A stretch of DNA of 59,505 nucleotides, filler included, from Jimgerdemannia flammicorona (lineage: Eukaryota): the NCBI GenBank assembly GCA_003990765.1. It is 2 parts of 2 records of this genome, joined end to end, with 100 filler letters (N's around TTAATTAATTAA, not from the genome) between each part and the next. Parts side by side here need not be neighbours in the genome. Positions count along the whole stretch, not along the records: positions 1 to 29,706 come from RBNJ01000474.1; 1 more part is not named here. One strand, 5' to 3'. The notes beneath the pieces were generated by a model. It made no database searches. It saw only the letters and a program-made list of their open reading frames with translations, and had not been told where the DNA came from. Positions 1-59,505 of this stretch are shown here, piece after piece. Both the position numbers and the translations under genes were made by a program. The stretch's first letter is position 1, and each line of letters opens with the position of its first letter.

Positions 1-589
1 GGGGGGGGGAGGGATACTGATCTGCAGAAATGAGAGTTAGCTCCAATCTATATACTCACCCCATATCGAAAGCCTTGCCGAAAGATGACAGCAATATGCG
101 AATACGGTTAAGACACTCGAATTAAACCGGTACATTCAATTGGTAATAGAGGGCCTGCAAGACTGTATGAGGACAGATATCAATGGATCTTATTAGATCA
201 CGTAAGGGGTGCGTTATACTACCTCTTCCCCTCCTCCCAGGGACAAACATGGATTATAGGAATACAATAATGAGAAAAACAAATGGGTGGAACCAAAAAT
301 AAACAAGAATAAAGATGTAAGATGAGATGCGTGGAATGGAAAAGGTACAGGTTGAGAAAAAAAAAAAAACGTGGAAGCAATGAGCTGTTTGTTTTGGGAA
401 GCTTATTGGGCTCGCTTCGCTTTCATCCTCCCCGAAATTAATGGAACATGCATAGTGTGCGCTTGGTATACTGTTGCCACCAAAAAGGAAAAAAAAAAAA
501 CAAACCCCAACAAATACACAAAATACACAGAGATAAAAAAAAGGAGGGGGGAATCATGAAAACATCAACCCCTAAAACCCACTCCACTA

Positions 590-2520
<1,931 letters not shown>

Positions 2521-3883
2521 AACGCGGTTACTGCAAGACGGCGTGAGTGGAGGGTGAAATCAGGGACGGCAAAATTGCGGTGTGTGTGTGTGTGGTTTTC
2601 GTGCGAGCAGAGGTGAAGAGCAAAGAGACAAGGGTTAAGGGAGGAGAGTTACGTAGCAATTGAAGGGGATTGTATAGAAGGGATTCGTGACAAGACCAGC
2701 CTGAGGGGTCAAAGGGATATGTCGGAGCTTGGAGCAACAATAGGTTTGTGCACCCAGTGGCTTCAACAGTGGCTGTGTAGCCAAGAAGAACGTGTGTTCT
2801 GGGCTCCCAAAAGGAGCAATACCGCCGCTATTTTTACGCTTTGCTGAGTGCGAGGGGGTGGAGAGAGTACTCACGGCTTGAGTTTTTGGAAGGCCCGCTT
2901 GAGGCGACGGGGGAGTTTCATGGCGGACTTTCTTTGGGAGCAAGAGGCGTAAGGATGCGGGGGCGCGGACTAGTTGGCAAGGCCATGTTGTTGGGTTCCG
3001 ATCGTGCAAGTCTCACCTTGTTCCAGACAAAAGTCACGCTGTTCGCTGTCAACAAACCAGCTCGGAGGAAGAACCTTGTCGATCCAGCGAGTGTCAAGTC
3101 AAAGGGGGGGAGAGGTGTATTTTTAGACTCAGCTCTAGAGGTAGAGCATCACGGCAAACAAACACCGGGCGGTGCCAAGTCTCTCCCACGAGCGTAAGCC
3201 CCATCCATCACGATACCCATGATACCGCGAAATTGGACAGCATGTCGTCGGCCCAACCGACATATTAAATCACAGACCCTGACTAGATCCATTGCGCCGT
3301 TCAACGTGTCATTTGAGTCTCACCCAACATCGTTACTCATCCTCGCCTGAATTACCCGATATAATCGACGTAAAACAAATTGCAATGATGCCGTCAGTTA
3401 CCCCCCATCGCTAGCCATATCCTTGGCGCCGAGGAAGGTCCTAAATCGAAGCCGCATACGGATGTTATTTTTGGCAAAGGGAGATATCACGAAGAAACAA
3501 AGGCAAGGACCATCTGCATAAAAATTCAGAGTCCGAGCTTCTGCTGTGCGCTCGCTCCTTGCATTGCAGCTCACGGGATCATGGGCTTGAACCATCCGGC
3601 AATGTGGCGCTGATCGATTCATCGTGAATCGTTTGCAGAGGCTATACAATCAGGCCGCTTGGCACGATCATGTTACACCGCAGATCCATTTGCGACATTT
3701 TCAGACATATTGTTGGAAAAACCACCTGACGGTCTTCTACTCCGAATGTAAAGGCACCAACACTTACTCAGTAGGATCAACTAGGTGACAAACAATGCAC
3801 AATTCCTCGGATTTCATGTCCCGACAAAAATATACCTTGTTTACCTGACGTGTCACATTCATCATTTTTCAGATTCAGATTTG

Positions 3884-3923
<40 letters not shown>

Positions 3924-4314
3924 CTATTTATATCATGTATTACGAACTATTGTCAACATGGACAACGTCAAACGATACCATCACCGATTTGCGACTTTGG
4001 AATTTCTATTCCTTTGTCTCCTATTTATACCCGGCAAATGACATGGCGGAAACCATGATCATGAAGGATTATGGCATCGATAAGAATACATGTGTGGCGT
4101 GGCGCGACGCGACACTCTTCATGATCTTGAGCCCGCATTTGGGTTCGACCTGACCAAATGTGATTGTCCAAAAATGAAATACAAGACAGAAAAGTCCCAT
4201 CCCTTCTGGTTTACCGTAAACAGTTCGCCATGGAAGCACACGACGCAACTAGTGCAAGTGCTGATTGTCAATGCATGGTTCCAGATGAAATTTCGCTAAC
4301 ATCAAGATTGATTT

Positions 4315-4327
4315 TTCTCTCTCTCTC

Positions 4328-4365
<38 letters not shown>
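4315..4365. repeat. (CT)n microsatellite
   Basis: Imperfect TC/CT dinucleotide run. Confidence 0.9.
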
Positions 4366-4369
<4 letters not shown>

Positions 4370-4874
4370 TAACGATAAAAATATGCACAATGCTCAATCA
4401 ACTCTATTGCAGACAAGCCTAATCCGCAAAATCAATCAGTTCAGACGCTTCCGAGCTTGATTTGTCGCTTTTCCCTTTGCGGCACGACGAAGGCTTGGAT
4501 GTTTTGCAAGTTGGTTCTAATTAATTATCAAACTTGTTGCGTGGATGGCGGATTGTCGGTTCATTCAAACAATCAACAAATAATAAACGCATAACCGGTT
4601 TTCCGTTATGTGTTTGCAAATATGGGCTCCCTATGTCCTACCCTCTGTTTGGTATGGACTTCCCAAAAACGGCACAGTGATCGTTAAATATGGAATGGGA
4701 GATTCGGGAGTTCTTGTTTGTAGTGCGGTTCATCACCCACAGCGCAACATGTTTGGATTGATAAAGCTAGCTCCTGGGGGGTGCGCTTGTCGGTCAGTGA
4801 ATAAATACGAAAAATACATATCCATCTAGCGATACCGAGAAACTGGTTTCTAAGAAAAGAGAGGCTGATTTAGT

Positions 4875-5813
4875 CTACAGATGGATCGTGTTGCTGTACT
4901 GGAACTGCCCAGCCTCCAACCTCTGGATATTAATGGACTTGTTCGGGACATCGTAATGCGTGACGAACACGGCCGCCTGGTTCGTGGGCCGGACGAAATA
5001 GTCGGGGGAACCTTTGCTTGTCTGCCACGAGTACATTGTCACCCAGCACATCTCCTCGCCTTGCGTCACCACTTCGGCAATGTCAAGCTCACCGCACCCG
5101 TCGCGCTGGCAGTTGCACCCGTACTGCGCCGTCCGCGGGATTTTGGCGTTCAGCGACCAGATCGCCGGCTTGTCGCGGTCCTGCCCGGCCGTATACCCGG
5201 GAATCTCGTGCGGCATGCTTGCCTCCACCACCAGGATCTTCTCGTCCGCCCACCCGCGCATCCCCACCGGACGATACCACCCGCACGTCTCCGTCGTGCA
5301 CGGCTGCCCGGAGAGCACCGTCATTTCGACCCCATTCCCCAGCGTGCCTCCGAAAACCGTCGACTGGGCGACGTTCTTGGTCCCATCCGTGCTGGCCCAA
5401 CTGAGCGAGTTGCCTTGGCAGATCGACCACTCACCGCTCGCCCCGCCGCCGAGGTTGTTGAGGAACGATATGTTCTCGGAAACGCCGCCGCTGGTCCAGT
5501 ATGAGACCCGACTGTAGCCGCCTGTATTGTCGGGCTGGTACACGGCAATGTTGGAGATAACCATCGGCCCGCGGAGTTGGATGCTCATCTCTTCGTTGAA
5601 CGGGGAGAGGTTGCCCGAAACGGCTTGCATCTGACGGACGCAGGACGGCGGGGTCGCGGGGCAATTGGGGAAGGTGCCGGGTAGCTGGTTTGTGACCAAG
5701 GGGTATTGACCGGAGCCGCCGAGGTTGTTGAAAGAGATAGAGGTGACTGGGTTGCCAGCATGGACATGCGCCGTGAGGGCGAGGACGGAAGCGAGGAAGG
5801 TGACGGTGCGCAT
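4875..5813 (-). CDS. TOS1: Secreted Tos1/YJL171C-like cell-wall protein (putative GH16-like glucanase fold), 312 aa, intronless
   Basis: ATG at 5813 is followed by a signal peptide (MRTVTFLASVLALTAHVHA). Family motifs SGNLSPFNEEMSIQLRGPM, DKPAIWSLNAKIPRTAQYGCNC and GCGELDIAEV (ExDxxE) are present. The symbol is family-level only. Confidence 0.85.
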   Translation of the reverse strand: MRTVTFLASVLALTAHVHAGNPVTSISFNNLGGSGQYPLVTNQLPGTFPNCPATPPSCVRQMQAVSGNLSPFNEEMSIQLRGPMVISNIAVYQPDNTGGYSRVSYWTSGGVSENISFLNNLGGGASGEWSICQGNSLSWASTDGTKNVAQSTVFGGTLGNGVEMTVLSGQPCTTETCGWYRPVGMRGWADEKILVVEASMPHEIPGYTAGQDRDKPAIWSLNAKIPRTAQYGCNCQRDGCGELDIAEVVTQGEEMCWVTMYSWQTSKGSPDYFVRPTNQAAVFVTHYDVPNKSINIQRLEAGQFQYSNTIHL

Positions 5814-5876
5814 TTTGGAATATAGTAGCGGATGAGATGAGGGACTTGTGTTGTTGGGTGGTTCTTTAAGGCGCCC

Positions 5877-5888
5877 CTTTTTATAAAT
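5877..5888 (-). promoter_or_regulatory. TATA box of the Tos1-like gene
   Basis: TATAAAAAGG on the minus strand about 65-70 nt upstream of the ATG at 5813. Confidence 0.5.
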
Positions 5889-7532
5889 AGCGGTGACGGT
5901 GTTGCGATGCAATGGCCAGTTTCCCCCACTCTAGATTCAGGTCCGTCTTGTGCTGTGAACCACACTGACTGTGAGCCCTGGCTAATCCATACACAGTATA
6001 TTAAAATTCGGCATTTGAACAGGGTATTTGAAAAAATTGAAGTTGACGGGGTTTTGGTCTCGCAAAAGACGACAAGTGTTTGCTCTGTACACCCTTTGTC
6101 CCAGTTTCTTTCACACTACTTTGAGATAATACCGTCGGTGGAGCGATCTAGCCATGTCAAATGATCGGGCTGCCCGGAATTATTCCCGAACCCCACCAAA
6201 TTTTTTATGCGCAAGAGCAGCCATCATCCCTGACCTTTTCAAATCGTTCAGTTACACCATTGGCTCGAACTTACTCACGAATGACACATCGACCCTTCCA
6301 ATATCATTCTCGAGATTAGCTATGACTAAGGCGACATGATTGCGATCCTTACCGGTCGCTATCGGACCTTTGAGCCGCGTCGTAGGGGTGGATAACGTCC
6401 CCGGCTCTCCAGTGACGGGAGGTAGCTCGACGAACCACATCCGGAACGGCCTGATTGGCGATCGCGTCGCGTTCCATCACGTCTTGAGCAACTCTGCACC
6501 TCTGCTGTTCTCGAGATCATTCGATTACGCTGTTTTGAGCCACTGCAGTTGGTACTTCGCCTCACCTCCATAATTCGCAGACTGCGCCTATTCTCCCGAA
6601 GGCTTTTCTGACTAAGCCTCCGCTGTCACACAAACGTCGCTAAGTCGCGAGATTCTCGTCTATCTGTCTCCACTTGGCTACTGCCAACAACGCGCGAATC
6701 ATGTCTGGGGTGAACAGGGTCCGGATGTTGGAACTGCTGCCGTCTTTTTGGTCTCCAGTTGCGACTGAATCAGGACGGATGTGAAGTACAGATATTGAGC
6801 GGAATTGGAGAGTCAATAAGAATACAGAGATGGACGAAGCCTAGTCTATCTCGCGACTTAGCACAGTGGACACGTCCGAGCCTGAGGGAGGTGAATGATG
6901 TTAGACAAAATTTATTTTCAAGAAATCGAGGAGAGGCTGATTCGGGCACAAGTGGAGATGTCGAAGGTAACGACGGAAAAAGTGATGCGAGGAGGTGAGA
7001 AGATCAAGCTTCGTGGCTGAAGAGATTAACTATATAAGTTATCTATCGTCTACAGCTTGGTAATTCCCAATGACATACCTCGGTTCTGCTCTTGCAATGT
7101 TCGCTTCGTATACAATTGCGAGATCTACAGTGACTACATTGAAGAGCAGTATACGTCAATGGAATTACCAGCCACTCTACACTGTATAATTCTGCCGTAA
7201 ATAAAATTTAAAAGTTTGGAGCACAACCTCAATTAACTGAGAATGCAAGCATGCACCAACCTATGAACACGGATGCGTCAACACTGGAAAAGATAAGCTC
7301 TATATGGAATACGACAACATCAACCACGTGAACCAACGCGCCTCAGTAGCTCGAGCTACAAGAAGCGAAAAACCCCGTAGTTGATTCACATGACCCACGC
7401 GTAAAAACACGCGATCAGCTAGGCGAGTCAATCTTCCAATGCATCTTGATTCTCTGCCCCTCCTACTCTAGTTAGATATGTGAAACAAGTAGTTCAGTTT
7501 AAAGCAGTTATGTAAAGCTATTATAATCATTT

Positions 7533-7574
7533 TACGCAGTGTGTTTTCATTCTACGCAGTGTGTTTTCATTCTA
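7533..7574. repeat. 20-bp tandem duplication
   Basis: TACGCAGTGTGTTTTCATTC occurs twice in tandem. Confidence 0.85.
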
Positions 7575-8370
7575 GCGATGTATGTTTTTTATTGGATGAA
7601 AAAAAAGGGAGGGGGGGAGGCTTGCCACTACCGATGCCCTGCAGGTTCCTAACTTTAATGTAGATTCCAAAATATGCAATAGGGTTTGCCATATTCCGAA
7701 AAACTCGAGTTTCGAACACCACGGCAGTGGGCACTTCGCCAACGCTCCATCCCTATATGAGACTCGAAAAAATGTCTTGCAATCACTTTAATTGTATTAT
7801 ATCTTCCATAGTTTATGAAATGATTTACTTTCAGTTATTGTACAAAATGTTGTAAATAGCAAAGTTTAGGTTTATCTTAAAAAATTGAGTATTATTTATA
7901 ATCTGGGTTCTTGAACTTTTTTATTTATTTTATTTTTACATTTGAAGCTTCGCAATGGATATAAACCCAAACACATATTCGACTCTATTTCTTACTCGAT
8001 GAGGTTTTGCTTTTTTTTTTTTTTTTTTTTTTTTTTTTGTTCTTACTTTTTTAATGATGAAACCCGATTTACACATACCCGCGATATCTCCCCGGCTGCA
8101 AATTCGGGGATCTACCCCACATGTTGGGGCTGTTCCTAATAAGTTATATATATTTTTTTAATGGCAGTGGAAAGCAATGGATATTAAGAAAGTGAGGACT
8201 GTATTTCAGATGTATACTCCCACACTCTACATATTTGTGAATGAAGTAGTGTAGTATATTGATATACTTCATTCTATTGTAATGTCAGATTCTTGGCAAG
8301 TACTATTGTCAATTAGTTATTTTGCTGAATGAGTATAGGACTATGCTCTTGAGTGAATCTGAGCTCCTTT

Positions 8371-9044
8371 TAGTGCTCCAAATGAGTCAATTTGAATCAA
8401 ATCTAGATTTGATTCATTACATGATAGTTTGATCCAAATCTCAAATCCAAATCAACTCAGATTAATCTGAATCACCTCATTCAAATTGCCCTATCTGAAT
8501 TGCTCCATCCAAATCACCCATCCAAATTACTCTATTCAAACCACTTAATCTGAATCACTTAATCTGAATCACTCAATCTGAATCACTTAATCTAAATTAC
8601 TCAATCCAAATCACTCAATTCAAATTCTTCAATCTAAATCCTCATCCAAATCCTTCAACCAAATCCTCTAATCCAAATTCTCTAATCCAAATTCTCCAAT
8701 CTGAATCCTCCATATGACTCATATACTGGATACATCTATATATACAATATATACATATGCAAATATACACAAATATATATATAATCACATATTGACAGAT
8801 CAGTCTTTAACAGTTTACAGTATCAATGATACTTCAAGTCAAATATCTCTGATAGTTCCATACCTTCTATGCAATTCTTACTCTAAAATCTTGCAATATT
8901 GTACTAAGATAAGAGATGATATTATTTGTAACTATTGTAGATAAATATTTTTTAAAAAAAAGAAGAAGATATACCTATGATATAACTGATACTTTGTTTG
9001 ATATACATATGATACTATTTCATTTACCCCCATAAACTATATAG
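8371..9044 (+). mobile_element. Left end of a degenerate hAT-like DNA transposon (TIR, subterminal repeats, BED-finger-like remnant), interrupted by Gypsy-A1
   Basis: TAGTGCTCCAAATGAGTC at 8371 matches the MITE terminus TAGTGCTCCCAAACGAGTC. It is followed by a repeat array and then SKILQYCTKIRDDIICNYC, with TDTLFDIHMILFH in another frame, resembling a decayed BED zinc finger. Confidence 0.5.
8385..8712. repeat. Degenerate ~14-15-bp tandem array (AATCTGAATCACTT/ATCCAAATCACTCA)
   Basis: Roughly twenty imperfect units, related to the GAATC/GATTC subterminal repeats of the MITEs. Confidence 0.8.
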
Positions 9045-9270
9045 TATCACATAGTGGTCACTGAGTTCTTCAAATATGCCAGATTCTCTTTAAGATGTAT
9101 CTCTTAGACTAACTCAAGTTTGTTATAAGCAAGTTCTTATTGGAGTGCCTTCCCAAGGTCTTATAGTCCTCAAACTTCTTATCTTTAACTATCTTGTTAT
9201 CTCTTAGATTACTTGCAAGGAAGTGTGTATATTGCACTGAGAAGACTGACTTTATTTTAGAGGAAATAAG

Positions 9271-9284
9271 AGGGGTATTTATAC
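9271..9284 (-). promoter_or_regulatory. LTR-A TATA box (GTATAAATACCCC)
   Basis: Conserved position in the A LTRs; the same motif is in the B LTRs (27362-27376). Confidence 0.6.
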
Positions 9285-9516
9285 AAAATATAATTCAATA
9301 GTTGCTAAGATATAAAGCTAAATATAAATTTCAATAACTAAAACTACTAAGTTCCAGGGTCAGCACTGATGGTTGTACAGGTTCAGGATACTGGTATAAT
9401 TCAGTGTCACATCAGAATACTAGAACAATTTCGCATCACCTCAGAATACCAGTGCTAGCATTATTCGGTATTATATCAAAATACTGGTGCTGGTATTATT
9501 TAGTATAACAAAGAAC

Positions 9517-10421
9517 TTAGAGCAGAAAGTTCAGGATCATGGGGGCTTCATCATCATCATTACTGAAGGAGATGAGATCCACAAATTTGTTGTTTTTGTA
9601 TACTTTGATGTTGTGTGGGATGACATCATCACATTTGGCAGTAAGAAGGAGATCTGGGGCTCTCCAGTCTATGTGGTTCTCTTCCACAAAATAGAGAATA
9701 AATGTGGGGTCTTGGGGAGGTCTAATCTGGATGCTTGGGCCTTGGAATACTGAGATCAATCCTTGCAGGAATTGGTCTGGATTGTCCTGAAGGATAGGAT
9801 GTCAGAAGTCTTCTATTTCATCACTATTGAGAGTAATAGTGGACTGGGCTTCTGTAGCCACCCTGGCTTCTAGTGTATTGATATAGCAGGATGACAGGTC
9901 TCTGAAATCTGAAACTCTAACATACTCCAAGTTGAGGATCAACTATAATACATATCTGAAGATCTGATAGATCTTTTTAGCTGTTCTTGTCTCATATATA
10001 TCCATAGGAGTGGTATCTTGTAGCTCTTGAGGGCTGGCCTGTGGGAACTTCCAGTAGAGGAGATTTCTATTTCATACTCCTGTCACATTTAGAGACATTT
10101 GGTAGCAATGGTGATCCTTGTTTCCATTTCATGGTAGTAGAGGATAAAGTGATAGAGATCTGCAGTACTCAGGTCAACACTAGGAGTCCTTCTTGAGTGG
10201 GTCCTCATAGCTCTTCTGATGTCTTGGAACATCCTTTCTTTGACTGAGGTGCCTTGGTGGTTCCTTGACCTTGAGGTTTGGCAGGCAGCAGGCATTTTAT
10301 TTATAGTAAGTCTTTGAGCTATTTTGAGATTGATGGGTCTTGTTGGTTGTTGCCTACTGTAGTTCCTTGATTCTTCTTTTATATTCCTCAAGATACTCAT
10401 ACTGTGGTTACAATGACTCAC
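9517..10421 (-). pseudogene. LTR-A U3-embedded ORF (>=300 codons when reconstructed), unknown function
   Basis: Fragments 10089-10421, 9517-9759 and 22800-23126 join into one frame once a 1-nt deletion in this copy and deamination-type stops are corrected by comparing LTR copies. Confidence 0.6.
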
Positions 10422-10851
10422 AGTTTGTTATCATTGCTCATCTCATATGCTGTATGATCTTCTTGTACTCTGATCTGGTAGCTTGCAAGGAAAGGCTGTC
10501 TCCTGTGCTGATGTCATCATTCTGAGGTCACTGTTACATCTTCCTCCTGAATAAGGATCTTCTTGAGCATCCTTATTCATTAGTCCAGTCCTGAAAAATT
10601 TGCTGATCCCATAACCTCTGGCAAGGGGTCGAAAAGTAGTATTTATGGGCTGTCATCTTCTCTTTGTATTTTGGTGTGATGGTGAAGGATCACTTTCTTC
10701 ATATAGAGCAAGGGCCTGATTCTGATCTTGACCAATCAGTTGATGGTTCGAACTTCTCTAACTTTGAAAGTCTTATGGATGAGTAGTTGCCAGTACTGTA
10801 TCCTTTAGAGAATGGTCCAGACAGATAGTCTGCTGGTTATGGGACATACTG

Positions 10852-12099
10852 TTATGATTCATGGACTAGAACCTCATAGGCAGTTATCACATTTTGCTTC
10901 TCTTGTATAGGTTTGTGGTACTTCTTGAGTCTGTTTCTATGTACCATGGTAGGCAGTATGGTCTCTGAGATTTTTCTAAGCCAGAAGGTGGTTCCCTTGA
11001 TATCTTGCATGTAGAAGGGTCCTTTCCATTTGGGCTCCAGTTTTTGTGACCATGAGACTTCTACTATATTTCGATACAGTAGAATCTTTTCTCCGATTTG
11101 GATGGATTCTAGGGCCTTGTGATTCTTTTCTATATTCTTTCTTATCAGCACTTGTAACTTGGTGATGTAATCTTTAGCCTTCTTCCTAATTTGGTGTAGT
11201 CTCTGGATTTCTGCATCAACCTGTCTCCAAGTTAGGTCTAGATTTGTAGCTGAGATTCCATCAGAATCTTCTTCTCTGAAGAGCAGCTCTCTTGGGGTAA
11301 AATGTGTGCTCTGTAACTGTATGTCTCATAGAACAGAGAGGGCAGTTGGGAGATAGTTATCCCAATTCTCATATGTCTCTGAGATCTTTACTAGAATGTT
11401 CTTGAGGGTCTTGTTGGTTCTCTCTGTCTGTCCATTTCCTTGAGAGTGGTATGCAGTGGTCTTGATATGCTGGATCTTGTATTTCTGATATATTATCTCG
11501 TGAAATCCATTGACAAATTCTGTTCCATGGTCTGTTGTGATTTGCTTTGGTGTCTTATAGTGGCAGATGATTTCTTGGTATAGGAAGTCGGCTATAGAGA
11601 GGGTATTGGCTTCTTGTAATGCTCCTGCCTCTATTAATTTGGTGAAGAGGTCTATAATAACTATAATATAGTGGTTTCCTGTTAATGTTACTGGTAGTGG
11701 TCCAATGATATCCATTACGATGTGGTGGAAGGAGATAGGATCAATTCTTGATGACCTGGGTATCTGGTCTTACTGATCTTGTTTCTGTTTTTGGCACTTA
11801 TCATACCCTTTGACAAATTGGCACAGATCTTCTTCCATCTTGGGCCACCATATAGTTCTTCTTGCCTTGTCATATATGTTGATTCCTCCTAAGTATCTTT
11901 ACTTATATACTTTCTTCATTACTTAATACTTCTTGTGTTCAGGAATTACTAGTTTTCCTCTTTTTCTGAGTATAGTGTTGTCTAATTCAAACTGTTTCTA
12001 AGTCTGGTTGATGATGATGATTGTCCAGGGTTCGAGGTGGTTGGGCATCTTCCACTGCCCAAGATAGCTGATTAATCCATAGTATAGCTCCTTATTCAT
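10852..12099 (-). pseudogene. A1 integrase (own ATG at 12099; Zn-finger remnant, DDE core, GPF motif)
   Basis: MNKELYYGL...WWPKM...DKCQK, MDIIGPLP, TTDHGTEF, QGNGQTER, KWKGPF. Confidence 0.85.
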
Positions 12100-12124
12100 G
12101 TTGAATAGTCTTGATGGGGGTGTT

Positions 12125-12943
12125 TCAGAATATCCTTGAGAGTGCATTAGCATTGGTGTTGGTCTTTCCTGAGCAGTGCTTGACAGTACAGTCATATTCT
12201 TGCAGCCTGTAGATCCATCTGGCATATATTCCTTTGGGGTTTAGAGTGTAGAATAGCCAGGTAAGAGCAGAGTGATCTGTTTGAATAGTGAAGTGTTTCC
12301 CAGCTAGGTAGTAGTGGAACTTGTCTACTGCCCAAACTATTGTTAAGTATTCAAGCTTGCATGACTTGTAGTTCTGTTCTGCTCAATGAGTACCTCAGCT
12401 TGTATAGGAGATGACATATTTATGTCCATCTTTCTTCTGAGCTAGGACTGCTCCAAGTCTTATAGTACTTGTATCTGTCTGCAGGATGAATTCTAGATTC
12501 CAATCTGGTCTTCTGAGGATGGGTGCTTGGGTCAATCTGGTCTTGAGTTCATTGAAGGTTTCTTAGTACTCTTTGGTCCATTTGAATTTGGTCTCCTTCT
12601 TCAGTAGCTCGTAGATAGGTGCTGCAATGTTAGAATATCCTTTGGTGAATCTTCTGTAGTAGCTGGCCAGTCCAAGGAAGGCATGGACTTCTGTGGCTGT
12701 TCTGGGCCTTGGGTAGGCTACAACAGCCTCAATCTTCATGAGGTCTATGTGAATTCTGGTCTGGTTAATGAGGTATTCTAGGTAGGCAATTTCTTGAGCT
12801 ACAAACTTACATTTCTTGGGCTTGATATAGAGGCCATATTCTTTGAGCTTCTTGAGGGCTAGCTGTATGTGATTGACATGTTCCTGTGTAGTGTTGCTGA
12901 AGATGATCATATTATCAACATAGACAAAGAGTCATTTTCCAAT
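12125..12943 (-). pseudogene. A1 RT C-terminus and RNase H
   Basis: YVDNMIIFS, KPKKCKF, FLGLASYYRRF, ARWIYRLQEY, NANALSR. Confidence 0.88.
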
Positions 12944-15900
12944 TTTTTTTTTTTTTTTTATAGTCTCTTGGACTGCCCTTTATTACTGCCATCTATAATT
13001 CGAACAATACAATGTCACCCCAAATCCTCAACCAATGCCCCATGGACCCAACCCTCCCACCTTGACCTCTCTCTGCCTGAACATAATCCAATCACCCACT
13101 ACTCAAATCCTCCCACCACTCTTCTGGGAGATACACTGTATCAAACCTCTGCAATACCACCCAGCCCCCACCCTCACCACCAGCTATTCAAAATGTCCAA
13201 TAAAAGCCATTCCCAATGTGCCACCTTGTCCCCAACCCCAACCCACCATCCCTCCTCAAATACATGAATCCAATGTCCAGCCAACTCAACCCATATGGCC
13301 AGAGCCCAACCAAGGATCAGCCATTCATCCCCAACCCCACCCCCCAGTCTCTGGCAGAGCTCTCCCCATCTCCCCCCTTCCCCTCCCTCCAAGGCATACA
13401 GCTCTAACTGGTCCATTATGCATCTCCAAAACTCCTCCAAAATCTCACACTTGCTAAGCCAATATTCAGGCATTTGTACCACTCCTCCCTCCTGACCAAT
13501 GTTGAAACATTCCTCACACTTGAATACTCCACCATCTACCAAATGCCCAGACTGATAGTTCAATATCACATTCCACTGTTGGACTCACCACTACACCACC
13601 CAGAACTTGGGGGGCAGTCACTGTCTCACCTATTTGCTCTAAAGCCAGAGTCCATTCCAATCCCACTTCTCACCAATTCCAACCCTCTGCCAGGCTTCAG
13701 GCCACAGGTCTCCACCCAAGTTCTGCAAACACTCTATACTCTCACCAAGCTGAAAGTCCTCCACTGGAACACCACCCAGTAGAAGCCTGTTCCACTGCCA
13801 CATCTGCAATCCCCAATCCTCCTCGGCTTCATCACCTTGCCACCGAAGTCCAATCTTCTTAGTGCCATCCACCACCTCCCACCAGAAGCCCATAAACTGC
13901 ATCCTCCTGCTCCCATCTATGGTCACCATCACAAGCAGGTCACCAGAGTCACCATGAGGGGAATTCCAAACCTCCCACACTCTCTGCATGAGTGGCACCC
14001 ACTCCCGGCCCCTTAGCTCACTCGCTCTCCTCAACCACCAAGCTCTCAAGCAGTGAAGCTGCTTAGTAAAGTCAACCAAACCCAGCCCACCTCTTTCCAT
14101 GGGCAGTGTGAGCACCTCCCAACCCACCTGGCTTCGCTGCCCTCCCCAGATCCATGACCTTGCCATCTTCAACAGCCCCCTGACCACCCAAGATGGGAAA
14201 TTCAAATGATACCCCACATACCACAGCTTTGGCATCCAATACACATTCAGCACCATCACCCTACCAGCTAGGGACATATGCTGACCACCCCATCACAGCA
14301 GAATATTTCCCCACTCTAGAAGTTATTGGTTCCACCATGCATGAGGAAGAAGAGAACCAAACAACAAGAAGTAGATTCCCAAATAATGTACTGGTTCACC
14401 AGCCAGTACCACTGTCCCAATTACATCACCACTAACAATTCCAGCACCCAGCACCAGAGTCTCACATTTGTGCCAGTTTAGTTTAGCACCAGATCCTCTC
14501 TCATACCATTCCACAGTCCTCTGTAACTCCCCCACATCCATTAAGGAGCCCAGCCTGACCACCATATCATCAGCAAAGGCCCCCATCTTTCAATTAATCC
14601 CTAAAATGTCCAAACCCCCAATATGATGCCAAATCCTATCCAGTAGGGGCTCTAAGGAGAGGGCATACAATATGGGTGACAAGGGGTTCCCTTGTAGCAC
14701 CCCACACCCTAGGGGAAAGATCACCCCCCTGTGGCCATTGACAACCAATGCTGCCTGACTGTCCTCCAAGAGGCTGATCAATGATCCTTGGAACCCCAGG
14801 GAGATACCAATCCATTTCAGTACTCCCTCTAGCCAGATCCTCTGTACTCTATCATAAGCCTTCTCTTGATCCAGAAATACTAAATGGCCATCCACCCCTA
14901 TAGCCCAGGCACCTTCAATCACTCCATATACCCAAGCTGTCCCATCGTGAATCAACTGGCCACCAACAAACCCACACTGCTCCACACCAAGCACCTGCTG
15001 AGCGATTCCTTGCAGCCTCATCACCAAGATCTTTGTCACCAGTTTGTGGTCCATGTCAAGTAGCATGATTGGCTGTCAGTTCTTCTAATCTTCCCACCTC
15101 CCCTTATTCTTATAGAGCAAGGAGACTAGCCCTAGGCACTGGCCCCCAATCCAAGTACCAGACTGAAGAATCTCATCACACATAGCAGTCATTTCCTCTA
15201 GTACCTCGCCCACCCCAGCCATCTTCTTCCAAAAATTCCAGGGAAGTCCATCCTCTCCTAGAGCCATCCCCTTACTCATCGAGGCCACAACCTTGCAAAT
15301 TTCCTCTCCACTCACTGGGTCCCCCAAAGCCCCTAGGCCCATCACAGGGTTTGGGTGCCAATCCCCCAGCTGCCTTTCAATGTCCAAAGCATCTATTCCT
15401 CCTTCCTTCTCACTTCATAGATTTTTCCAACAAGTTCTCAGCAAACTCAGAATCACTGGAGTCCCCACCACTAGCTCACCATTTGCATCCAGAACTCCCT
15501 CCCACCACTGCTTCATTTGTCATATTTGTAACAACTGCGTCAAAAACCTAATAGTCCTCTCCCCCTCCTCAAGCCCCTGCCACCACAGTCGGGCCACTAT
15601 CCCCTGCATTCTCACCTCTTCTTCTCTTCGTAATACTCTTTTAAGCTCCTCCACCTCCTTTCGAATTCTCACAATATGCCAATCAGTCACCTCCCCATCT
15701 TCTAGCACACCTGCCCAACTCCCTATGAGTGCTGCCAGATGCCGCGAGGCCCACAGCACCCTCTGCCATTGCTGGGTATACCTTTCTTTCCCTGCTTCCC
15801 TTCAATACCTCTGAGCATTCGCCTTCAGTCTCCTCCAGCAGTCCCCAATCCCCAGGTCCCATTCCTACTATCTTCTGATATTCCTGATAACCTCCACTTC

Positions 15901-18710
15901 CCAACCCTCCCACAAAGCCCTATCCTCCAACAAGGAAGAATTTAGTTGCCAATATCCAGGCCCCTCCTCACTTCCCCCAAACCTCCTCCCTCCAAGCAGC
16001 CCTCAGTAATCAGACCACGGACACCAAACTACCTCCAGCACCTTCCAGACATCTGCTCCCCAGCACTCCACTATCAAAACCCAGTCAATTGTGGAGCCCA
16101 GCCCTACCGCCCAGTGGGTGTATACCCGCTGATTGTCCCAAAACTGTCTTCCCAAATCCACTAAAGAACTCAACCTCTCTGTCTCCAACCAGTCACCCAA
16201 CCCACCACTTTCACTCTACATGCCTCTCCCTCTATCTGTTCTATCCATCTTCTTATCCCATACCATATTGAAATCACCCCCTATGCAGTCCAACCCAACC
16301 TCTCCCAAGACATTGGCCTCTTTCAACCTGCAAATCCAATCCACTCTCTCCCCTCTCTCAGCTGGGCAGTAACAAGATCCAACTGTCAATGAGCCCCATC
16401 CAGGCCTCTTCCACACTCTCTACACCACCCAAGACTCCCAATGTCCAATGTCCCCAATGTCCCCCATCCCTTTCCAAATGAGAATATCCACTTTTCCCCT
16501 CCATACCACCACCCCCCCCCATTTCTTAGTCCAATCCTGTAAATCCATGTCTATCTCATAATGAATATTCTGTAATAAGAAGAGGTCTGCATCTAGTCCC
16601 TTAAGCCATCTAAATATATACTTCCTCTTAACTGCCCCCCATAACCCATTTACATTCAAGAGAATATCCTAGTTATACTATTCATATTGAAAGAATGTTG
16701 CAATAGAGACCCCAGTCTAGTATTCCATACTCATCTCATCTCCAGTCAGATCCAAATACTATTCAGCTTCAAAGTCACCCTCTGCATTAACCTGAGCATC
16801 TGGTGCCTCCAAGATTTCGTGACATTCCACCCCATCCACTACCTCCATCTCCAACTGGTAGTCCATGCAGACTGCATGCCACTTCTCCAGTCCCTTCCTC
16901 GAGTTCCACAAGTATAATACCCTGTCACTTGCAATTCTTCTAAGTTCCTCTTCTCTCTGATCAACTTGATATTCCACCAACTCCAGGAGAATAGCCAGGA
17001 TCTCGTTCCTCATCTTTCTCAGCACCTCCTCCTCCTGTAGGATCTCCTCCCAATGCCTCTCTTCCATAACCCTGAAATCCTCTCTCCCCAGCTCTTCTGC
17101 CACTATCCCTTCCAGAGTCTTCCACATCCACTTCTCCTCATCCACTGCCTTCGCTGCACCCTGAATGATTTGTCCCCCATCTACCTCAGGGTCCACCAGT
17201 ATACTCCTCCTCACTGACTCATCCCACTTCTCATCTGGCACATCCAGCAGCTCCTCCCCCCCCTCAGCTCCACCCAGGACACTATACTGAGGATATACAC
17301 CTTCGCTCATTTCTGCATCTGCCTCCATATTGCCTTTCCTCCCCTCCTCCACTCCAATCTGAGCCCCACCCCAGGCCCTGTTGCCCCTCTTAGTCTAGGC
17401 ACTCTCCTGCAATCCTACAACCCCCTCCCCTGAGCTTCCACTAGCTCCACCCCCACCCAATCTTGCCAGCAGCTCCTTCTGGATTTTCCTCCACTGCATC
17501 TTCTCCCAGGCCCCCCTCTCCATCTGGACCCTCTTCCCATCCACCTCCCCCACTACTGTCCTGGCCTCAAACTCCTTCCAGGCCAATCTCCTCCTTGCAA
17601 CTGCCCCTTCCAGATCCTCTAGAGCCTCCAACAAGTCTTCCTCCTCCTCCTGAGTCCCCTTCACCCTCATGACCTTGCACTCCACTGGTCCCCACCTCAG
17701 CATCGCTGGCCAGTCCCTCGACTTTCCTGTATTCTGCTTCCCAGCCAGCCTCACCCTGATATCAATGTCACCAGTCCAAAGCTCTGTACCCTCCCAGACC
17801 TTGAACCCAACATCCACAATCTCTCCATATACCTTGATCGCCTCTACAACCAACTCTCTGGTCCTCTCCTTTGACACTGTAGGGAGATCCACCACTATCA
17901 ACTGCACCACTCAGGGGTCCCAGTGTATGCACCTGGCCATAGGGACCACAACTCCACCAACTTGCACCCCTTTTCCAAGACTGCCAGCAAGGTGTCTTTC
18001 TCCTTGAACCCCACCTTGACTCCTTCCTTCCCCTTCAAAAACTTCACCGATGCTGCTCTCTTTGCCTCCTGCACCACCAGCCCCAGAATCATCCTTGCCA
18101 TCACTGCCAAGCCCCAGAAACAAATTGTGACTGCGAATTCTGACCTCAACTTCTTGAGTAACAGGGCTGACACTATGCCAGTCACCCCATCTGCCAGGTC
18201 CCCAGACCTCATGCCCACTCTCTGTTCTGAATATGCTGACCACTATCACATCTGGATTTTTTGCCAGATCCCCAGTCACAGCCCCATCAACCATCACAAC
18301 TCCAGCCCCTACTCTGGCTCCTCCCCTACTATCTGAAACTCTCCTGGACACACCTCCCTGTCCTCCATCATCAGCTGTCAATGCCTTCCCCAGGCCCAGC
18401 CATCCATCTAGACCAGAGGCCATCTTCTCCATTCTGACCTTGTCAGCAAAGGTTGACCTCTCCTCTCCTCTCTGCCTCAGACTGCCCCTCTCTCCACCAC
18501 CAGGGTCTCAGCTAGCCATCAAGGCCCCTGGCATCTCCAAACCATCTCTCCTCCTCCCCACCTGCTGCCAGCCAAAGGCACTGCCACCCCCCTGGCCAGT
18601 ATGCTCACCAGTTTGATCATTGCCATCCATGTCAATAGTCATCGACACCAAAAATATAGTAAAAAGTGTTGTCTGAGTCTTGTGTCACCCAAATGGTACT
18701 GGTGAAAGGT
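12944..18710 (-). mobile_element. Full-length L1/Tx1-like non-LTR retrotransposon (LINE-1), inserted in the A1 RT
   Basis: Poly(A) tail (T run at 12943-12959) and AATAAA. TSD CATTTTCCAAT at 12933-12943 and 18713-18723, with the empty site visible in A2 at ~40010. ORF1 ~18432-16759. ORF2 from 16685 has NVNGL, GGDFN, FADD and a C-terminal CxxC. Confidence 0.93.
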
Positions 18711-19384
18711 GCCATTTTCCAATCTTGTTGCTGAAGACTCTGTTCATCATTCACTGGAAACTGCTGGAGCATTGTACATTCCAAATGGCATTTGCAGGTA
18801 GATATAAGTGGCATCAGGTGTGATGAAGGCTAATTTCTCACTGGCATCTTGAGTGAGACCAATCTGATGGAAGCCTGAGAACAGATCCAAGGTGGTGTAG
18901 TATTTGGCTTTACTTCCAAGAGTGGTAAGGATTTCTTGAATATTTGGCAAGGGCTGTCTATCCTTCTTAGTGATAGTATTGAGCTTCCTGTAGTTGATGC
19001 AGAGTCTTGGTGCAAACTCTCCAGGCTTGCTTCCTTTCTTTGAGGTGAGGACAATGGGTGAAGCCCAGGGGCTGATAGCTTGCCGATGATCCTGGCTTCA
19101 CCCATTTTCTTGAATTCTGCTTGTAGCCACTCTCTGTAGGCAGGTGGTATGGGTCTGGCTTTCTGGTGGATGGGCTTGGTATCACCAGTGTCAACTTCAT
19201 AGTAGTACTTGTATTCTTGATTATAGATATCTCTGAAGTCTGTAGTAAGTACTCCTTCATTCTGGTACAAGATCTTGAGAAGTTGTTCCTCTAGGGGAAT
19301 GTTTTCTCCAATGATATATGTGTGCTTGTTCTGGTCCTTGTCTTTCTTGTGCTCAAGTTCAGTAATCTTGGTAGCAGTATAGGC

Positions 19385-19805
19385 TCCTCTTCCAGTAGAT
19401 CCAAAGCCTTGTTCTCCTTTCTTGATCTTGATGAGTTCAATGGCTTCAATGATCTTGGGCTTCTTGACTTCATGGATCAGCATCTGGCCAATTCTGTCAT
19501 GCTTCTTGACTTCAAAGGGGGTGGTGTGGTTGTGATTTCTGACTATAAGGAAGATCTTGCCAGTATAATCAGGGTTAATTACTCCTCCTTCAACTGAGAT
19601 TTCACTTTTGGCCAGACTGCTTCTGGTCTTGATGATTCCAGCATGGTTTTCTGGTAGCTTGACTCCAATTCCAGTGCCAAGTAGGGTGGTGGTCTGTGGT
19701 TCAAGGGTAGCATCTTGAATGCTGGCAAGATCCATTCCTATAGCTCCTTTAGTCTTGTATCCTGGGATCTTGGCTTTAGGGTAAAACTTCTTGACCTTGA
19801 GGGTG
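19385..19805 (-). pseudogene. Trimeric-type dUTPase domain of A1, between protease and RT
   Basis: MDLAS, KTRSSLA, GGVINPDYTG, DRIGQML, GEQGFGSTG (motifs 1-5). Confidence 0.92.
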
Positions 19806-20167
19806 ATGTCTGATTCTTGTTCCTCCTCATTATCACTGTCAGCCTGAAGCTCTGGGGGCTGGTCATCTTCTTCGGCTTTCCTTTTTGCTTTGGCAGCTTC
19901 TTGCTAATATTTCTGTTGGTGGATTTTCCTGACTTCACTGATACAGAACCAGCAGTCATTCAGGTGTTCAGAGCAGTACATCCTAGTACCATGGGGGCAT
20001 CTTCCTTGAGGGGCATGGCCATCAATGATCTTGTTGTACCACTGCTCATCTGTGAGCTTGAGTGTCTTGTTCTTGTTCTTATTCATCAAGTATATGAAGA
20101 TCTCTGTGTTCTCTTCATCTCCTTCCTCCATGTCTGGTAGAACTCCTTTGTGGACATTGATAGAGAC

Positions 20168-20635
20168 TCATACCTTTCTTCCTCTGTAGTTGATCTGCAT
20201 CTTCTGGATATTAAGGTCAATAATGGCCTTGGTCTTGTGAAGCCATTGGTTGCCAATGAGGATGTTATAGTTGGTGGTACTTGTAACAATCATGTCTACT
20301 GGGATGGTAGCTCCTCCTATCTTGATAGAGACTTCTTGGATTTTGCCAAGGGGGATAGCTTGTGTACCATCTGCTGTAACATAGACCATCTTGGTAGACT
20401 CTTCAATATCCCAGCCTAGGCAGTCAATTGTCTTCTTGCTCATGAGGCATCCTCCAGCACCAGTATCAATGATGGCATCAAAGATACAGTCTTCAATCTG
20501 ACATGGAGTATAGGCTGATGCCTTGTACTGGTCTTCAGATTCTTCACCTGAGTTCTCAGATTCTTCCTGTACATTGTGAGCTTCTACAATCTTGTACTCT
20601 TGATTCTTGGCAGGAGTTGTAAGTTCTACTCTCAA
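20168..20635 (-). pseudogene. A1 aspartic protease
   Basis: AIIDTGAGG...ILIGNQWL. Confidence 0.9.
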
Positions 20636-20736
20636 CTGCTGTCTGAAGGCAGGGACTTCAGCTAGTTGTCCAAAAGTAGCATTGACCTTCTGTTCCTTAA
20701 GGTCCTTATAGATATCATACTGATGGATCTTGGTCT

Positions 20737-21935
20737 TACACAGCTTCTATTCCTTCTTTGCTTTCACTTTCTCCTGAGACTGGAGTAGTGCCTTCAATGA
20801 TTTGGCAGGTAGCTTCATTTAACTCTATGTCTTGATCAATCTCCTCAGGTTGGGTCTTGCTTTAAATAGTGATAGCTGGGGTCTTCTTTAGTCTTCCAAC
20901 TGGCTTGCTGTTGCTCTTCTTGTTATAGAGCTTGGACCAGGTTCTGGTACCTTCAGTAGCAGGGTAGAATTCGAGCTCCTTATAGTATTCTTCATCATCA
21001 GTGTCACCAATCTCCTCAATGACTACTGCATTGATTTGTTCTCTGGTTCTACTAGTATTGCTTGGTTGGGCTTTGTGTCTTGTTTCAGTCATGCAATTCT
21101 TTGCATAGTGGCCTTCTTTTCTACATCTGAAGTATGTGATATTGTATTCTTCTGTAGTAGCTGCAAATCTCTGCACTGGTCTCCTGTTGGTGCTTTGGAC
21201 TTCTCTAACAACATCACCAAGGTGTGCAGTCATCTCGGTGAACTGCTTGGTGAGTTCTTTCACTGGGTTAGCTTTGGCTGTCTTGGGGATAGGTGGGGTT
21301 GGTTGTCTGTTTACAACTATAGCAGATATATTACTAGTTGGTTTTGATGGCTCCATCTTGATGCCAGTTATTTTCTCTATTAAGTGTTCAGCAGGGTGTC
21401 TGGCAGTTCAATATCTCTGTACAAAGACCACTTTCTGATCAAGGGTCAGTACTGCTGGGGTAGACCAGATTGCTAGGACAATTTCAGGGTAAACTCCTTT
21501 GAGAAAGGTTGAATCTGCTATTTATTCCTTAAGGTGGTCATCATAGCCAGCCAAGACAATCTGGTTGCAGATTTAGATATAGAATGAGTTGGAATCTTCA
21601 CTAAGTCTCTGGCAGATAGTATTGAGTTGATCCTTGAGAGCTTGCTTGATCTCTTCAGTATAATATGTTATTCTGAGGAAGGCCTTTATGTTGGCAAGTT
21701 TGGCTGCACCAGCATCAGCAATAGTGGCTACATTGAACTTATCTCTGGTAGGTCCTCTGAGACTGATTAGTAGAAGGGCCAATTGAGCATCCACACCAAG
21801 GGCTCATATGGCAGCAAATTGTTCAAAGTCTTCAATAAAGATCAAGATTGACTCTTTAGTAGTATATCCATAGAATGTAGGGAGATGCATTTCCATCTTG
21901 TCTTGAATTCTTGCAGGGGTGACTCTTGTAGTCAT
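20737..21935 (-). pseudogene. A1 gag
   Basis: ATG at 21935 (MTTRVTPARIQDKMEMHLPTFYG) and a decayed zinc knuckle at ~21095-21135; pol continues in the +1 frame. Confidence 0.75.
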
Positions 21936-21994
21936 AGTAGTTATTGTGGGGGTTGTTCATTTTTCAGCTTGAAAGTGAGGGATTCATCTTGAAT

Positions 21995-22013
21995 CACCAG
22001 CCAATGGACACCA
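21995..22013 (-). promoter_or_regulatory. Primer-binding site of A1
   Basis: TGGTGTCCATTGGCTGGTG 3 nt after the 5' LTR end; equivalent TGGTACCCATTGGCTGGTG in A2 (~44093-44111). Confidence 0.7.
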
Positions 22014-22016
22014 AGT

Positions 22017-23421
22017 TGTCATGTAGTGGTCGCTGAGTCCTTCAAATATACCAGATTCTCTTCAAGATATATCTCTTAGACTAACTCAAGTTTGTTATAA
22101 GCAAGTTCTTATTGGAGTGTGCCTTCCCAAGGTCTTATAATCCTCAAACTTCTTATCTTTAACTGTCTTGTTATCTCTTAGATTGCTTGCAAGAAAGTGT
22201 GTATATTGTACTGAGAAGACTGACTTTATTTCAGAGGAAATAAGAGGGGTATTTATACAAAATATATTTCAATGGTTGCTAAGATATAAAGCTAAATATA
22301 AATTCTAATAACTAAAACTACTAAGTTCCAGAGTCAGCACTGATGGTTGTACAGGTTCAGGATGCTGGTATAATTCAGTTTCACATCAGAATACTGGTGC
22401 TGGAACAATTTCATATCACCTCAGAATACCAGTGCTGGCATTATTTGACATTACATCAAAATACTAGTGCTGGCATTATTCAGTGTAATAAAGAACTTAG
22501 AGAAGAAAGTTCAAGATCATAGGGGCTTCATCATCATCATTATTACTGAAGGAGATAAGATCCACAAATTCATCATTTTTGTATGCTTTGATGTCATGTG
22601 GGATGACATCATCACTGATGACATCATCACTGATGGTGGCGAGAAGGAGGTCTGGGGCTCTCCAGTCTATGAGGTTCTCTTCTACAAAATAGAGAACAAA
22701 TGTGGGGTCTTGGAGAGATCTAACCTAGATGCTTAGACCTTAGAATACTGAGATCAATCCTTGCAGGAATTGATCTGGGTTGTTCTGAAGGATAGGATAT
22801 CAGAAGTCTTTTACTTCATCACTATTGAGGGCGATAGTGGACTGGGCTTCTGTAGCCACCCTGGCTTCTAGTGCATTGATATAGTGAGATAACAGGTCTC
22901 TGAAATCTGAGACTCTAACATACTCCAAGTTGGAGATCGACCATGGTGCATGTCTGAAGATCTGATGGATCTTTTTAGCTGTCCTTGCCTCACATATATC
23001 TATGGGAGTGGCATCTTGTAGCTCTTGAGGGCTGGCCTGTGGAAACTCCCAGCAGAGGAGATTTTCTATTTCATACTCTTGCCACATTTGGAGGCATTCA
23101 GTAGTAATAGTGATCCTTGTTTCCATTTTACAGTAGTAGAGAATAAAGTGATAGGGATCTGCAGTACCCAGGTCAACACTAGGAGTCCTTCTTGAGCAGG
23201 TCCTTATAGCTCTTCTGATGTCTTAGAACATCCTTTCTTTGACTGAGGTACTTTGGTAGTTCCTTGACCTTGAGGTTTGGCAGACAGCAGGCATTTTGTT
23301 TGTAGTAAGTCTTTGAGCTATTTTGGGATTGGTGGGTCTTATTGGTTGCTGCTACTGCAGTTTCTTGATTCTTCTTTTATATTTCTCAAGATACTCATAC
23401 TGTGGTCACAATGACTCACAG
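22017..23421 (-). repeat. 5' LTR of A1 (truncated by LINE-2)
   Basis: Starts TGTCATGTAGTGG and is collinear with 9045-10422. Confidence 0.9.
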
Positions 23422-26400
23422 GGGCCAGGTGGTGGCTATTGGTGAGGACGAGCTGGTGGATGTCCCAGAAGAGGAGTGGAATGAGGATGCCAGTGTAGGT
23501 GCAGATACTACAATGCTGGATGCAGGGTGGCCAGGGACCCCTGGAGGGAAGAAGATTGGGAATCTGCTATGGATGAGCAAGGTGATGGATAACCTTGCAG
23601 CTGAGGTGTTGGGGGAAGTGGATCTGAGAGTCATGCTGGAGGAGCACTGGGCACAGATTCTGTGAGGTGAGGGAGTGGTGGAGGTGCTGAAGATGGAGAT
23701 TCTTACGATACTACTGGAGGAAGAGGGTTATGAGGTGGATGAGGTGAGGAAGGCGGAGCTAGTGGTTGTTGTGGGTGAGCAGGCGGCCTACTGTTGGGCA
23801 GAACGCCATAGTTTGCAGTTCTGGCAGGAGGCCTGTGGGGAGTATCAGGAGGACTTTGAGGAGAAAGAGGATGGAGCAATGGTTGAACTTCTGGAGAGAT
23901 TGGAGGCACAGGGAGCTGAGAAGAAGGAACTGGCTGCAGAACATATCTTGGATTTGGCACAGGAGGACTTGAGTGTGGATTTGTAGAGAAGAGGTTTAAT
24001 CTTTAACAATATTCCTCATGAACAGTACAACTAACATTTTCTCTCTCAATGTGAATAGTCTTCAAGGATCTGGGCAGTGTAGAATATTTTTACATGGCTA
24101 AAGAGATTGGAGGCTGATCTCTTTTTACTGCAGAATGTACAGTGTGTGGATGAGGATGATCAGGTCGAATGGACTAGAGAATGGGGTGGGGCTACCACTT
24201 GGTTTGGAAAGGTGGCAATTCTGATAAAGAAGGGTAGAGGAGATTTGGAGGGGATCTAGAACTAGGAAGATTGATTGGTCTGGGGTGAATGGCACCAGCC
24301 AGGGTAGGAATCAGTAAGGGTGGGCTCATATTACTTCCCAGTGGCGAGGGGAGAGAGAATTGCATGGATTAAGGAGCTACTGGAGGAGGGCATCCTCTTG
24401 GAGGAAGGGGTTGATGTTCTTGGTGGTGATTTTAACATGGTTCGAGATTTGCAGTTGGATAGGACTGATGGAGAGAGAAATGCCAGTGGAAGGAGTGGCA
24501 GTCTAGATACATAGGAGGAGGTGGAAAACCTTAGCTTCTTAGGAAATATGGGCCGAATATGGTGGAGCGACATCAGGGTCTACACGTACTGGGTGAATGG
24601 CTTAGGAATAAGGATTGACTGGATTCTGACAGCTGAATGTTGGGGTGCAGATGTCTGGAAGACTTTGGAGGTGGTGTGGTGCCCATGGTCTGATCACTGG
24701 GGACTGATTGGGCAAGGGCAGTTTGGGGGGAGTGGAGATGGACCCAGACATTGGCATCTTAACTCCTCCCTGCTGGCCAAGAAGGGGTTGTGGGACTCAT
24801 GGGTGGAGGACATACAGGCAAAGATTCCACTTTAGAGGCAGGAGGGTTTATTTGTGGGTATTCATTGGTTGAGATTGAAGGAGGCTGCAAGGGTTTATTG
24901 GGGTGGAGCTGGTAGAGAGACAGGGAGAAGGAGGAGGAGGCGAATACAGTATGCCTCAAATAGGCTGAGGAGATTGCAGTTAGAGTGGGCAGATTTGCTT
25001 GCATCTGATGAGGTAGAGGATTAGAGGTTAGAGAGGGCAAAATTGGAAGTTGTAGAACTGCAACAGGTGTTGTGAGAGGAGGAGGAGACTCATATGTGAG
25101 GAATGGCAGCCAGGCTTAGATGGTAGGGGCTTGTGGAGGGGGAGCAGCCTACTAGGTACTTGTCTAGGCTCCTCAAAGCCAGGCAGGTGAGGCATAGGTG
25201 GGATGGGATCTTGGATGCTGAGGGAGAGTTGGTGCATAGCACACAGCAGATCCTGGGAGTATTGAAGGAGAATTGGTGGGGTCTGTGGAGTGAGGAAGAA
25301 GGGGGTACTGATGCAGAGGCGATTGGTGACACACTGGAGGAGTGGGAGCTGCCACAGGTAGAGGGGCTGACTGACTTGATCTTACCAGTCCAGGAGGAGG
25401 AGATACAAGGTGTCCTGGTAGCGACTAAGCTTGGGATGGCACCAGGAGAGGATGGGTTACCATGGGACTTCTGGAAGAAGATGGTGAAAGTCCCAGAGAT
25501 GCTGGGAGAGATGGTGGCCCTCTGTGACTATGTTCTTCTAAATGGCATGTGGGTTGGTGAGCAGGAATTGGGACTGGTTGCCCTATTGTACAAAGATAAG
25601 GGCCAGCATGAGGATTGGAAGAACTGGAGGCCAATCATGCTTCTGGATATAGATCGGAAGTTGGTGACTAAGGTGATTATTGCAAGTGCAAGGCTACAGA
25701 AGGTTGCTCAACAGGTGCTGGGGGAGGAGCAGCGGGGCTTTGTAGGTGGTAGACTTATCAGAGATGGAACTGCCTGGGTGCATGGCATTATTGAAGGAGC
25801 CTGGGCCTGTGGACTGGATGGGAGACTGGTTTTTTTGGACCAGGAGAAGGCCTACGACCATGTTTAGTGGGTTTGGTTTGGCAAGGTACTGGACAGAATT
25901 GGCATTCCGCCACAGTTTCAGGCCTCTATGTTGAGTTTGTTGAAAGGGAGTAGAGCAGCGCTAATGTGTAATAGTCACAGGGGTTTGGCATTCCCCTTGG
26001 GAAGAGGAGTCCCTCAAGAGGACCCACTGTCCCCTATCCTTTATGCACTCTCCTTGGAACCTTTGATGGACAGGATCTGTAAGAGAGTGACTGGGCTCTC
26101 TGTGTATAACATGGAGTGGAAGGTGGGGGCCTTTGCAGATGATATAGTAGTTGGACTTGGATCAGTAGCAGATGTAGAGGCTCTTCAGGAAACAGTGGAG
26201 TGGTATGAGGCACACTCTGGAGTGAAGCTCAACTGGCATAAGTGTGAGACAATGGTGCTGGGGAATGGACTGGTGGGAGGGGATGTCATTGAAATAATTG
26301 TTTCCACAGGAGAGGTGGTGTGGTACCTAGGTATCTTCCTCTCTGTATATGGATCAGTCCTACCACAGATATGGTGGGAGAGGAGGGTGGACATTTGGGG

Positions 26401-26888
26401 AGAGGCTCTAAAAGGTTGGGGGGGTTGTCACATCTCCCTGGCAGGGAGGGTGGCAATTCTGAATATATACTGGTTCCCCAAGCTGTGGTATGTGGCATAT
26501 CACTTAGACTTTCCCACTTGGGTGGTGAAGAGGCTGATGAAACTGGCTAGGAATTGAATTTGGGCTGATAGAAGGGCCCAGATCAGTTGGGATACCCTTG
26601 TCGAGCCAGTGCTTAGGGGAGGCCTGGGCCTGGTTGATTTCTCTAAGTGTCTACACTGTCTGCAAGCTTGGTGGTTGAGAAGGGCTGTTGATCTACAGAG
26701 TGGAGGTTGGGTGCCATTGATGAAGAAGGTGTGGGAGATGAGAGTCTCTCCCTGGGGGTCCACAGGAGATCTACTCTCTTTGGTGGGTCTGAATGGAAGC
26801 CGACAGCTATGGTATAAGGGCTTCTGGTGGGAAGTGGTCGAGGGGGTACACTGGATAGGCCTATGCTGGCATGGCAATGAGGGGGAGG

Positions 26889-28947
26889 TGTAAGAGGGTT
26901 GCTTTTTAGGGTAACCATTACATAGTTCTGGAAGGGTTTTCTGGAAGTTCTGGATATTCTGGAAGACTGTTTTCTTATGGTTAAGATCAATCTCATATGG
27001 AGTACGTCCTCTATGCTTATTGATTTCAAGATCAGGTTGACGTCTCAACCAAAGTCCTTTTTTGGACTAGTTCTGGATGTTTGGGATTTTCCGTATTTCA
27101 GGAAGTTCAAGAAACTAAGACCAGCTTAGTTGAATTGGCATATCACTGCAGACAATACCCAATTAGGAAATTTCGTGACAGAGTTAGGAGTGGGACCTAA
27201 CAGGGAGTGGGTTTACTTAAGAGTGGGTTGTGGGTTATCAAATAGATTTATTTGCTATTCATGATATTGCTATACTAGGAGTAGTTGTGTGAAGAGATGT
27301 TGTGGGGAAGTATTCAGGAATGTTCTTGTGTGTTCGAGTCTGAGATTCTGAGGTCTGGAGGAGGGGGTATTTATACTAGTGAGGGGCTATCTGGACTATG
27401 CTAGATATGGATATAGCACTAAGTGCCTTGCTGAGTCAGAATGCAGTCACATAGTACAGGTGTGATCTGACATATCAAGAGATTGTCTGACTGCTGAGTC
27501 AGTTCACAGTTACGTCGTACAAGCTAATCTAACTATACTATGACTGCTAGGCTATTTATGAGTTTAGGTACTGTCTGGGTAGTCTTCAATGACATCACCA
27601 TCAATAACATCATCTCTGATAAAGTAGTCATCTAGGAAGAGTGGTTTGCAGATTACTTCTCCTTGTTCGCTGAGGTAGTAATACATTGGGACTTCGTCTC
27701 CATCCCACAGGATAGCGTCGTCTGTCTCGTAGGCTGGATAAGGTGTTGGTGGGCGAAGGATGAGTGTATTGTCTTTGCTTTCATTGGATTCACTGTCTGC
27801 ATACCTTCTATAGGTTATAGCACTATGAGTTGCAGGATTGTAGTAAGCTGGCAGCTGTGGTTCATGTTGCTCGTACAGGTGGTGGAGTGGTTGGTTCAAT
27901 CTCGAGGGTTGTCTGAAGGTACAGGTTATATTCTCCAGTCTCTTCATTGTAGTTGAAGTAATCAGGGGTGAATGTAGGTTGGTATTCATGCCAGTGATCA
28001 TTGTCCCAATAAGTCTCGTATGCAGTTATGAACTGTTGTAAGTTCATCAGCAAGGTTGGTGGCATGATCAGGGTTGGCAGAGATCCTTGGCTTGAGCTCA
28101 TGTCGGCATCAGAGGGATCATTGTCTTCTGCTTCATCTTCGTCAAAATGGATTATATCATAGATGTCCTTCATAGTATATCTGACTTGAGGCATTTGCAG
28201 GATATAGTCATCAGGGTGCGGGAAGCTTCTGTCTGTGGTCTGGACATATTCGAGGTACTTGTGGTTGAGTTCTTATATCATGTCATCGATTTGGCCATAG
28301 GACAGGGTGGTAACCATTTCGCTGGTAGTGACTCGGAGGCAGGGAATAAAGGTATTGTACTTATAGAAGAGTTCTCGATGTTTGCAGGCGATGAGCTTCT
28401 GGTGTTGAGACATCTGGGTAATGTCTGTATCATGGTGGTGTTCGACCATGTCTTCCAAGAGGCAGCTGATCTGGTAGTAGCTTGAGATTTGTCCGATTCG
28501 GTGGGCCTCACTAAGCATGTTCAGGGCATTCCATCGGGCTTCCACGAAGTAGAGGGGTGCCAGGCTATGGATATTCATAAGGGGCAGAGGGGGTGTGGCT
28601 CGGTTGACAATGGCATTCCAAATGTCAGCATGGATACAGTTGTATATCTCAGTGATCATATTTGTGTATTTGGAAGTTATGGTTGTTATTTGTTTTGGTT
28701 CTCTGATTTGATGCGTCTCGGTGCTCAGTATATATGCATTTGGTCCTGATTGGTAAGATTCCATTTATGTAAATCTTGTGTTCCATGACTTCATATTGAC
28801 TCAGCTTTGTGTACTGTGACTTCGGTTTGACTCAGCTTCGTGATTAAGCAGGTAATTTCCAGATTTGTTCAGAGGTCACATGTAATTTCGGTGGCTTGTT
28901 CAGAGGGTGACGTGTAATTTTGGTGGCTTGGAGGTTGTGCGCTTACA
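26889..28947 (-). mobile_element. Solo LTR of family B (2059 bp)
   Basis: TGTAAG...CTTACA termini, a perfect 5-bp TSD GGAGG (26884-26888, 28948-28952), and homology to 49731-51802 and 58722 onward. Confidence 0.95.
27564..28764 (-). pseudogene. LTR-B U3-embedded ORF (~400 codons reconstructed), unknown function
   Basis: ORFs 28273-28764 and 27862-28194 are in one frame. The shift into 27564-28001 is repaired by 2 extra nt in the 49731 LTR copy (~50728). Confidence 0.65.
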
Positions 28948-29706
28948 GGAGGTAGTATGGGGTCCAGCTATGTGGCAATGGGACTGTCTGCTTCTAGGGG
29001 GAGTTCCACTCGCTGAGTTTGATATTGGAGATGTAGTGGAGTATCAGCGGTGAATTGGCCAGGATCTTTGGCCAAGTAGTTGGCAGGTGGTGGAGATTGG
29101 TGAAGAGTGGGACAGGGCAGGGATCTGGTCTTGGAGTATGGAGGTACGGCAGTGGCTTCCTCCCAAGTTCTGGGTAGTGTGGTGGTAAATGTTGCAGAGG
29201 AATGTTATATTGAACTTCCATGCTAGGCATCTGGTGGATGGTGGTCAGCTGGATTGTGAGGAGTGTGCAAGTTGGGGGTTTTGTACAAATGCCGGAACAT
29301 TGGCTGGGGGAGTGTGAGGTTCTGGGAGACTTTTGGATAGCTGTAGGAGACCGACTTGGGGTTGAAAGGAGACTGGATGAAGAGAGAGGTTGCTGGGAAG
29401 ATCTGGAATCTAGACTTGTAGGAGGTGTCGGTAATAGGTGGCTTACTGTAGGGTGGGTTGTGGCAGTGTGGGTGGGGTTGGCTGGACATTGGCTCTTTAT
29501 TTTTGAGGAGGGGTGATAAATAGGGATACGGGAGGAGTTATTGAGATGGGAGGAGTTGGTGGTAGATTTGCTGACAGGGTGGTGGGTTGGATGGGGACCG
29601 CAAGGTAGGCAATGTCACTGTCTGGTGGAAGGGATTTGTGAGCAGAGTGGTGGGCAGGTGGAGATGGTGTTTGATAAGGTGGTCTTTCGTCGAGAAGGGG
29701 TAGGGG

Positions 29707-29806
29707 NNNNNNNNNNNNNNNNNNNNNNNNNNNNNNNNNNNNNNNNNNNNTTAATTAATTAANNNNNNNNNNNNNNNNNNNNNNNNNNNNNNNNNNNNNN
29801 NNNNNN
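29707..29806. other. Artificial contig linker (44 N + TTAATTAATTAA + 44 N)
   Basis: Exactly 100 nt, symmetric, with stop codons in all six frames. Confidence 0.95.
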
Positions 29807-30958
29807 TAACTATATAATTAAAGATATAATTAATACTATTTTTAAATTTTAGATTTATATTTTAGTATTAATTAATATAGAGTTTTTAATAAGTTTATAA
29901 ATTATAAGAATTTTTTTAATCTTAAATTATATACTTAATATTTATAATTATAAGAAGTAATTTATATATAAAATTACTAATATATATATAATATAAAGTT
30001 AGTATTTTTAAATTTTTTTTTTTCTTAACTTTAAAATATAATAATATAATAAAAATATATCTAAATTTATTATTTTTATTATATTAAATTTATTTTAATA
30101 AATTAAATTCAATAAATTTAATTTGATTAAATTTATTAAAAGTATTAATAAAAATATTATATATATTGTCACATAGTAGTCACTGAGTCCTTCAAATATA
30201 TCAGATTCTCTTCAAGATATATCTCTTAGACTAACTCAAGTTTGTTATAAGTAAGTTCTTATTAGAGTACCTTCCTAAGGTCTTATAGTCCTCAAACTTC
30301 TTATCTTTAAACTATCTTGTTATCTCTTAGATTACTTACAAGGAAGTATGTATATTATACTAAGAGAAACTAACTTTATTTCAGAGGAAATAAGAGAGAT
30401 ATTTATAAAAAATATAATTCAATAGTTGCTAAGATATAAAGCTAAATATAAATTCTAATAACTAAAATAAAATGCCAGGACAGGAAAAACTACTAAGTTC
30501 CAGAGTTGGCACTGATAGTTATATAGGTTCAGAATGCTGGTATAATTCAGTATCATATCAGAATACTAGTGCTGGCATTATTTAGTATTATATCAAAATG
30601 CCAGTACTGAAACAATTCTATATTACCTCAGAATACCAGTACTGGTATTATTCAGTATAACCAAGGGACTTAGAACAGAATGTTCAAGATCATAAAACTT
30701 CATCATCAGAGGTCAGAATGTCTTCAAAGGAGATGAGGTCTACAAATTTATCATTGTCATGTATTTTGTATATATCACATGAGATGATATTATCACCAAT
30801 AACATCATCACATTTAGTGGCAGAGAAATTGGGGGCTCTCTAATCTATAAGGTTCTCTTCCACAAAATAGGGAACAAATGTGGGGTCTTAGAGAGGTCTA
30901 ATCTGGATGCTTGAGTCTCAGAATACTGAGATCAATCTTTACAGAAATTGATCTGAGT

Positions 30959-33900
30959 CAATCACCTTTCACTAGTAATATTCAGGTGACACAAGACTTA
31001 GACAACACTTTTGACAATGTTTTTGGTGAAAGGCGACTAGCAACATAGAGAGCAATGACTATATAGGTATACATACTAGGTCAGGTGGATCTCGGGCCTT
31101 TGACTGGCAGCAGGTGGGAAGGGGTTATGGTCTGGGGATGGGGGCTTTTGGTAGACCGAAGAATGGAGAAGGCTCTGGAGGGGGACTGGTGTCCAGTGGC
31201 TATGGGGGAAGATCTGGTCTCCCAAGCTTTGCCGACAAGGTTAAGGAGAGTGGGTGGCCAGCTGGTAACAGGGCTGGTACTGCTGAGGGGAAAGGCAAGG
31301 TGAGCCTTGGGAGGGGGGGCAGTGCTCTGACTGGGAGTGTAGGTGTAGGGGCTGGAGGTGCTGTGGCTGGGGGTATGGCTGTTGATGGGAGTGTGATGGG
31401 GAATCAGGAAAAAAAAAGAGATGTAATGGCTGATGGCCAGGGGGGCAGGGGTTCCCAATGTGGAAGGGGGACCTGGCGGATGGTGTAACAGGGCTGACAG
31501 TGACCCTATTGCTCAAGAAGTCAATCTCAGAGTTTGCAGTGACCTTGTGCTTCCAGGGCTTGGCAGTGATGGCAAAGATGGTTCTGGGGCTTGTCTTGAA
31601 GCAGGTGGCTGAGGCAGCCTCAGTGAAGTTCTTGAAGGGTCTGGAGGGAGTCAAGGTGGAATTTGAGGAGGCCGGTCCATTGGATGAGGTGCTGAAGACT
31701 GGAGTTATAGTTGGGGAGATGGTGGTCCCCATGGTGCAGTGCTTGCAATGGGACTCCAGAGTGGTATAGCTTCTGGTGAAGGGGGTGCCCACAGTGACCA
31801 AGGAGGAGACTAGGAAGAGAGTGGAGGAGGTGATGATTGAGTATGGTGATGTGGTAGACATCAGCTTTCAAGTGTAAGAGGGGATGACAATCAGGATGGG
31901 TGATGTGGATGTCAGGATTTGGCTGGCAGGGAAGGAGGCTACAGGGAAGACAAGTGACTGGCCTTCTATGCTGATGTGGGGGTATTTGTCTGTAAGGTGT
32001 CGAGAGTGAAGGGGAGTGAGGAGGAGGAGGAGGACTTGTTGGAGGTACTAGAGAAGATGAGTGGAGCTGTGGAGAGGAGGGCAAGGGCCTAGAGGATGTA
32101 TGAGGAGTCGACACATCTGGAGGTTATAGAGGGGAAGCAAATCCACATGGACAAGGGGCAGTGGGAGAGGGTACAGGGGCACAGGAGGCAGAGGGAGCTA
32201 CTGACAAGTATGATAGTCGAGGTAAAGGAGAAGGCAGTTGGGGCTGAGGTATCTGGGGGCATCAAGGCCAGTGTCTGGGCTAGTAAAGGGGTAGGGGAGG
32301 TGAAGGTGGGCAAGGAAGAAGATGGGAAGGTGCTGAGCAAGGACCCCTTTGCTGATGGCACCCTCAAGGTCTGGGAGCTGGAATTGGATTCCACCCCCCC
32401 TCCTCTGATCAGGAGGGGCCCGGCTGCGAAGAGAAGGGCATCAGAGGATGTGCTGATGGAGGGGGCCCAGCGAGTGCATTTTGGGGTCTCTGATGTGGCA
32501 AAAGGGGGCCAGGTAGTGGTGGCTGGTGAGGATGAGCTAGTGGATGTCCCTGAGAAGGAGTGGGATGAGGCTATCAGTGTGGGTGCTGATACCATGATGT
32601 TGGATGCGGGACAGCCAGGGACTCCTGGAGGAAAGGAGGTAGGAAACTTGCTATGGATGAGCAAGGTGATGGATAACCTCATGGCAGATGCATTGGGAGA
32701 AGTGGATCTGCGGGTTATGCCTGAGGAGTACTGGGAGAGGATTCTACATGGTGAGGGAGTAGTGGAGGTGCTGAAGGGGGAGATTCTTGCAGTCCTCTTA
32801 AAGGAGGAGGGATATGAGGTCGATGAGGTGAGGAAGGCAGAGCTGGTAGTGGCTGCAGGTGAGCAGGCAATATACTGCTGGGCTGAGCGGCATAGTCTGC
32901 AGCTCTGGAGGGAGGCCTGTCTGGAGTATCGTGAGGAATTTGAGGAGAGAGAAGATGAGGTAATGGTAGAACTCCTGGGAGGATTGGAGGTATGGGAGGC
33001 TGGGGAAAGGGAATTAGCTGCTGAACGTAAATTGAACTTGGTGCAGGAGGAGCTGAATGTGGACTTATAGAGGATGGGATCACTTTCGAACATTATTCCT
33101 TATGAATAGTACAACTAACTTTTCTCTTTGAATGTAAATAGGCTGAGGGGATCTGGATAGCATAAGAACATTTTTACTTGGCTCAAAGGATTGGAGGCTG
33201 ATCTATTTTTACTATAGAATGTGCAGTGTGAGGATGAGGATGATCGGGCGAAGTGGACTCAGGAATGGGGCAGGGCTTCTGCTTGGTTTGAAAAAGTGGC
33301 GATTCTGGTGAGGAAGGATAGAGGTGACTTGGAGGGAATCAAGAGCTGGGGTGACTGTTTGGTCTGGGGTAATTGGCAGCGGCCAGGGTGGGAGTTAGTG
33401 AGGGTTGGCTCTTACTACTGCCCTGTGGTTAGAGGTGAGAGGATTGCTTGGATTAGGGAGCTGCTGGAGGAGGGTGTTCTCTTGGCAGAAGGGGTTAATG
33501 TGATTGAGGGGAACTTTAATATGGTTCAGGATTGGCATCTGGACCACACTGATGGTGGGAAGAGTGCAGGAGAGAGAAGTGGAGGCCTGGACACATGGGA
33601 GGAGGTGGAGAGGTTGAGCTCCTTCAGGAATATGGGTAGAACACGATGGGGTGACTCCAGGGTCTATATACATTGGGTGAATGGCTTGGGTACAAGGATT
33701 GACTGGATTCTGATGGCAGAATGCTGGGGGTCTGATGTCTGGAAGAGATTGGAGGTGGAATGGTGCCCATGGTCTGATCATTGGGGGCTGTTGGGACAGG
33801 GGCAGTTTGGGGGGGGTGGAGATGGACCCAGACATTGGCACCTCAACTCCTCCCTACTAGCTGAGAAGGGGTTGTGGGATTCATGGGTTGTGGACATTCA

Positions 33901-36815
33901 GGTGAAAGTTTCTCGTTGGTGGTGTGAGGGTTTGTCAGTGGGTGTCCGGTAGATGAGATTGAAGGAGGCTGTGAGGGTCTATTGGGGTGAGGCTGGGAGA
34001 GAAGCTGGGAGAAGAAGGAGGAAGCGCATGAGGTGTACTTCTAGCAGGCTGAGGAGATTGCAGATAGATTGGGGTGATTTGCTTACTTCTGATGGGGTGG
34101 AGGATTGGAGGTTAGAGCGGATTAGATTGGAGGTGTGGGAACTGCAACAGGTGCTGAGAGATGAGGAGGAGGTGTATATGCAGGGTATGGCTGCTAGGCT
34201 TCGGTGGCAGAGGCTTGAGGAGGGTGAGCGGCCTTCTAGATATTTATCCTGTCTGCTCAATGCTAGGAGGGTGAGACAGTGGTGGGATGGAGTCCTTGAT
34301 GCCAATAGGGACATAGTGCATGGCATACAATGAATCCTAGGGGTTTTGAAAGAGAGATGGCAGGGTTTGTGGAGTGAGGATGAAGGGGGTGCTGATGTGG
34401 TGGCTATTGAAGAGACATTAGGAGAATGGTGGCTGCCACAAGTGGCTGGACTGGGTGACTTGGCCTTGTCAGTGCGAGGTGAGAAAGTCCAGAGTATCCT
34501 TGCAGCAACTTAAACTGGAACAGCACCAGGGGAGGATGGACTACTATGGGACTTTTGAAAGAAGATGGTCAAGGTCTCTGGCATTCTGGGGGAGATGACT
34601 GCTCTTTGTGATAATGTTCTTCAGAATGGTGAATGGGTTGGGGAGCAGGACCTCAGGCTAGTGGCTTTATTATACAAAGACAAGGGGAGGAGAGAAGACT
34701 GGAAGAACTGGCGGCTGATCATGCTTTTGGACATGAACAGGAAGATGGTGACTAAGGTGATTGTCGCAAGGCTGCAGAAGGTTGCCCAACAGGTGCTGAG
34801 GGAGGAGCAGCAGGGCTTTGTTGGAGGAAGACTTATTAGAGATGGGACTGCTTGGGTGTATGGTGTCATTGAAGGGGTCCGGGCTTGTGGTCTGGATGGG
34901 AGGTTGGTCTTTTTGGATCAGAAGAAGGCCTATGATCAGGTCCGGCAGGTTTGACTGGGCAAGGTGCTGGATCATATTAGTGTTCCTCCTGGATTTCAGG
35001 CTTCTATGGTAAATCTGCTCAAGGGCAGTTGGGCAGCACTATTGTGTAATGGTCACCATGGTCAGGCATTTACCTTGGGAAGAGGGGTTCCTCAGGGAGA
35101 CCCCTTGTTACCTATCCTTTATACTCTCTCATTGAAACTGTTAATAGATAGAATTTGTTAGAAGGTGGCGGGGCTCTCTATCTATGGCATAGTGTGGAAG
35201 GTGGGGGCCTTTACAGATGATATAGTGGTTGGCCTTGGGTCTATGGCAGATGTCAAGGCACTTCAGGAGACAGTGGAATAGTATGAGATTCACTCTGAGG
35301 TGAAGCTCAACTGGCATAAGTGTGAGACTATAGTGCTAGGGAATGGGCTGGTGGGTGGGAATGTCATTGGAACAATTGTCCCTACTGGTGAGGTGGTATG
35401 GTATCTGGGCATCTTTCTCTCTGTATATGGTTCTGTCTTGCCATGAGTATGGTGGGAGAGCAGGGTGGCTATTTGGGGGGAGACCCTTCGAGGTTGGGGA
35501 GGCCATCATATCTCTCTAGTAGGGCAGGTATCGATTCTGAATACATACTAGTTTCCCAAGCTGTGGTATGTGGCATATCACCTAGACTTCCCAGCTTGGG
35601 TGGTGAAGAGGCTGATGAAGGTGGCTAAGGATTGGATTTGGGTAGAGAGGAGGTCCCAGGTCAGTTGGGATGCTCTTGCAATGCTGGTGGACAGGGGAGG
35701 TCTTGGCCTTGTGGATTTCCCTAAGAGATTGCACTGCTTGTGAGCCTGGTGGCTGAAGAGAGTGGCTGAACTACAGGGAGGGGGTTGGGTCCTTCTGATA
35801 CAGAAGGTGTGGGAGATGAGAACCTCCCCCCGAGGGTCCTCGGGAGATCTAATCTCTTTAGTGGGGCTCAATGGAATTCGGCGGCTGAGATTTAAGAGCT
35901 TCTGGTGGGGAGTGGTCGATGGAGTACACCAAATTAGTCTGTGCTGGCAAGGTAATGAGGGGGAGGTATTGTGGGGTCCTCATATGTAGCGATGGGATAG
36001 ACTGCTTCTGGGGGGTGCTCCACTTGTTACTTTTGACATTGGGGATGGAGTGAAGTGTCAGCAGGGTCTTGGCCAAGACCTTTGGCCAAGTGGTTGGCAG
36101 ATAGTCGGAATTGGTGAGGAGTGGGACTGGGCTGGTGTCTGGTCTTGGAGTACTGAGGTACAGTGGTAGCTTCCCCCCAAGTTCTGGGTGGTATGCTGTG
36201 GAGGAATGTCATGCTGAATTTCTATACCAGGCATCTAGTGGATGGTAGCTGTTTTGATTGTGAGGAGTGTTACAATATAGGGCAAGTTGGGGGTTTGGTG
36301 TAGATGCCAGAACATTGGCTGGGGGAGTGTGAGGTTTTGGGGGACTTTTGGGTTGAAATAGAAAATATATTGGGTGTAGAGCACAGGCCAGCGGGTGAAG
36401 GGGATCACTGAGAGGCCTTGAGATCTTGGCTGATGGGTGGGGTGGGTGATAGTTGGCTCACTGTTGGGTGGGTATTAGCAATTTGGGTGGGTCTGGTGGG
36501 ACATTGGCTATTTGTGTTTGAGGAGGGGTGGCAGATGAGCCTGCAGGAGAAGATTGTAAGGTGGGAGGAGCTGTTGGGGGATCTGTTGACGGGATGGTGG
36601 GTAGGTTGGAGTCCCTCAGGGGGGTGGTGGTGTGGTTTGGTGGCAAGGATATGCGAATAGAGTGGTAGAAGAGTGGGAATTGTATTTGATAGAGTGGTGT
36701 TTCATCGAGAAGGGGTAGGGAGAAGAGGCCTCCCTAGGGGGATTGGTTAGGGGGTGGGTTTAATGTATTTATATAGATTAGATGGGTGTAATAAAAGATG
36801 AGTCCAAGTGACTAT

Positions 36816-36841
<26 letters not shown>
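30959..36841 (+). mobile_element. Full-length L1/Tx1-like LINE (LINE-3), inserted in the A2 3' LTR
   Basis: TSD TTGATCTGAGT (30948-30958, 36842-36852), AATAAA at ~36790 and poly(A) at 36816-36840. The 5' end ACCTTTCACTAG...GACACAAGAC matches the LINE-1 5' end. ORF1 ends at 33070; ORF2 runs 33102-~36750. Confidence 0.95.
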
Positions 36842-36846
<5 letters not shown>

Positions 36847-39800
36847 CTGAGTTGTTCTGAAGAATAGAATGCTAGAAGTCTTCTACTTCATCACTATTGA
36901 GGGTGATAGTGGACTGGACTTCTGTGGCTACCCTGACTTCTAGTATATTGATATGGTGGGATGACAGGTCTCTGAAATCTGAGACTCTAATATACTCCAA
37001 GTTGGAGATCGATCATAGTGTATGCCTGAAGATCTGATAAATCTTCTTAGCTGTCCTTATTTCATATATATCTATAGGAGTGGCATCTTGTAGCTCTTGA
37101 GGGCTGACCTGTGGAAACTCCCAGCAGAGGAGATTTTCTATTTCATACTTCTGCTATATTTGGAGGTATTTGGTAGTAATGGTGATCCTTGTTTCCATTT
37201 CATGACAGTAGAGGATATAGTGATAAGGGTCACCAGTATCCAGATTGACACTAGGAGTTCTTCTTGAGTGGGTTCTCGTGGCTCTTCTGATATCTTAGAA
37301 CATCCTCTCTTCAACTGAGATATCTTGGTGGTTCCTTGACCTTGAGGTTTGATAAGTAGCAGGCATTTTGTTTGTGGTAAGTCTTTGAGCTATTTTGGGG
37401 TTTGGTGGGTCTTATTGGTTACTACTACTGTAGTTCTTTGATCCTTCTTTTATGTTTCTCAAGATACTATACTATGGTTACAATGACTCACAGTTGGTCA
37501 TCATTGCTCATCTTGTATGCCATATAATCTTCTTGTGCTCCAATCTGGTGGCTTGTAAGGAAAGACTGTCTCCTATGCTGATGTTATCATTCTGGGGTCA
37601 CCATTACATCTTCCTTCTGAATAAGGATCTTCTCGAGCATCCTTATTCATTGGTCTAGTCCTAAAAAATTTACTGATCCCATAATCTCTGGCAAGGGGTC
37701 AAAAAGTGGTGTTTATAGACTAGTGTCTTCTCTTTATATTTTGGCATGATGGTGGAGGGTCACTCTCTTCATATAGAACAAGAGTCTGATTCTGATCTTG
37801 ACCAATCAGTTGACAGTTCAAACTCCTCTGGCTTCAAAAGTCTCATAGATGAGTAGTTGCTAGTACCATATCTCTTAGAGAATAGTCCAGACAAATAGCC
37901 TGCTGGTCACAGGACATGCTGTTATAATTTGCAGACTAGAACCTTGCAGGTGGTCATTACATTTTACTTCTCTTATATAGATTCATGGTACTTCTTGAGT
38001 CTATTCTTATGTATCATAGTAGGCAGTATAGTCTCTGAGATTTTTCTAAGCCAGAAGGTAGTTTTCTTGATATCTTGCACATACATAAAAGAGTTCTTCC
38101 CATTTGGGTTTCAGTTTTTATAACCATGAGGCTTCTACTATATTTTGATATAGTAGGACTTTTTTTTCAATTTGGATGAGTTCTAGGGTCTTGGGATTCT
38201 TTTCTATATTCTTCTTTATCAGTGCTTATGACTTGATGATATAATCTTCAGCCTTCTTCCTGATTTTATGTAGTCTCCAGATTTCTGCATCAACCTATCT
38301 CTAGGTTAAGTCTAGATTTATGGCTGAGGTTTCATCAGAATCTTCTTTCCCAAAAAGCAGTTTCCTTGGGGTAAAGTGTGTGCACTATGACTATATATCT
38401 TGTAGAATAGAGGGAGCAGTTGGGAGATAGTTATCCCAATTCCCATATGTCTCTAAGATCTTTGCCAGGATGTTCTTGAGGGTCTTGTTGGTTCTCTCTG
38501 TCTGTCCATTTCCTTGAGGGTGGTATATGGTGGTCTTGATGTGCTGGATCTTGTATTTCTGATATATTATCTTATGGAATCTATTGACAAATTCTGTATT
38601 ATGGTCTGTTGTGATTTGCTTCAGTGTCTTGTAGTGGCAGATGATTTCTTGGTGCAGGAAGTTAGCTATAGAGAGAACATTGACTTCTTGTAATACTCCT
38701 GCCTCTATTTATTTGGTGAAGAGGTCTACAATAACTATAATATAGCAGTTTCCTGATAGTGTTACTGATAGTAACCCAATGATATCTATTGCAATGTGGT
38801 GGAAGGGGATAGGCTCAATTCTTGATGACTCAGGTACCTAGTCTTGCTGATCTTGTTTCTGTTTTTGGCACTTATCACACTCTTTAATAAATTGGTACAG
38901 GTCTTCTTCTATCTTGGGCCACCACATAGTTCTTCTTGCCTTATCATATGTATGTATTGGTTCCTCCTAAATGTCCTTACTCATATACTTTCTTCATTAC
39001 TTAATACTTCTTATATTTGGATATTACTAGCTTTTCTCCTTTTCTGAGTATAGTATTGTCTAGTTCAAACTATTTCCAAGTCTAGTTAATGATGGTGATT
39101 GTTCAGGGTTTGAGGTAGTTGGGCATCTTCCACTGTCTAAGATAGCTGATTAATCCATAGTATAGCTCCTTATTCATATTAAATAGTCTTGATGGGGGTG
39201 TTTCAGAGTGTTCTTGAGAGTGCATCAGCATTGGTATTGGTTCTTCCTAAGCAGTACTTAATAGTACAGCCATACTCTTGCAGTCTGTAGATCTATCTGA
39301 CATATATTTCTTTGGGGTTCAGAGTGTAGAATAGTCAGGCAAGAGCAGAATGGTCTGTTTGAATGATGAAGTATTTCTCAGCTAAGTAGTAGTGAAACTT
39401 GTCTACTGTCCAAACTACTGCTAAGCATTCAAGCTTGCATGACTCATAGTTCTATTCTACTCCACAAGTACCTTGGCTTACATAGGAGATGATATATTCA
39501 TATCCATCTTTCTTCTGAGCTAGGACTGCTCTAAGTCCTATAGCACTCGCATCTGTCTGCAGGATAAATTCTATGTTCCAATCTGATCTTCTGAGGATAG
39601 GTGCTTAGGTCAATCTGGTCTTGAGTTTATTGAAGGTTTCTTGGTACTCTTTGGTCTATTTGAATTTAGTTTTCTTCTTCAGTAGCTTATAGATAGGTAC
39701 TGCAATGTTGGAATATCCTTTAGTAAATCTTCTGTAGTAGCTGGTCAGTCCAAGGAAGGCATGGACTTCTGTGGTTATTCTGGGTCTTGGGTAGGCTGCA

Positions 39801-40630
39801 ACAGCCTCAATCTTTATGGGGTCTGTGTGGATTCTGATCTGGTTGATGAGATGTCCTAGGTAGGCAATTTCTTGAGCTACAAACTTACATTTCTTGGGCT
39901 TGATGAAAAGACCATGCTCCTTGAGCTTCTTGAGAGCTAGCTGTATATGATTGATATGTTCCCATATAGTATTACTGAAGATGATCACATAATCAATATA
40001 GATAAAGAGCCATTTTCCAATCTCATTGCTGAAGACTCTGTTCATCATTTACTAGAAGCTTGCTGGGGTATTGCATATTTCGAATGGCATTTGCAGATAG
40101 ATATAGGTGGTATCAGATGTGATGAAGACTGATTTCTCACTGGCATCTTGAGTAAGACCAATCTGATAGAAGCCTGAGAACAGATCCAAGATGGTGTAGT
40201 ATTTGGCTTTACTTCCAAGAGTGGTAAGAATTTCTTGAATATTTGACAAGGGCTGTCTATCTTTCTTAGTAATAGTATTGAGCTTCCTATAGTCAATGTA
40301 GAGTCTTAGTGTAAACTCTCCAGGCTTGCTTCCTTTCTTTGGGGCAAGGACAATGGGTGAAGCCCAGGGACTGATAGCTTGCTTGATGATTCTAGCTTCT
40401 TCTATTTCCTTAAGTTCTGCTTGCAGCCATTCTCTGTAGGCAGGTGGTATAGGTCTGGCTTTCTGGTAGATGGGCTTGGTATCACCAGTATCAACTTCAT
40501 GATAGTACTTGGGTTCTTGATTGTAGATAACTCTGAAGTCTGTAATAAGTACTCCTTCATTTTGGTACAGGATCTTGAGAAGTTATTCTTCCAGAGAAAA
40601 GTTTTCTCTAATAGTATATGTGAGCTTATT

Positions 40631-41401
40631 CTATTCCTTGTCTTTCTTGTGTTCAAGTTTGATAATCTTGATGGCAGCATAGACTCCTCTTCTAGTGGAT
40701 CCAAAGTCTTGTTCTCCTCTCTTGGTCTTGATAAGTTCAATGACTTCAATGATCTTGGGTTTTTTGATTTTATGGATCAGCATCTGGCCAATCCTATCAT
40801 GCTTCTTGACTTCAAATAGAGTGGTGGGGTTGTGATTTCTGACTATAAGGAAGATCTCACCAGTGTAATTAGGGTCAATTACTCTTCCTTCAACTGAGAT
40901 TTCACTTTTGGCCAGACTGCTCCTGGTCTTGATAATTCTAGTATAGTTTTCTGGTAACTTGACTTCGATTTCAGTACCAAGTAGGGTAGTGGTCTGTGGT
41001 TTGAGGATAGTATCTTGAATGCTGGCAAGGTCCATTTCTATAGCTCCTTCAGTCTTGTATTCTGGGATCTTGGCTTTGGGGTGAAACTTCTTGACCTTAA
41101 GAGTAATGTCTGATTCTTGTTCCTCCTCATTATCACTATTAGCCTGAAGCTCTGGGGGCTGGTCATCTTCTTTGGCTTTCCTTTTTACTTCAGTAGCTTC
41201 TTGCTCATGTTTCTGTTGGTAGATTTTCCTGACTTTACTAATACAGGACCAGCAGTCATTCAGGTGTTCAGAGCAGTACATCCTAGTACCATGGGGGCAT
41301 CTTTCTTGAGAGGCATAGCCATCAATGATCTTATTGTACCACTGCTCATCTGTGAGCTTGGGTGTCTTGTTCTTGTTCTTATTCTTATTCACTAAGTACA
41401 T
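40631..41401 (-). pseudogene. A2 Cys/His module plus dUTPase (continuous 256-aa frame)
   Basis: RCPHGTRMYCSEHLNDCWSC followed by MDLAS, RSSLA, VIDPNYTG and RGEQDFGST. Confidence 0.9.
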
Positions 41402-42862
41402 GAAGACCTCTGTATTCTCTTCATCTCCTTCCTCTATATCTAGTAGAACTCCTTTGTGGACATTGATAGAGACTCATACCTTTCTTCCTCTATAGTTGAT
41501 CTGCATCTTCTGGGCATTGAGGTCAATGATGGCCTTGGCCTTGTAAAGCTATTGGTTGCTAATGAGGATATCATAGTTGGTGGCACTTGTAACAATCACA
41601 TCTACTGGGATAGTAGCTCCTCCTATCTTGATGGGGACTTCTTGGATTTTGCTAAAGGGGGTAGCTTGTGTACCATCTACTATAACATAGACTATCTTGG
41701 TGGACTCTTCAATGTCCCAGCCTAGGTGGTCAATTGCCTTCTTGCTCATGAGGCATCCTCCAGCACTAGTATCAATGATGGCATCAAAGATATAGTCTTC
41801 AATCTGACATGGGATATAGGCTGATGTCTTGCACTAGTCTTCAGATTCTTCACCTGAGTTTTTAGATTCTTTCTGTGCATTGTGAGCTTCTACAATCTTG
41901 TACTCTTAATTCTTGGCAGTAGTTGCAAGTCCTACTCTCAACTGCTATCTGAAGGCAGAGACTTTAGCTAGCTATCCAAAAGTAGTATTGATCTTCTGTT
42001 CCTTGAGGTCCTTGTAGATATCATACTGATGGATCTTGGTCTTGCACAGCTTCTATTTCTTCTTACTTTCACTTTCTCCTGAGACTGGAGTAGTACCTTC
42101 AATGATTTGACAGGCAGCTTCATCTAACTCCATATTTTGATCAATCTCCTTGGGTTGAGTCTTACTTTGAATAGTGACAGCTGGGGTTTTCTTTGGTCTT
42201 CCAACTGGCTTATTGTTGCTCTTCTTGTCATAGGGCTTGGACTGGGTTTTGGTATCTTTAATAGTAGGGTAGAATTTAAGCTCCTTGTAGTATTCTTCAT
42301 CATCAGTATCACCAATCTCCTCAATGACTACTGTATTGGTTTGTTCTCTGATTCTGCTAGTATTGCTTGGTTGGACTTTATGTCTTGTTTAAGTCATGCA
42401 ATTCTTTGCATAGTGGCCTTTTTCTCTATATCTGAAGTATATAATATTGTATTCTTCTGTAGTAGCTGCAAATCTCTACACTAGTCTCCTGTTGGTACTT
42501 TGGACTTCTCTAACAATATCTCCAAGGTGTGCAGTTATCTTGGCAAACTGCTTGGTAAGTTCCTCCACTGGGTTAGCTTTGGCTGCCTTAGGGGTAGGTG
42601 GGGTTGGTTGTCTATTTACAACTATGGCGGATATGATATTAGTTGGCTTTGATGACTCTATCTTGATGTCAGTTATTTTCTCCATTGAGTGTTCAGCAGA
42701 GTGTCTGGCAGTCCAACATCTCTGTGCAAAGACCACTTTCTGATCAAGGGTCAGTACAGCTGGGGTAGATCAGATTACTAGGGCAATTTTAGAGTGAACT
42801 CCTTTGAGGAAGATTGAATCTGCTATTTGTTCCTTGAGGGTATCATCATAGCTAGTTAAGAC

Positions 42863-43286
42863 TAGTGCTCCCAAACGAGTCGAATCAATTCGAATTGAAT
42901 CGAATTGAGGGTTAAACAAGTCAAATCGAATTGGGGATTTTTCAATTTGAATCAATTTAAATTGAATCAAAAGTTGAATTGAATTGAGGGTCTGATTCGA
43001 ACCCTAATTTTCAAAATGCAATAACTCAGCGTAAACTCATCCAAATCTAACGTACTTTAGCTTGTTAGAATTACATTAATATGGTAAATCTAACAAGCTA
43101 AAATATGTTAAATTTGGATGAGTTTTCGTCAAGTTATTACATTTTGAAAATTAAGGTTTGAATCAAACTTCAAATTGAATTGGACCTTTGATTCAATTCA
43201 AATCGAATTGAATTGGACCCTTGATTCAATTGAATCGAATCGAGTTTGGGCCAAATTCGATTCGATTCGATTCATTGGGAGTACTA
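42863..43286. mobile_element. hAT-type MITE copy 1 (424 bp)
   Basis: TIR TAGTGCTCCCAA/TTGGGAGTACTA, 8-bp TSD GTTAAGAC, empty site in A1 (~21550). Confidence 0.93.
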
Positions 43287-43516
43287 GTTAAGACAATCTG
43301 ATAGCAGATTCAGATATAGAATGAGTTGGGATCTTTACTAAGTTCCTGGCAAATAGTATTGAGTTGATCCTTGAGAGCTTACTTGATCTCTTCAGTATAG
43401 TATGTTGTTCTGAGGAAGGCCTTCATGTTGGCAAGTTTGGCTGTACTATTATCAGCAATAGTGGCTGCATTGAACTTATCTCTGACAGGTCTTCTGAGGC
43501 TGACTGGTAGAAGAGC

Positions 43517-43869
43517 TAGTGCTCTTAAACGAGTTGAATCAATTCGAATCGAATCGAATTAAGGGTTAAACGAGTTGAATCAAATTGGGGATTTTTCAAT
43601 TTGAATCAATTTGAATTGAATCAAAAGTTGAATTGAATTGAGGGTCTGATTCGAACCCTAATTTTCAAAATGCAATAACTCATCCAAATCTAACGTACTT
43701 TAGCTTATTAGAATCACATTAATACGGTGAATCTAACAAGCTAAAATATATTAAATTTGGATGAGGTTTCACTGAGTTATTACATTTTGAAAATTAAGGT
43801 TCGAATCAAACTTCGAATTGAATTGAGTTTGGGCCAAATTCAATTTGATTTGATTCATTGGGAGTACTA
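43517..43869. mobile_element. hAT-type MITE copy 2 (353 bp, internal deletions)
   Basis: Same TIR, 8-bp TSD AGAAGAGC, empty site in A1 (~21772). Confidence 0.92.
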
Positions 43870-44114
43870 AGAAGAGCCAATTATGCATCCACACCAAGGG
43901 CTCATATGACAGCAAATTATTCAAAGTCTTCAATGAAGGTCAGAATTGACTCTTCAGTTATATATCCATAGAATGTATGGGGGATGCATTTCTATCTTAT
44001 CTTGAATTCTTACAGGGGTGACTCTTGTAGTCAAGGTAGTTGTTGTGGGGTTATTCATTTTTTAGCTTGAAAGTGAGGGATTCATCTTAAATCACCAGCC
44101 AATGGGTACCAAGT

Positions 44115-45663
44115 TATCACATAGTGGTCACTGAGTCCTTTAAATATACCAGATTCTCTTCAAGATATATCTCTTAGACTAACTTAAGTTTGTTATAAGT
44201 AAGTTCTTATTAGAGTGCCTTTCTAAGGTCTTATAGTTCTTAAACTTCTTATCTTTAAACTGTCTTGTTATCTCTTAGATTGCTTGCAAGAAAGTGTGTG
44301 TATTATACTGAGAGGAACTGACTTTATTTCAGAGGAAATAAGAGAGATATTTATACAAAATATAATTCAATGGTTGCTAAGATATAAAGCTAAATATAAA
44401 TTCCAATAACTAAAATAAAATGCCAGAACAGGAAAAACTGCTAAGTTCCAGGGTCAGCACTGATGGTTGTATAGGTTCAGAATACTGGTATAATTCAGTA
44501 TCATATCAGAATACTAGTGCTGGTATTATTCAGTATTACATCAAAATGCCAGTGCTAGAACAATTCCATGTCACCTCAGAATGCCAGTGCTGGTATTATT
44601 CAGTATAACCAAGGGACTTAGAACAGAATGTTTAAGACCATAAGAACTTTATTATTAGAGATCAGAATGTTTTTGAAGGAGATAAGATCTGTGAATTCAT
44701 CATTGTTGTACGTTTCACATATGTTGCACAGGATGACATCATCACCAATGATGTCATCATATTTGGTGGTAGAGAAATTGGGGGCTCTTCAATCTATGAG
44801 GTTCTCTTTCACAAAATAAAGAATAAATGTGAGATCTTGGGGAGATCTAACCTAGATGCTTGGACCTTAGAATACTGAGATCAATTCTTACTGGAATTGA
44901 TCTGAGTTGTCCTGGAGAATGAGATGCCAGAAGTCTTCTACTTCATCACTATTGAGGATAATAGTGGACTGGACTTCTGTGGCCATCCTGACTTCTAGTA
45001 CATTGATATGGCAGAATGACAGATCTCTGAAATCTGAGACTCTAACATACTCCAAGTTGGAGATTGACCATAGTACATGTCTGAAGATCTGATGGATCTT
45101 CTTAGCTGTCTTTGTTTCATATATATTTATGAGAGTGGCATCTTGTAGCTCTTGAGAGCTGGTCTGTGGAAACTCCTAGCAGAGAATATTTCCTATTTCA
45201 TACTCCTACCACATTTGGAGGTATTTGGTAGCAATAGTGATCCTTATTTCCATTTCACAGCAGTAGAGGATATAGTGATAAGGGTTACCAGTACCCAGGT
45301 TGATACTAGGAGTTCTTCTTGAGTAGGTCCTTATAGCTCTTCTGATGTCTTGGAACATCCTCTCTTCAACTGAGATACCTTAGTGATTCCTTGATCTTGA
45401 GGTTTGGCAAGCAGTAGGTATTTTGTTTATAGTAAGTCTTTGAGCTATTTTGGAATTTGGTGGGTCTTATTGGTTGTTGCTACTGTGGTTCCTTGATTCT
45501 TCTTTTATATTTCTCAAGATACTATACTGTGGTCACAATGACTCACAGTTGGTCATCATTGCTCATCTTATATACTGTATAATCTTCTTGTACTCCAATC
45601 TGATGGCTTGCAAGGAAAGACTGTCTTCTATGCTGATGTCATTATTCTGGGGTCACTATTATA
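44115..45663 (-). repeat. 5' LTR of A2
   Basis: Decayed TG...CA termini; shares a ~22-bp insertion (TAAAATGCCAG...) with the 30167 LTR that the A1 LTRs lack. Confidence 0.9.
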
Positions 45664-45894
45664 ATATATAAATATAGAAAATTATTAATTTTTTATTAAA
45701 ATATAAATAAATAAATATAATTTTCTCTCCCATATTAAATATTATTATAATATTATTATATTAAGTAAAATTAATTATAAGTATTATTAAAATAAATATT
45801 ACATACTAAAAATATTTAAAATAAAAAAATAATTTTATTTATAAGAATAATAATAGTAATAGTAATAATAGTAATAATAATATATTATTAATAT

Positions 45895-48800
45895 TGTAAT
45901 GGTTCTAGTTTCTTTAAGAGGAAGTGGCTAAATTTGAAAGTTCTAGTTGGCCTAAAGTAGCTTAAAGAGATACTTAAAGGTTTAAGTATTCTCAAAGAAT
46001 TTCTGGGAGAAAATATTCTGAACTTTATTCAGGTAGAGAACAAGAATATTTATATATAATCTGAAAGAAAGATCTGAAAGGATCTTGGAAAGAAAGAGAA
46101 ATGCCAAGAAATAGATTCTCAGCAAAGCTGACTAATACTATTCTATAATATTCCAAAAGGTTCTATGATTAGCTGAGATAAGATACTTGGTGCCAAGGAA
46201 AGACAAAAATGTTCTAGTAGTGTCTGGATGCTAAGAGAAGGTTTCTAAGCAAGTAGAAGGTACTAGAACATAATAGAATATTCAAGAAATGACAAGAAAA
46301 GACTGACTAAAAGGTGCAAAAAATATACTAAAACTAAATATGACTGTAAAATTATTACATCCCTCCTTTCTTAAGAACTAATGTCCTCATTGAGTTCTTA
46401 GGTAACACAAGACTAGATATACTTAACCAAAATTTCTCAAACTTGAATTAGTACATTGGCAGAGATTGGCTATCCTTGTATAGAGCAGAGGGCCTATTAC
46501 TAGACTAACTAACTGGGAGAGATTCAAATCTAACTAGTAGCTTTATTTCAGTAGACTTCTTGTTCATTAAATATTCTGCTGGTTCCAGGGTCCCAAAGTA
46601 AACTTCCAATATATAAGGCACTGGTCATTGCTATAGATTGTTAACAATCCAAGAAAGTCACTATAGAGATTGGGTAATGTATTTTGCCTCAAAGTCTTGA
46701 ACTAGATCTTGAGAGTTCTTGAGGTTGATCAGTGGTTCCCAGGTAGCATAATATTCAGGATATCCCATCTACTTGACTAGGTATTCAGGATAGTGATAGC
46801 AGATTCATTTGTCAAGAATTTTCTCAGCTTTATACTCAATATGGTCTTCAATAATCACAGAGGTAGAAGGCTTAGAAATTTGACCAGAGTAGAGTGATAA
46901 CTGGTTCCAGGTCTTGAGGTGTGATATATGAAAGACTGGGTGTACTCTCATAATTTCAGATAGCTTGAGACAGTAGGAGAATACAGAGACTTGTTCAGTA
47001 ATCTCGAAAGATCTGATATACTTGGATTGGAACTTGTTCAAAGGGTGGTTGACTTGAGATTGTATCTTGAGATTCTTGGTAGACAGTAGGACTTAATCTC
47101 TAATAGTATAAGTGATATTATGGCATTTCTTATCAGTATACTTAGCTTGATGCTGTTGAGCCTTCTGAAGGTTTATGGTAGCAATCTTAAGTAATTCATC
47201 CATTTTGTCTATAAGGTTCTTAGTGGTTGGGACTTGTATTTAATTGATTTTCTTGAAAGAGAATAGACTTGCAGAGGTCTCAGGATCTTGACCATGGAGT
47301 AATCAGAAAGGGAAAAGACCAGTAGATTATTGGACAGTATTGTTGTATATAAACTCTGCATAAGTCAGATAGATGTCTCAATCATCTTGCTTATAAGAAA
47401 TATAGTTTCTAAGTATTTATTCTAGAGTTCTGTTCATGTACTCAATTTGTCTATTGGTTTGTGGATGAAAGGCAGTAGACATAGCCAATTGGGTTTCCAG
47501 AGTCTTAAAGAGGGTTTACCAGAAGTGGCTGGTGAACTTGGGGTCATGATCACTAACAATTACTCATAGTAGACCATAGTGATGAAAGATGGACTTGAAG
47601 AAGATTCTTGCAATCTTGGGTGCAATAGCATTGGTAGTAGTTGGTTCAGCAACTATAGTCTTGATCAAGTGGTCAATGAATATAACAATAGTATCAGTAC
47701 CAGATTGAGTTCATAGTAGTTAAGTTATAAAGTCTATGATAACTTACTTGAACTTCTTGGTAGAAATTAGCAGTAGTTGTAGCAAACCAGTGGGTACTTG
47801 GTTGGTAGACTTATTGTGCTGACATAGATCATAGCTAGCAATATAGTTCTTGATTTCCTTGACTATGTTTGGCCAATAGTAGTGGTATTAGATGTTCTTG
47901 ATAGTCTTCTCAATTCTCAGATGACCAGCAAGAGAGAAGTTATGGTGTTCTTGCAAAATCTTATAGTGTAGATTTATGTTTTCAGGTAGGTAGACTTGGT
48001 CTTGATAATAGATCAGATTATTCTTGACAGTATATATATCCTTGAGTTCATTTGAGAAAACTCTAGAGGCAACTGTGTCTTCTTTATTAGCTTGCCTGAT
48101 TTGGTCTAAGAATTCTGATATCAAAGTGACTTGCATGATTGTAGCAAGATCTGGATACCTTGATAAGGCATCTAGTACTACAAGTATCTTGCCAGACTTG
48201 TAGATGATTGTCAGATTGAAGGTTTGAAGCTTGAGGCTCTATTTGGCTTATAGATATAACAGAGTAGATTGGGTGTTGATGTACTTGAGAGATTGATAAT
48301 CAGTAATGACATCAAACTCAACACCTTTTAGATAGCATTACTAGTGATCTAGTATATATATTATTGCTAGTAGTTCCTTCTTATGAGTAGCTAGCTTTTG
48401 TTCAGCTGAGACTAGCTTGTGGGACTCAAAAGCAATAGAGTGATATCCTTTGCTATCATTTTATAACAGAACTACTCCAATGGCAAAATTTGACATATCA
48501 GTAGTGACTATGAATTTTAGGTCTTGATCTGCATTATGCAGAACTGGGGCATGGGTCAGACAGTTCTTGAGTTCTTGAAAGATTTGTTGACAGAAGAGAT
48601 CCCAGGTATAGGATACATAGTGGTCTGAGTGTGGGGCCTTCCTCATGAGGTTAGTCAGTGGCTCAGCAATGCCAGAGAAGTTTCTGATAAAGTGGCAGTA
48701 ATAGTCAGCTAGACCAAGGAAGGATCAGAGTTCTGTAAGATTTAACAGAATGGGCTATTCTTCAATTGCTTCTATCTTATATAGGTCTATTTGAATTCCT

Positions 48801-49730
48801 TATATAGAGACAATATGGTCAAGGTATTCAACTTATTCCTTGAAGAATTCACACTTCTTGAGCTTAGCATAAAGCTTATATTTTCTCAGAATCTCTAGGA
48901 CTATTTGAATATGTTTGAGGTATTCTTCTTTAGTTGCACTAAAGATCAGGATGTCATCAAGATATATCAATAAAAAAATAAATAGTTGGTTTTTGAATAT
49001 CTTATTCATCAGAGTCTGAAATGTGGCAGGTGTATTAGTGAGACCAAATACTAAGACTAGAAATTCATAGAGTCTAAAGGGGGTCATAAATATAGTCTTG
49101 GGAATGTCTTCTGGCTTGATTCAGATCTGGTGGTATCCTGATATGAGATCTAACTTAGTGAAGTACTTGGCATTCTTGAGAGTATCAAATATTTGATCAA
49201 TTAAGAGTAATGGATAGTGATTCTTGACAGTGAGTTTGTTGAGTATATGGTAGTCTATATATATTTACAGGATATCATCCTTCTTCTTGATGAATAAGAC
49301 TGGTGAGCCATAAGGAGATTTGCTTGACTGGATGGCTCTTTGTGTAAGTAGTTTTTCTAGTTCCTTCTTGACTGTTTCAATTTCAAGTAATGATATATAG
49401 TATATATATTTCTTGGATGGTATAGCTTCTGGGGTCAGTTCAATTTTATGATCAACTTCTCATATAGGTGGTAGACCAGGTAGCTTATCTGAAAAGACAT
49501 CCTTGAATTCCTCTAGCAATAGTTTGATGCTTTTATTGACTAATAGTCTCTTGTCTTATTTCTTAGGGCAGATCATTACAATAAAGGTATATGTTGTCTT
49601 CTTGAGTGCTTTCTTATACTATATAGCTAACAGTGTTGCAATCTGAGTCTTACTCATGATCTTATTTGTCTTAATTATAATATTGACTCCATCTTGAAGT
49701 AGAGTGACTTCATTCTTACATCAATCAATA
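45895..49730 (-). mobile_element. Chromovirus (Ty3/Gypsy) family C, 3' part: RT-RH-IN-chromodomain and 3' LTR; interrupted by family B
   Basis: LTR 45895-46359 (TGTAAT...ATTACA) plus PPT. YLDDILIFS at ~48950; HPVFHISHLK; chromodomain remnant EYKAEKILD..EYLVK..GY..ATWEP at ~46710-46850. Confidence 0.9.
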
Positions 49731-51802
49731 TGTAAGAGGGTTGCCTTTTTAGAATAACTGTTACATAGTTCTGAAAGGGTTTTCTGGAAGTTCTGAATAT
49801 TCTGAAAGACTGTTTTCTTAAGGTCAAGATCAATTTCATATGGAGTATGTCCTCTATGCTTATTGATTTTAAGATCAGATTGATATCTCAACCAAAGTTC
49901 TTTTTCAGACTAATTCTAGATGTTCAGGATTTTCTGTATTTCAGGAAGTTTAAGAAACTAAGACTAGCTTAGTTGAATTGGCATATTACTATAGACAATA
50001 CCTAATTAGGAAATTTTGTAACAGGGTTAGAAGTGAGACTTAACAGGGAGCAGATTTACTTAAGAGTAGTTTGTGGGTTATTAAATAGATTTATTTGCTA
50101 TTCATAATATTACTATACTAAGAGTAGTTGTATAAAGAGATATTGTGGGGAAGTGCTCAGGAGTTGTATTCAGATTGTTCAGGTCTGTTTGAGTCTGAGA
50201 TTCTGAGGTCTGGGAGAGAGGGTATTTATACTAGTGAGGGGCTATCTAGACTATGCTAGATATGGATGTAGCACTTAGTACCTTACTGAGTCAGAATACA
50301 GTTATGTAATATAAGTGTGATCTGATATATCAAGAGATTTTCTGACTGCTGAGTCAGTTCACAGTCATATTGTACAAGGCTAATCTAACTATACTATGAC
50401 TGCTTATTTATAGGTTTAGACATTGTCTGGATAGTCTTTGATAACATCACTATTGATAACATCATCTCTGATAAAGTAGTCATCTAGGAAGAGTAGTTTA
50501 TGGATTACTTCTCCTTGTTCACTGAGGTAATAATATATTGAGACTTCATCACTGTCCCACAAGATAGCATCATCTGTCTCATATACTGGATAAGGCATTG
50601 GTGGATAAAGGAGGAGTACATTGTCTTCACTTTTATCAGATTCACTGTCTGCATATCTTCTATAAGTTACAGCACTATAAGTTGTGGAGTTGTAATAAGC
50701 TGGTAGCTATAGTTCATATCACTTGTACTCAGGTGGTGAAGTGGTTGGTTCAATCTCAAAGATTGTCTGAAGATACAGGTTGTATTCTCTGGTCTCTTCA
50801 TTGTAGTTGAAGTAATCAGGTGTGAACACCAGTTGATATTCATACTAGTGGTCATTGTCCCAATAGATCTTGTAGGTGGTTATGAACTATTTTAAGTTTA
50901 TTGACAAGGTTGGCAGAGTGATCAGGGTTGGCAGAGATTCTTGGCTAGAGGTTATGTCAGCATCAGAGAGATCATTGTCTTCTGCTTTGTCTTCATCAAA
51001 CTAAATTATATTATAGATATCCTTCATGGCATATCCAACTTGGGGCATTTGTAAAATATGATTATCAAAGTGTGGGAAGGTTCTGTCTGTAGTCTGGATA
51101 TATTCAAGGTACTTATAGTTTAGTTCTTGTATCATATCATCGATTTGACCATAGGATAGGGTAGTAACCATTTTAGCAGTAGTAACTCAGAGACAGAGAA
51201 TAAAGGTGCTGTACTTGTAGAAGAGTTCTTGGTGTTTGCAAGCAATAAGTTTCTGGTGTTGAGATATCTGGATAATATCTATATTATGGTAGTATTTGAC
51301 TATGTCTTCGAAGAGGCAGTCAATCTGGTAGTAGTTTAAGATTTGTCCAATTTAGTGGGCCTCACTAAGCATGTTCAGGGCATTCCATCAGGCTTCCATG
51401 AAGTAAAAGAGTACTAGACTATAGATATTCATAAGGGGCAGAGAGAGTGTAGCTCGGTTGACAATAGCATTTCAAATATCAGTGCAGATGCAGTTGTAGA
51501 TCTCAGTGGTTATATTTGTATATATTTAGAAGTTATAGTGTTGTTTGTTTTGGTTCTCTGTTTCGATGTATCTTAGTGCTCAGTATATATGCATTTGGTC
51601 CTGATTGGTAAGATTCTGTTTGTATAGATCTTGTGTTCTGTGACTTCATATTGACTCAGCTTTGTATGCTGTGACTTCAGTTTGACTCAGCTTCATGATT
51701 GAGCAGGTAATTTCCAGATTTGTTTGGAGGTTGTATGTGATTTCAGTGGCTTGTTCAGAGGGTGATGTGTGATTTCAGTGGCTTGGAGGTTGTGCACTTA
51801 CA
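49731..51802 (-). repeat. 3' LTR of B (~2.07 kb)
   Basis: TGTAAG...CTTACA followed by ACTCTCCCCTTCTT (PPT complement). Confidence 0.92.
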
Positions 51803-54800
51803 ACTCTCCCCTTCTTAGCTTTCGATGTCCTCATTGGGACCTTCTAATTTGTTCTAGTGTTGTTATACCATTTGGGAGGTCAAAAGTCCAGTAAAGTCCA
51901 TTTTTCTCAGAAAGTGGTATACTCATAGTATAGTTGCCTAATGTGTTGGATTTATATATTAAAGGGTTGTATGTTCAATACTATACACCAGAAGTGATTC
52001 TGATGTCATTCACTACTGGAGAATTTCCTCTAAAAAATCTTCTTAAATATCTATGTCTCATTTTTCACTAGTGGTACAGAGAGAATAGGCTTGCTTTCAG
52101 TTTTGCTGTTTTTTCACAGGGTCAGTATTCTTTTGTCTTGACTTGCTGAGTTCTTGATTTTATTCATGATAATTATAATATTTGGGAGGGTAATATATAG
52201 TATATACTGATAGGTGTAGAGTATTTGGTTTTAGTTGTTTAAGAAATTATATTCCTGAACTAAGTCAGTAGCATTCTGAAGGTTGGTCTTAGGTTTCTAT
52301 GTTGCATCATGGATCAGGTAACCTTTCTATTTGACAAGGTACTCAGGATAGTTCTTGTGTCCATATTTGTTGAGGATTTGTTCAACTTTATACTCTTCTT
52401 AATCATTAATAATAATAGGTGCAGGTAGTTCCATAGTTTGGTTTGGGAATAGCTCATCATCATTCTCATTGTATCACTTGAGATATTGAATATTGAAGAC
52501 TGAGTAAATCTTAATGGTGTCTGGTAGCATCAATTTATAGGAGGTTGGGAAGACTTGAGAGATGACTTCAAATGGTCCAATAAACTTGCTGTTCAGTTTT
52601 GTGGATGGTCTATGCTTGAGGTTGTCAACTTGGTATCCTCAGATATTCAATAGAACCTTTTCTCTGATATCAAAGGTTTCTCAGTAGTGTTGGTTAATAT
52701 ACTGTGACTGTTGTTCTTGAGCTTATGATAAATTCTCGATTGCAATCTGACTTAGATTACACATTCAGAGTAGAAATTCTTCAACAGCTTCAACTGTAGA
52801 GGGTTCATCAGTGGTTCAGATAAGTGTCAGAGGAGTGTTTGGGTTTTGTCTAGTATTGGCAAAGAATGGGGTCATTCTCAGAGAGGCTTACTTACTGTTG
52901 TTATAGGTAAATTTGACTGTAGTAAGGTATTTATGCCAATCATCTTGTCTATAGGAAATATAGTTCCTTAGTATTTATTTCAGAGTTCAGTTTATCCTTT
53001 CAGTTTGGTCATCAGTTTCAGGGTGAAATGCTGTAGATAGTACAAGTTTTGTTCCAAGGTATGCATAGAGGGCTTTCCAAAAATGGCTGGTAAATTTTGG
53101 GTCTCAGTCACTAATAATGATCTTAAGAAGACCATAATAGTGAAAGATATTGTCAAATAAGAGTATAGCTATGTCTGGTGCTGTTGCAGTAGTAGTAGTT
53201 AGCACAAAGTAGGCCTGTTTGCTGAGATAGTCCATGAAGACAACAATTGCATCTTTCCCATTTTTGGTTCAGGGTAGTTGTATAATAAAGTCCATAGAGA
53301 TTTATTTCTAATTATTGGATGGTACTGGAATAGGGTAGAGTAGGTCAGGTTTTGCTAGTGTTGAGGACTTGTTATATTGGCAGGCATCACAGGAAGTGAT
53401 ATAGGTCTTTAGCTGATCTGCCATGTGGGGCCAATAGAAGTTTTGGGAGATAACTTTATAGTATTTGTCAAATCCTAAATATCCAGCTGTAGGGACATTA
53501 TGACATTCAAATAGGATAGTTCTTCAGAGGTCTCCGTTGTTTGGAACATACAATCTGTTCTTATAGTAGATAGTATTGTCCTTCAGTTGATATTGATGGT
53601 ATTGGGTATACTTGTTAGTATCATCACTGTTTAGGATTTCTCAGAGTACTTGAGCTTCTTTATCATCAGTACATACTGTGATAATTTGTTCCATGATAGA
53701 GTTTGTAACCAGAGTGAGGGTTTGGATAACTTCTTTGATTAGTGGTCTGGAGATTGCATCAGCAATAATATTCTCCTTACTAGGGTGATACTGAATTTCA
53801 TAGTCAAAGTTAGTAAGGACTTTCATCCATCTGGCTTGCTTTCAAGAAAGGGTAGCCTGTGTCTTGATATTGACTAATGACTTGTGGTCAGTCAATATGG
53901 TGAAGTGTGCTCCTTCTAGGTATGGTCACTATTTGATCAGAGTATCTATGATGGCTAAAATTTCCTTCTTATGAGTTGTATAGTTGATTTCAGTATCATT
54001 GAACTTCTGAGAGTAATAGGCCACAGGGTGTCCTTCTTGTATGAGTACTGCTCCAAGAGCTAGGTCAGAGGCATCAGTAGTAACTTCATATAGTAGAGCA
54101 GGGTTTGCCACTTGAAGTACTGGAGTAGTTATCAATGCATTCTTCAGTACTTGAAAGGCTGTATCTTGTTCAGGTCTCCAATTTACAAGATTGTGGAAAT
54201 CTTTCTCTTATTTCATGGTCCAGGACTATTCTTCTTTCTTACTATACTTAGTTATTTGGGTGAGAGCAGTAGCAATTTTGGCAAAGTTGGCAACAAATCA
54301 CCTGTAATAATTTACTAATCTCAGGAATAACTGGAGGTCTTTCAGCTTCTTGGGTCTGGGTCAGTCCTTGATTGTGGAGATTTTGCTGGGGTCTACTTTG
54401 ATCCTATTGGGTGTGACAGTGTGTCCAAGGAATTGTATTTCCTTCAGGAGGAATTCACACTTGCTGAGTTTTACAAAGAGTTAGTTTTTTTAGAGTTTTA
54501 GTAGTATTAGTTCAAGGTATTCAAGGTGTTCTTCCAGAGTTTTGCTGAAGACTAGGATGTCATCAATGTAGATAACTACAAATTTGTCCAGGTATGGGTG
54601 CAAGATAGTATTCATCAGAGTCTGGAAGGTTGCAGGAGTATTAGTTAAGCTAAAGGGTATAACCAGAAATTTGAAATGTCTATAACAAGTTTGGAAGGCT
54701 GTCTTGTAGATGTCTTCTTCTTTCATGGCAATTTGCCAGTAGCTATTTTGCAGGTCAAAAGAGCTCATGAATTGTGAGTTGGTAAGCCTGTCGAAGATTT

Positions 54801-55849
54801 TATCAATTCTGGGTAGTGGGTAATAGTTTTTGATAGTCTGTTCATTGAGGTCTCAGTAATCAATATACATTTGTAGGTCTCCTCCTTTCTTGACAATAAA
54901 GAGGACTGGTGCACCATAGGGTGATATACTAGATCTGATGAATCCTTGTTCTAGAAGTTTGTCAATTTCTTTCTTGAGTACATCAATTTCTCTTAGTAAT
55001 ATGTGGTAGATTGACTTGAAGGCTGGCTTAGCATCTGGAATAGTCTTGATGGTATGGTCTACTGCTTATTTAGAAGGTAGATCTTTTGGAAGTTTCTTTG
55101 AGAATATGTCTCAAAATTGCTGTCTACTTTAGAAAAGTCTTCTTCAGAGTTCTCAGATTCTCCTTTGAATGGGCAGATGGAGATGGCAAAGAGAGAGCAT
55201 TTCTTGGCTAATTTCTTGAGTTATAGCTTATTGATATGAGTGATCTTTGGTCCAGAGTCACTAGAGTTGAGTGGGTCCTTTTTATCTTATAATTTGAAAT
55301 TGTGGTGTTCTTTCTTGATAGTCAGAGAATGGTTTACCCAATCGATCATGGAGTTCTCTTGTTTCAACCATGGGGTTCCAAGGATGATTTCATTATCAGA
55401 GAGTGGTATAATTTGGAGGGTAATATATACTCAGTAGTCACCAATTTGGAAGGATAAGTTGTAGACTTTCTTGCTGATAACATATGAGGTTCCATCAGCT
55501 GTGGCAACTGCTTGAGTTTGTTGTACTGGAGAAGTAAAGACCTTGAGTCTGTTGACTGTTTCTTCATTGATGAAGTTGCCTGAGGCACCACTGTCTATTA
55601 TAATCTTGACAGGTGCTCAGTTGACAAAAGCTTGAAGTGTAAGCAGTTTGTCTACTCTAATGGTAATAATTTCAGTTATAGGAGCTTTTCTTCTGTTGAT
55701 TCTTCTTATTGACATAAGAGAAGCAATCATCAATTATTTGAGAAGAGTACATTCCAATATCATGGGGGCATCAGCCACTAGGTACATATCTATCTTCAAT
55801 TTTCTTATAGAATTGTTCTTCTTTGCTCATGGTAGATTGGACTGGGGCC

Positions 55850-56255
55850 TTGTTTGATGAGCCAAATCCTTTGAATTCTTAGATGGTAGGTAGTAGTTCA
55901 GGAACTTCCTTGACTGTCATAGTTGACTTGATTTTCTCAAATAGGATCTGGGCAATGCAGAAACCTATGGGAATCTTGAAGAGTATCTAACTATGGTTTC
56001 GGATGAGAATGATAATTTTTCCTATATAATCTTTGTCAATGACTCCTCCTTCTATTGAGAGTTCTTTCAGTACTAGGCTGCTGTGACAGTATATTCTTCC
56101 AATATATCCTTCAGGGATTTGGATGCTAATTCCTGTATAGACTTGCTTGACTTCTCAGTTAGAAACTGTAGCTTCTTCGACTGTATACAGGTCATATCCA
56201 GCTGTCTTTTGACTTCCTTTGGTTGGAGCTTTAGCAGTTTGTCTTAACTTGACAA
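55850..56255 (-). pseudogene. dUTPase domain of B, between the Gag zinc knuckle and protease
   Basis: AGYDLY, HSSLV, GGVIDKDYIG, IAQIL, KGFGSS. Confidence 0.88.
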
Positions 56256-57737
56256 AGTCCAGTATTCTGGTAGTCAAGTTATTGAGGTGGTGCAGAGTAG
56301 TAACAGTTGCTTGTATTGCTGTTTGGGGTTTTTGGTTGGGACAGGCACTGGCCATGTGTCCTGTCTTTCAGCAATAGAAGCATGCTTTGCTTCTTCGAAG
56401 TTCATTTCTTTCTTCTTCAGTGAGTTTCTTAAAGGTACTCAGCTGGGTGGATTCATGATTTCTAGATATCCATAAGGCAGATGTTGAGGGAGCTCAGAAT
56501 GCTTCATGCTTGGGTTCTTCTTTTTTGGTCCAAGTTTTTTCCTTGTTGTTGAATTGTCTTTGAGACAGAAGTGGTCCAGCTATTAGGATTTGCTTAACCA
56601 TGGTCTTGATTCTTGCTAGGCACCATTGCTGATAGTCACAACCAACTGGGCAGCCTTGTTCTCAGATTTTTCTGGTAAGCCATTCAGGTAGTGCATCAAA
56701 TAGATGGTCTGCTCTTGTACTATTTTGTGCTTTGTCATTAACAATGTATCCTAGGCCAACAGTGTTCAGGAGTGACTCAAGTTTTGTACAGAAGGTTTCA
56801 AATTCTTCTTTACCATATATATCAAATTTGAGGTTGTAGAGTTTTACTCAAGATTTGGTAATTATGGTTTCACTGTGGTATTGAGCAATCATAAGTTGTT
56901 TCAGTCCAGGGACTGCAGGATGGGCTCCATATTCTGGGGCATTGTTTGCTGCATTTTGAGCAACTACTGCAGATTGGATATCCCATGTAAGAGGTTTTTC
57001 AGAAAGGGTTTGTCACCATTCTTCAGCAGGTCCTTAGAAGAATGTAACAATTTAGCAGACATAGGCTATAGTAGTAGCAAAGAGTTGTTCCAGAGTGTGG
57101 TCTTGATTGTTTGTCAGAAGGTGGTCAGCTATTTACTCATTGGTCCATTGATTGGCTTCAAAGTTGGTATCAACTATACTAATGAAGCTTTGGACTTCTT
57201 GTGTAATACTAGTGAAGGTAGGTAGACTCAGATTTTTGATAGATCAGGTCTGTTCAGCTAAGGCAGTAATGGTTGTTACCATTATTGCTATCTGGGCTGT
57301 GAGATCTAGAATCTATTGGTTCGCTATATTGTTTACTAGAGATGGTTGGACTACTGGTAGTAGTATTACTAGTACTACTTGAGATACTGGTACAGAGTGT
57401 GATAGAGTTCTTTGAGTCTGTGTAAGTTGCTGGAATAATAGTTGTGGGTCTAGAGTAAGAACTCAATAGATAGCTGTTTATTGCTGTGTCAGTATATTTT
57501 GTCCTGATGGAGGTGCATCTCCTTTGGTGATATATCTGAGATCGAATTCACTGAGATACTCCTCCTCCTCTTCAGTTTGGTCTCTGTGTAATTGGGTTTG
57601 CTCAATATCAAAGTAAACAGAATCAGTTATATATCTGATTTCAGATGGACTTAATTTAAAGTCAAGTTCTGGTTCAGTATTGATTTCAGATTTAGGTAGA
57701 ACTGTAGCAGGACCTACTTCTGGTTCAGGGTCAGGTA

Positions 57738-58161
57738 TAGTGCTCCCAATGAATTGAATTGAATTAAATTTGTCCCAAACTTGATTTGATTTGATTGAAT
57801 CAAAGGTTCAATTTGATTTGATTTGAATCAAATCAAAGGTCCAATTCGATTTAAAGTTCAATTTGAACCTTAATTTTCAAAATATAATAACTCAACGAAA
57901 ACTCATCTAAATTTAACATATTTTAGCTTGTTAGATTCACCATATTAATGTGATTCTAACAAGCTAAAGTACGTTAGATTTGGATGAGTTTATGCTGAGT
58001 TATTGCATTTTGAAAATTAGGGTTCAAATTAGACCCTCAATTCAATTCAACTTTTGATTTGATTCGAATTGATTTGAATTGAAAAATCCCCAATTCAATT
58101 CGACTCATTTAACCCTCAATTCGATTTGATTCGAATTGATTTAACTCATTTGGGAGCACTA
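57738..58161. mobile_element. hAT-type MITE copy 3 (424 bp, opposite orientation)
   Basis: TIR TAGTGCTCCCAA/TTGGGAGCACTA and 8-bp TSD GTCAGGTA. Confidence 0.93.
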
Positions 58162-58721
58162 GTCAGGTAGTTGATAAAGGGTTTCTCTTGCTTCTTCTTT
58201 AAAAATATAGTGGGTCTTGCTGTCCTGGAATTGGTAGTATAATGCGGTCTTGGTCCTGGTACAGTGAAAGTCAGTAGAGTTGAGTCACTTAGCTACAGAG
58301 GCTTGGGCTTTATGAGGAACTAAGACTAGAAAGACTGCTGCTGGTTGTTCTAGGTTACTTGGATTTGTAGAGCTGATAAAACTCTTGTTAAGAAGAGTAA
58401 AGAAGGCTTCTATAAGACCTTCTTCATCTTGACTTGCTAGATATAGAGCAAGGAGTTCAGTGAATAGAGTTTCACCTATTTGCTAATTTAATTGAAGTAC
58501 TTCTTTCTTTGAGTGAAGTTTGTTCTACTTGTTGCAGGTGTGGAGGTCAAATTGTCCTTGTATGTCAGGTTCAATTCTCTTTAGATTGTCAGATGGTTCA
58601 GGATAAATTCCAGTTCAGAGGTTAGATCTTATACCAACTTGTAGGAATTCTCAGAGGGGTTTGTAACAGGGTGAGAAAGCATCTTGAAGCAGAATTGGAT
58701 TGTAAATCACTGCTACCAAGT

Positions 58722-59471
58722 TATAAGAGGGTTGCTTTTTTAGGGTAACCATTACATAGTTCTGGAAGGGTTTTCTGGAAGTTCTAGATATTCTGGAAGA
58801 CTGTTTTCTTAAAGTCAAGATCAATTTCATATAGAGTACATTCTCTATGCTTATTGATTTTGAGATTAGGTTGATATCTCAACCAAAGTCCTTTTTCAGA
58901 CTAGTTCTAGATGTTCAGGATTTTCTGTATTTCCAAAAGTTCAAGAAACTAAGACCAGCTTAGTTGAATTAGTGTATTGCTGCAGACAATACCAAATTAG
59001 GAAATTTCGTGATGGGGTTAAGAGTGGGACCTAATGGGGAGCAGATTTACTTAAGGGTGGTTTGTGAGTTATTAAATATATTTATTTACTATTCATAATA
59101 TTACTATACTAGAAGTAGTTATATAAAGGGATATTGTGGGGAAGTGCTCAGAAGTTGTGTTCAGATTGTTCAGATTTGTTTGAGTCTGAGATTCTGAGGT
59201 CTAGGGGAGGGGGTATTTATATTAGTGAGGGGCTATCTGGACTATACTAGATATAGATATAGCACTTAGTACCTTGCTGAGTCAGAATGCAGTCATATAA
59301 TACAAGTGTGATCTGATATATCAAGAGATTGTCTGACTACTAAGTCAGTTCACAGTCATGTCATACAAGGCTAATTTAACTATACTATAACTGCTTATTT
59401 ATAGGTTTAGATACTGTCTGGGTAGTCTTTGATGATATCACCATTGATGACATCATCTCTGATGAAGTAGT

Positions 59472-59473
<2 letters not shown>
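58722..59473 (-). repeat. 5' LTR of B (partial)
   Basis: Collinear with 49731-50483 until the poly-T. Confidence 0.9.

Positions 59474-59505
<32 letters not shown>
59474..59505 (-). mobile_element. Probable poly(A) tail of a further retroposed insertion (LINE-4) in the B 5' LTR
   Basis: A T run replaces the continuation CTAGGAAG seen in the other B LTRs; the element body is outside the window. Confidence 0.55.

Follow-up and report, generated by a model that had tools for sequence, protein, structure and literature searches.

An open reading frame of about 410 codons within the U3 region of a fungal chromovirus LTR: a possible accessory gene

The window, by which we mean the whole stretch of Jimgerdemannia flammicorona DNA analysed (59,505 nt, filler included), carries on its minus strand a solo LTR of a retrotransposon family termed family B (copy A, 26889–28947, 2059 nt), which runs from TGTAAG to CTTACA and was delimited by alignment to a second LTR of the family, copy B. 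Copy A is flanked by a GGAGG target-site duplication, visible in the flanking sequence at 26884–26888 on the left and at 28948–28952 on the right, and cleanly splits a LINE-like ORF whose uninterrupted paralogue lies at 13639–14292; in the alignment, residues 1–157 of this paralogue correspond to 26417–26887 and residues 160–216 to 28958–29128. Copy A, with its TG..CA ends, 5-bp duplication and empty-site paralogue, is a solo LTR of a Ty3/Gypsy chromovirus. Its sense strand is poor in G (328 G in 2059 nt). The motif TATAAATA at 27368–27375 (minus strand), kept in copies B and C (copy C being a third, partial LTR), is the presumed TATA box of the LTR promoter, with the presumed U3/R border about 30 nt beyond it, and AATAAA at 27247–27252 (minus strand), kept in copy B, is the presumed LTR poly(A) signal. 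Moreover, two TGAGTCA motifs on the minus strand (28834–28828 and 28803–28797, together spanning 28797–28834) are kept at equivalent LTR positions in copy B and sit in a duplicated AAGCTGAGTCAA block, and two TGACTCA motifs (27501–27495 and 27438–27432, spanning 27432–27501, minus strand) lie further downstream and are likewise kept in copy B. The TGAGTCA motifs are putative sites that we take to be of the bZIP (AP-1/Gcn4-type) class.

Copy B (49731–51802, minus strand, placed by alignment to copy A) is the 3′ LTR of a full-length but decayed family B element, and copy C (58722–59473, minus strand), which is truncated by a run of 32 T at the window end, is the 5′ LTR of the same element. A polypurine tract, AAAGCTAAGAAGGGGAGAG, adjoins the 3′ LTR at 51804–51822 (minus strand), and a primer-binding site, TGGTAGCAGTGA, lies at 58707–58718 (minus strand), 3 nt (ACT) behind the 5′ LTR; this site was assigned without a tRNA match, and the LTR–PBS junction is the same in a public contig of the set X5 (loose end at 26891). 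The decayed gag-pol between them (52246–56385, minus strand; coordinates computed from residue ranges) was recognized with Pfam on read-through translations carrying X at stops, and it encodes, in order, a CCHC knuckle, dUTPase, protease, reverse transcriptase, RNase H, integrase (H2C2, core and SH3) and a chromodomain. The respective E-values were 2.3e-11 for RVP_2, 2.9e-27 for RVT_1, 1.5e-28 for RT_RNaseH, 3.2e-15 for Integrase_H2C2 and 6.1e-13 for SH3_Tf2-1, and 6.6e-26 for the dUTPase domain situated between the CCHC knuckle and the protease; Chromo reached 7e-05 with 23.1 bits, slightly below its cut-off of 25.1. The LTR ends and duplication, the PBS and PPT, and the PR–RT–RH–IN–chromodomain order thus place family B among the Ty3/Gypsy chromoviruses.

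In the U3 region of copy A, a sense-strand open frame of about 410 codons extends on the minus strand over 27564–28794, from an ATG present in both spanning copies to a TAA at 27566–27564. It begins 153 nt into the LTR and stops 190 nt short of the TATA box, so that, as the sequence-only reading had proposed, the frame is contained wholly in the LTR upstream of 27368–27375, with the two TGACTCA motifs between its stop and the TATA box and the AATAAA 312 nt past its stop. That reading had set the start of a frame of some 400 codons at ATG 28764; the frame itself holds, but this start has to be given up, since the codon reads ACA in copy B. By contrast, ATG 28794–28792 and a TGA before it (28803–28801, 144–146 nt into the LTR), which closes the frame upstream, are common to copies A and B, so the frame runs from 28794 to 27564, entirely within the LTR. 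Judged from the sequence, the start is likely to be ATG 28794, 10 codons 5′ of ATG 28764; in copy A it is masked by a private TAA at 28767–28765 (minus strand), codon 10 of the longer frame, where copy B reads CAA. About 440 nt separate the chromodomain, which ends near 52246, from the 3′ LTR at 51802, and the idea that the frame is a run-on of pol was discarded because the TGA at 28803–28801 is common to both copies.

The frame has three breaks in copy A, where it appears as three open pieces of 163, 136 and about 100 codons. In addition to the private TAA, they comprise an in-frame TAA at 28273–28275 and a 2-nt deletion at 27877–27878 (both minus strand) that shifts the frame; the expectation that the other LTR would repair one stop and one such deletion was confirmed, as copy B has CAA at 28275–28273 and two additional bases at the shift site. 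In copy B, nine premature stops interrupt the homologous frame (50416–51649, minus strand), which also has a deletion of 1 nt and an insertion of 2 nt. All nine stops face sense codons in copy A; seven differ from it by C>T or G>A alone, and the remaining two, at codons 206 and 300, carry another change as well. Copy C covers only the last 30 or so codons. The window copies are dead, having been broken by cytosine deamination, foremost at CpG and then at CpA/TpG, and by small private indels.

Public contigs tell which alleles are common in the family. These are assembled contigs and not reads, of which the sets X15 and X19 are RNA by guess only. In the soil data, 3700 X1 contigs were aligned and thousands carry the frame; the X1 and X5 contigs cover all 30 bins of it, and both window copies spanning it have it. 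At the 28275 stop, most contigs have the sense-strand C (by depth, 2121.2 of 2577.9 in X1, 65.6 of 67.6 in X5, 22.5 of 22.5 in X15 and 2.3 of 4.7 in X19), the TAA allele amounting to about 18% of X1 depth, which could reflect either a recurrent CpA hit or the spread of a subfamily carrying the stop. The two additional bases at 27877 account for 25.5 of 28.6 of the depth in X5, 368.7 of 368.7 in X15 (one contig) and 8.17 of 231.5 in X1, where seven more contigs end at this site showing the letters of the longer form. CAA at 28767–28765 prevails as well (619.6 of 660.1 in X1, 32.7 of 34.7 in X5 and 83.5 of 83.5 in X19). In X15, the summed contig depth is 3900–4690 over 27096–27302 (presumed R–U5) and 0–380 over the frame; this is not evidence on expression, because contig depth cannot rank the parts of a gene.

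When the frame was reconstructed by preferring C over T and G over A wherever copies A and B differ, no internal stop was left in 400 codons. Stops or indels beyond deamination, which the sequence-only reading had named as speaking against it, therefore do not persist, since each of the three A–B indels in the frame is private to one copy. Read in any of the five alternative frames, this stretch contains 5–27 stops, and the 689 nt of LTR that follow it have 7–24 per frame. A chance frame without biological meaning could be suspected, because a sense strand with so few G residues has fewer TAG and TGA triplets, and other skewed repeats of the window also contain several frames of at least 130 codons. 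However, the longest open run in 1000 dinucleotide shuffles was 231 codons (mean 107), and none reached 400. Moreover, the codon-usage odds are positive in the U3 frame (+0.151 bit per codon) but negative in the two alternative frames (−0.44 and −0.57) and past its end in the LTR (−0.36 to −0.66); the element-type codon usage of the window is matched by the U3 frame only, and C+G by codon position is 216/146/221. Chance is already contradicted by the shuffles, by this codon usage and by a diverged relative, P0003, that is open in the same frame, and we regard it as very improbable. These results support the view that the family ancestor had a genuine coding-type frame here and not one open by chance.

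Whether the frame was useful to the element is a separate question, on which the window copies are silent. Synonymous changes make up 0.44 of the A–B differences in the frame versus 0.38 expected (p = 0.08), a comparison dominated by decay, and per-context mutation rates in the frame are equal to or above those in the rest of the LTR. Copies B and C, which belong to a single element, are different at 80 of 738 sites already, and at 46 sites copy A departs from both; the A–B divergence can thus be explained wholly by decay after insertion. Since these differences are almost only post-insertion deamination, the window copies cannot test selection and dN/dS is uninformative. These observations suit an explanation in which the frame was captured, or arose de novo, in U3 shortly before the burst of the family, was open in the founder and was of no use to the element, the openness of the reconstructed state being due to youth and not to function. 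Conservation of the frame no higher than elsewhere in the LTR, the absence of a significant synonymous excess and the TAA allele found in P0004, the second relative, and in some of the public copies all agree with such a young, unselected frame, as does the lack of any family, fold or wider homologue described below. We consider this explanation a possibility to be taken seriously, albeit clearly on the unlikely side, because element-like codon usage is found in the U3 frame alone and because of the features of P0003.

Only two relatives, P0003 and P0004, each with one cluster member, were found in searches covering 1.84 and 5.8 billion proteins; searches with individual proteins gave one match among 115 candidates, one among six and, among 81, the query itself only. 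P0004, from a 1180-nt contig, ends exactly at the TAA 28275–28273. P0003 is a protein of 247 aa on a 998-nt contig that matches codons 150–399, has no stop and only two gaps of 2 residues each, and shares its C-terminal end with the frame; at the site of the 2-nt deletion it has the longer form. It is identical to the de-deaminated frame at 167 of 246 residues (68%), and 37 of the 79 differences require a transversion or at least two changes, so they fall outside simple deamination. At this divergence of 32%, neutral simulations remained free of stops in 9, 21 and 1 of 1000 runs (0.1–2%), and the identity along P0003 is clumped, its observed variance being reached by 49 of 5000 permutations; openness with in-frame gaps and clumped conservation both argue against a young, unselected frame. 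Nevertheless, P0003 could be one open, diverged survivor among thousands of soil copies, since a copy is listed as a protein only if it is open. Among JGI metagenome contigs, no locus carrying P0001 or P0003 was found. IMG/VR yielded no relative of P0003 and, for P0004, one candidate relative without a locus; three scans of IMG/VR with back-translated motifs gave 0, 2 and 8 loci, and tblastn of all four proteins against these 10 loci returned only an 18-residue chance match.

P0003 and P0004 are known only from those short contigs, with the surrounding DNA unseen, and it may be asked whether the frame is part or all of a fungal orphan gene transduced by the element, with P0003 being the host gene or its orthologue. 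Capture of ORFs by LTR elements is known from the literature (PMC7264820, PMC5408684). However, in codon usage the frame is closer to the element genes of the window (+0.151 bit per codon) than to its single long host gene (−0.367), the 1.84 billion representatives hold no homologue other than the two fragments, and transduced ORFs occur, in the account of PMC7264820, in one or a few copies, versus thousands of contigs here. A 9601-nt X15 contig bearing at one end a frame piece (27755–28090) that is 81.5% identical has the high depth of a repeat or an abundant RNA, which likewise does not favour a host gene. Transduction thus seems rather improbable. In our assessment, there is about an even chance that U3 in the 2.06-kb LTR of this dUTPase-bearing fungal chromovirus enclosed, when the family was active, an entire protein gene of about 410 codons.

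The predicted product resembles nothing in the collections compared. Pfam gave no family for the three frame pieces at E up to 1, and PDB sequences gave no relative, the best match, SKA1, being taken as chance (E 0.24). In the ESM Atlas, P0003 found no usable feature match (TM at most 0.30; model confidence 0.39), and the matches of P0004, to a Closterovirus coat protein and others, had no more than 155 of 256 features in common with it despite scores of 0.93 and were also taken as chance. AlphaFold2 models were of low confidence (mean pLDDT 35.9 and 47.4), with helices predicted at residues 23–176 (mean pLDDT 36). The suggestion of a helical N-terminal part followed by an acidic, proline-rich tail is therefore upheld as regards composition, since the C-terminal 220 residues have a pI of 4.05 with 46 D+E, 9 K+R and 22 P, and as regards helices it finds a counterpart in low-confidence models only. 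The product would probably have a helical N-terminal part; the long tail behind it would be acidic, rich in aromatic residues and proline, probably disordered, and marked by short conserved blocks. The protein may act through protein contacts as a regulator, for instance by activating the LTR or by counteracting silencing.

If the U3 frame was an accessory gene of the element, its expression would have to overcome its position. As U3 is present in genomic RNA only at the 3′ end, the protein would need a subgenomic (spliced) RNA or a U3 promoter. As for MMTV sag, either a spliced RNA or a promoter in the 5′ end of U3 or just ahead of it could serve, and the RNA would terminate at the AATAAA of the LTR itself. 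The AAGCTGAGTCAA block with the TGAGTCA pair lies immediately 5′ of ATG 28794, and because this ATG is only 3 nt past the second motif, a promoter confined to the 153 nt of U3 before the ATG would have little room. The sequence-only reading had also proposed that the gene was spread by solo LTRs; this has to be abandoned as a mechanism, since solo LTRs are left behind by recombination and do not transpose.

Frames that use U3 sequence are familiar from retroviruses. HIV nef and foamy virus bel/tas are 3′ accessory frames of this kind, and foamy Tas transactivates the LTR, a role that resembles by analogy the regulator role proposed for the family B product. However, these frames begin 5′ of the LTR and merely overlap it, and they have no sequence relation to family B. 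MMTV Sag is a membrane protein, whereas the product predicted here is acidic, probably largely disordered and shows no sign of a membrane anchor; no relation to Sag was found by Pfam (E up to 1) or PDB sequence, and the models are too poor for a fold comparison. In layout, the best-known counterpart is MMTV, whose sag/naf ORF lies within U3 and is expressed via a U3 promoter (PMC9412291). Both sag/naf and the family B frame are long sense ORFs wholly in U3, 5′ of the main LTR promoter, and would be carried by each LTR copy, and both elements encode a dUTPase, but the host of family B is a fungus and the element is a chromovirus without env and without sequence similarity to Sag. The additional ORFs (aORFs) of plant LTR retrotransposons, which include env-like sense ORFs and the antisense ORFs of Grande, RIRE2 and Retand, are similar in being extra frames of unassigned role beside gag-pol. 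They are present in most copies of their families, but they lie between pol and the 3′ LTR (PMC7264820), whereas the U3 frame starts 153 nt inside the LTR; by phrase search, the text of PMC7264820 has no mention of an ORF in, within or inside the LTR. Fungal chromodomain Gypsy elements with a dUTPase, like family B, are described from Postia placenta (PosPlaTy3), Phanerochaete chrysosporium and Tuber melanosporum, and have an additional ORF, but the text in which they appear describes no LTR-internal one. A search by title and abstract, with subscription journals and the supplements of PMC2864245 (fungal element structures) outside its scope, returned no LTR-internal ORF of a fungal element, and a phrase search led only to MMTV; we do not claim that such an ORF is absent from print, and the arrangement of a gene in U3 is itself known, best from MMTV.

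A second chromovirus of the window, family A, also has a frame in its LTR (23351–22497), open over 283 codons after the same preference for C over T and G over A, and 500 shuffles reach at most 181 open codons. The two families are 31–37% identical in pol and their LTRs cannot be aligned. Homology of the two frames was considered and rejected, since the local score was matched by 355 of 500 shuffles and that of the C-terminal 75 residues by 174 and 129 of 2000. The frames share an I(S/R)DDVIxxDVI motif and a 32-nt blastn match of 81%, which is a weak hint at most. Tentatively, and with appreciable doubt, the U3 region of fungal dUTPase-bearing chromoviruses may be a slot for genes owned by the element. 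Two families would each house a protein gene of their own entirely within the LTR, and every LTR, whether 5′, 3′ or solo, would be a copy of the gene followed by the poly(A) signal of the LTR itself. The family B product would be a trans-acting regulator, either an acidic activator that cooperates with the four conserved TGA(C/G)TCA sites of the LTR or an antagonist of methylation-linked silencing, and fungi would then have an equivalent of sag/naf in MMTV or of tas in foamy viruses.

Fungal LTR retrotransposons are treated as gag-pol machines, and their LTRs as regulatory sequence only. Should the frame prove unselected, it would advise caution, as a 400-codon frame that survived in a founding copy can then be seen thousands of times in the resulting repeat family. 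If a U3 gene was indeed maintained, fungal elements would have accessory functions like those of complex retroviruses, solo LTRs, usually deemed inert scars or enhancers, could be gene copies, and annotation pipelines that mask LTRs would hide a class of lineage-restricted proteins. With two unrelated frames in two families of one genome, these elements provide a test case for the origin of accessory genes in retroelements.

The long terminal repeat (LTR) of family B, a retroelement of the window, is present in three copies. Copy A (26889-28947, minus strand; 2059 nt, starting with TGTAAG and ending with CTTACA) is a solo LTR, since GGAGG stands on either side of it (26884-26888 and 28948-28952) and a LINE-like ORF is broken in its tail by this LTR, while an uninterrupted paralogue of the ORF lies at 13639-14292 (residues 1-157 align to 26417-26887 and residues 160-216 to 28958-29128). 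A full-length element supplies the other two: copy B (49731-51802), its 3' LTR, adjoins a polypurine tract (51822-51804), and copy C (58722-59473), its 5' LTR, has ACT and then the primer-binding site TGGTAGCAGTGA behind it. The internal part, translated with X at its many stops, contains, in this order, a gag CCHC zinc knuckle, dUTPase (55855-56235, minus strand), protease, RT, RNase H, integrase with SH3, and a chromodomain. From the LTR, polypurine tract, primer-binding site, and domain order, family B is therefore classified as a chromovirus (Ty3/Gypsy) with a dUTPase, a type reported from basidiomycetes and Tuber (PMC2864245). Copy C is truncated at the end of the window by a run of 32 T on the plus strand (59474-59505), which cuts the LTR within the last codons of the frame described below and may be an assembly edge or else a poly(A) tail left by another insertion.

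On the sense strand of copy A, three consecutive open pieces, split by a TAA (28275-28273) and a frame shift after 27877, form a frame of about 410 codons (28794-27564, minus strand) that begins 153 nt into the LTR, terminates at a TAA (27566-27564), and stops 190 nt before the TATA box TATAAATA (27375-27368); an AATAAA (27252-27247) lies further downstream. The remainder of the LTR has a stop every ~20 codons in all frames. This agrees with the sequence-only reading, which placed a sense frame inside U3, upstream of the TATA box, with one in-frame stop and a 2-nt deletion that another LTR repairs. Indeed, copy B has CAA instead of the TAA and two additional bases at the shift site, and contigs assembled from public sequencing runs and aligned to copy A agree: a sense-strand C at the first base of the TAA accounts for a depth of 2121.2 of 2577.9 in run X1, 65.6 of 67.6 in X5, 22.5 of 22.5 in X15, and 2.3 of 4.7 in X19, and the form longer by two bases at the shift for 25.5 of 28.6 in X5, 368.7 of 368.7 (one contig) in X15, and 8.17 of 231.5 in X1, where seven more contigs end at the shift with letters of the longer form. 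The start proposed by that reading, ATG 28764, has to be moved, as copy B has ACA there, and CAA in place of the TAA that precedes it (28767-28765); nearly all public contigs covering that TAA likewise read CAA. Copies A and B share instead ATG 28794-28792, preceded in both by a TGA (28803-28801) that rules out the frame as a continuation of pol.

Of ~2059 aligned sites, 301 are unlike between copies A and B, 277 of them through a transition, and the positions changed in either copy amount to 74-76% in CpG, 27-34% in CpA, and ~30% in TpG contexts, which is the pattern of dead copies whose cytosines have been deaminated. Nine premature stops interrupt the frame in copy B, all at codons that are sense in copy A; C>T or G>A alone accounts for seven, while the remaining two involve an additional change. 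When C was preferred over T, and G over A, at the sites where both copies differ, no internal stop was left in 400 codons and the end was the same TAA, whereas the remaining five frames, treated alike, retained 5-27 stops and the 689 nt of LTR behind the frame had 7-24 in each reading frame. An open run of this length by chance is highly improbable and was rejected, given that the longest in 1000 dinucleotide shuffles did not exceed 231 codons and that codon usage is frame-specific: with a model built on open gag-pol pieces of family A, the second element family in the window, the frame scores +0.151 bit per codon, whereas its two alternative frames score -0.44 and -0.57 and the LTR part behind it -0.36 to -0.66. 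That the frame once coded is thus a solid conclusion.

Whether it was also maintained is a separate matter. The frame could be young and unselected, a somewhat unlikely reading with which the A-B comparison is compatible: among deamination-type differences the synonymous share is 0.44 against a context-expected 0.38 (p = 0.08), third codon positions hold 87 differences versus 72.7 expected, and per-context mutation rates in the frame are not below those of the rest of the LTR. This comparison cannot decide maintenance, because essentially all divergence among the window copies can be post-insertion decay; copies B and C, which were identical when their element inserted, now differ at 80 of 738 sites, and at 46 sites copy A departs from both. 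Evidence from outside the window comes from two protein relatives, the only ones among 1.84 billion representatives and, by word-indexed search, among 5.8 billion sequences, each the sole member of its own cluster. P0004, a 'hypothetical protein' of 128 aa, matches codons 36-163 of the frame as first delimited at 89% identity, and its C-terminal end is exactly the TAA site at 28275-28273. P0003 (247 aa) spans codons 150-399, shares the C-terminus of the frame, and is identical to its de-deaminated form at 167 of 246 positions, with no stop and two gaps of two residues each; 37 of the 79 differences require a transversion or two changes. Simulated neutral mutation to this protein divergence left no stop in 9, 21, and 1 of 1000 runs for the three mutation spectra used, and the identity is clustered in blocks, such as FTPDYFNYNE, PPTPYPAY, and YFIRDDVID (49 of 5000 permutations). 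The openness and clumped identity of P0003 speak for constraint, with the caveat that it is known as a protein alone and is a database entry only because it is open, while thousands of copies exist (3700 X1 contigs). The evidence for maintenance of the frame is moderate. Transduction of a host gene seems quite unlikely, and a formerly selected accessory gene is the reading to which we give about an even chance.

The product matched no Pfam family and found no relative in a PDB sequence search. A helical N-terminal part and acidic, Pro-rich tails had been anticipated; the tail is borne out by composition, as the C-terminal 220 residues (pI 4.05) contain 46 D+E, 9 K+R, 30 aromatic residues, and 22 prolines, while the helices (residues 23-176) appear only in low-confidence AlphaFold2 models (mean pLDDT 36; 47 for the N-terminal part alone), and the Atlas model of P0003 has a pLDDT of 0.39. 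The N-terminal part is thus probably helical, as modelled, and the long acidic tail probably disordered, with conserved aromatic-acidic blocks. Acidic, aromatic- and Pro-rich composition is common to many activation domains and adaptor tails.

Family A, the second chromovirus (LTRs at ~22017-23420, 9054-10422, and 44124-45547), also has a dUTPase between gag zinc knuckle and protease (in the ORF 18830-19903, minus strand), with a pol identity to family B of 31-37%. The 5' part of its LTR contains a minus-strand sense frame (22497-23351; also 9517-10352 and 44618-45479), of which the copy 23351-22497 has 285 codons and four stops; de-deamination across the three copies gives 283 open codons versus at most 181 in 500 shuffles. 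Comparison of the family A and B frames detected no relationship, and both carry I(S/R)DDVIxxDVI near the C-terminus and share a 32-nt blastn match, which are weak hints of kinship. By repeat coordinates only, a further family A LTR (30166-30958 and 36726-37424) is apparently split by a ~5.8-kb LINE-like insertion.

The window as a whole is a nest of retroelements behind two minus-strand host genes within 590-2559 and 4875-5930, namely, a protein kinase-like gene whose several exons have a long A/T run between them, and a frame of 351 codons that closes with a Cys-rich CNCQRDGCGELDIAE block; the GC content of these genes is 49-60% versus 30-40% in the AT-rich decayed repeats. The LINE-like elements (RT motifs FADD and LSPILYALSLEPL) show an absolute GC skew of 0.3-0.55 across kilobases, their sense strand being C-poor and G-rich (plus strand C-rich at 13000-18700, G-rich at 23350-29700 and 31000-36700). 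Two 44-N runs (29707-29750 and 29763-29806), with 12 bases between them and an AT-rich stretch adjoining, are assembly gaps near the LINE host of the solo LTR.

Extra ORFs of plant LTR retrotransposons are well known and sited between pol and the 3' LTR, whereas the family B frame lies inside the LTR; 'in', 'within', or 'inside the LTR' was not found in the searched text (PMC7264820). A figure legend on fungal chromoviruses mentions an 'additional ORF with unknown function', whose place is not given in the accompanying passages. In literature mostly outside subscription journals, no paper on a retrotransposon with an ORF inside its LTR turned up in phrase searches, and 'LTR contains an' ORF matched MMTV only. 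In MMTV, U3 holds the sag/naf ORF, and a U3 promoter drives it in B cells (PMC9412291).

Genomic RNA contains U3 at its 3' end only, so a U3 frame such as that of family B needs a messenger of its own. In copy A a duplicated AAGCTGAGTCAA block stands directly before ATG 28794 and two TGACTCA lie between the frame stop and the TATA box; all four TGA(C/G)TCA motifs, putative bZIP sites, occupy unchanged positions in the LTR of copy B although the two copies are 15% diverged. A promoter wholly within the first 153 nt is doubtful, since ATG 28794 is just 3 nt behind the second TGAGTCA. A messenger initiated upstream of 28794 would read through the frame and could terminate at the AATAAA of the LTR, in which case any family B LTR, even a solo one, might serve as a gene copy. 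Genes in U3 are a kind already known from MMTV sag/naf, but here the host is a fungus and the element a chromovirus; family B would provide a fungal chromovirus with a putative sag-type gene in U3.

Follow-up and report, generated by a model that had tools for sequence, protein, structure and literature searches.

The window, meaning the whole stretch of DNA analysed here, comprises 59,505 nucleotides of the Jimgerdemannia flammicorona genome (assembly GCA_003990765.1) in two parts joined by 100 filler letters, positions 29,807 to 59,505 being taken from RBNJ01000475.1. Ordinary fungal genes occupy its left end, among them a Tos1-type gene whose look-alikes in the Protein Atlas are mostly basidiomycete and suggest a basidiomycete-like host. 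From about 9 kb on it is filled with nested, decayed retroelements, whose LTRs were located by direct-repeat analysis. The three elements considered in the following, two copies of a family A (A1 and A2) and one copy of a family B, all lie on the minus strand. Both families have LTR pairs and the Pfam domain order protease (PR), RT, RNase H and integrase (IN), which places them among the Ty3/Gypsy elements (Metaviridae), and the RT of P0001, an intact relative of family A, matches the Ty3 RT structure 4ol8 with an E value of 6.6e-25. The overall layout is as follows.

593-2559: protein kinase gene, fragmented, a fungal gene near the left end
4878-5930: Tos1-type cell-wall glucanase gene, a fungal gene near the left end
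9044-10353, minus strand: 3' LTR of A1 (direct-repeat analysis)
22016-23352, minus strand: 5' LTR of A1 (repeat families D1-D5 and D8)
30166-30958 with 36726-37424 (split by an insertion), and 44114-45479, minus strand: LTRs of A2
45480-49726: third element, chromovirus-like and 5'-truncated
49726-50378, minus strand: 3' LTR of family B, ends approximate (direct repeats D6/D9)
58717-59369, minus strand: 5' LTR of family B, ends approximate (direct repeats D6/D9, 87-89% identical to 49726-50378)

Family A has the full order Gag-CCHC, PR, a short Cys/His module, dUTPase, RT, RNase H, IN and a GPF region. The central part of this order, PR-module-dUTPase-RT, had been read from the sequence in an earlier note, and it is recovered by Pfam and by a profile of the module in A1 as well as in A2, where module and dUTPase share one open frame of 280 aa (40634-41473). 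The individual features are listed below.

21093-21134, minus strand: Gag knuckle of A1, YFRCRKEGHYAKNC, its first Cys apparently mutated (translation)
20171-20746, minus strand: protease of A1, DTGA (Pfam gag-asp_proteas 2.5e-11, RVP_2 6.2e-8)
19889-20059, minus strand: Cys/His module of A1 (module HMM E 6.6e-30), with CPHGTRMYCSEHLNDCWFC at 19943-19999
19391-19777, minus strand: dUTPase of A1 (PF00692 4.2e-26, 91.7 bits; residues 43-171 of ORF 18833-19903)
18750-19097 and 12566-12931, minus strand: RT of A1 in two pieces, with a nested insertion (about 13000-18700) between them
12128-12382, minus strand: RNase H of A1
11329-11769, minus strand: integrase of A1
10855-11325, minus strand: C-terminal GPF region of A1, without chromodomain
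41552-41833, minus strand: protease of A2 (Pfam Asp_protease_2 4.7e-7)
41189-41359, minus strand: Cys/His module of A2 (module HMM E 1.8e-29)
40694-41077, minus strand: dUTPase of A2 (PF00692 1e-22, 80.7 bits; ORF 40634-41473)
39659-40582, minus strand: RT of A2 (RVT_1 matches)

The C-terminal ORF of A1 (10855-11325) yielded no Chromo match at E values up to 0.1 and therefore lacks the hallmark of the chromoviruses; since this copy is decayed, family A may nevertheless have lost an ancestral chromodomain.

In family B the same two domains stand on the other side of PR and in swapped order, the full series being Gag-CCHC, dUTPase, module, PR, RT, RNase H, IN, SH3 and chromodomain. Pfam, the module HMM and translation thus agree with the sequence Gag knuckle-dUTPase-module-PR that had been proposed before, and the interval originally singled out, 55715-56255, corresponds to the family B dUTPase plus the core of the module.

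56341-56382, minus strand: Gag CCHC knuckle of family B, CFYC*KTGHMASAC, with one internal stop (translation)
55846-56262, minus strand: dUTPase of family B with three in-frame stops (PF00692 5.5e-28, 97.8 bits, stops read as X)
55687-55827, minus strand: Cys/His module of family B, C-P-H-x12-C-x2-Y (module HMM E 2e-19, 58 bits)
55290-55616, minus strand: aspartic protease of family B, DSGA (Pfam gag-asp_proteas 2.2e-7 on 55434-55616)
52246-55065, minus strand: RT, RNase H, integrase, SH3 and chromodomain of family B (Pfam matches)

At the position matching the interrupted Gag knuckle of family B, its intact relatives P0015 and P0003 carry C-x2-C-x4-H-x4-C, and the dUTPase is 42.6% identical (E 1e-26) to that of P0009. 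Within the module the CPH..C..Y motif occupies 55714-55770, with the last Cys mutated and one stop preceding CPH, while the module of the intact relative P0018 reads GRCPHGIGMYSSRMIDDCFSC; by comparison with the latter, one frameshift is placed near 55700, between module and PR. Further downstream, RVT_1 (5.6e-20), RT_RNaseH_2 (3.3e-26) and Integrase_H2C2 (1.9e-16) are followed by SH3_Tf2-1 (1e-13) and then by a chromodomain (PF00385, 3.8e-6, 27.1 bits against a cut-off of 25.1, on P0020). As the chromodomain lies C-terminal to the integrase, family B is a chromovirus.

The module comprises about 50 aa with four conserved ligands in the spacing C-x-H-x12-C-x2-C. Across 20 aligned copies it follows the pattern E-x-[WF]-Y-x2-[IL]-x-[DE]-G-[YF]-x-P-x-G-[RK]-C-P-H-G-x2-M-Y-x7-C-x2-C and continues into a Lys/Arg-rich stretch, the ligands C, H, C and C being retained in nearly all copies, whereas an extra Cys and His in the middle are confined to A and some B-type modules and absent from many B-type ones. 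In 11 B-type sequences 8 of about 45 positions are invariant, similar to the dUTPase half. When a profile built from metagenome sequences only was searched against the six-frame translation of the window, it returned exactly three matches, in A1, A2 and B, all of them at the expected places; therefore the coordinates and domain orders given above are right far beyond what chance would allow.

No Pfam family reached its cut-off on the module, neither in the window ORFs nor in the relatives or the 11 aligned sequences. Matches below threshold were scattered, several of them to zinc-binding families; in the alignment of 11 sequences seven families came up, each in at most two sequences (e.g., DUF1451 in two of the 11). 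An identity with zf-C5HC2, suggested by a near-match in A2 (20.2 bits, the cut-off being 22), was rejected as this match is absent from A1 and from all 11 aligned sequences. With the zf-CCHC knuckle (PF00098) the module shares the nature of a short Cys/His motif within a retroelement polyprotein and a predicted hairpin holding the first two ligands, but it differs by its flanking helices, and its spacing is not C-x2-C-x4-H-x4-C; PF00098 matched none of the modules.

AlphaFold, run on the module alone with the 11-sequence alignment, reached a mean pLDDT of 90.2 in its best model and of 61-77 in the remaining four. The best model consists of an N-terminal helix, a C-P-H hairpin, a short helix and, from C-x2-C onward, a long helix predicted to be basic. 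These elements return when dUTPase and module are modelled together; the disordered linker and the pTM of 0.42 obtained there suggest two separate domains joined by a flexible connection, as opposed to one packed unit. A prediction of the dUTPase trimer in complex with the module, run without alignments and without controls, scored 0.00 and speaks neither for nor against a contact. Comparison with solved folds gave a best E value of 1.2 (Foldseek, PDB) and a best Z of 4.1 (VIA-align, 48,161 chains), i.e., no significant match, in a type of search in which small domains often fail. Given the conserved C-x-H-x12-C-x2-C ligands, the module is most likely a single-zinc knuckle, and we infer that the four ligands would converge on one zinc.

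Alternatively, the region might not be a folded domain at all but a conserved linker or protease-processing region in which the Cys/His pattern is incidental. Such a region could lack both a Pfam match and a counterpart among solved folds, would account for the constant proximity of the module to PR, and would tolerate the loss of the middle Cys and His from many B-type sequences. It would hardly be expected, however, to keep four ligands together with several aromatic, Pro and Gly positions across lineages at an overall identity of 32-60%, to yield a confidently predicted fold that recurs in two contexts, or to appear in the different protein context of locus L001 (see below), so that we consider this explanation improbable and retain the knuckle.

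Relatives beyond the window were sought with phmmer among 1.84 billion representative proteins, taking the 87-aa module ORF of A1 as query. Of the 12 matches 11 were real, six of them in B order and P0002 in A order; the remaining match, P0008, is a spurious repeat protein. The module profile returned 14 matches, 13 of them strong, and PF00692 was found in 12 of these 13. Altogether 18 module-bearing proteins were collected, all of them metagenome fragments, and a dUTPase is present in 13, in both orders: the A order in P0001 and P0002, the B order in P0003, P0004, P0005, P0009, P0010 and P0013-P0018. Among the latter, a CCHC knuckle lies upstream in P0003, P0009 and P0015, and PR lies downstream in P0009, P0010, P0013, P0015 and P0018. 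Two relatives, P0001 (A) and P0018 (B), are intact, each carrying PR, module, dUTPase and RT in a single open frame and in the order of its own family. In every fragment that includes PR, whichever the order, the module sits between PR and dUTPase.

Trimeric dUTPases have five motifs in common, among which are the motif-3 Asp and a C-terminal GFGST arm. Membership in this family is indicated by PF00692 matches above the gathering score in A1, A2 and B as well as in the intact relatives (100-114 bits), and the motifs AGYDL/VGMDL, RSS, G(V/T)IDxDYTGE, (R/K)I(A/G)Q and GFGST are kept in P0001, P0015, P0009 and P0003.

With respect to the five module-bearing proteins in which no dUTPase was called, P0006, P0011 and P0012 are too short for such a call, and P0007 and the weak match P0019 have none within their length. 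Scanning of metagenome contigs for the module added two short loci, of which L002 is B-type, whereas L001 carries the module in a decayed frame of 373 aa without dUTPase, PR or RT, to which P0006 and P0007 are similar. A scan of IMG/VR yielded no locus with the module, none of 15 pattern matches in prokaryote genomes proved to be one, and the Protein Atlas gave no usable match; one soil-metagenome DNA run contained 0.09 of the query words, and no RNA run was listed. Among all these sequences no element was found that carries the module with PR or RT but lacks a dUTPase. The association proposed for the window hence extends beyond this genome, and although L001, P0007 and, weakly, P0019 show that the module can be found apart from a dUTPase, the linkage, as judged by these counts, is strong but not absolute.

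As to the distance between the two families, their window copies are 32% identical in RT-RNase H (over 460 aa), 27-30% in the integrase, 28% in PR and 32% in the dUTPase (stops read as X throughout), while the module reaches 44-47% over 39-47 aa (blastp). For comparison, family B and the third element are 42% identical over 969 aa. Between P0001 on the A side and P0018 on the B side, both of them intact, identity amounts to 36% in RT, 42% in the dUTPase half and 42.6% over 54 aa in the module. Families A and B are thus two distinct Gypsy lineages, as the earlier note had held, with a chromodomain in B only and with RTs that are anything but close relatives. Together with the HMM match in B, the identities observed in the window copies and in the intact relatives indicate that the module is homologous between A and B.

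The earlier note had further suggested that the two domains form an accessory unit that was either exchanged between co-resident retrotransposons or captured independently, and that RT and dUTPase should be compared for signs of a module transfer. In this comparison the unit (dUTPase 32-42%, module 43-47%) turned out to be about as divergent as RT (32-36%), and no signal of an exchange between A and B emerged. By blastn the two families share no nucleotide similarity, including the dUTPase plus module unit, except for one foldback repeat of about 277 nt that is inserted in the gag region of family B and twice in A2. A recent passage of the unit from one family to the other, for instance by template switching of co-packaged RNAs, might be suspected because both occur with the unit in the same 59-kb window, and because an early dUTPase tree paired A with the window copy of B (90/82). 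This pairing was, however, a long-branch effect that vanished once P0018 and the module columns had been added; in addition to the missing DNA similarity and the equal divergence of unit and RT, the domain order differs between the families, all of which makes a recent exchange highly improbable. Nor does the order speak for the transfer of a single block: PR-module-dUTPase is the mirror image and not a cyclic shift of dUTPase-module-PR, and therefore no single block move or duplication can interconvert the two. What stands of the earlier suggestion is accordingly the accessory linkage of the two domains and the distance between the lineages that carry them.

Phylogenetic trees of the dUTPase, with viral and no cellular fungal dUTPases as outgroups, place A and B together on one side of a branch separating them from the viral enzymes, with a support of 80/84 with 30 outgroups and of 90/92 when the module columns were included and 12 outgroups were used. 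Leaving the module aside, a single origin of the dUTPase depends on this moderately supported branch. In the later tree, window B grouped with P0018 (100/100) and together with it joined the other B-type sequences, and A attached weakly next to the B-type P0003 (82/84). Monophyly of the B-type sequences withstood the AU tests (p = 0.17 and 0.24), so that the trees are silent on whether A is nested inside B.

We favour a single ancient origin of the dUTPase plus module pair in fungal Gypsy elements, after which the pair would have been moved or rearranged, likewise long ago, and would assign to this reading a probability of roughly 0.6. The pair would have arisen once in these elements, and a second backbone would have gained it long ago, either through recombination or by descent with rearrangement, with at least one extra rearrangement being needed in order to account for the mirrored order. 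Either course, ancient transfer or descent with rearrangement, would fit the sequences compared here.

A different explanation, proposed likewise for other fungal Gypsy families, assumes that A and B each took up a dUTPase independently, with either the host or separate donors as the source, next to a module that was older or separately mobile beside PR. In its favour, the identity between A and B dUTPases (36-42%) is not above that between the B-type P0009 and stand-alone viral dUTPases (42-51%), the module does occur without a dUTPase in L001, P0007 and P0019, and the mirrored order requires separate insertion events in any case; moreover, the section text of PMC2864245 concludes that fungal elements acquired their dUTPases independently. 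Against such captures speak the presence of a dUTPase in 13 of the 18 module proteins, with only two of those that are long enough lacking one, the branch that separates A and B from the viral enzymes in both trees, and the fact that no element with the module plus PR or RT but without dUTPase was encountered. Independent capture therefore appears unlikely, but with trees whose outgroups are viral dUTPases it is the main rival of the reading favoured here.

In the intact relatives the dUTPase presumably keeps dUTP low where the element is reverse-transcribed, by which uracil would be excluded from the cDNA. The knuckle in turn would serve the enzyme as an adaptor: being small, basic and, according to the models, flexibly tethered, the module is best read as anchoring the dUTPase to nucleic acid or within the particle. 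In function this would resemble the NC-dUTPase fusion of betaretroviruses and the dUTPase with an additional zinc knuckle in the rotifer element Juno (see below). Since PR separates the Gag NC from the dUTPase in family A, a knuckle of its own for the dUTPase would make sense there, while the dUTPase of family B would have a knuckle on either side. A more far-reaching proposal, which we put forward tentatively and regard as rather doubtful in its entirety, is that the module represents an undescribed zinc-binding family and a dedicated, co-evolved partner of fungal retrotransposon dUTPases, always placed between PR and dUTPase and tethering the enzyme, and that the pair was moved as a cassette between chromoviral and non-chromoviral Gypsy backbones. 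If true, this would provide a retrotransposon counterpart to the betaretroviral NC-dUTPase fusion, achieved via another domain.

A likeness of family B to the betaretroviral order NC-dUTPase-PR had indeed been pointed out in the earlier note. It holds in so far as a CCHC knuckle is followed by the dUTPase in B, P0015, P0009 and P0003, and continues into PR within one ORF in P0015 and P0009; passages of the GyDB paper (PMC2238898) likewise place the betaretroviral dUTPase in front of PR. According to PMC1802613, the dUTPase of Mason-Pfizer monkey virus is fused to the zinc-knuckle NC, which adopts the symmetry of the trimeric dUTPase upon oligonucleotide binding. However, the likeness is one of layout only and not of membership in the Retroviridae: A and B are fungal LTR retrotransposons in which, unlike in betaretroviruses, no env was seen, and whereas the betaretroviral knuckles are those of the Gag NC upstream of the dUTPase, A and B possess a second, unrelated C-x-H...C-x2-C domain that comes after the dUTPase in B and before it in A.

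Further parallels exist among LTR retrotransposons. Within a single basidiomycete, according to PMC2864245, some Gypsy families have the dUTPase ahead of PR as the N-terminal part of Pol, others have it in the interval from PR to RT, and others behind IN as the C-terminal part of Pol. The dUTPase-bearing Gypsy elements and chromoviruses treated there, i.e., PosPlaTy3-3, -4 and -5 of Postia placenta, elements of Phanerochaete chrysosporium, and Tmt1 of Tuber, include both the N-terminal Pol position of family B and the PR-RT position of family A. Unlike these chromovirus elements, family A has no chromodomain. A Cys/His module next to the dUTPase is not described in the section on these elements, and the zinc motifs named in the figure legend are the Gag CCHC and the integrase HHCC. 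In the rotifer elements Juno, Vesta and TelKA, the dUTPase lies between PR and RT according to passages of PMC5408684, with an additional zinc knuckle downstream of it in Juno. Judged by this description, Juno resembles A and B in pairing a dUTPase with a small zinc motif in Pol, but it resides in an animal host and its knuckle lies on the RT side of the dUTPase and not between PR and dUTPase.

Because PMC2864245 documented a variable position of the dUTPase as early as 2010, the headline of the earlier note, that co-resident families carry one enzyme in different positions, is part of the published record. The module, by contrast, was found neither in Pfam nor in the literature searched on dUTPase-bearing retrotransposons, although an annotation in Repbase, Dfam or GyDB may exist. 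What appears to be new is thus the conserved module paired with the dUTPase, and the whole would constitute a modestly new variation on a known architecture. Why some retroelements carry dUTPases and how they retain them at reverse transcription is only partly understood; that the module accompanies the enzyme in two fungal Gypsy lineages as distant as these suggests that tethering of the enzyme is generally required, and retroviruses and rotifer elements seem to meet this requirement by other means. In addition, modular exchange among fungal retrotransposons may be traced by the module as an easily recognised sequence marker.

Finally, the window copies themselves are heavily decayed. The stretch from knuckle to PR in family B contains six stops and one frameshift, and a few stops are present in A1 as well as in A2. 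The two LTRs differ at 120 of 1302 bases (9.2%) in A1 and at 75 of 668 aligned bases (11.2%) in family B, and by these measures the copies of both families are old and dead. As the dUTPase position is moreover already in print, the direct biological weight of this particular locus is small. Between A1 and A2, 301 transitions and only 19 transversions are counted in 3090 aligned bases, a bias that in its pattern is a deamination-type signature of repeat decay.

With respect to the decay of the two copies A1 and A2 of family A, the Ty3/Gypsy elements lacking a chromodomain, sequence comparison shows that both are interrupted in frame by a stop at one shared codon (RGRKV*VSINV; about 20168-20170 in A1 and 41474-41476 in A2), where the intact relative P0001 has an arginine. 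This common stop may be either an ancestral defect inherited by both copies or the result of a C-to-T change recurring at one site. Decay proceeded almost entirely by transitions, as given by transition to transversion counts of 301:19 and 335:15 when the internal regions of A1 and A2, and the LTR pairs, are compared, a pattern that fits repeat mutation by deamination or a RIP-like process in the J. flammicorona genome.

Nucleotide similarity between family A and the decayed chromovirus, family B, is confined to a foldback (MITE-like) repeat of about 277 nt, with an identity of up to 89%. Its arms of 134 nt are about 80% complementary and enclose a loop of 9 nt, and B carries one insertion of it, in its gag region, while A2 carries two; in the window, no copy was found in A1.

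Copies of the foldback repeat in the window
57807-58083, foldback repeat
42943-43215, foldback repeat
43597-43824, foldback repeat

Two further kinds of element are present, the first of which shares 42% protein identity with B.

Further repeat elements in the window
45480-49726, 5'-truncated chromovirus-like element with RT, RNase H, IN and SH3
about 13000-18700, minus strand, third repeat family
23352-26883, plus strand, third repeat family
30958-36726, plus strand, third repeat family

Within the truncated element, the 182 nt adjoining the A LTR (45480-45661) match the 3' internal end of A2 (37425-37606) at 91% identity, which suggests either a recombinant junction or an array of the form LTR-internal-LTR-internal. 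The third repeat family, which is nested within A1, adjoins the A1 5' LTR and interrupts one A2 LTR, has a non-LTR-like RT (25127-26554 translates to a sequence with an FADD motif) and an extreme GC skew of up to 0.5, with 36-38% G and 13-15% C on its coding strand.

The Gag of B-type elements carries a second conserved motif, G-C-P-H-x2-W-C, mutated to GCDYQQWC in the window copy.

Occurrences of the Gag motif
window 56620-56643, family B
residues about 159-166, metagenome protein P0015
corresponding Gag stretch, metagenome protein P0003

In its residues this motif recalls the start of the Cys/His module found beside the dUTPase in A and B, at a similarity below significance (E ~1). The module itself is present, and dUTPase absent, in the decayed metagenome frame L001:2-1120, which shares a WCxCxEC motif with P0007, a module protein without dUTPase. 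A repeated GW..D..G..W motif in L001 matches Pfam SCNM1_acidic above the cut-off (4.9e-8), and another stretch of L001 may resemble a fungal Zn2Cys6 cluster.

Finally, host genes occupy the left end of the window, the four kinase pieces probably being separated by introns.

Host genes
593-2559, minus strand, protein kinase in four ORF pieces
4878-5930, minus strand, Tos1/YJL171C-type cell-wall glucanase, intact ORF of 351 aa
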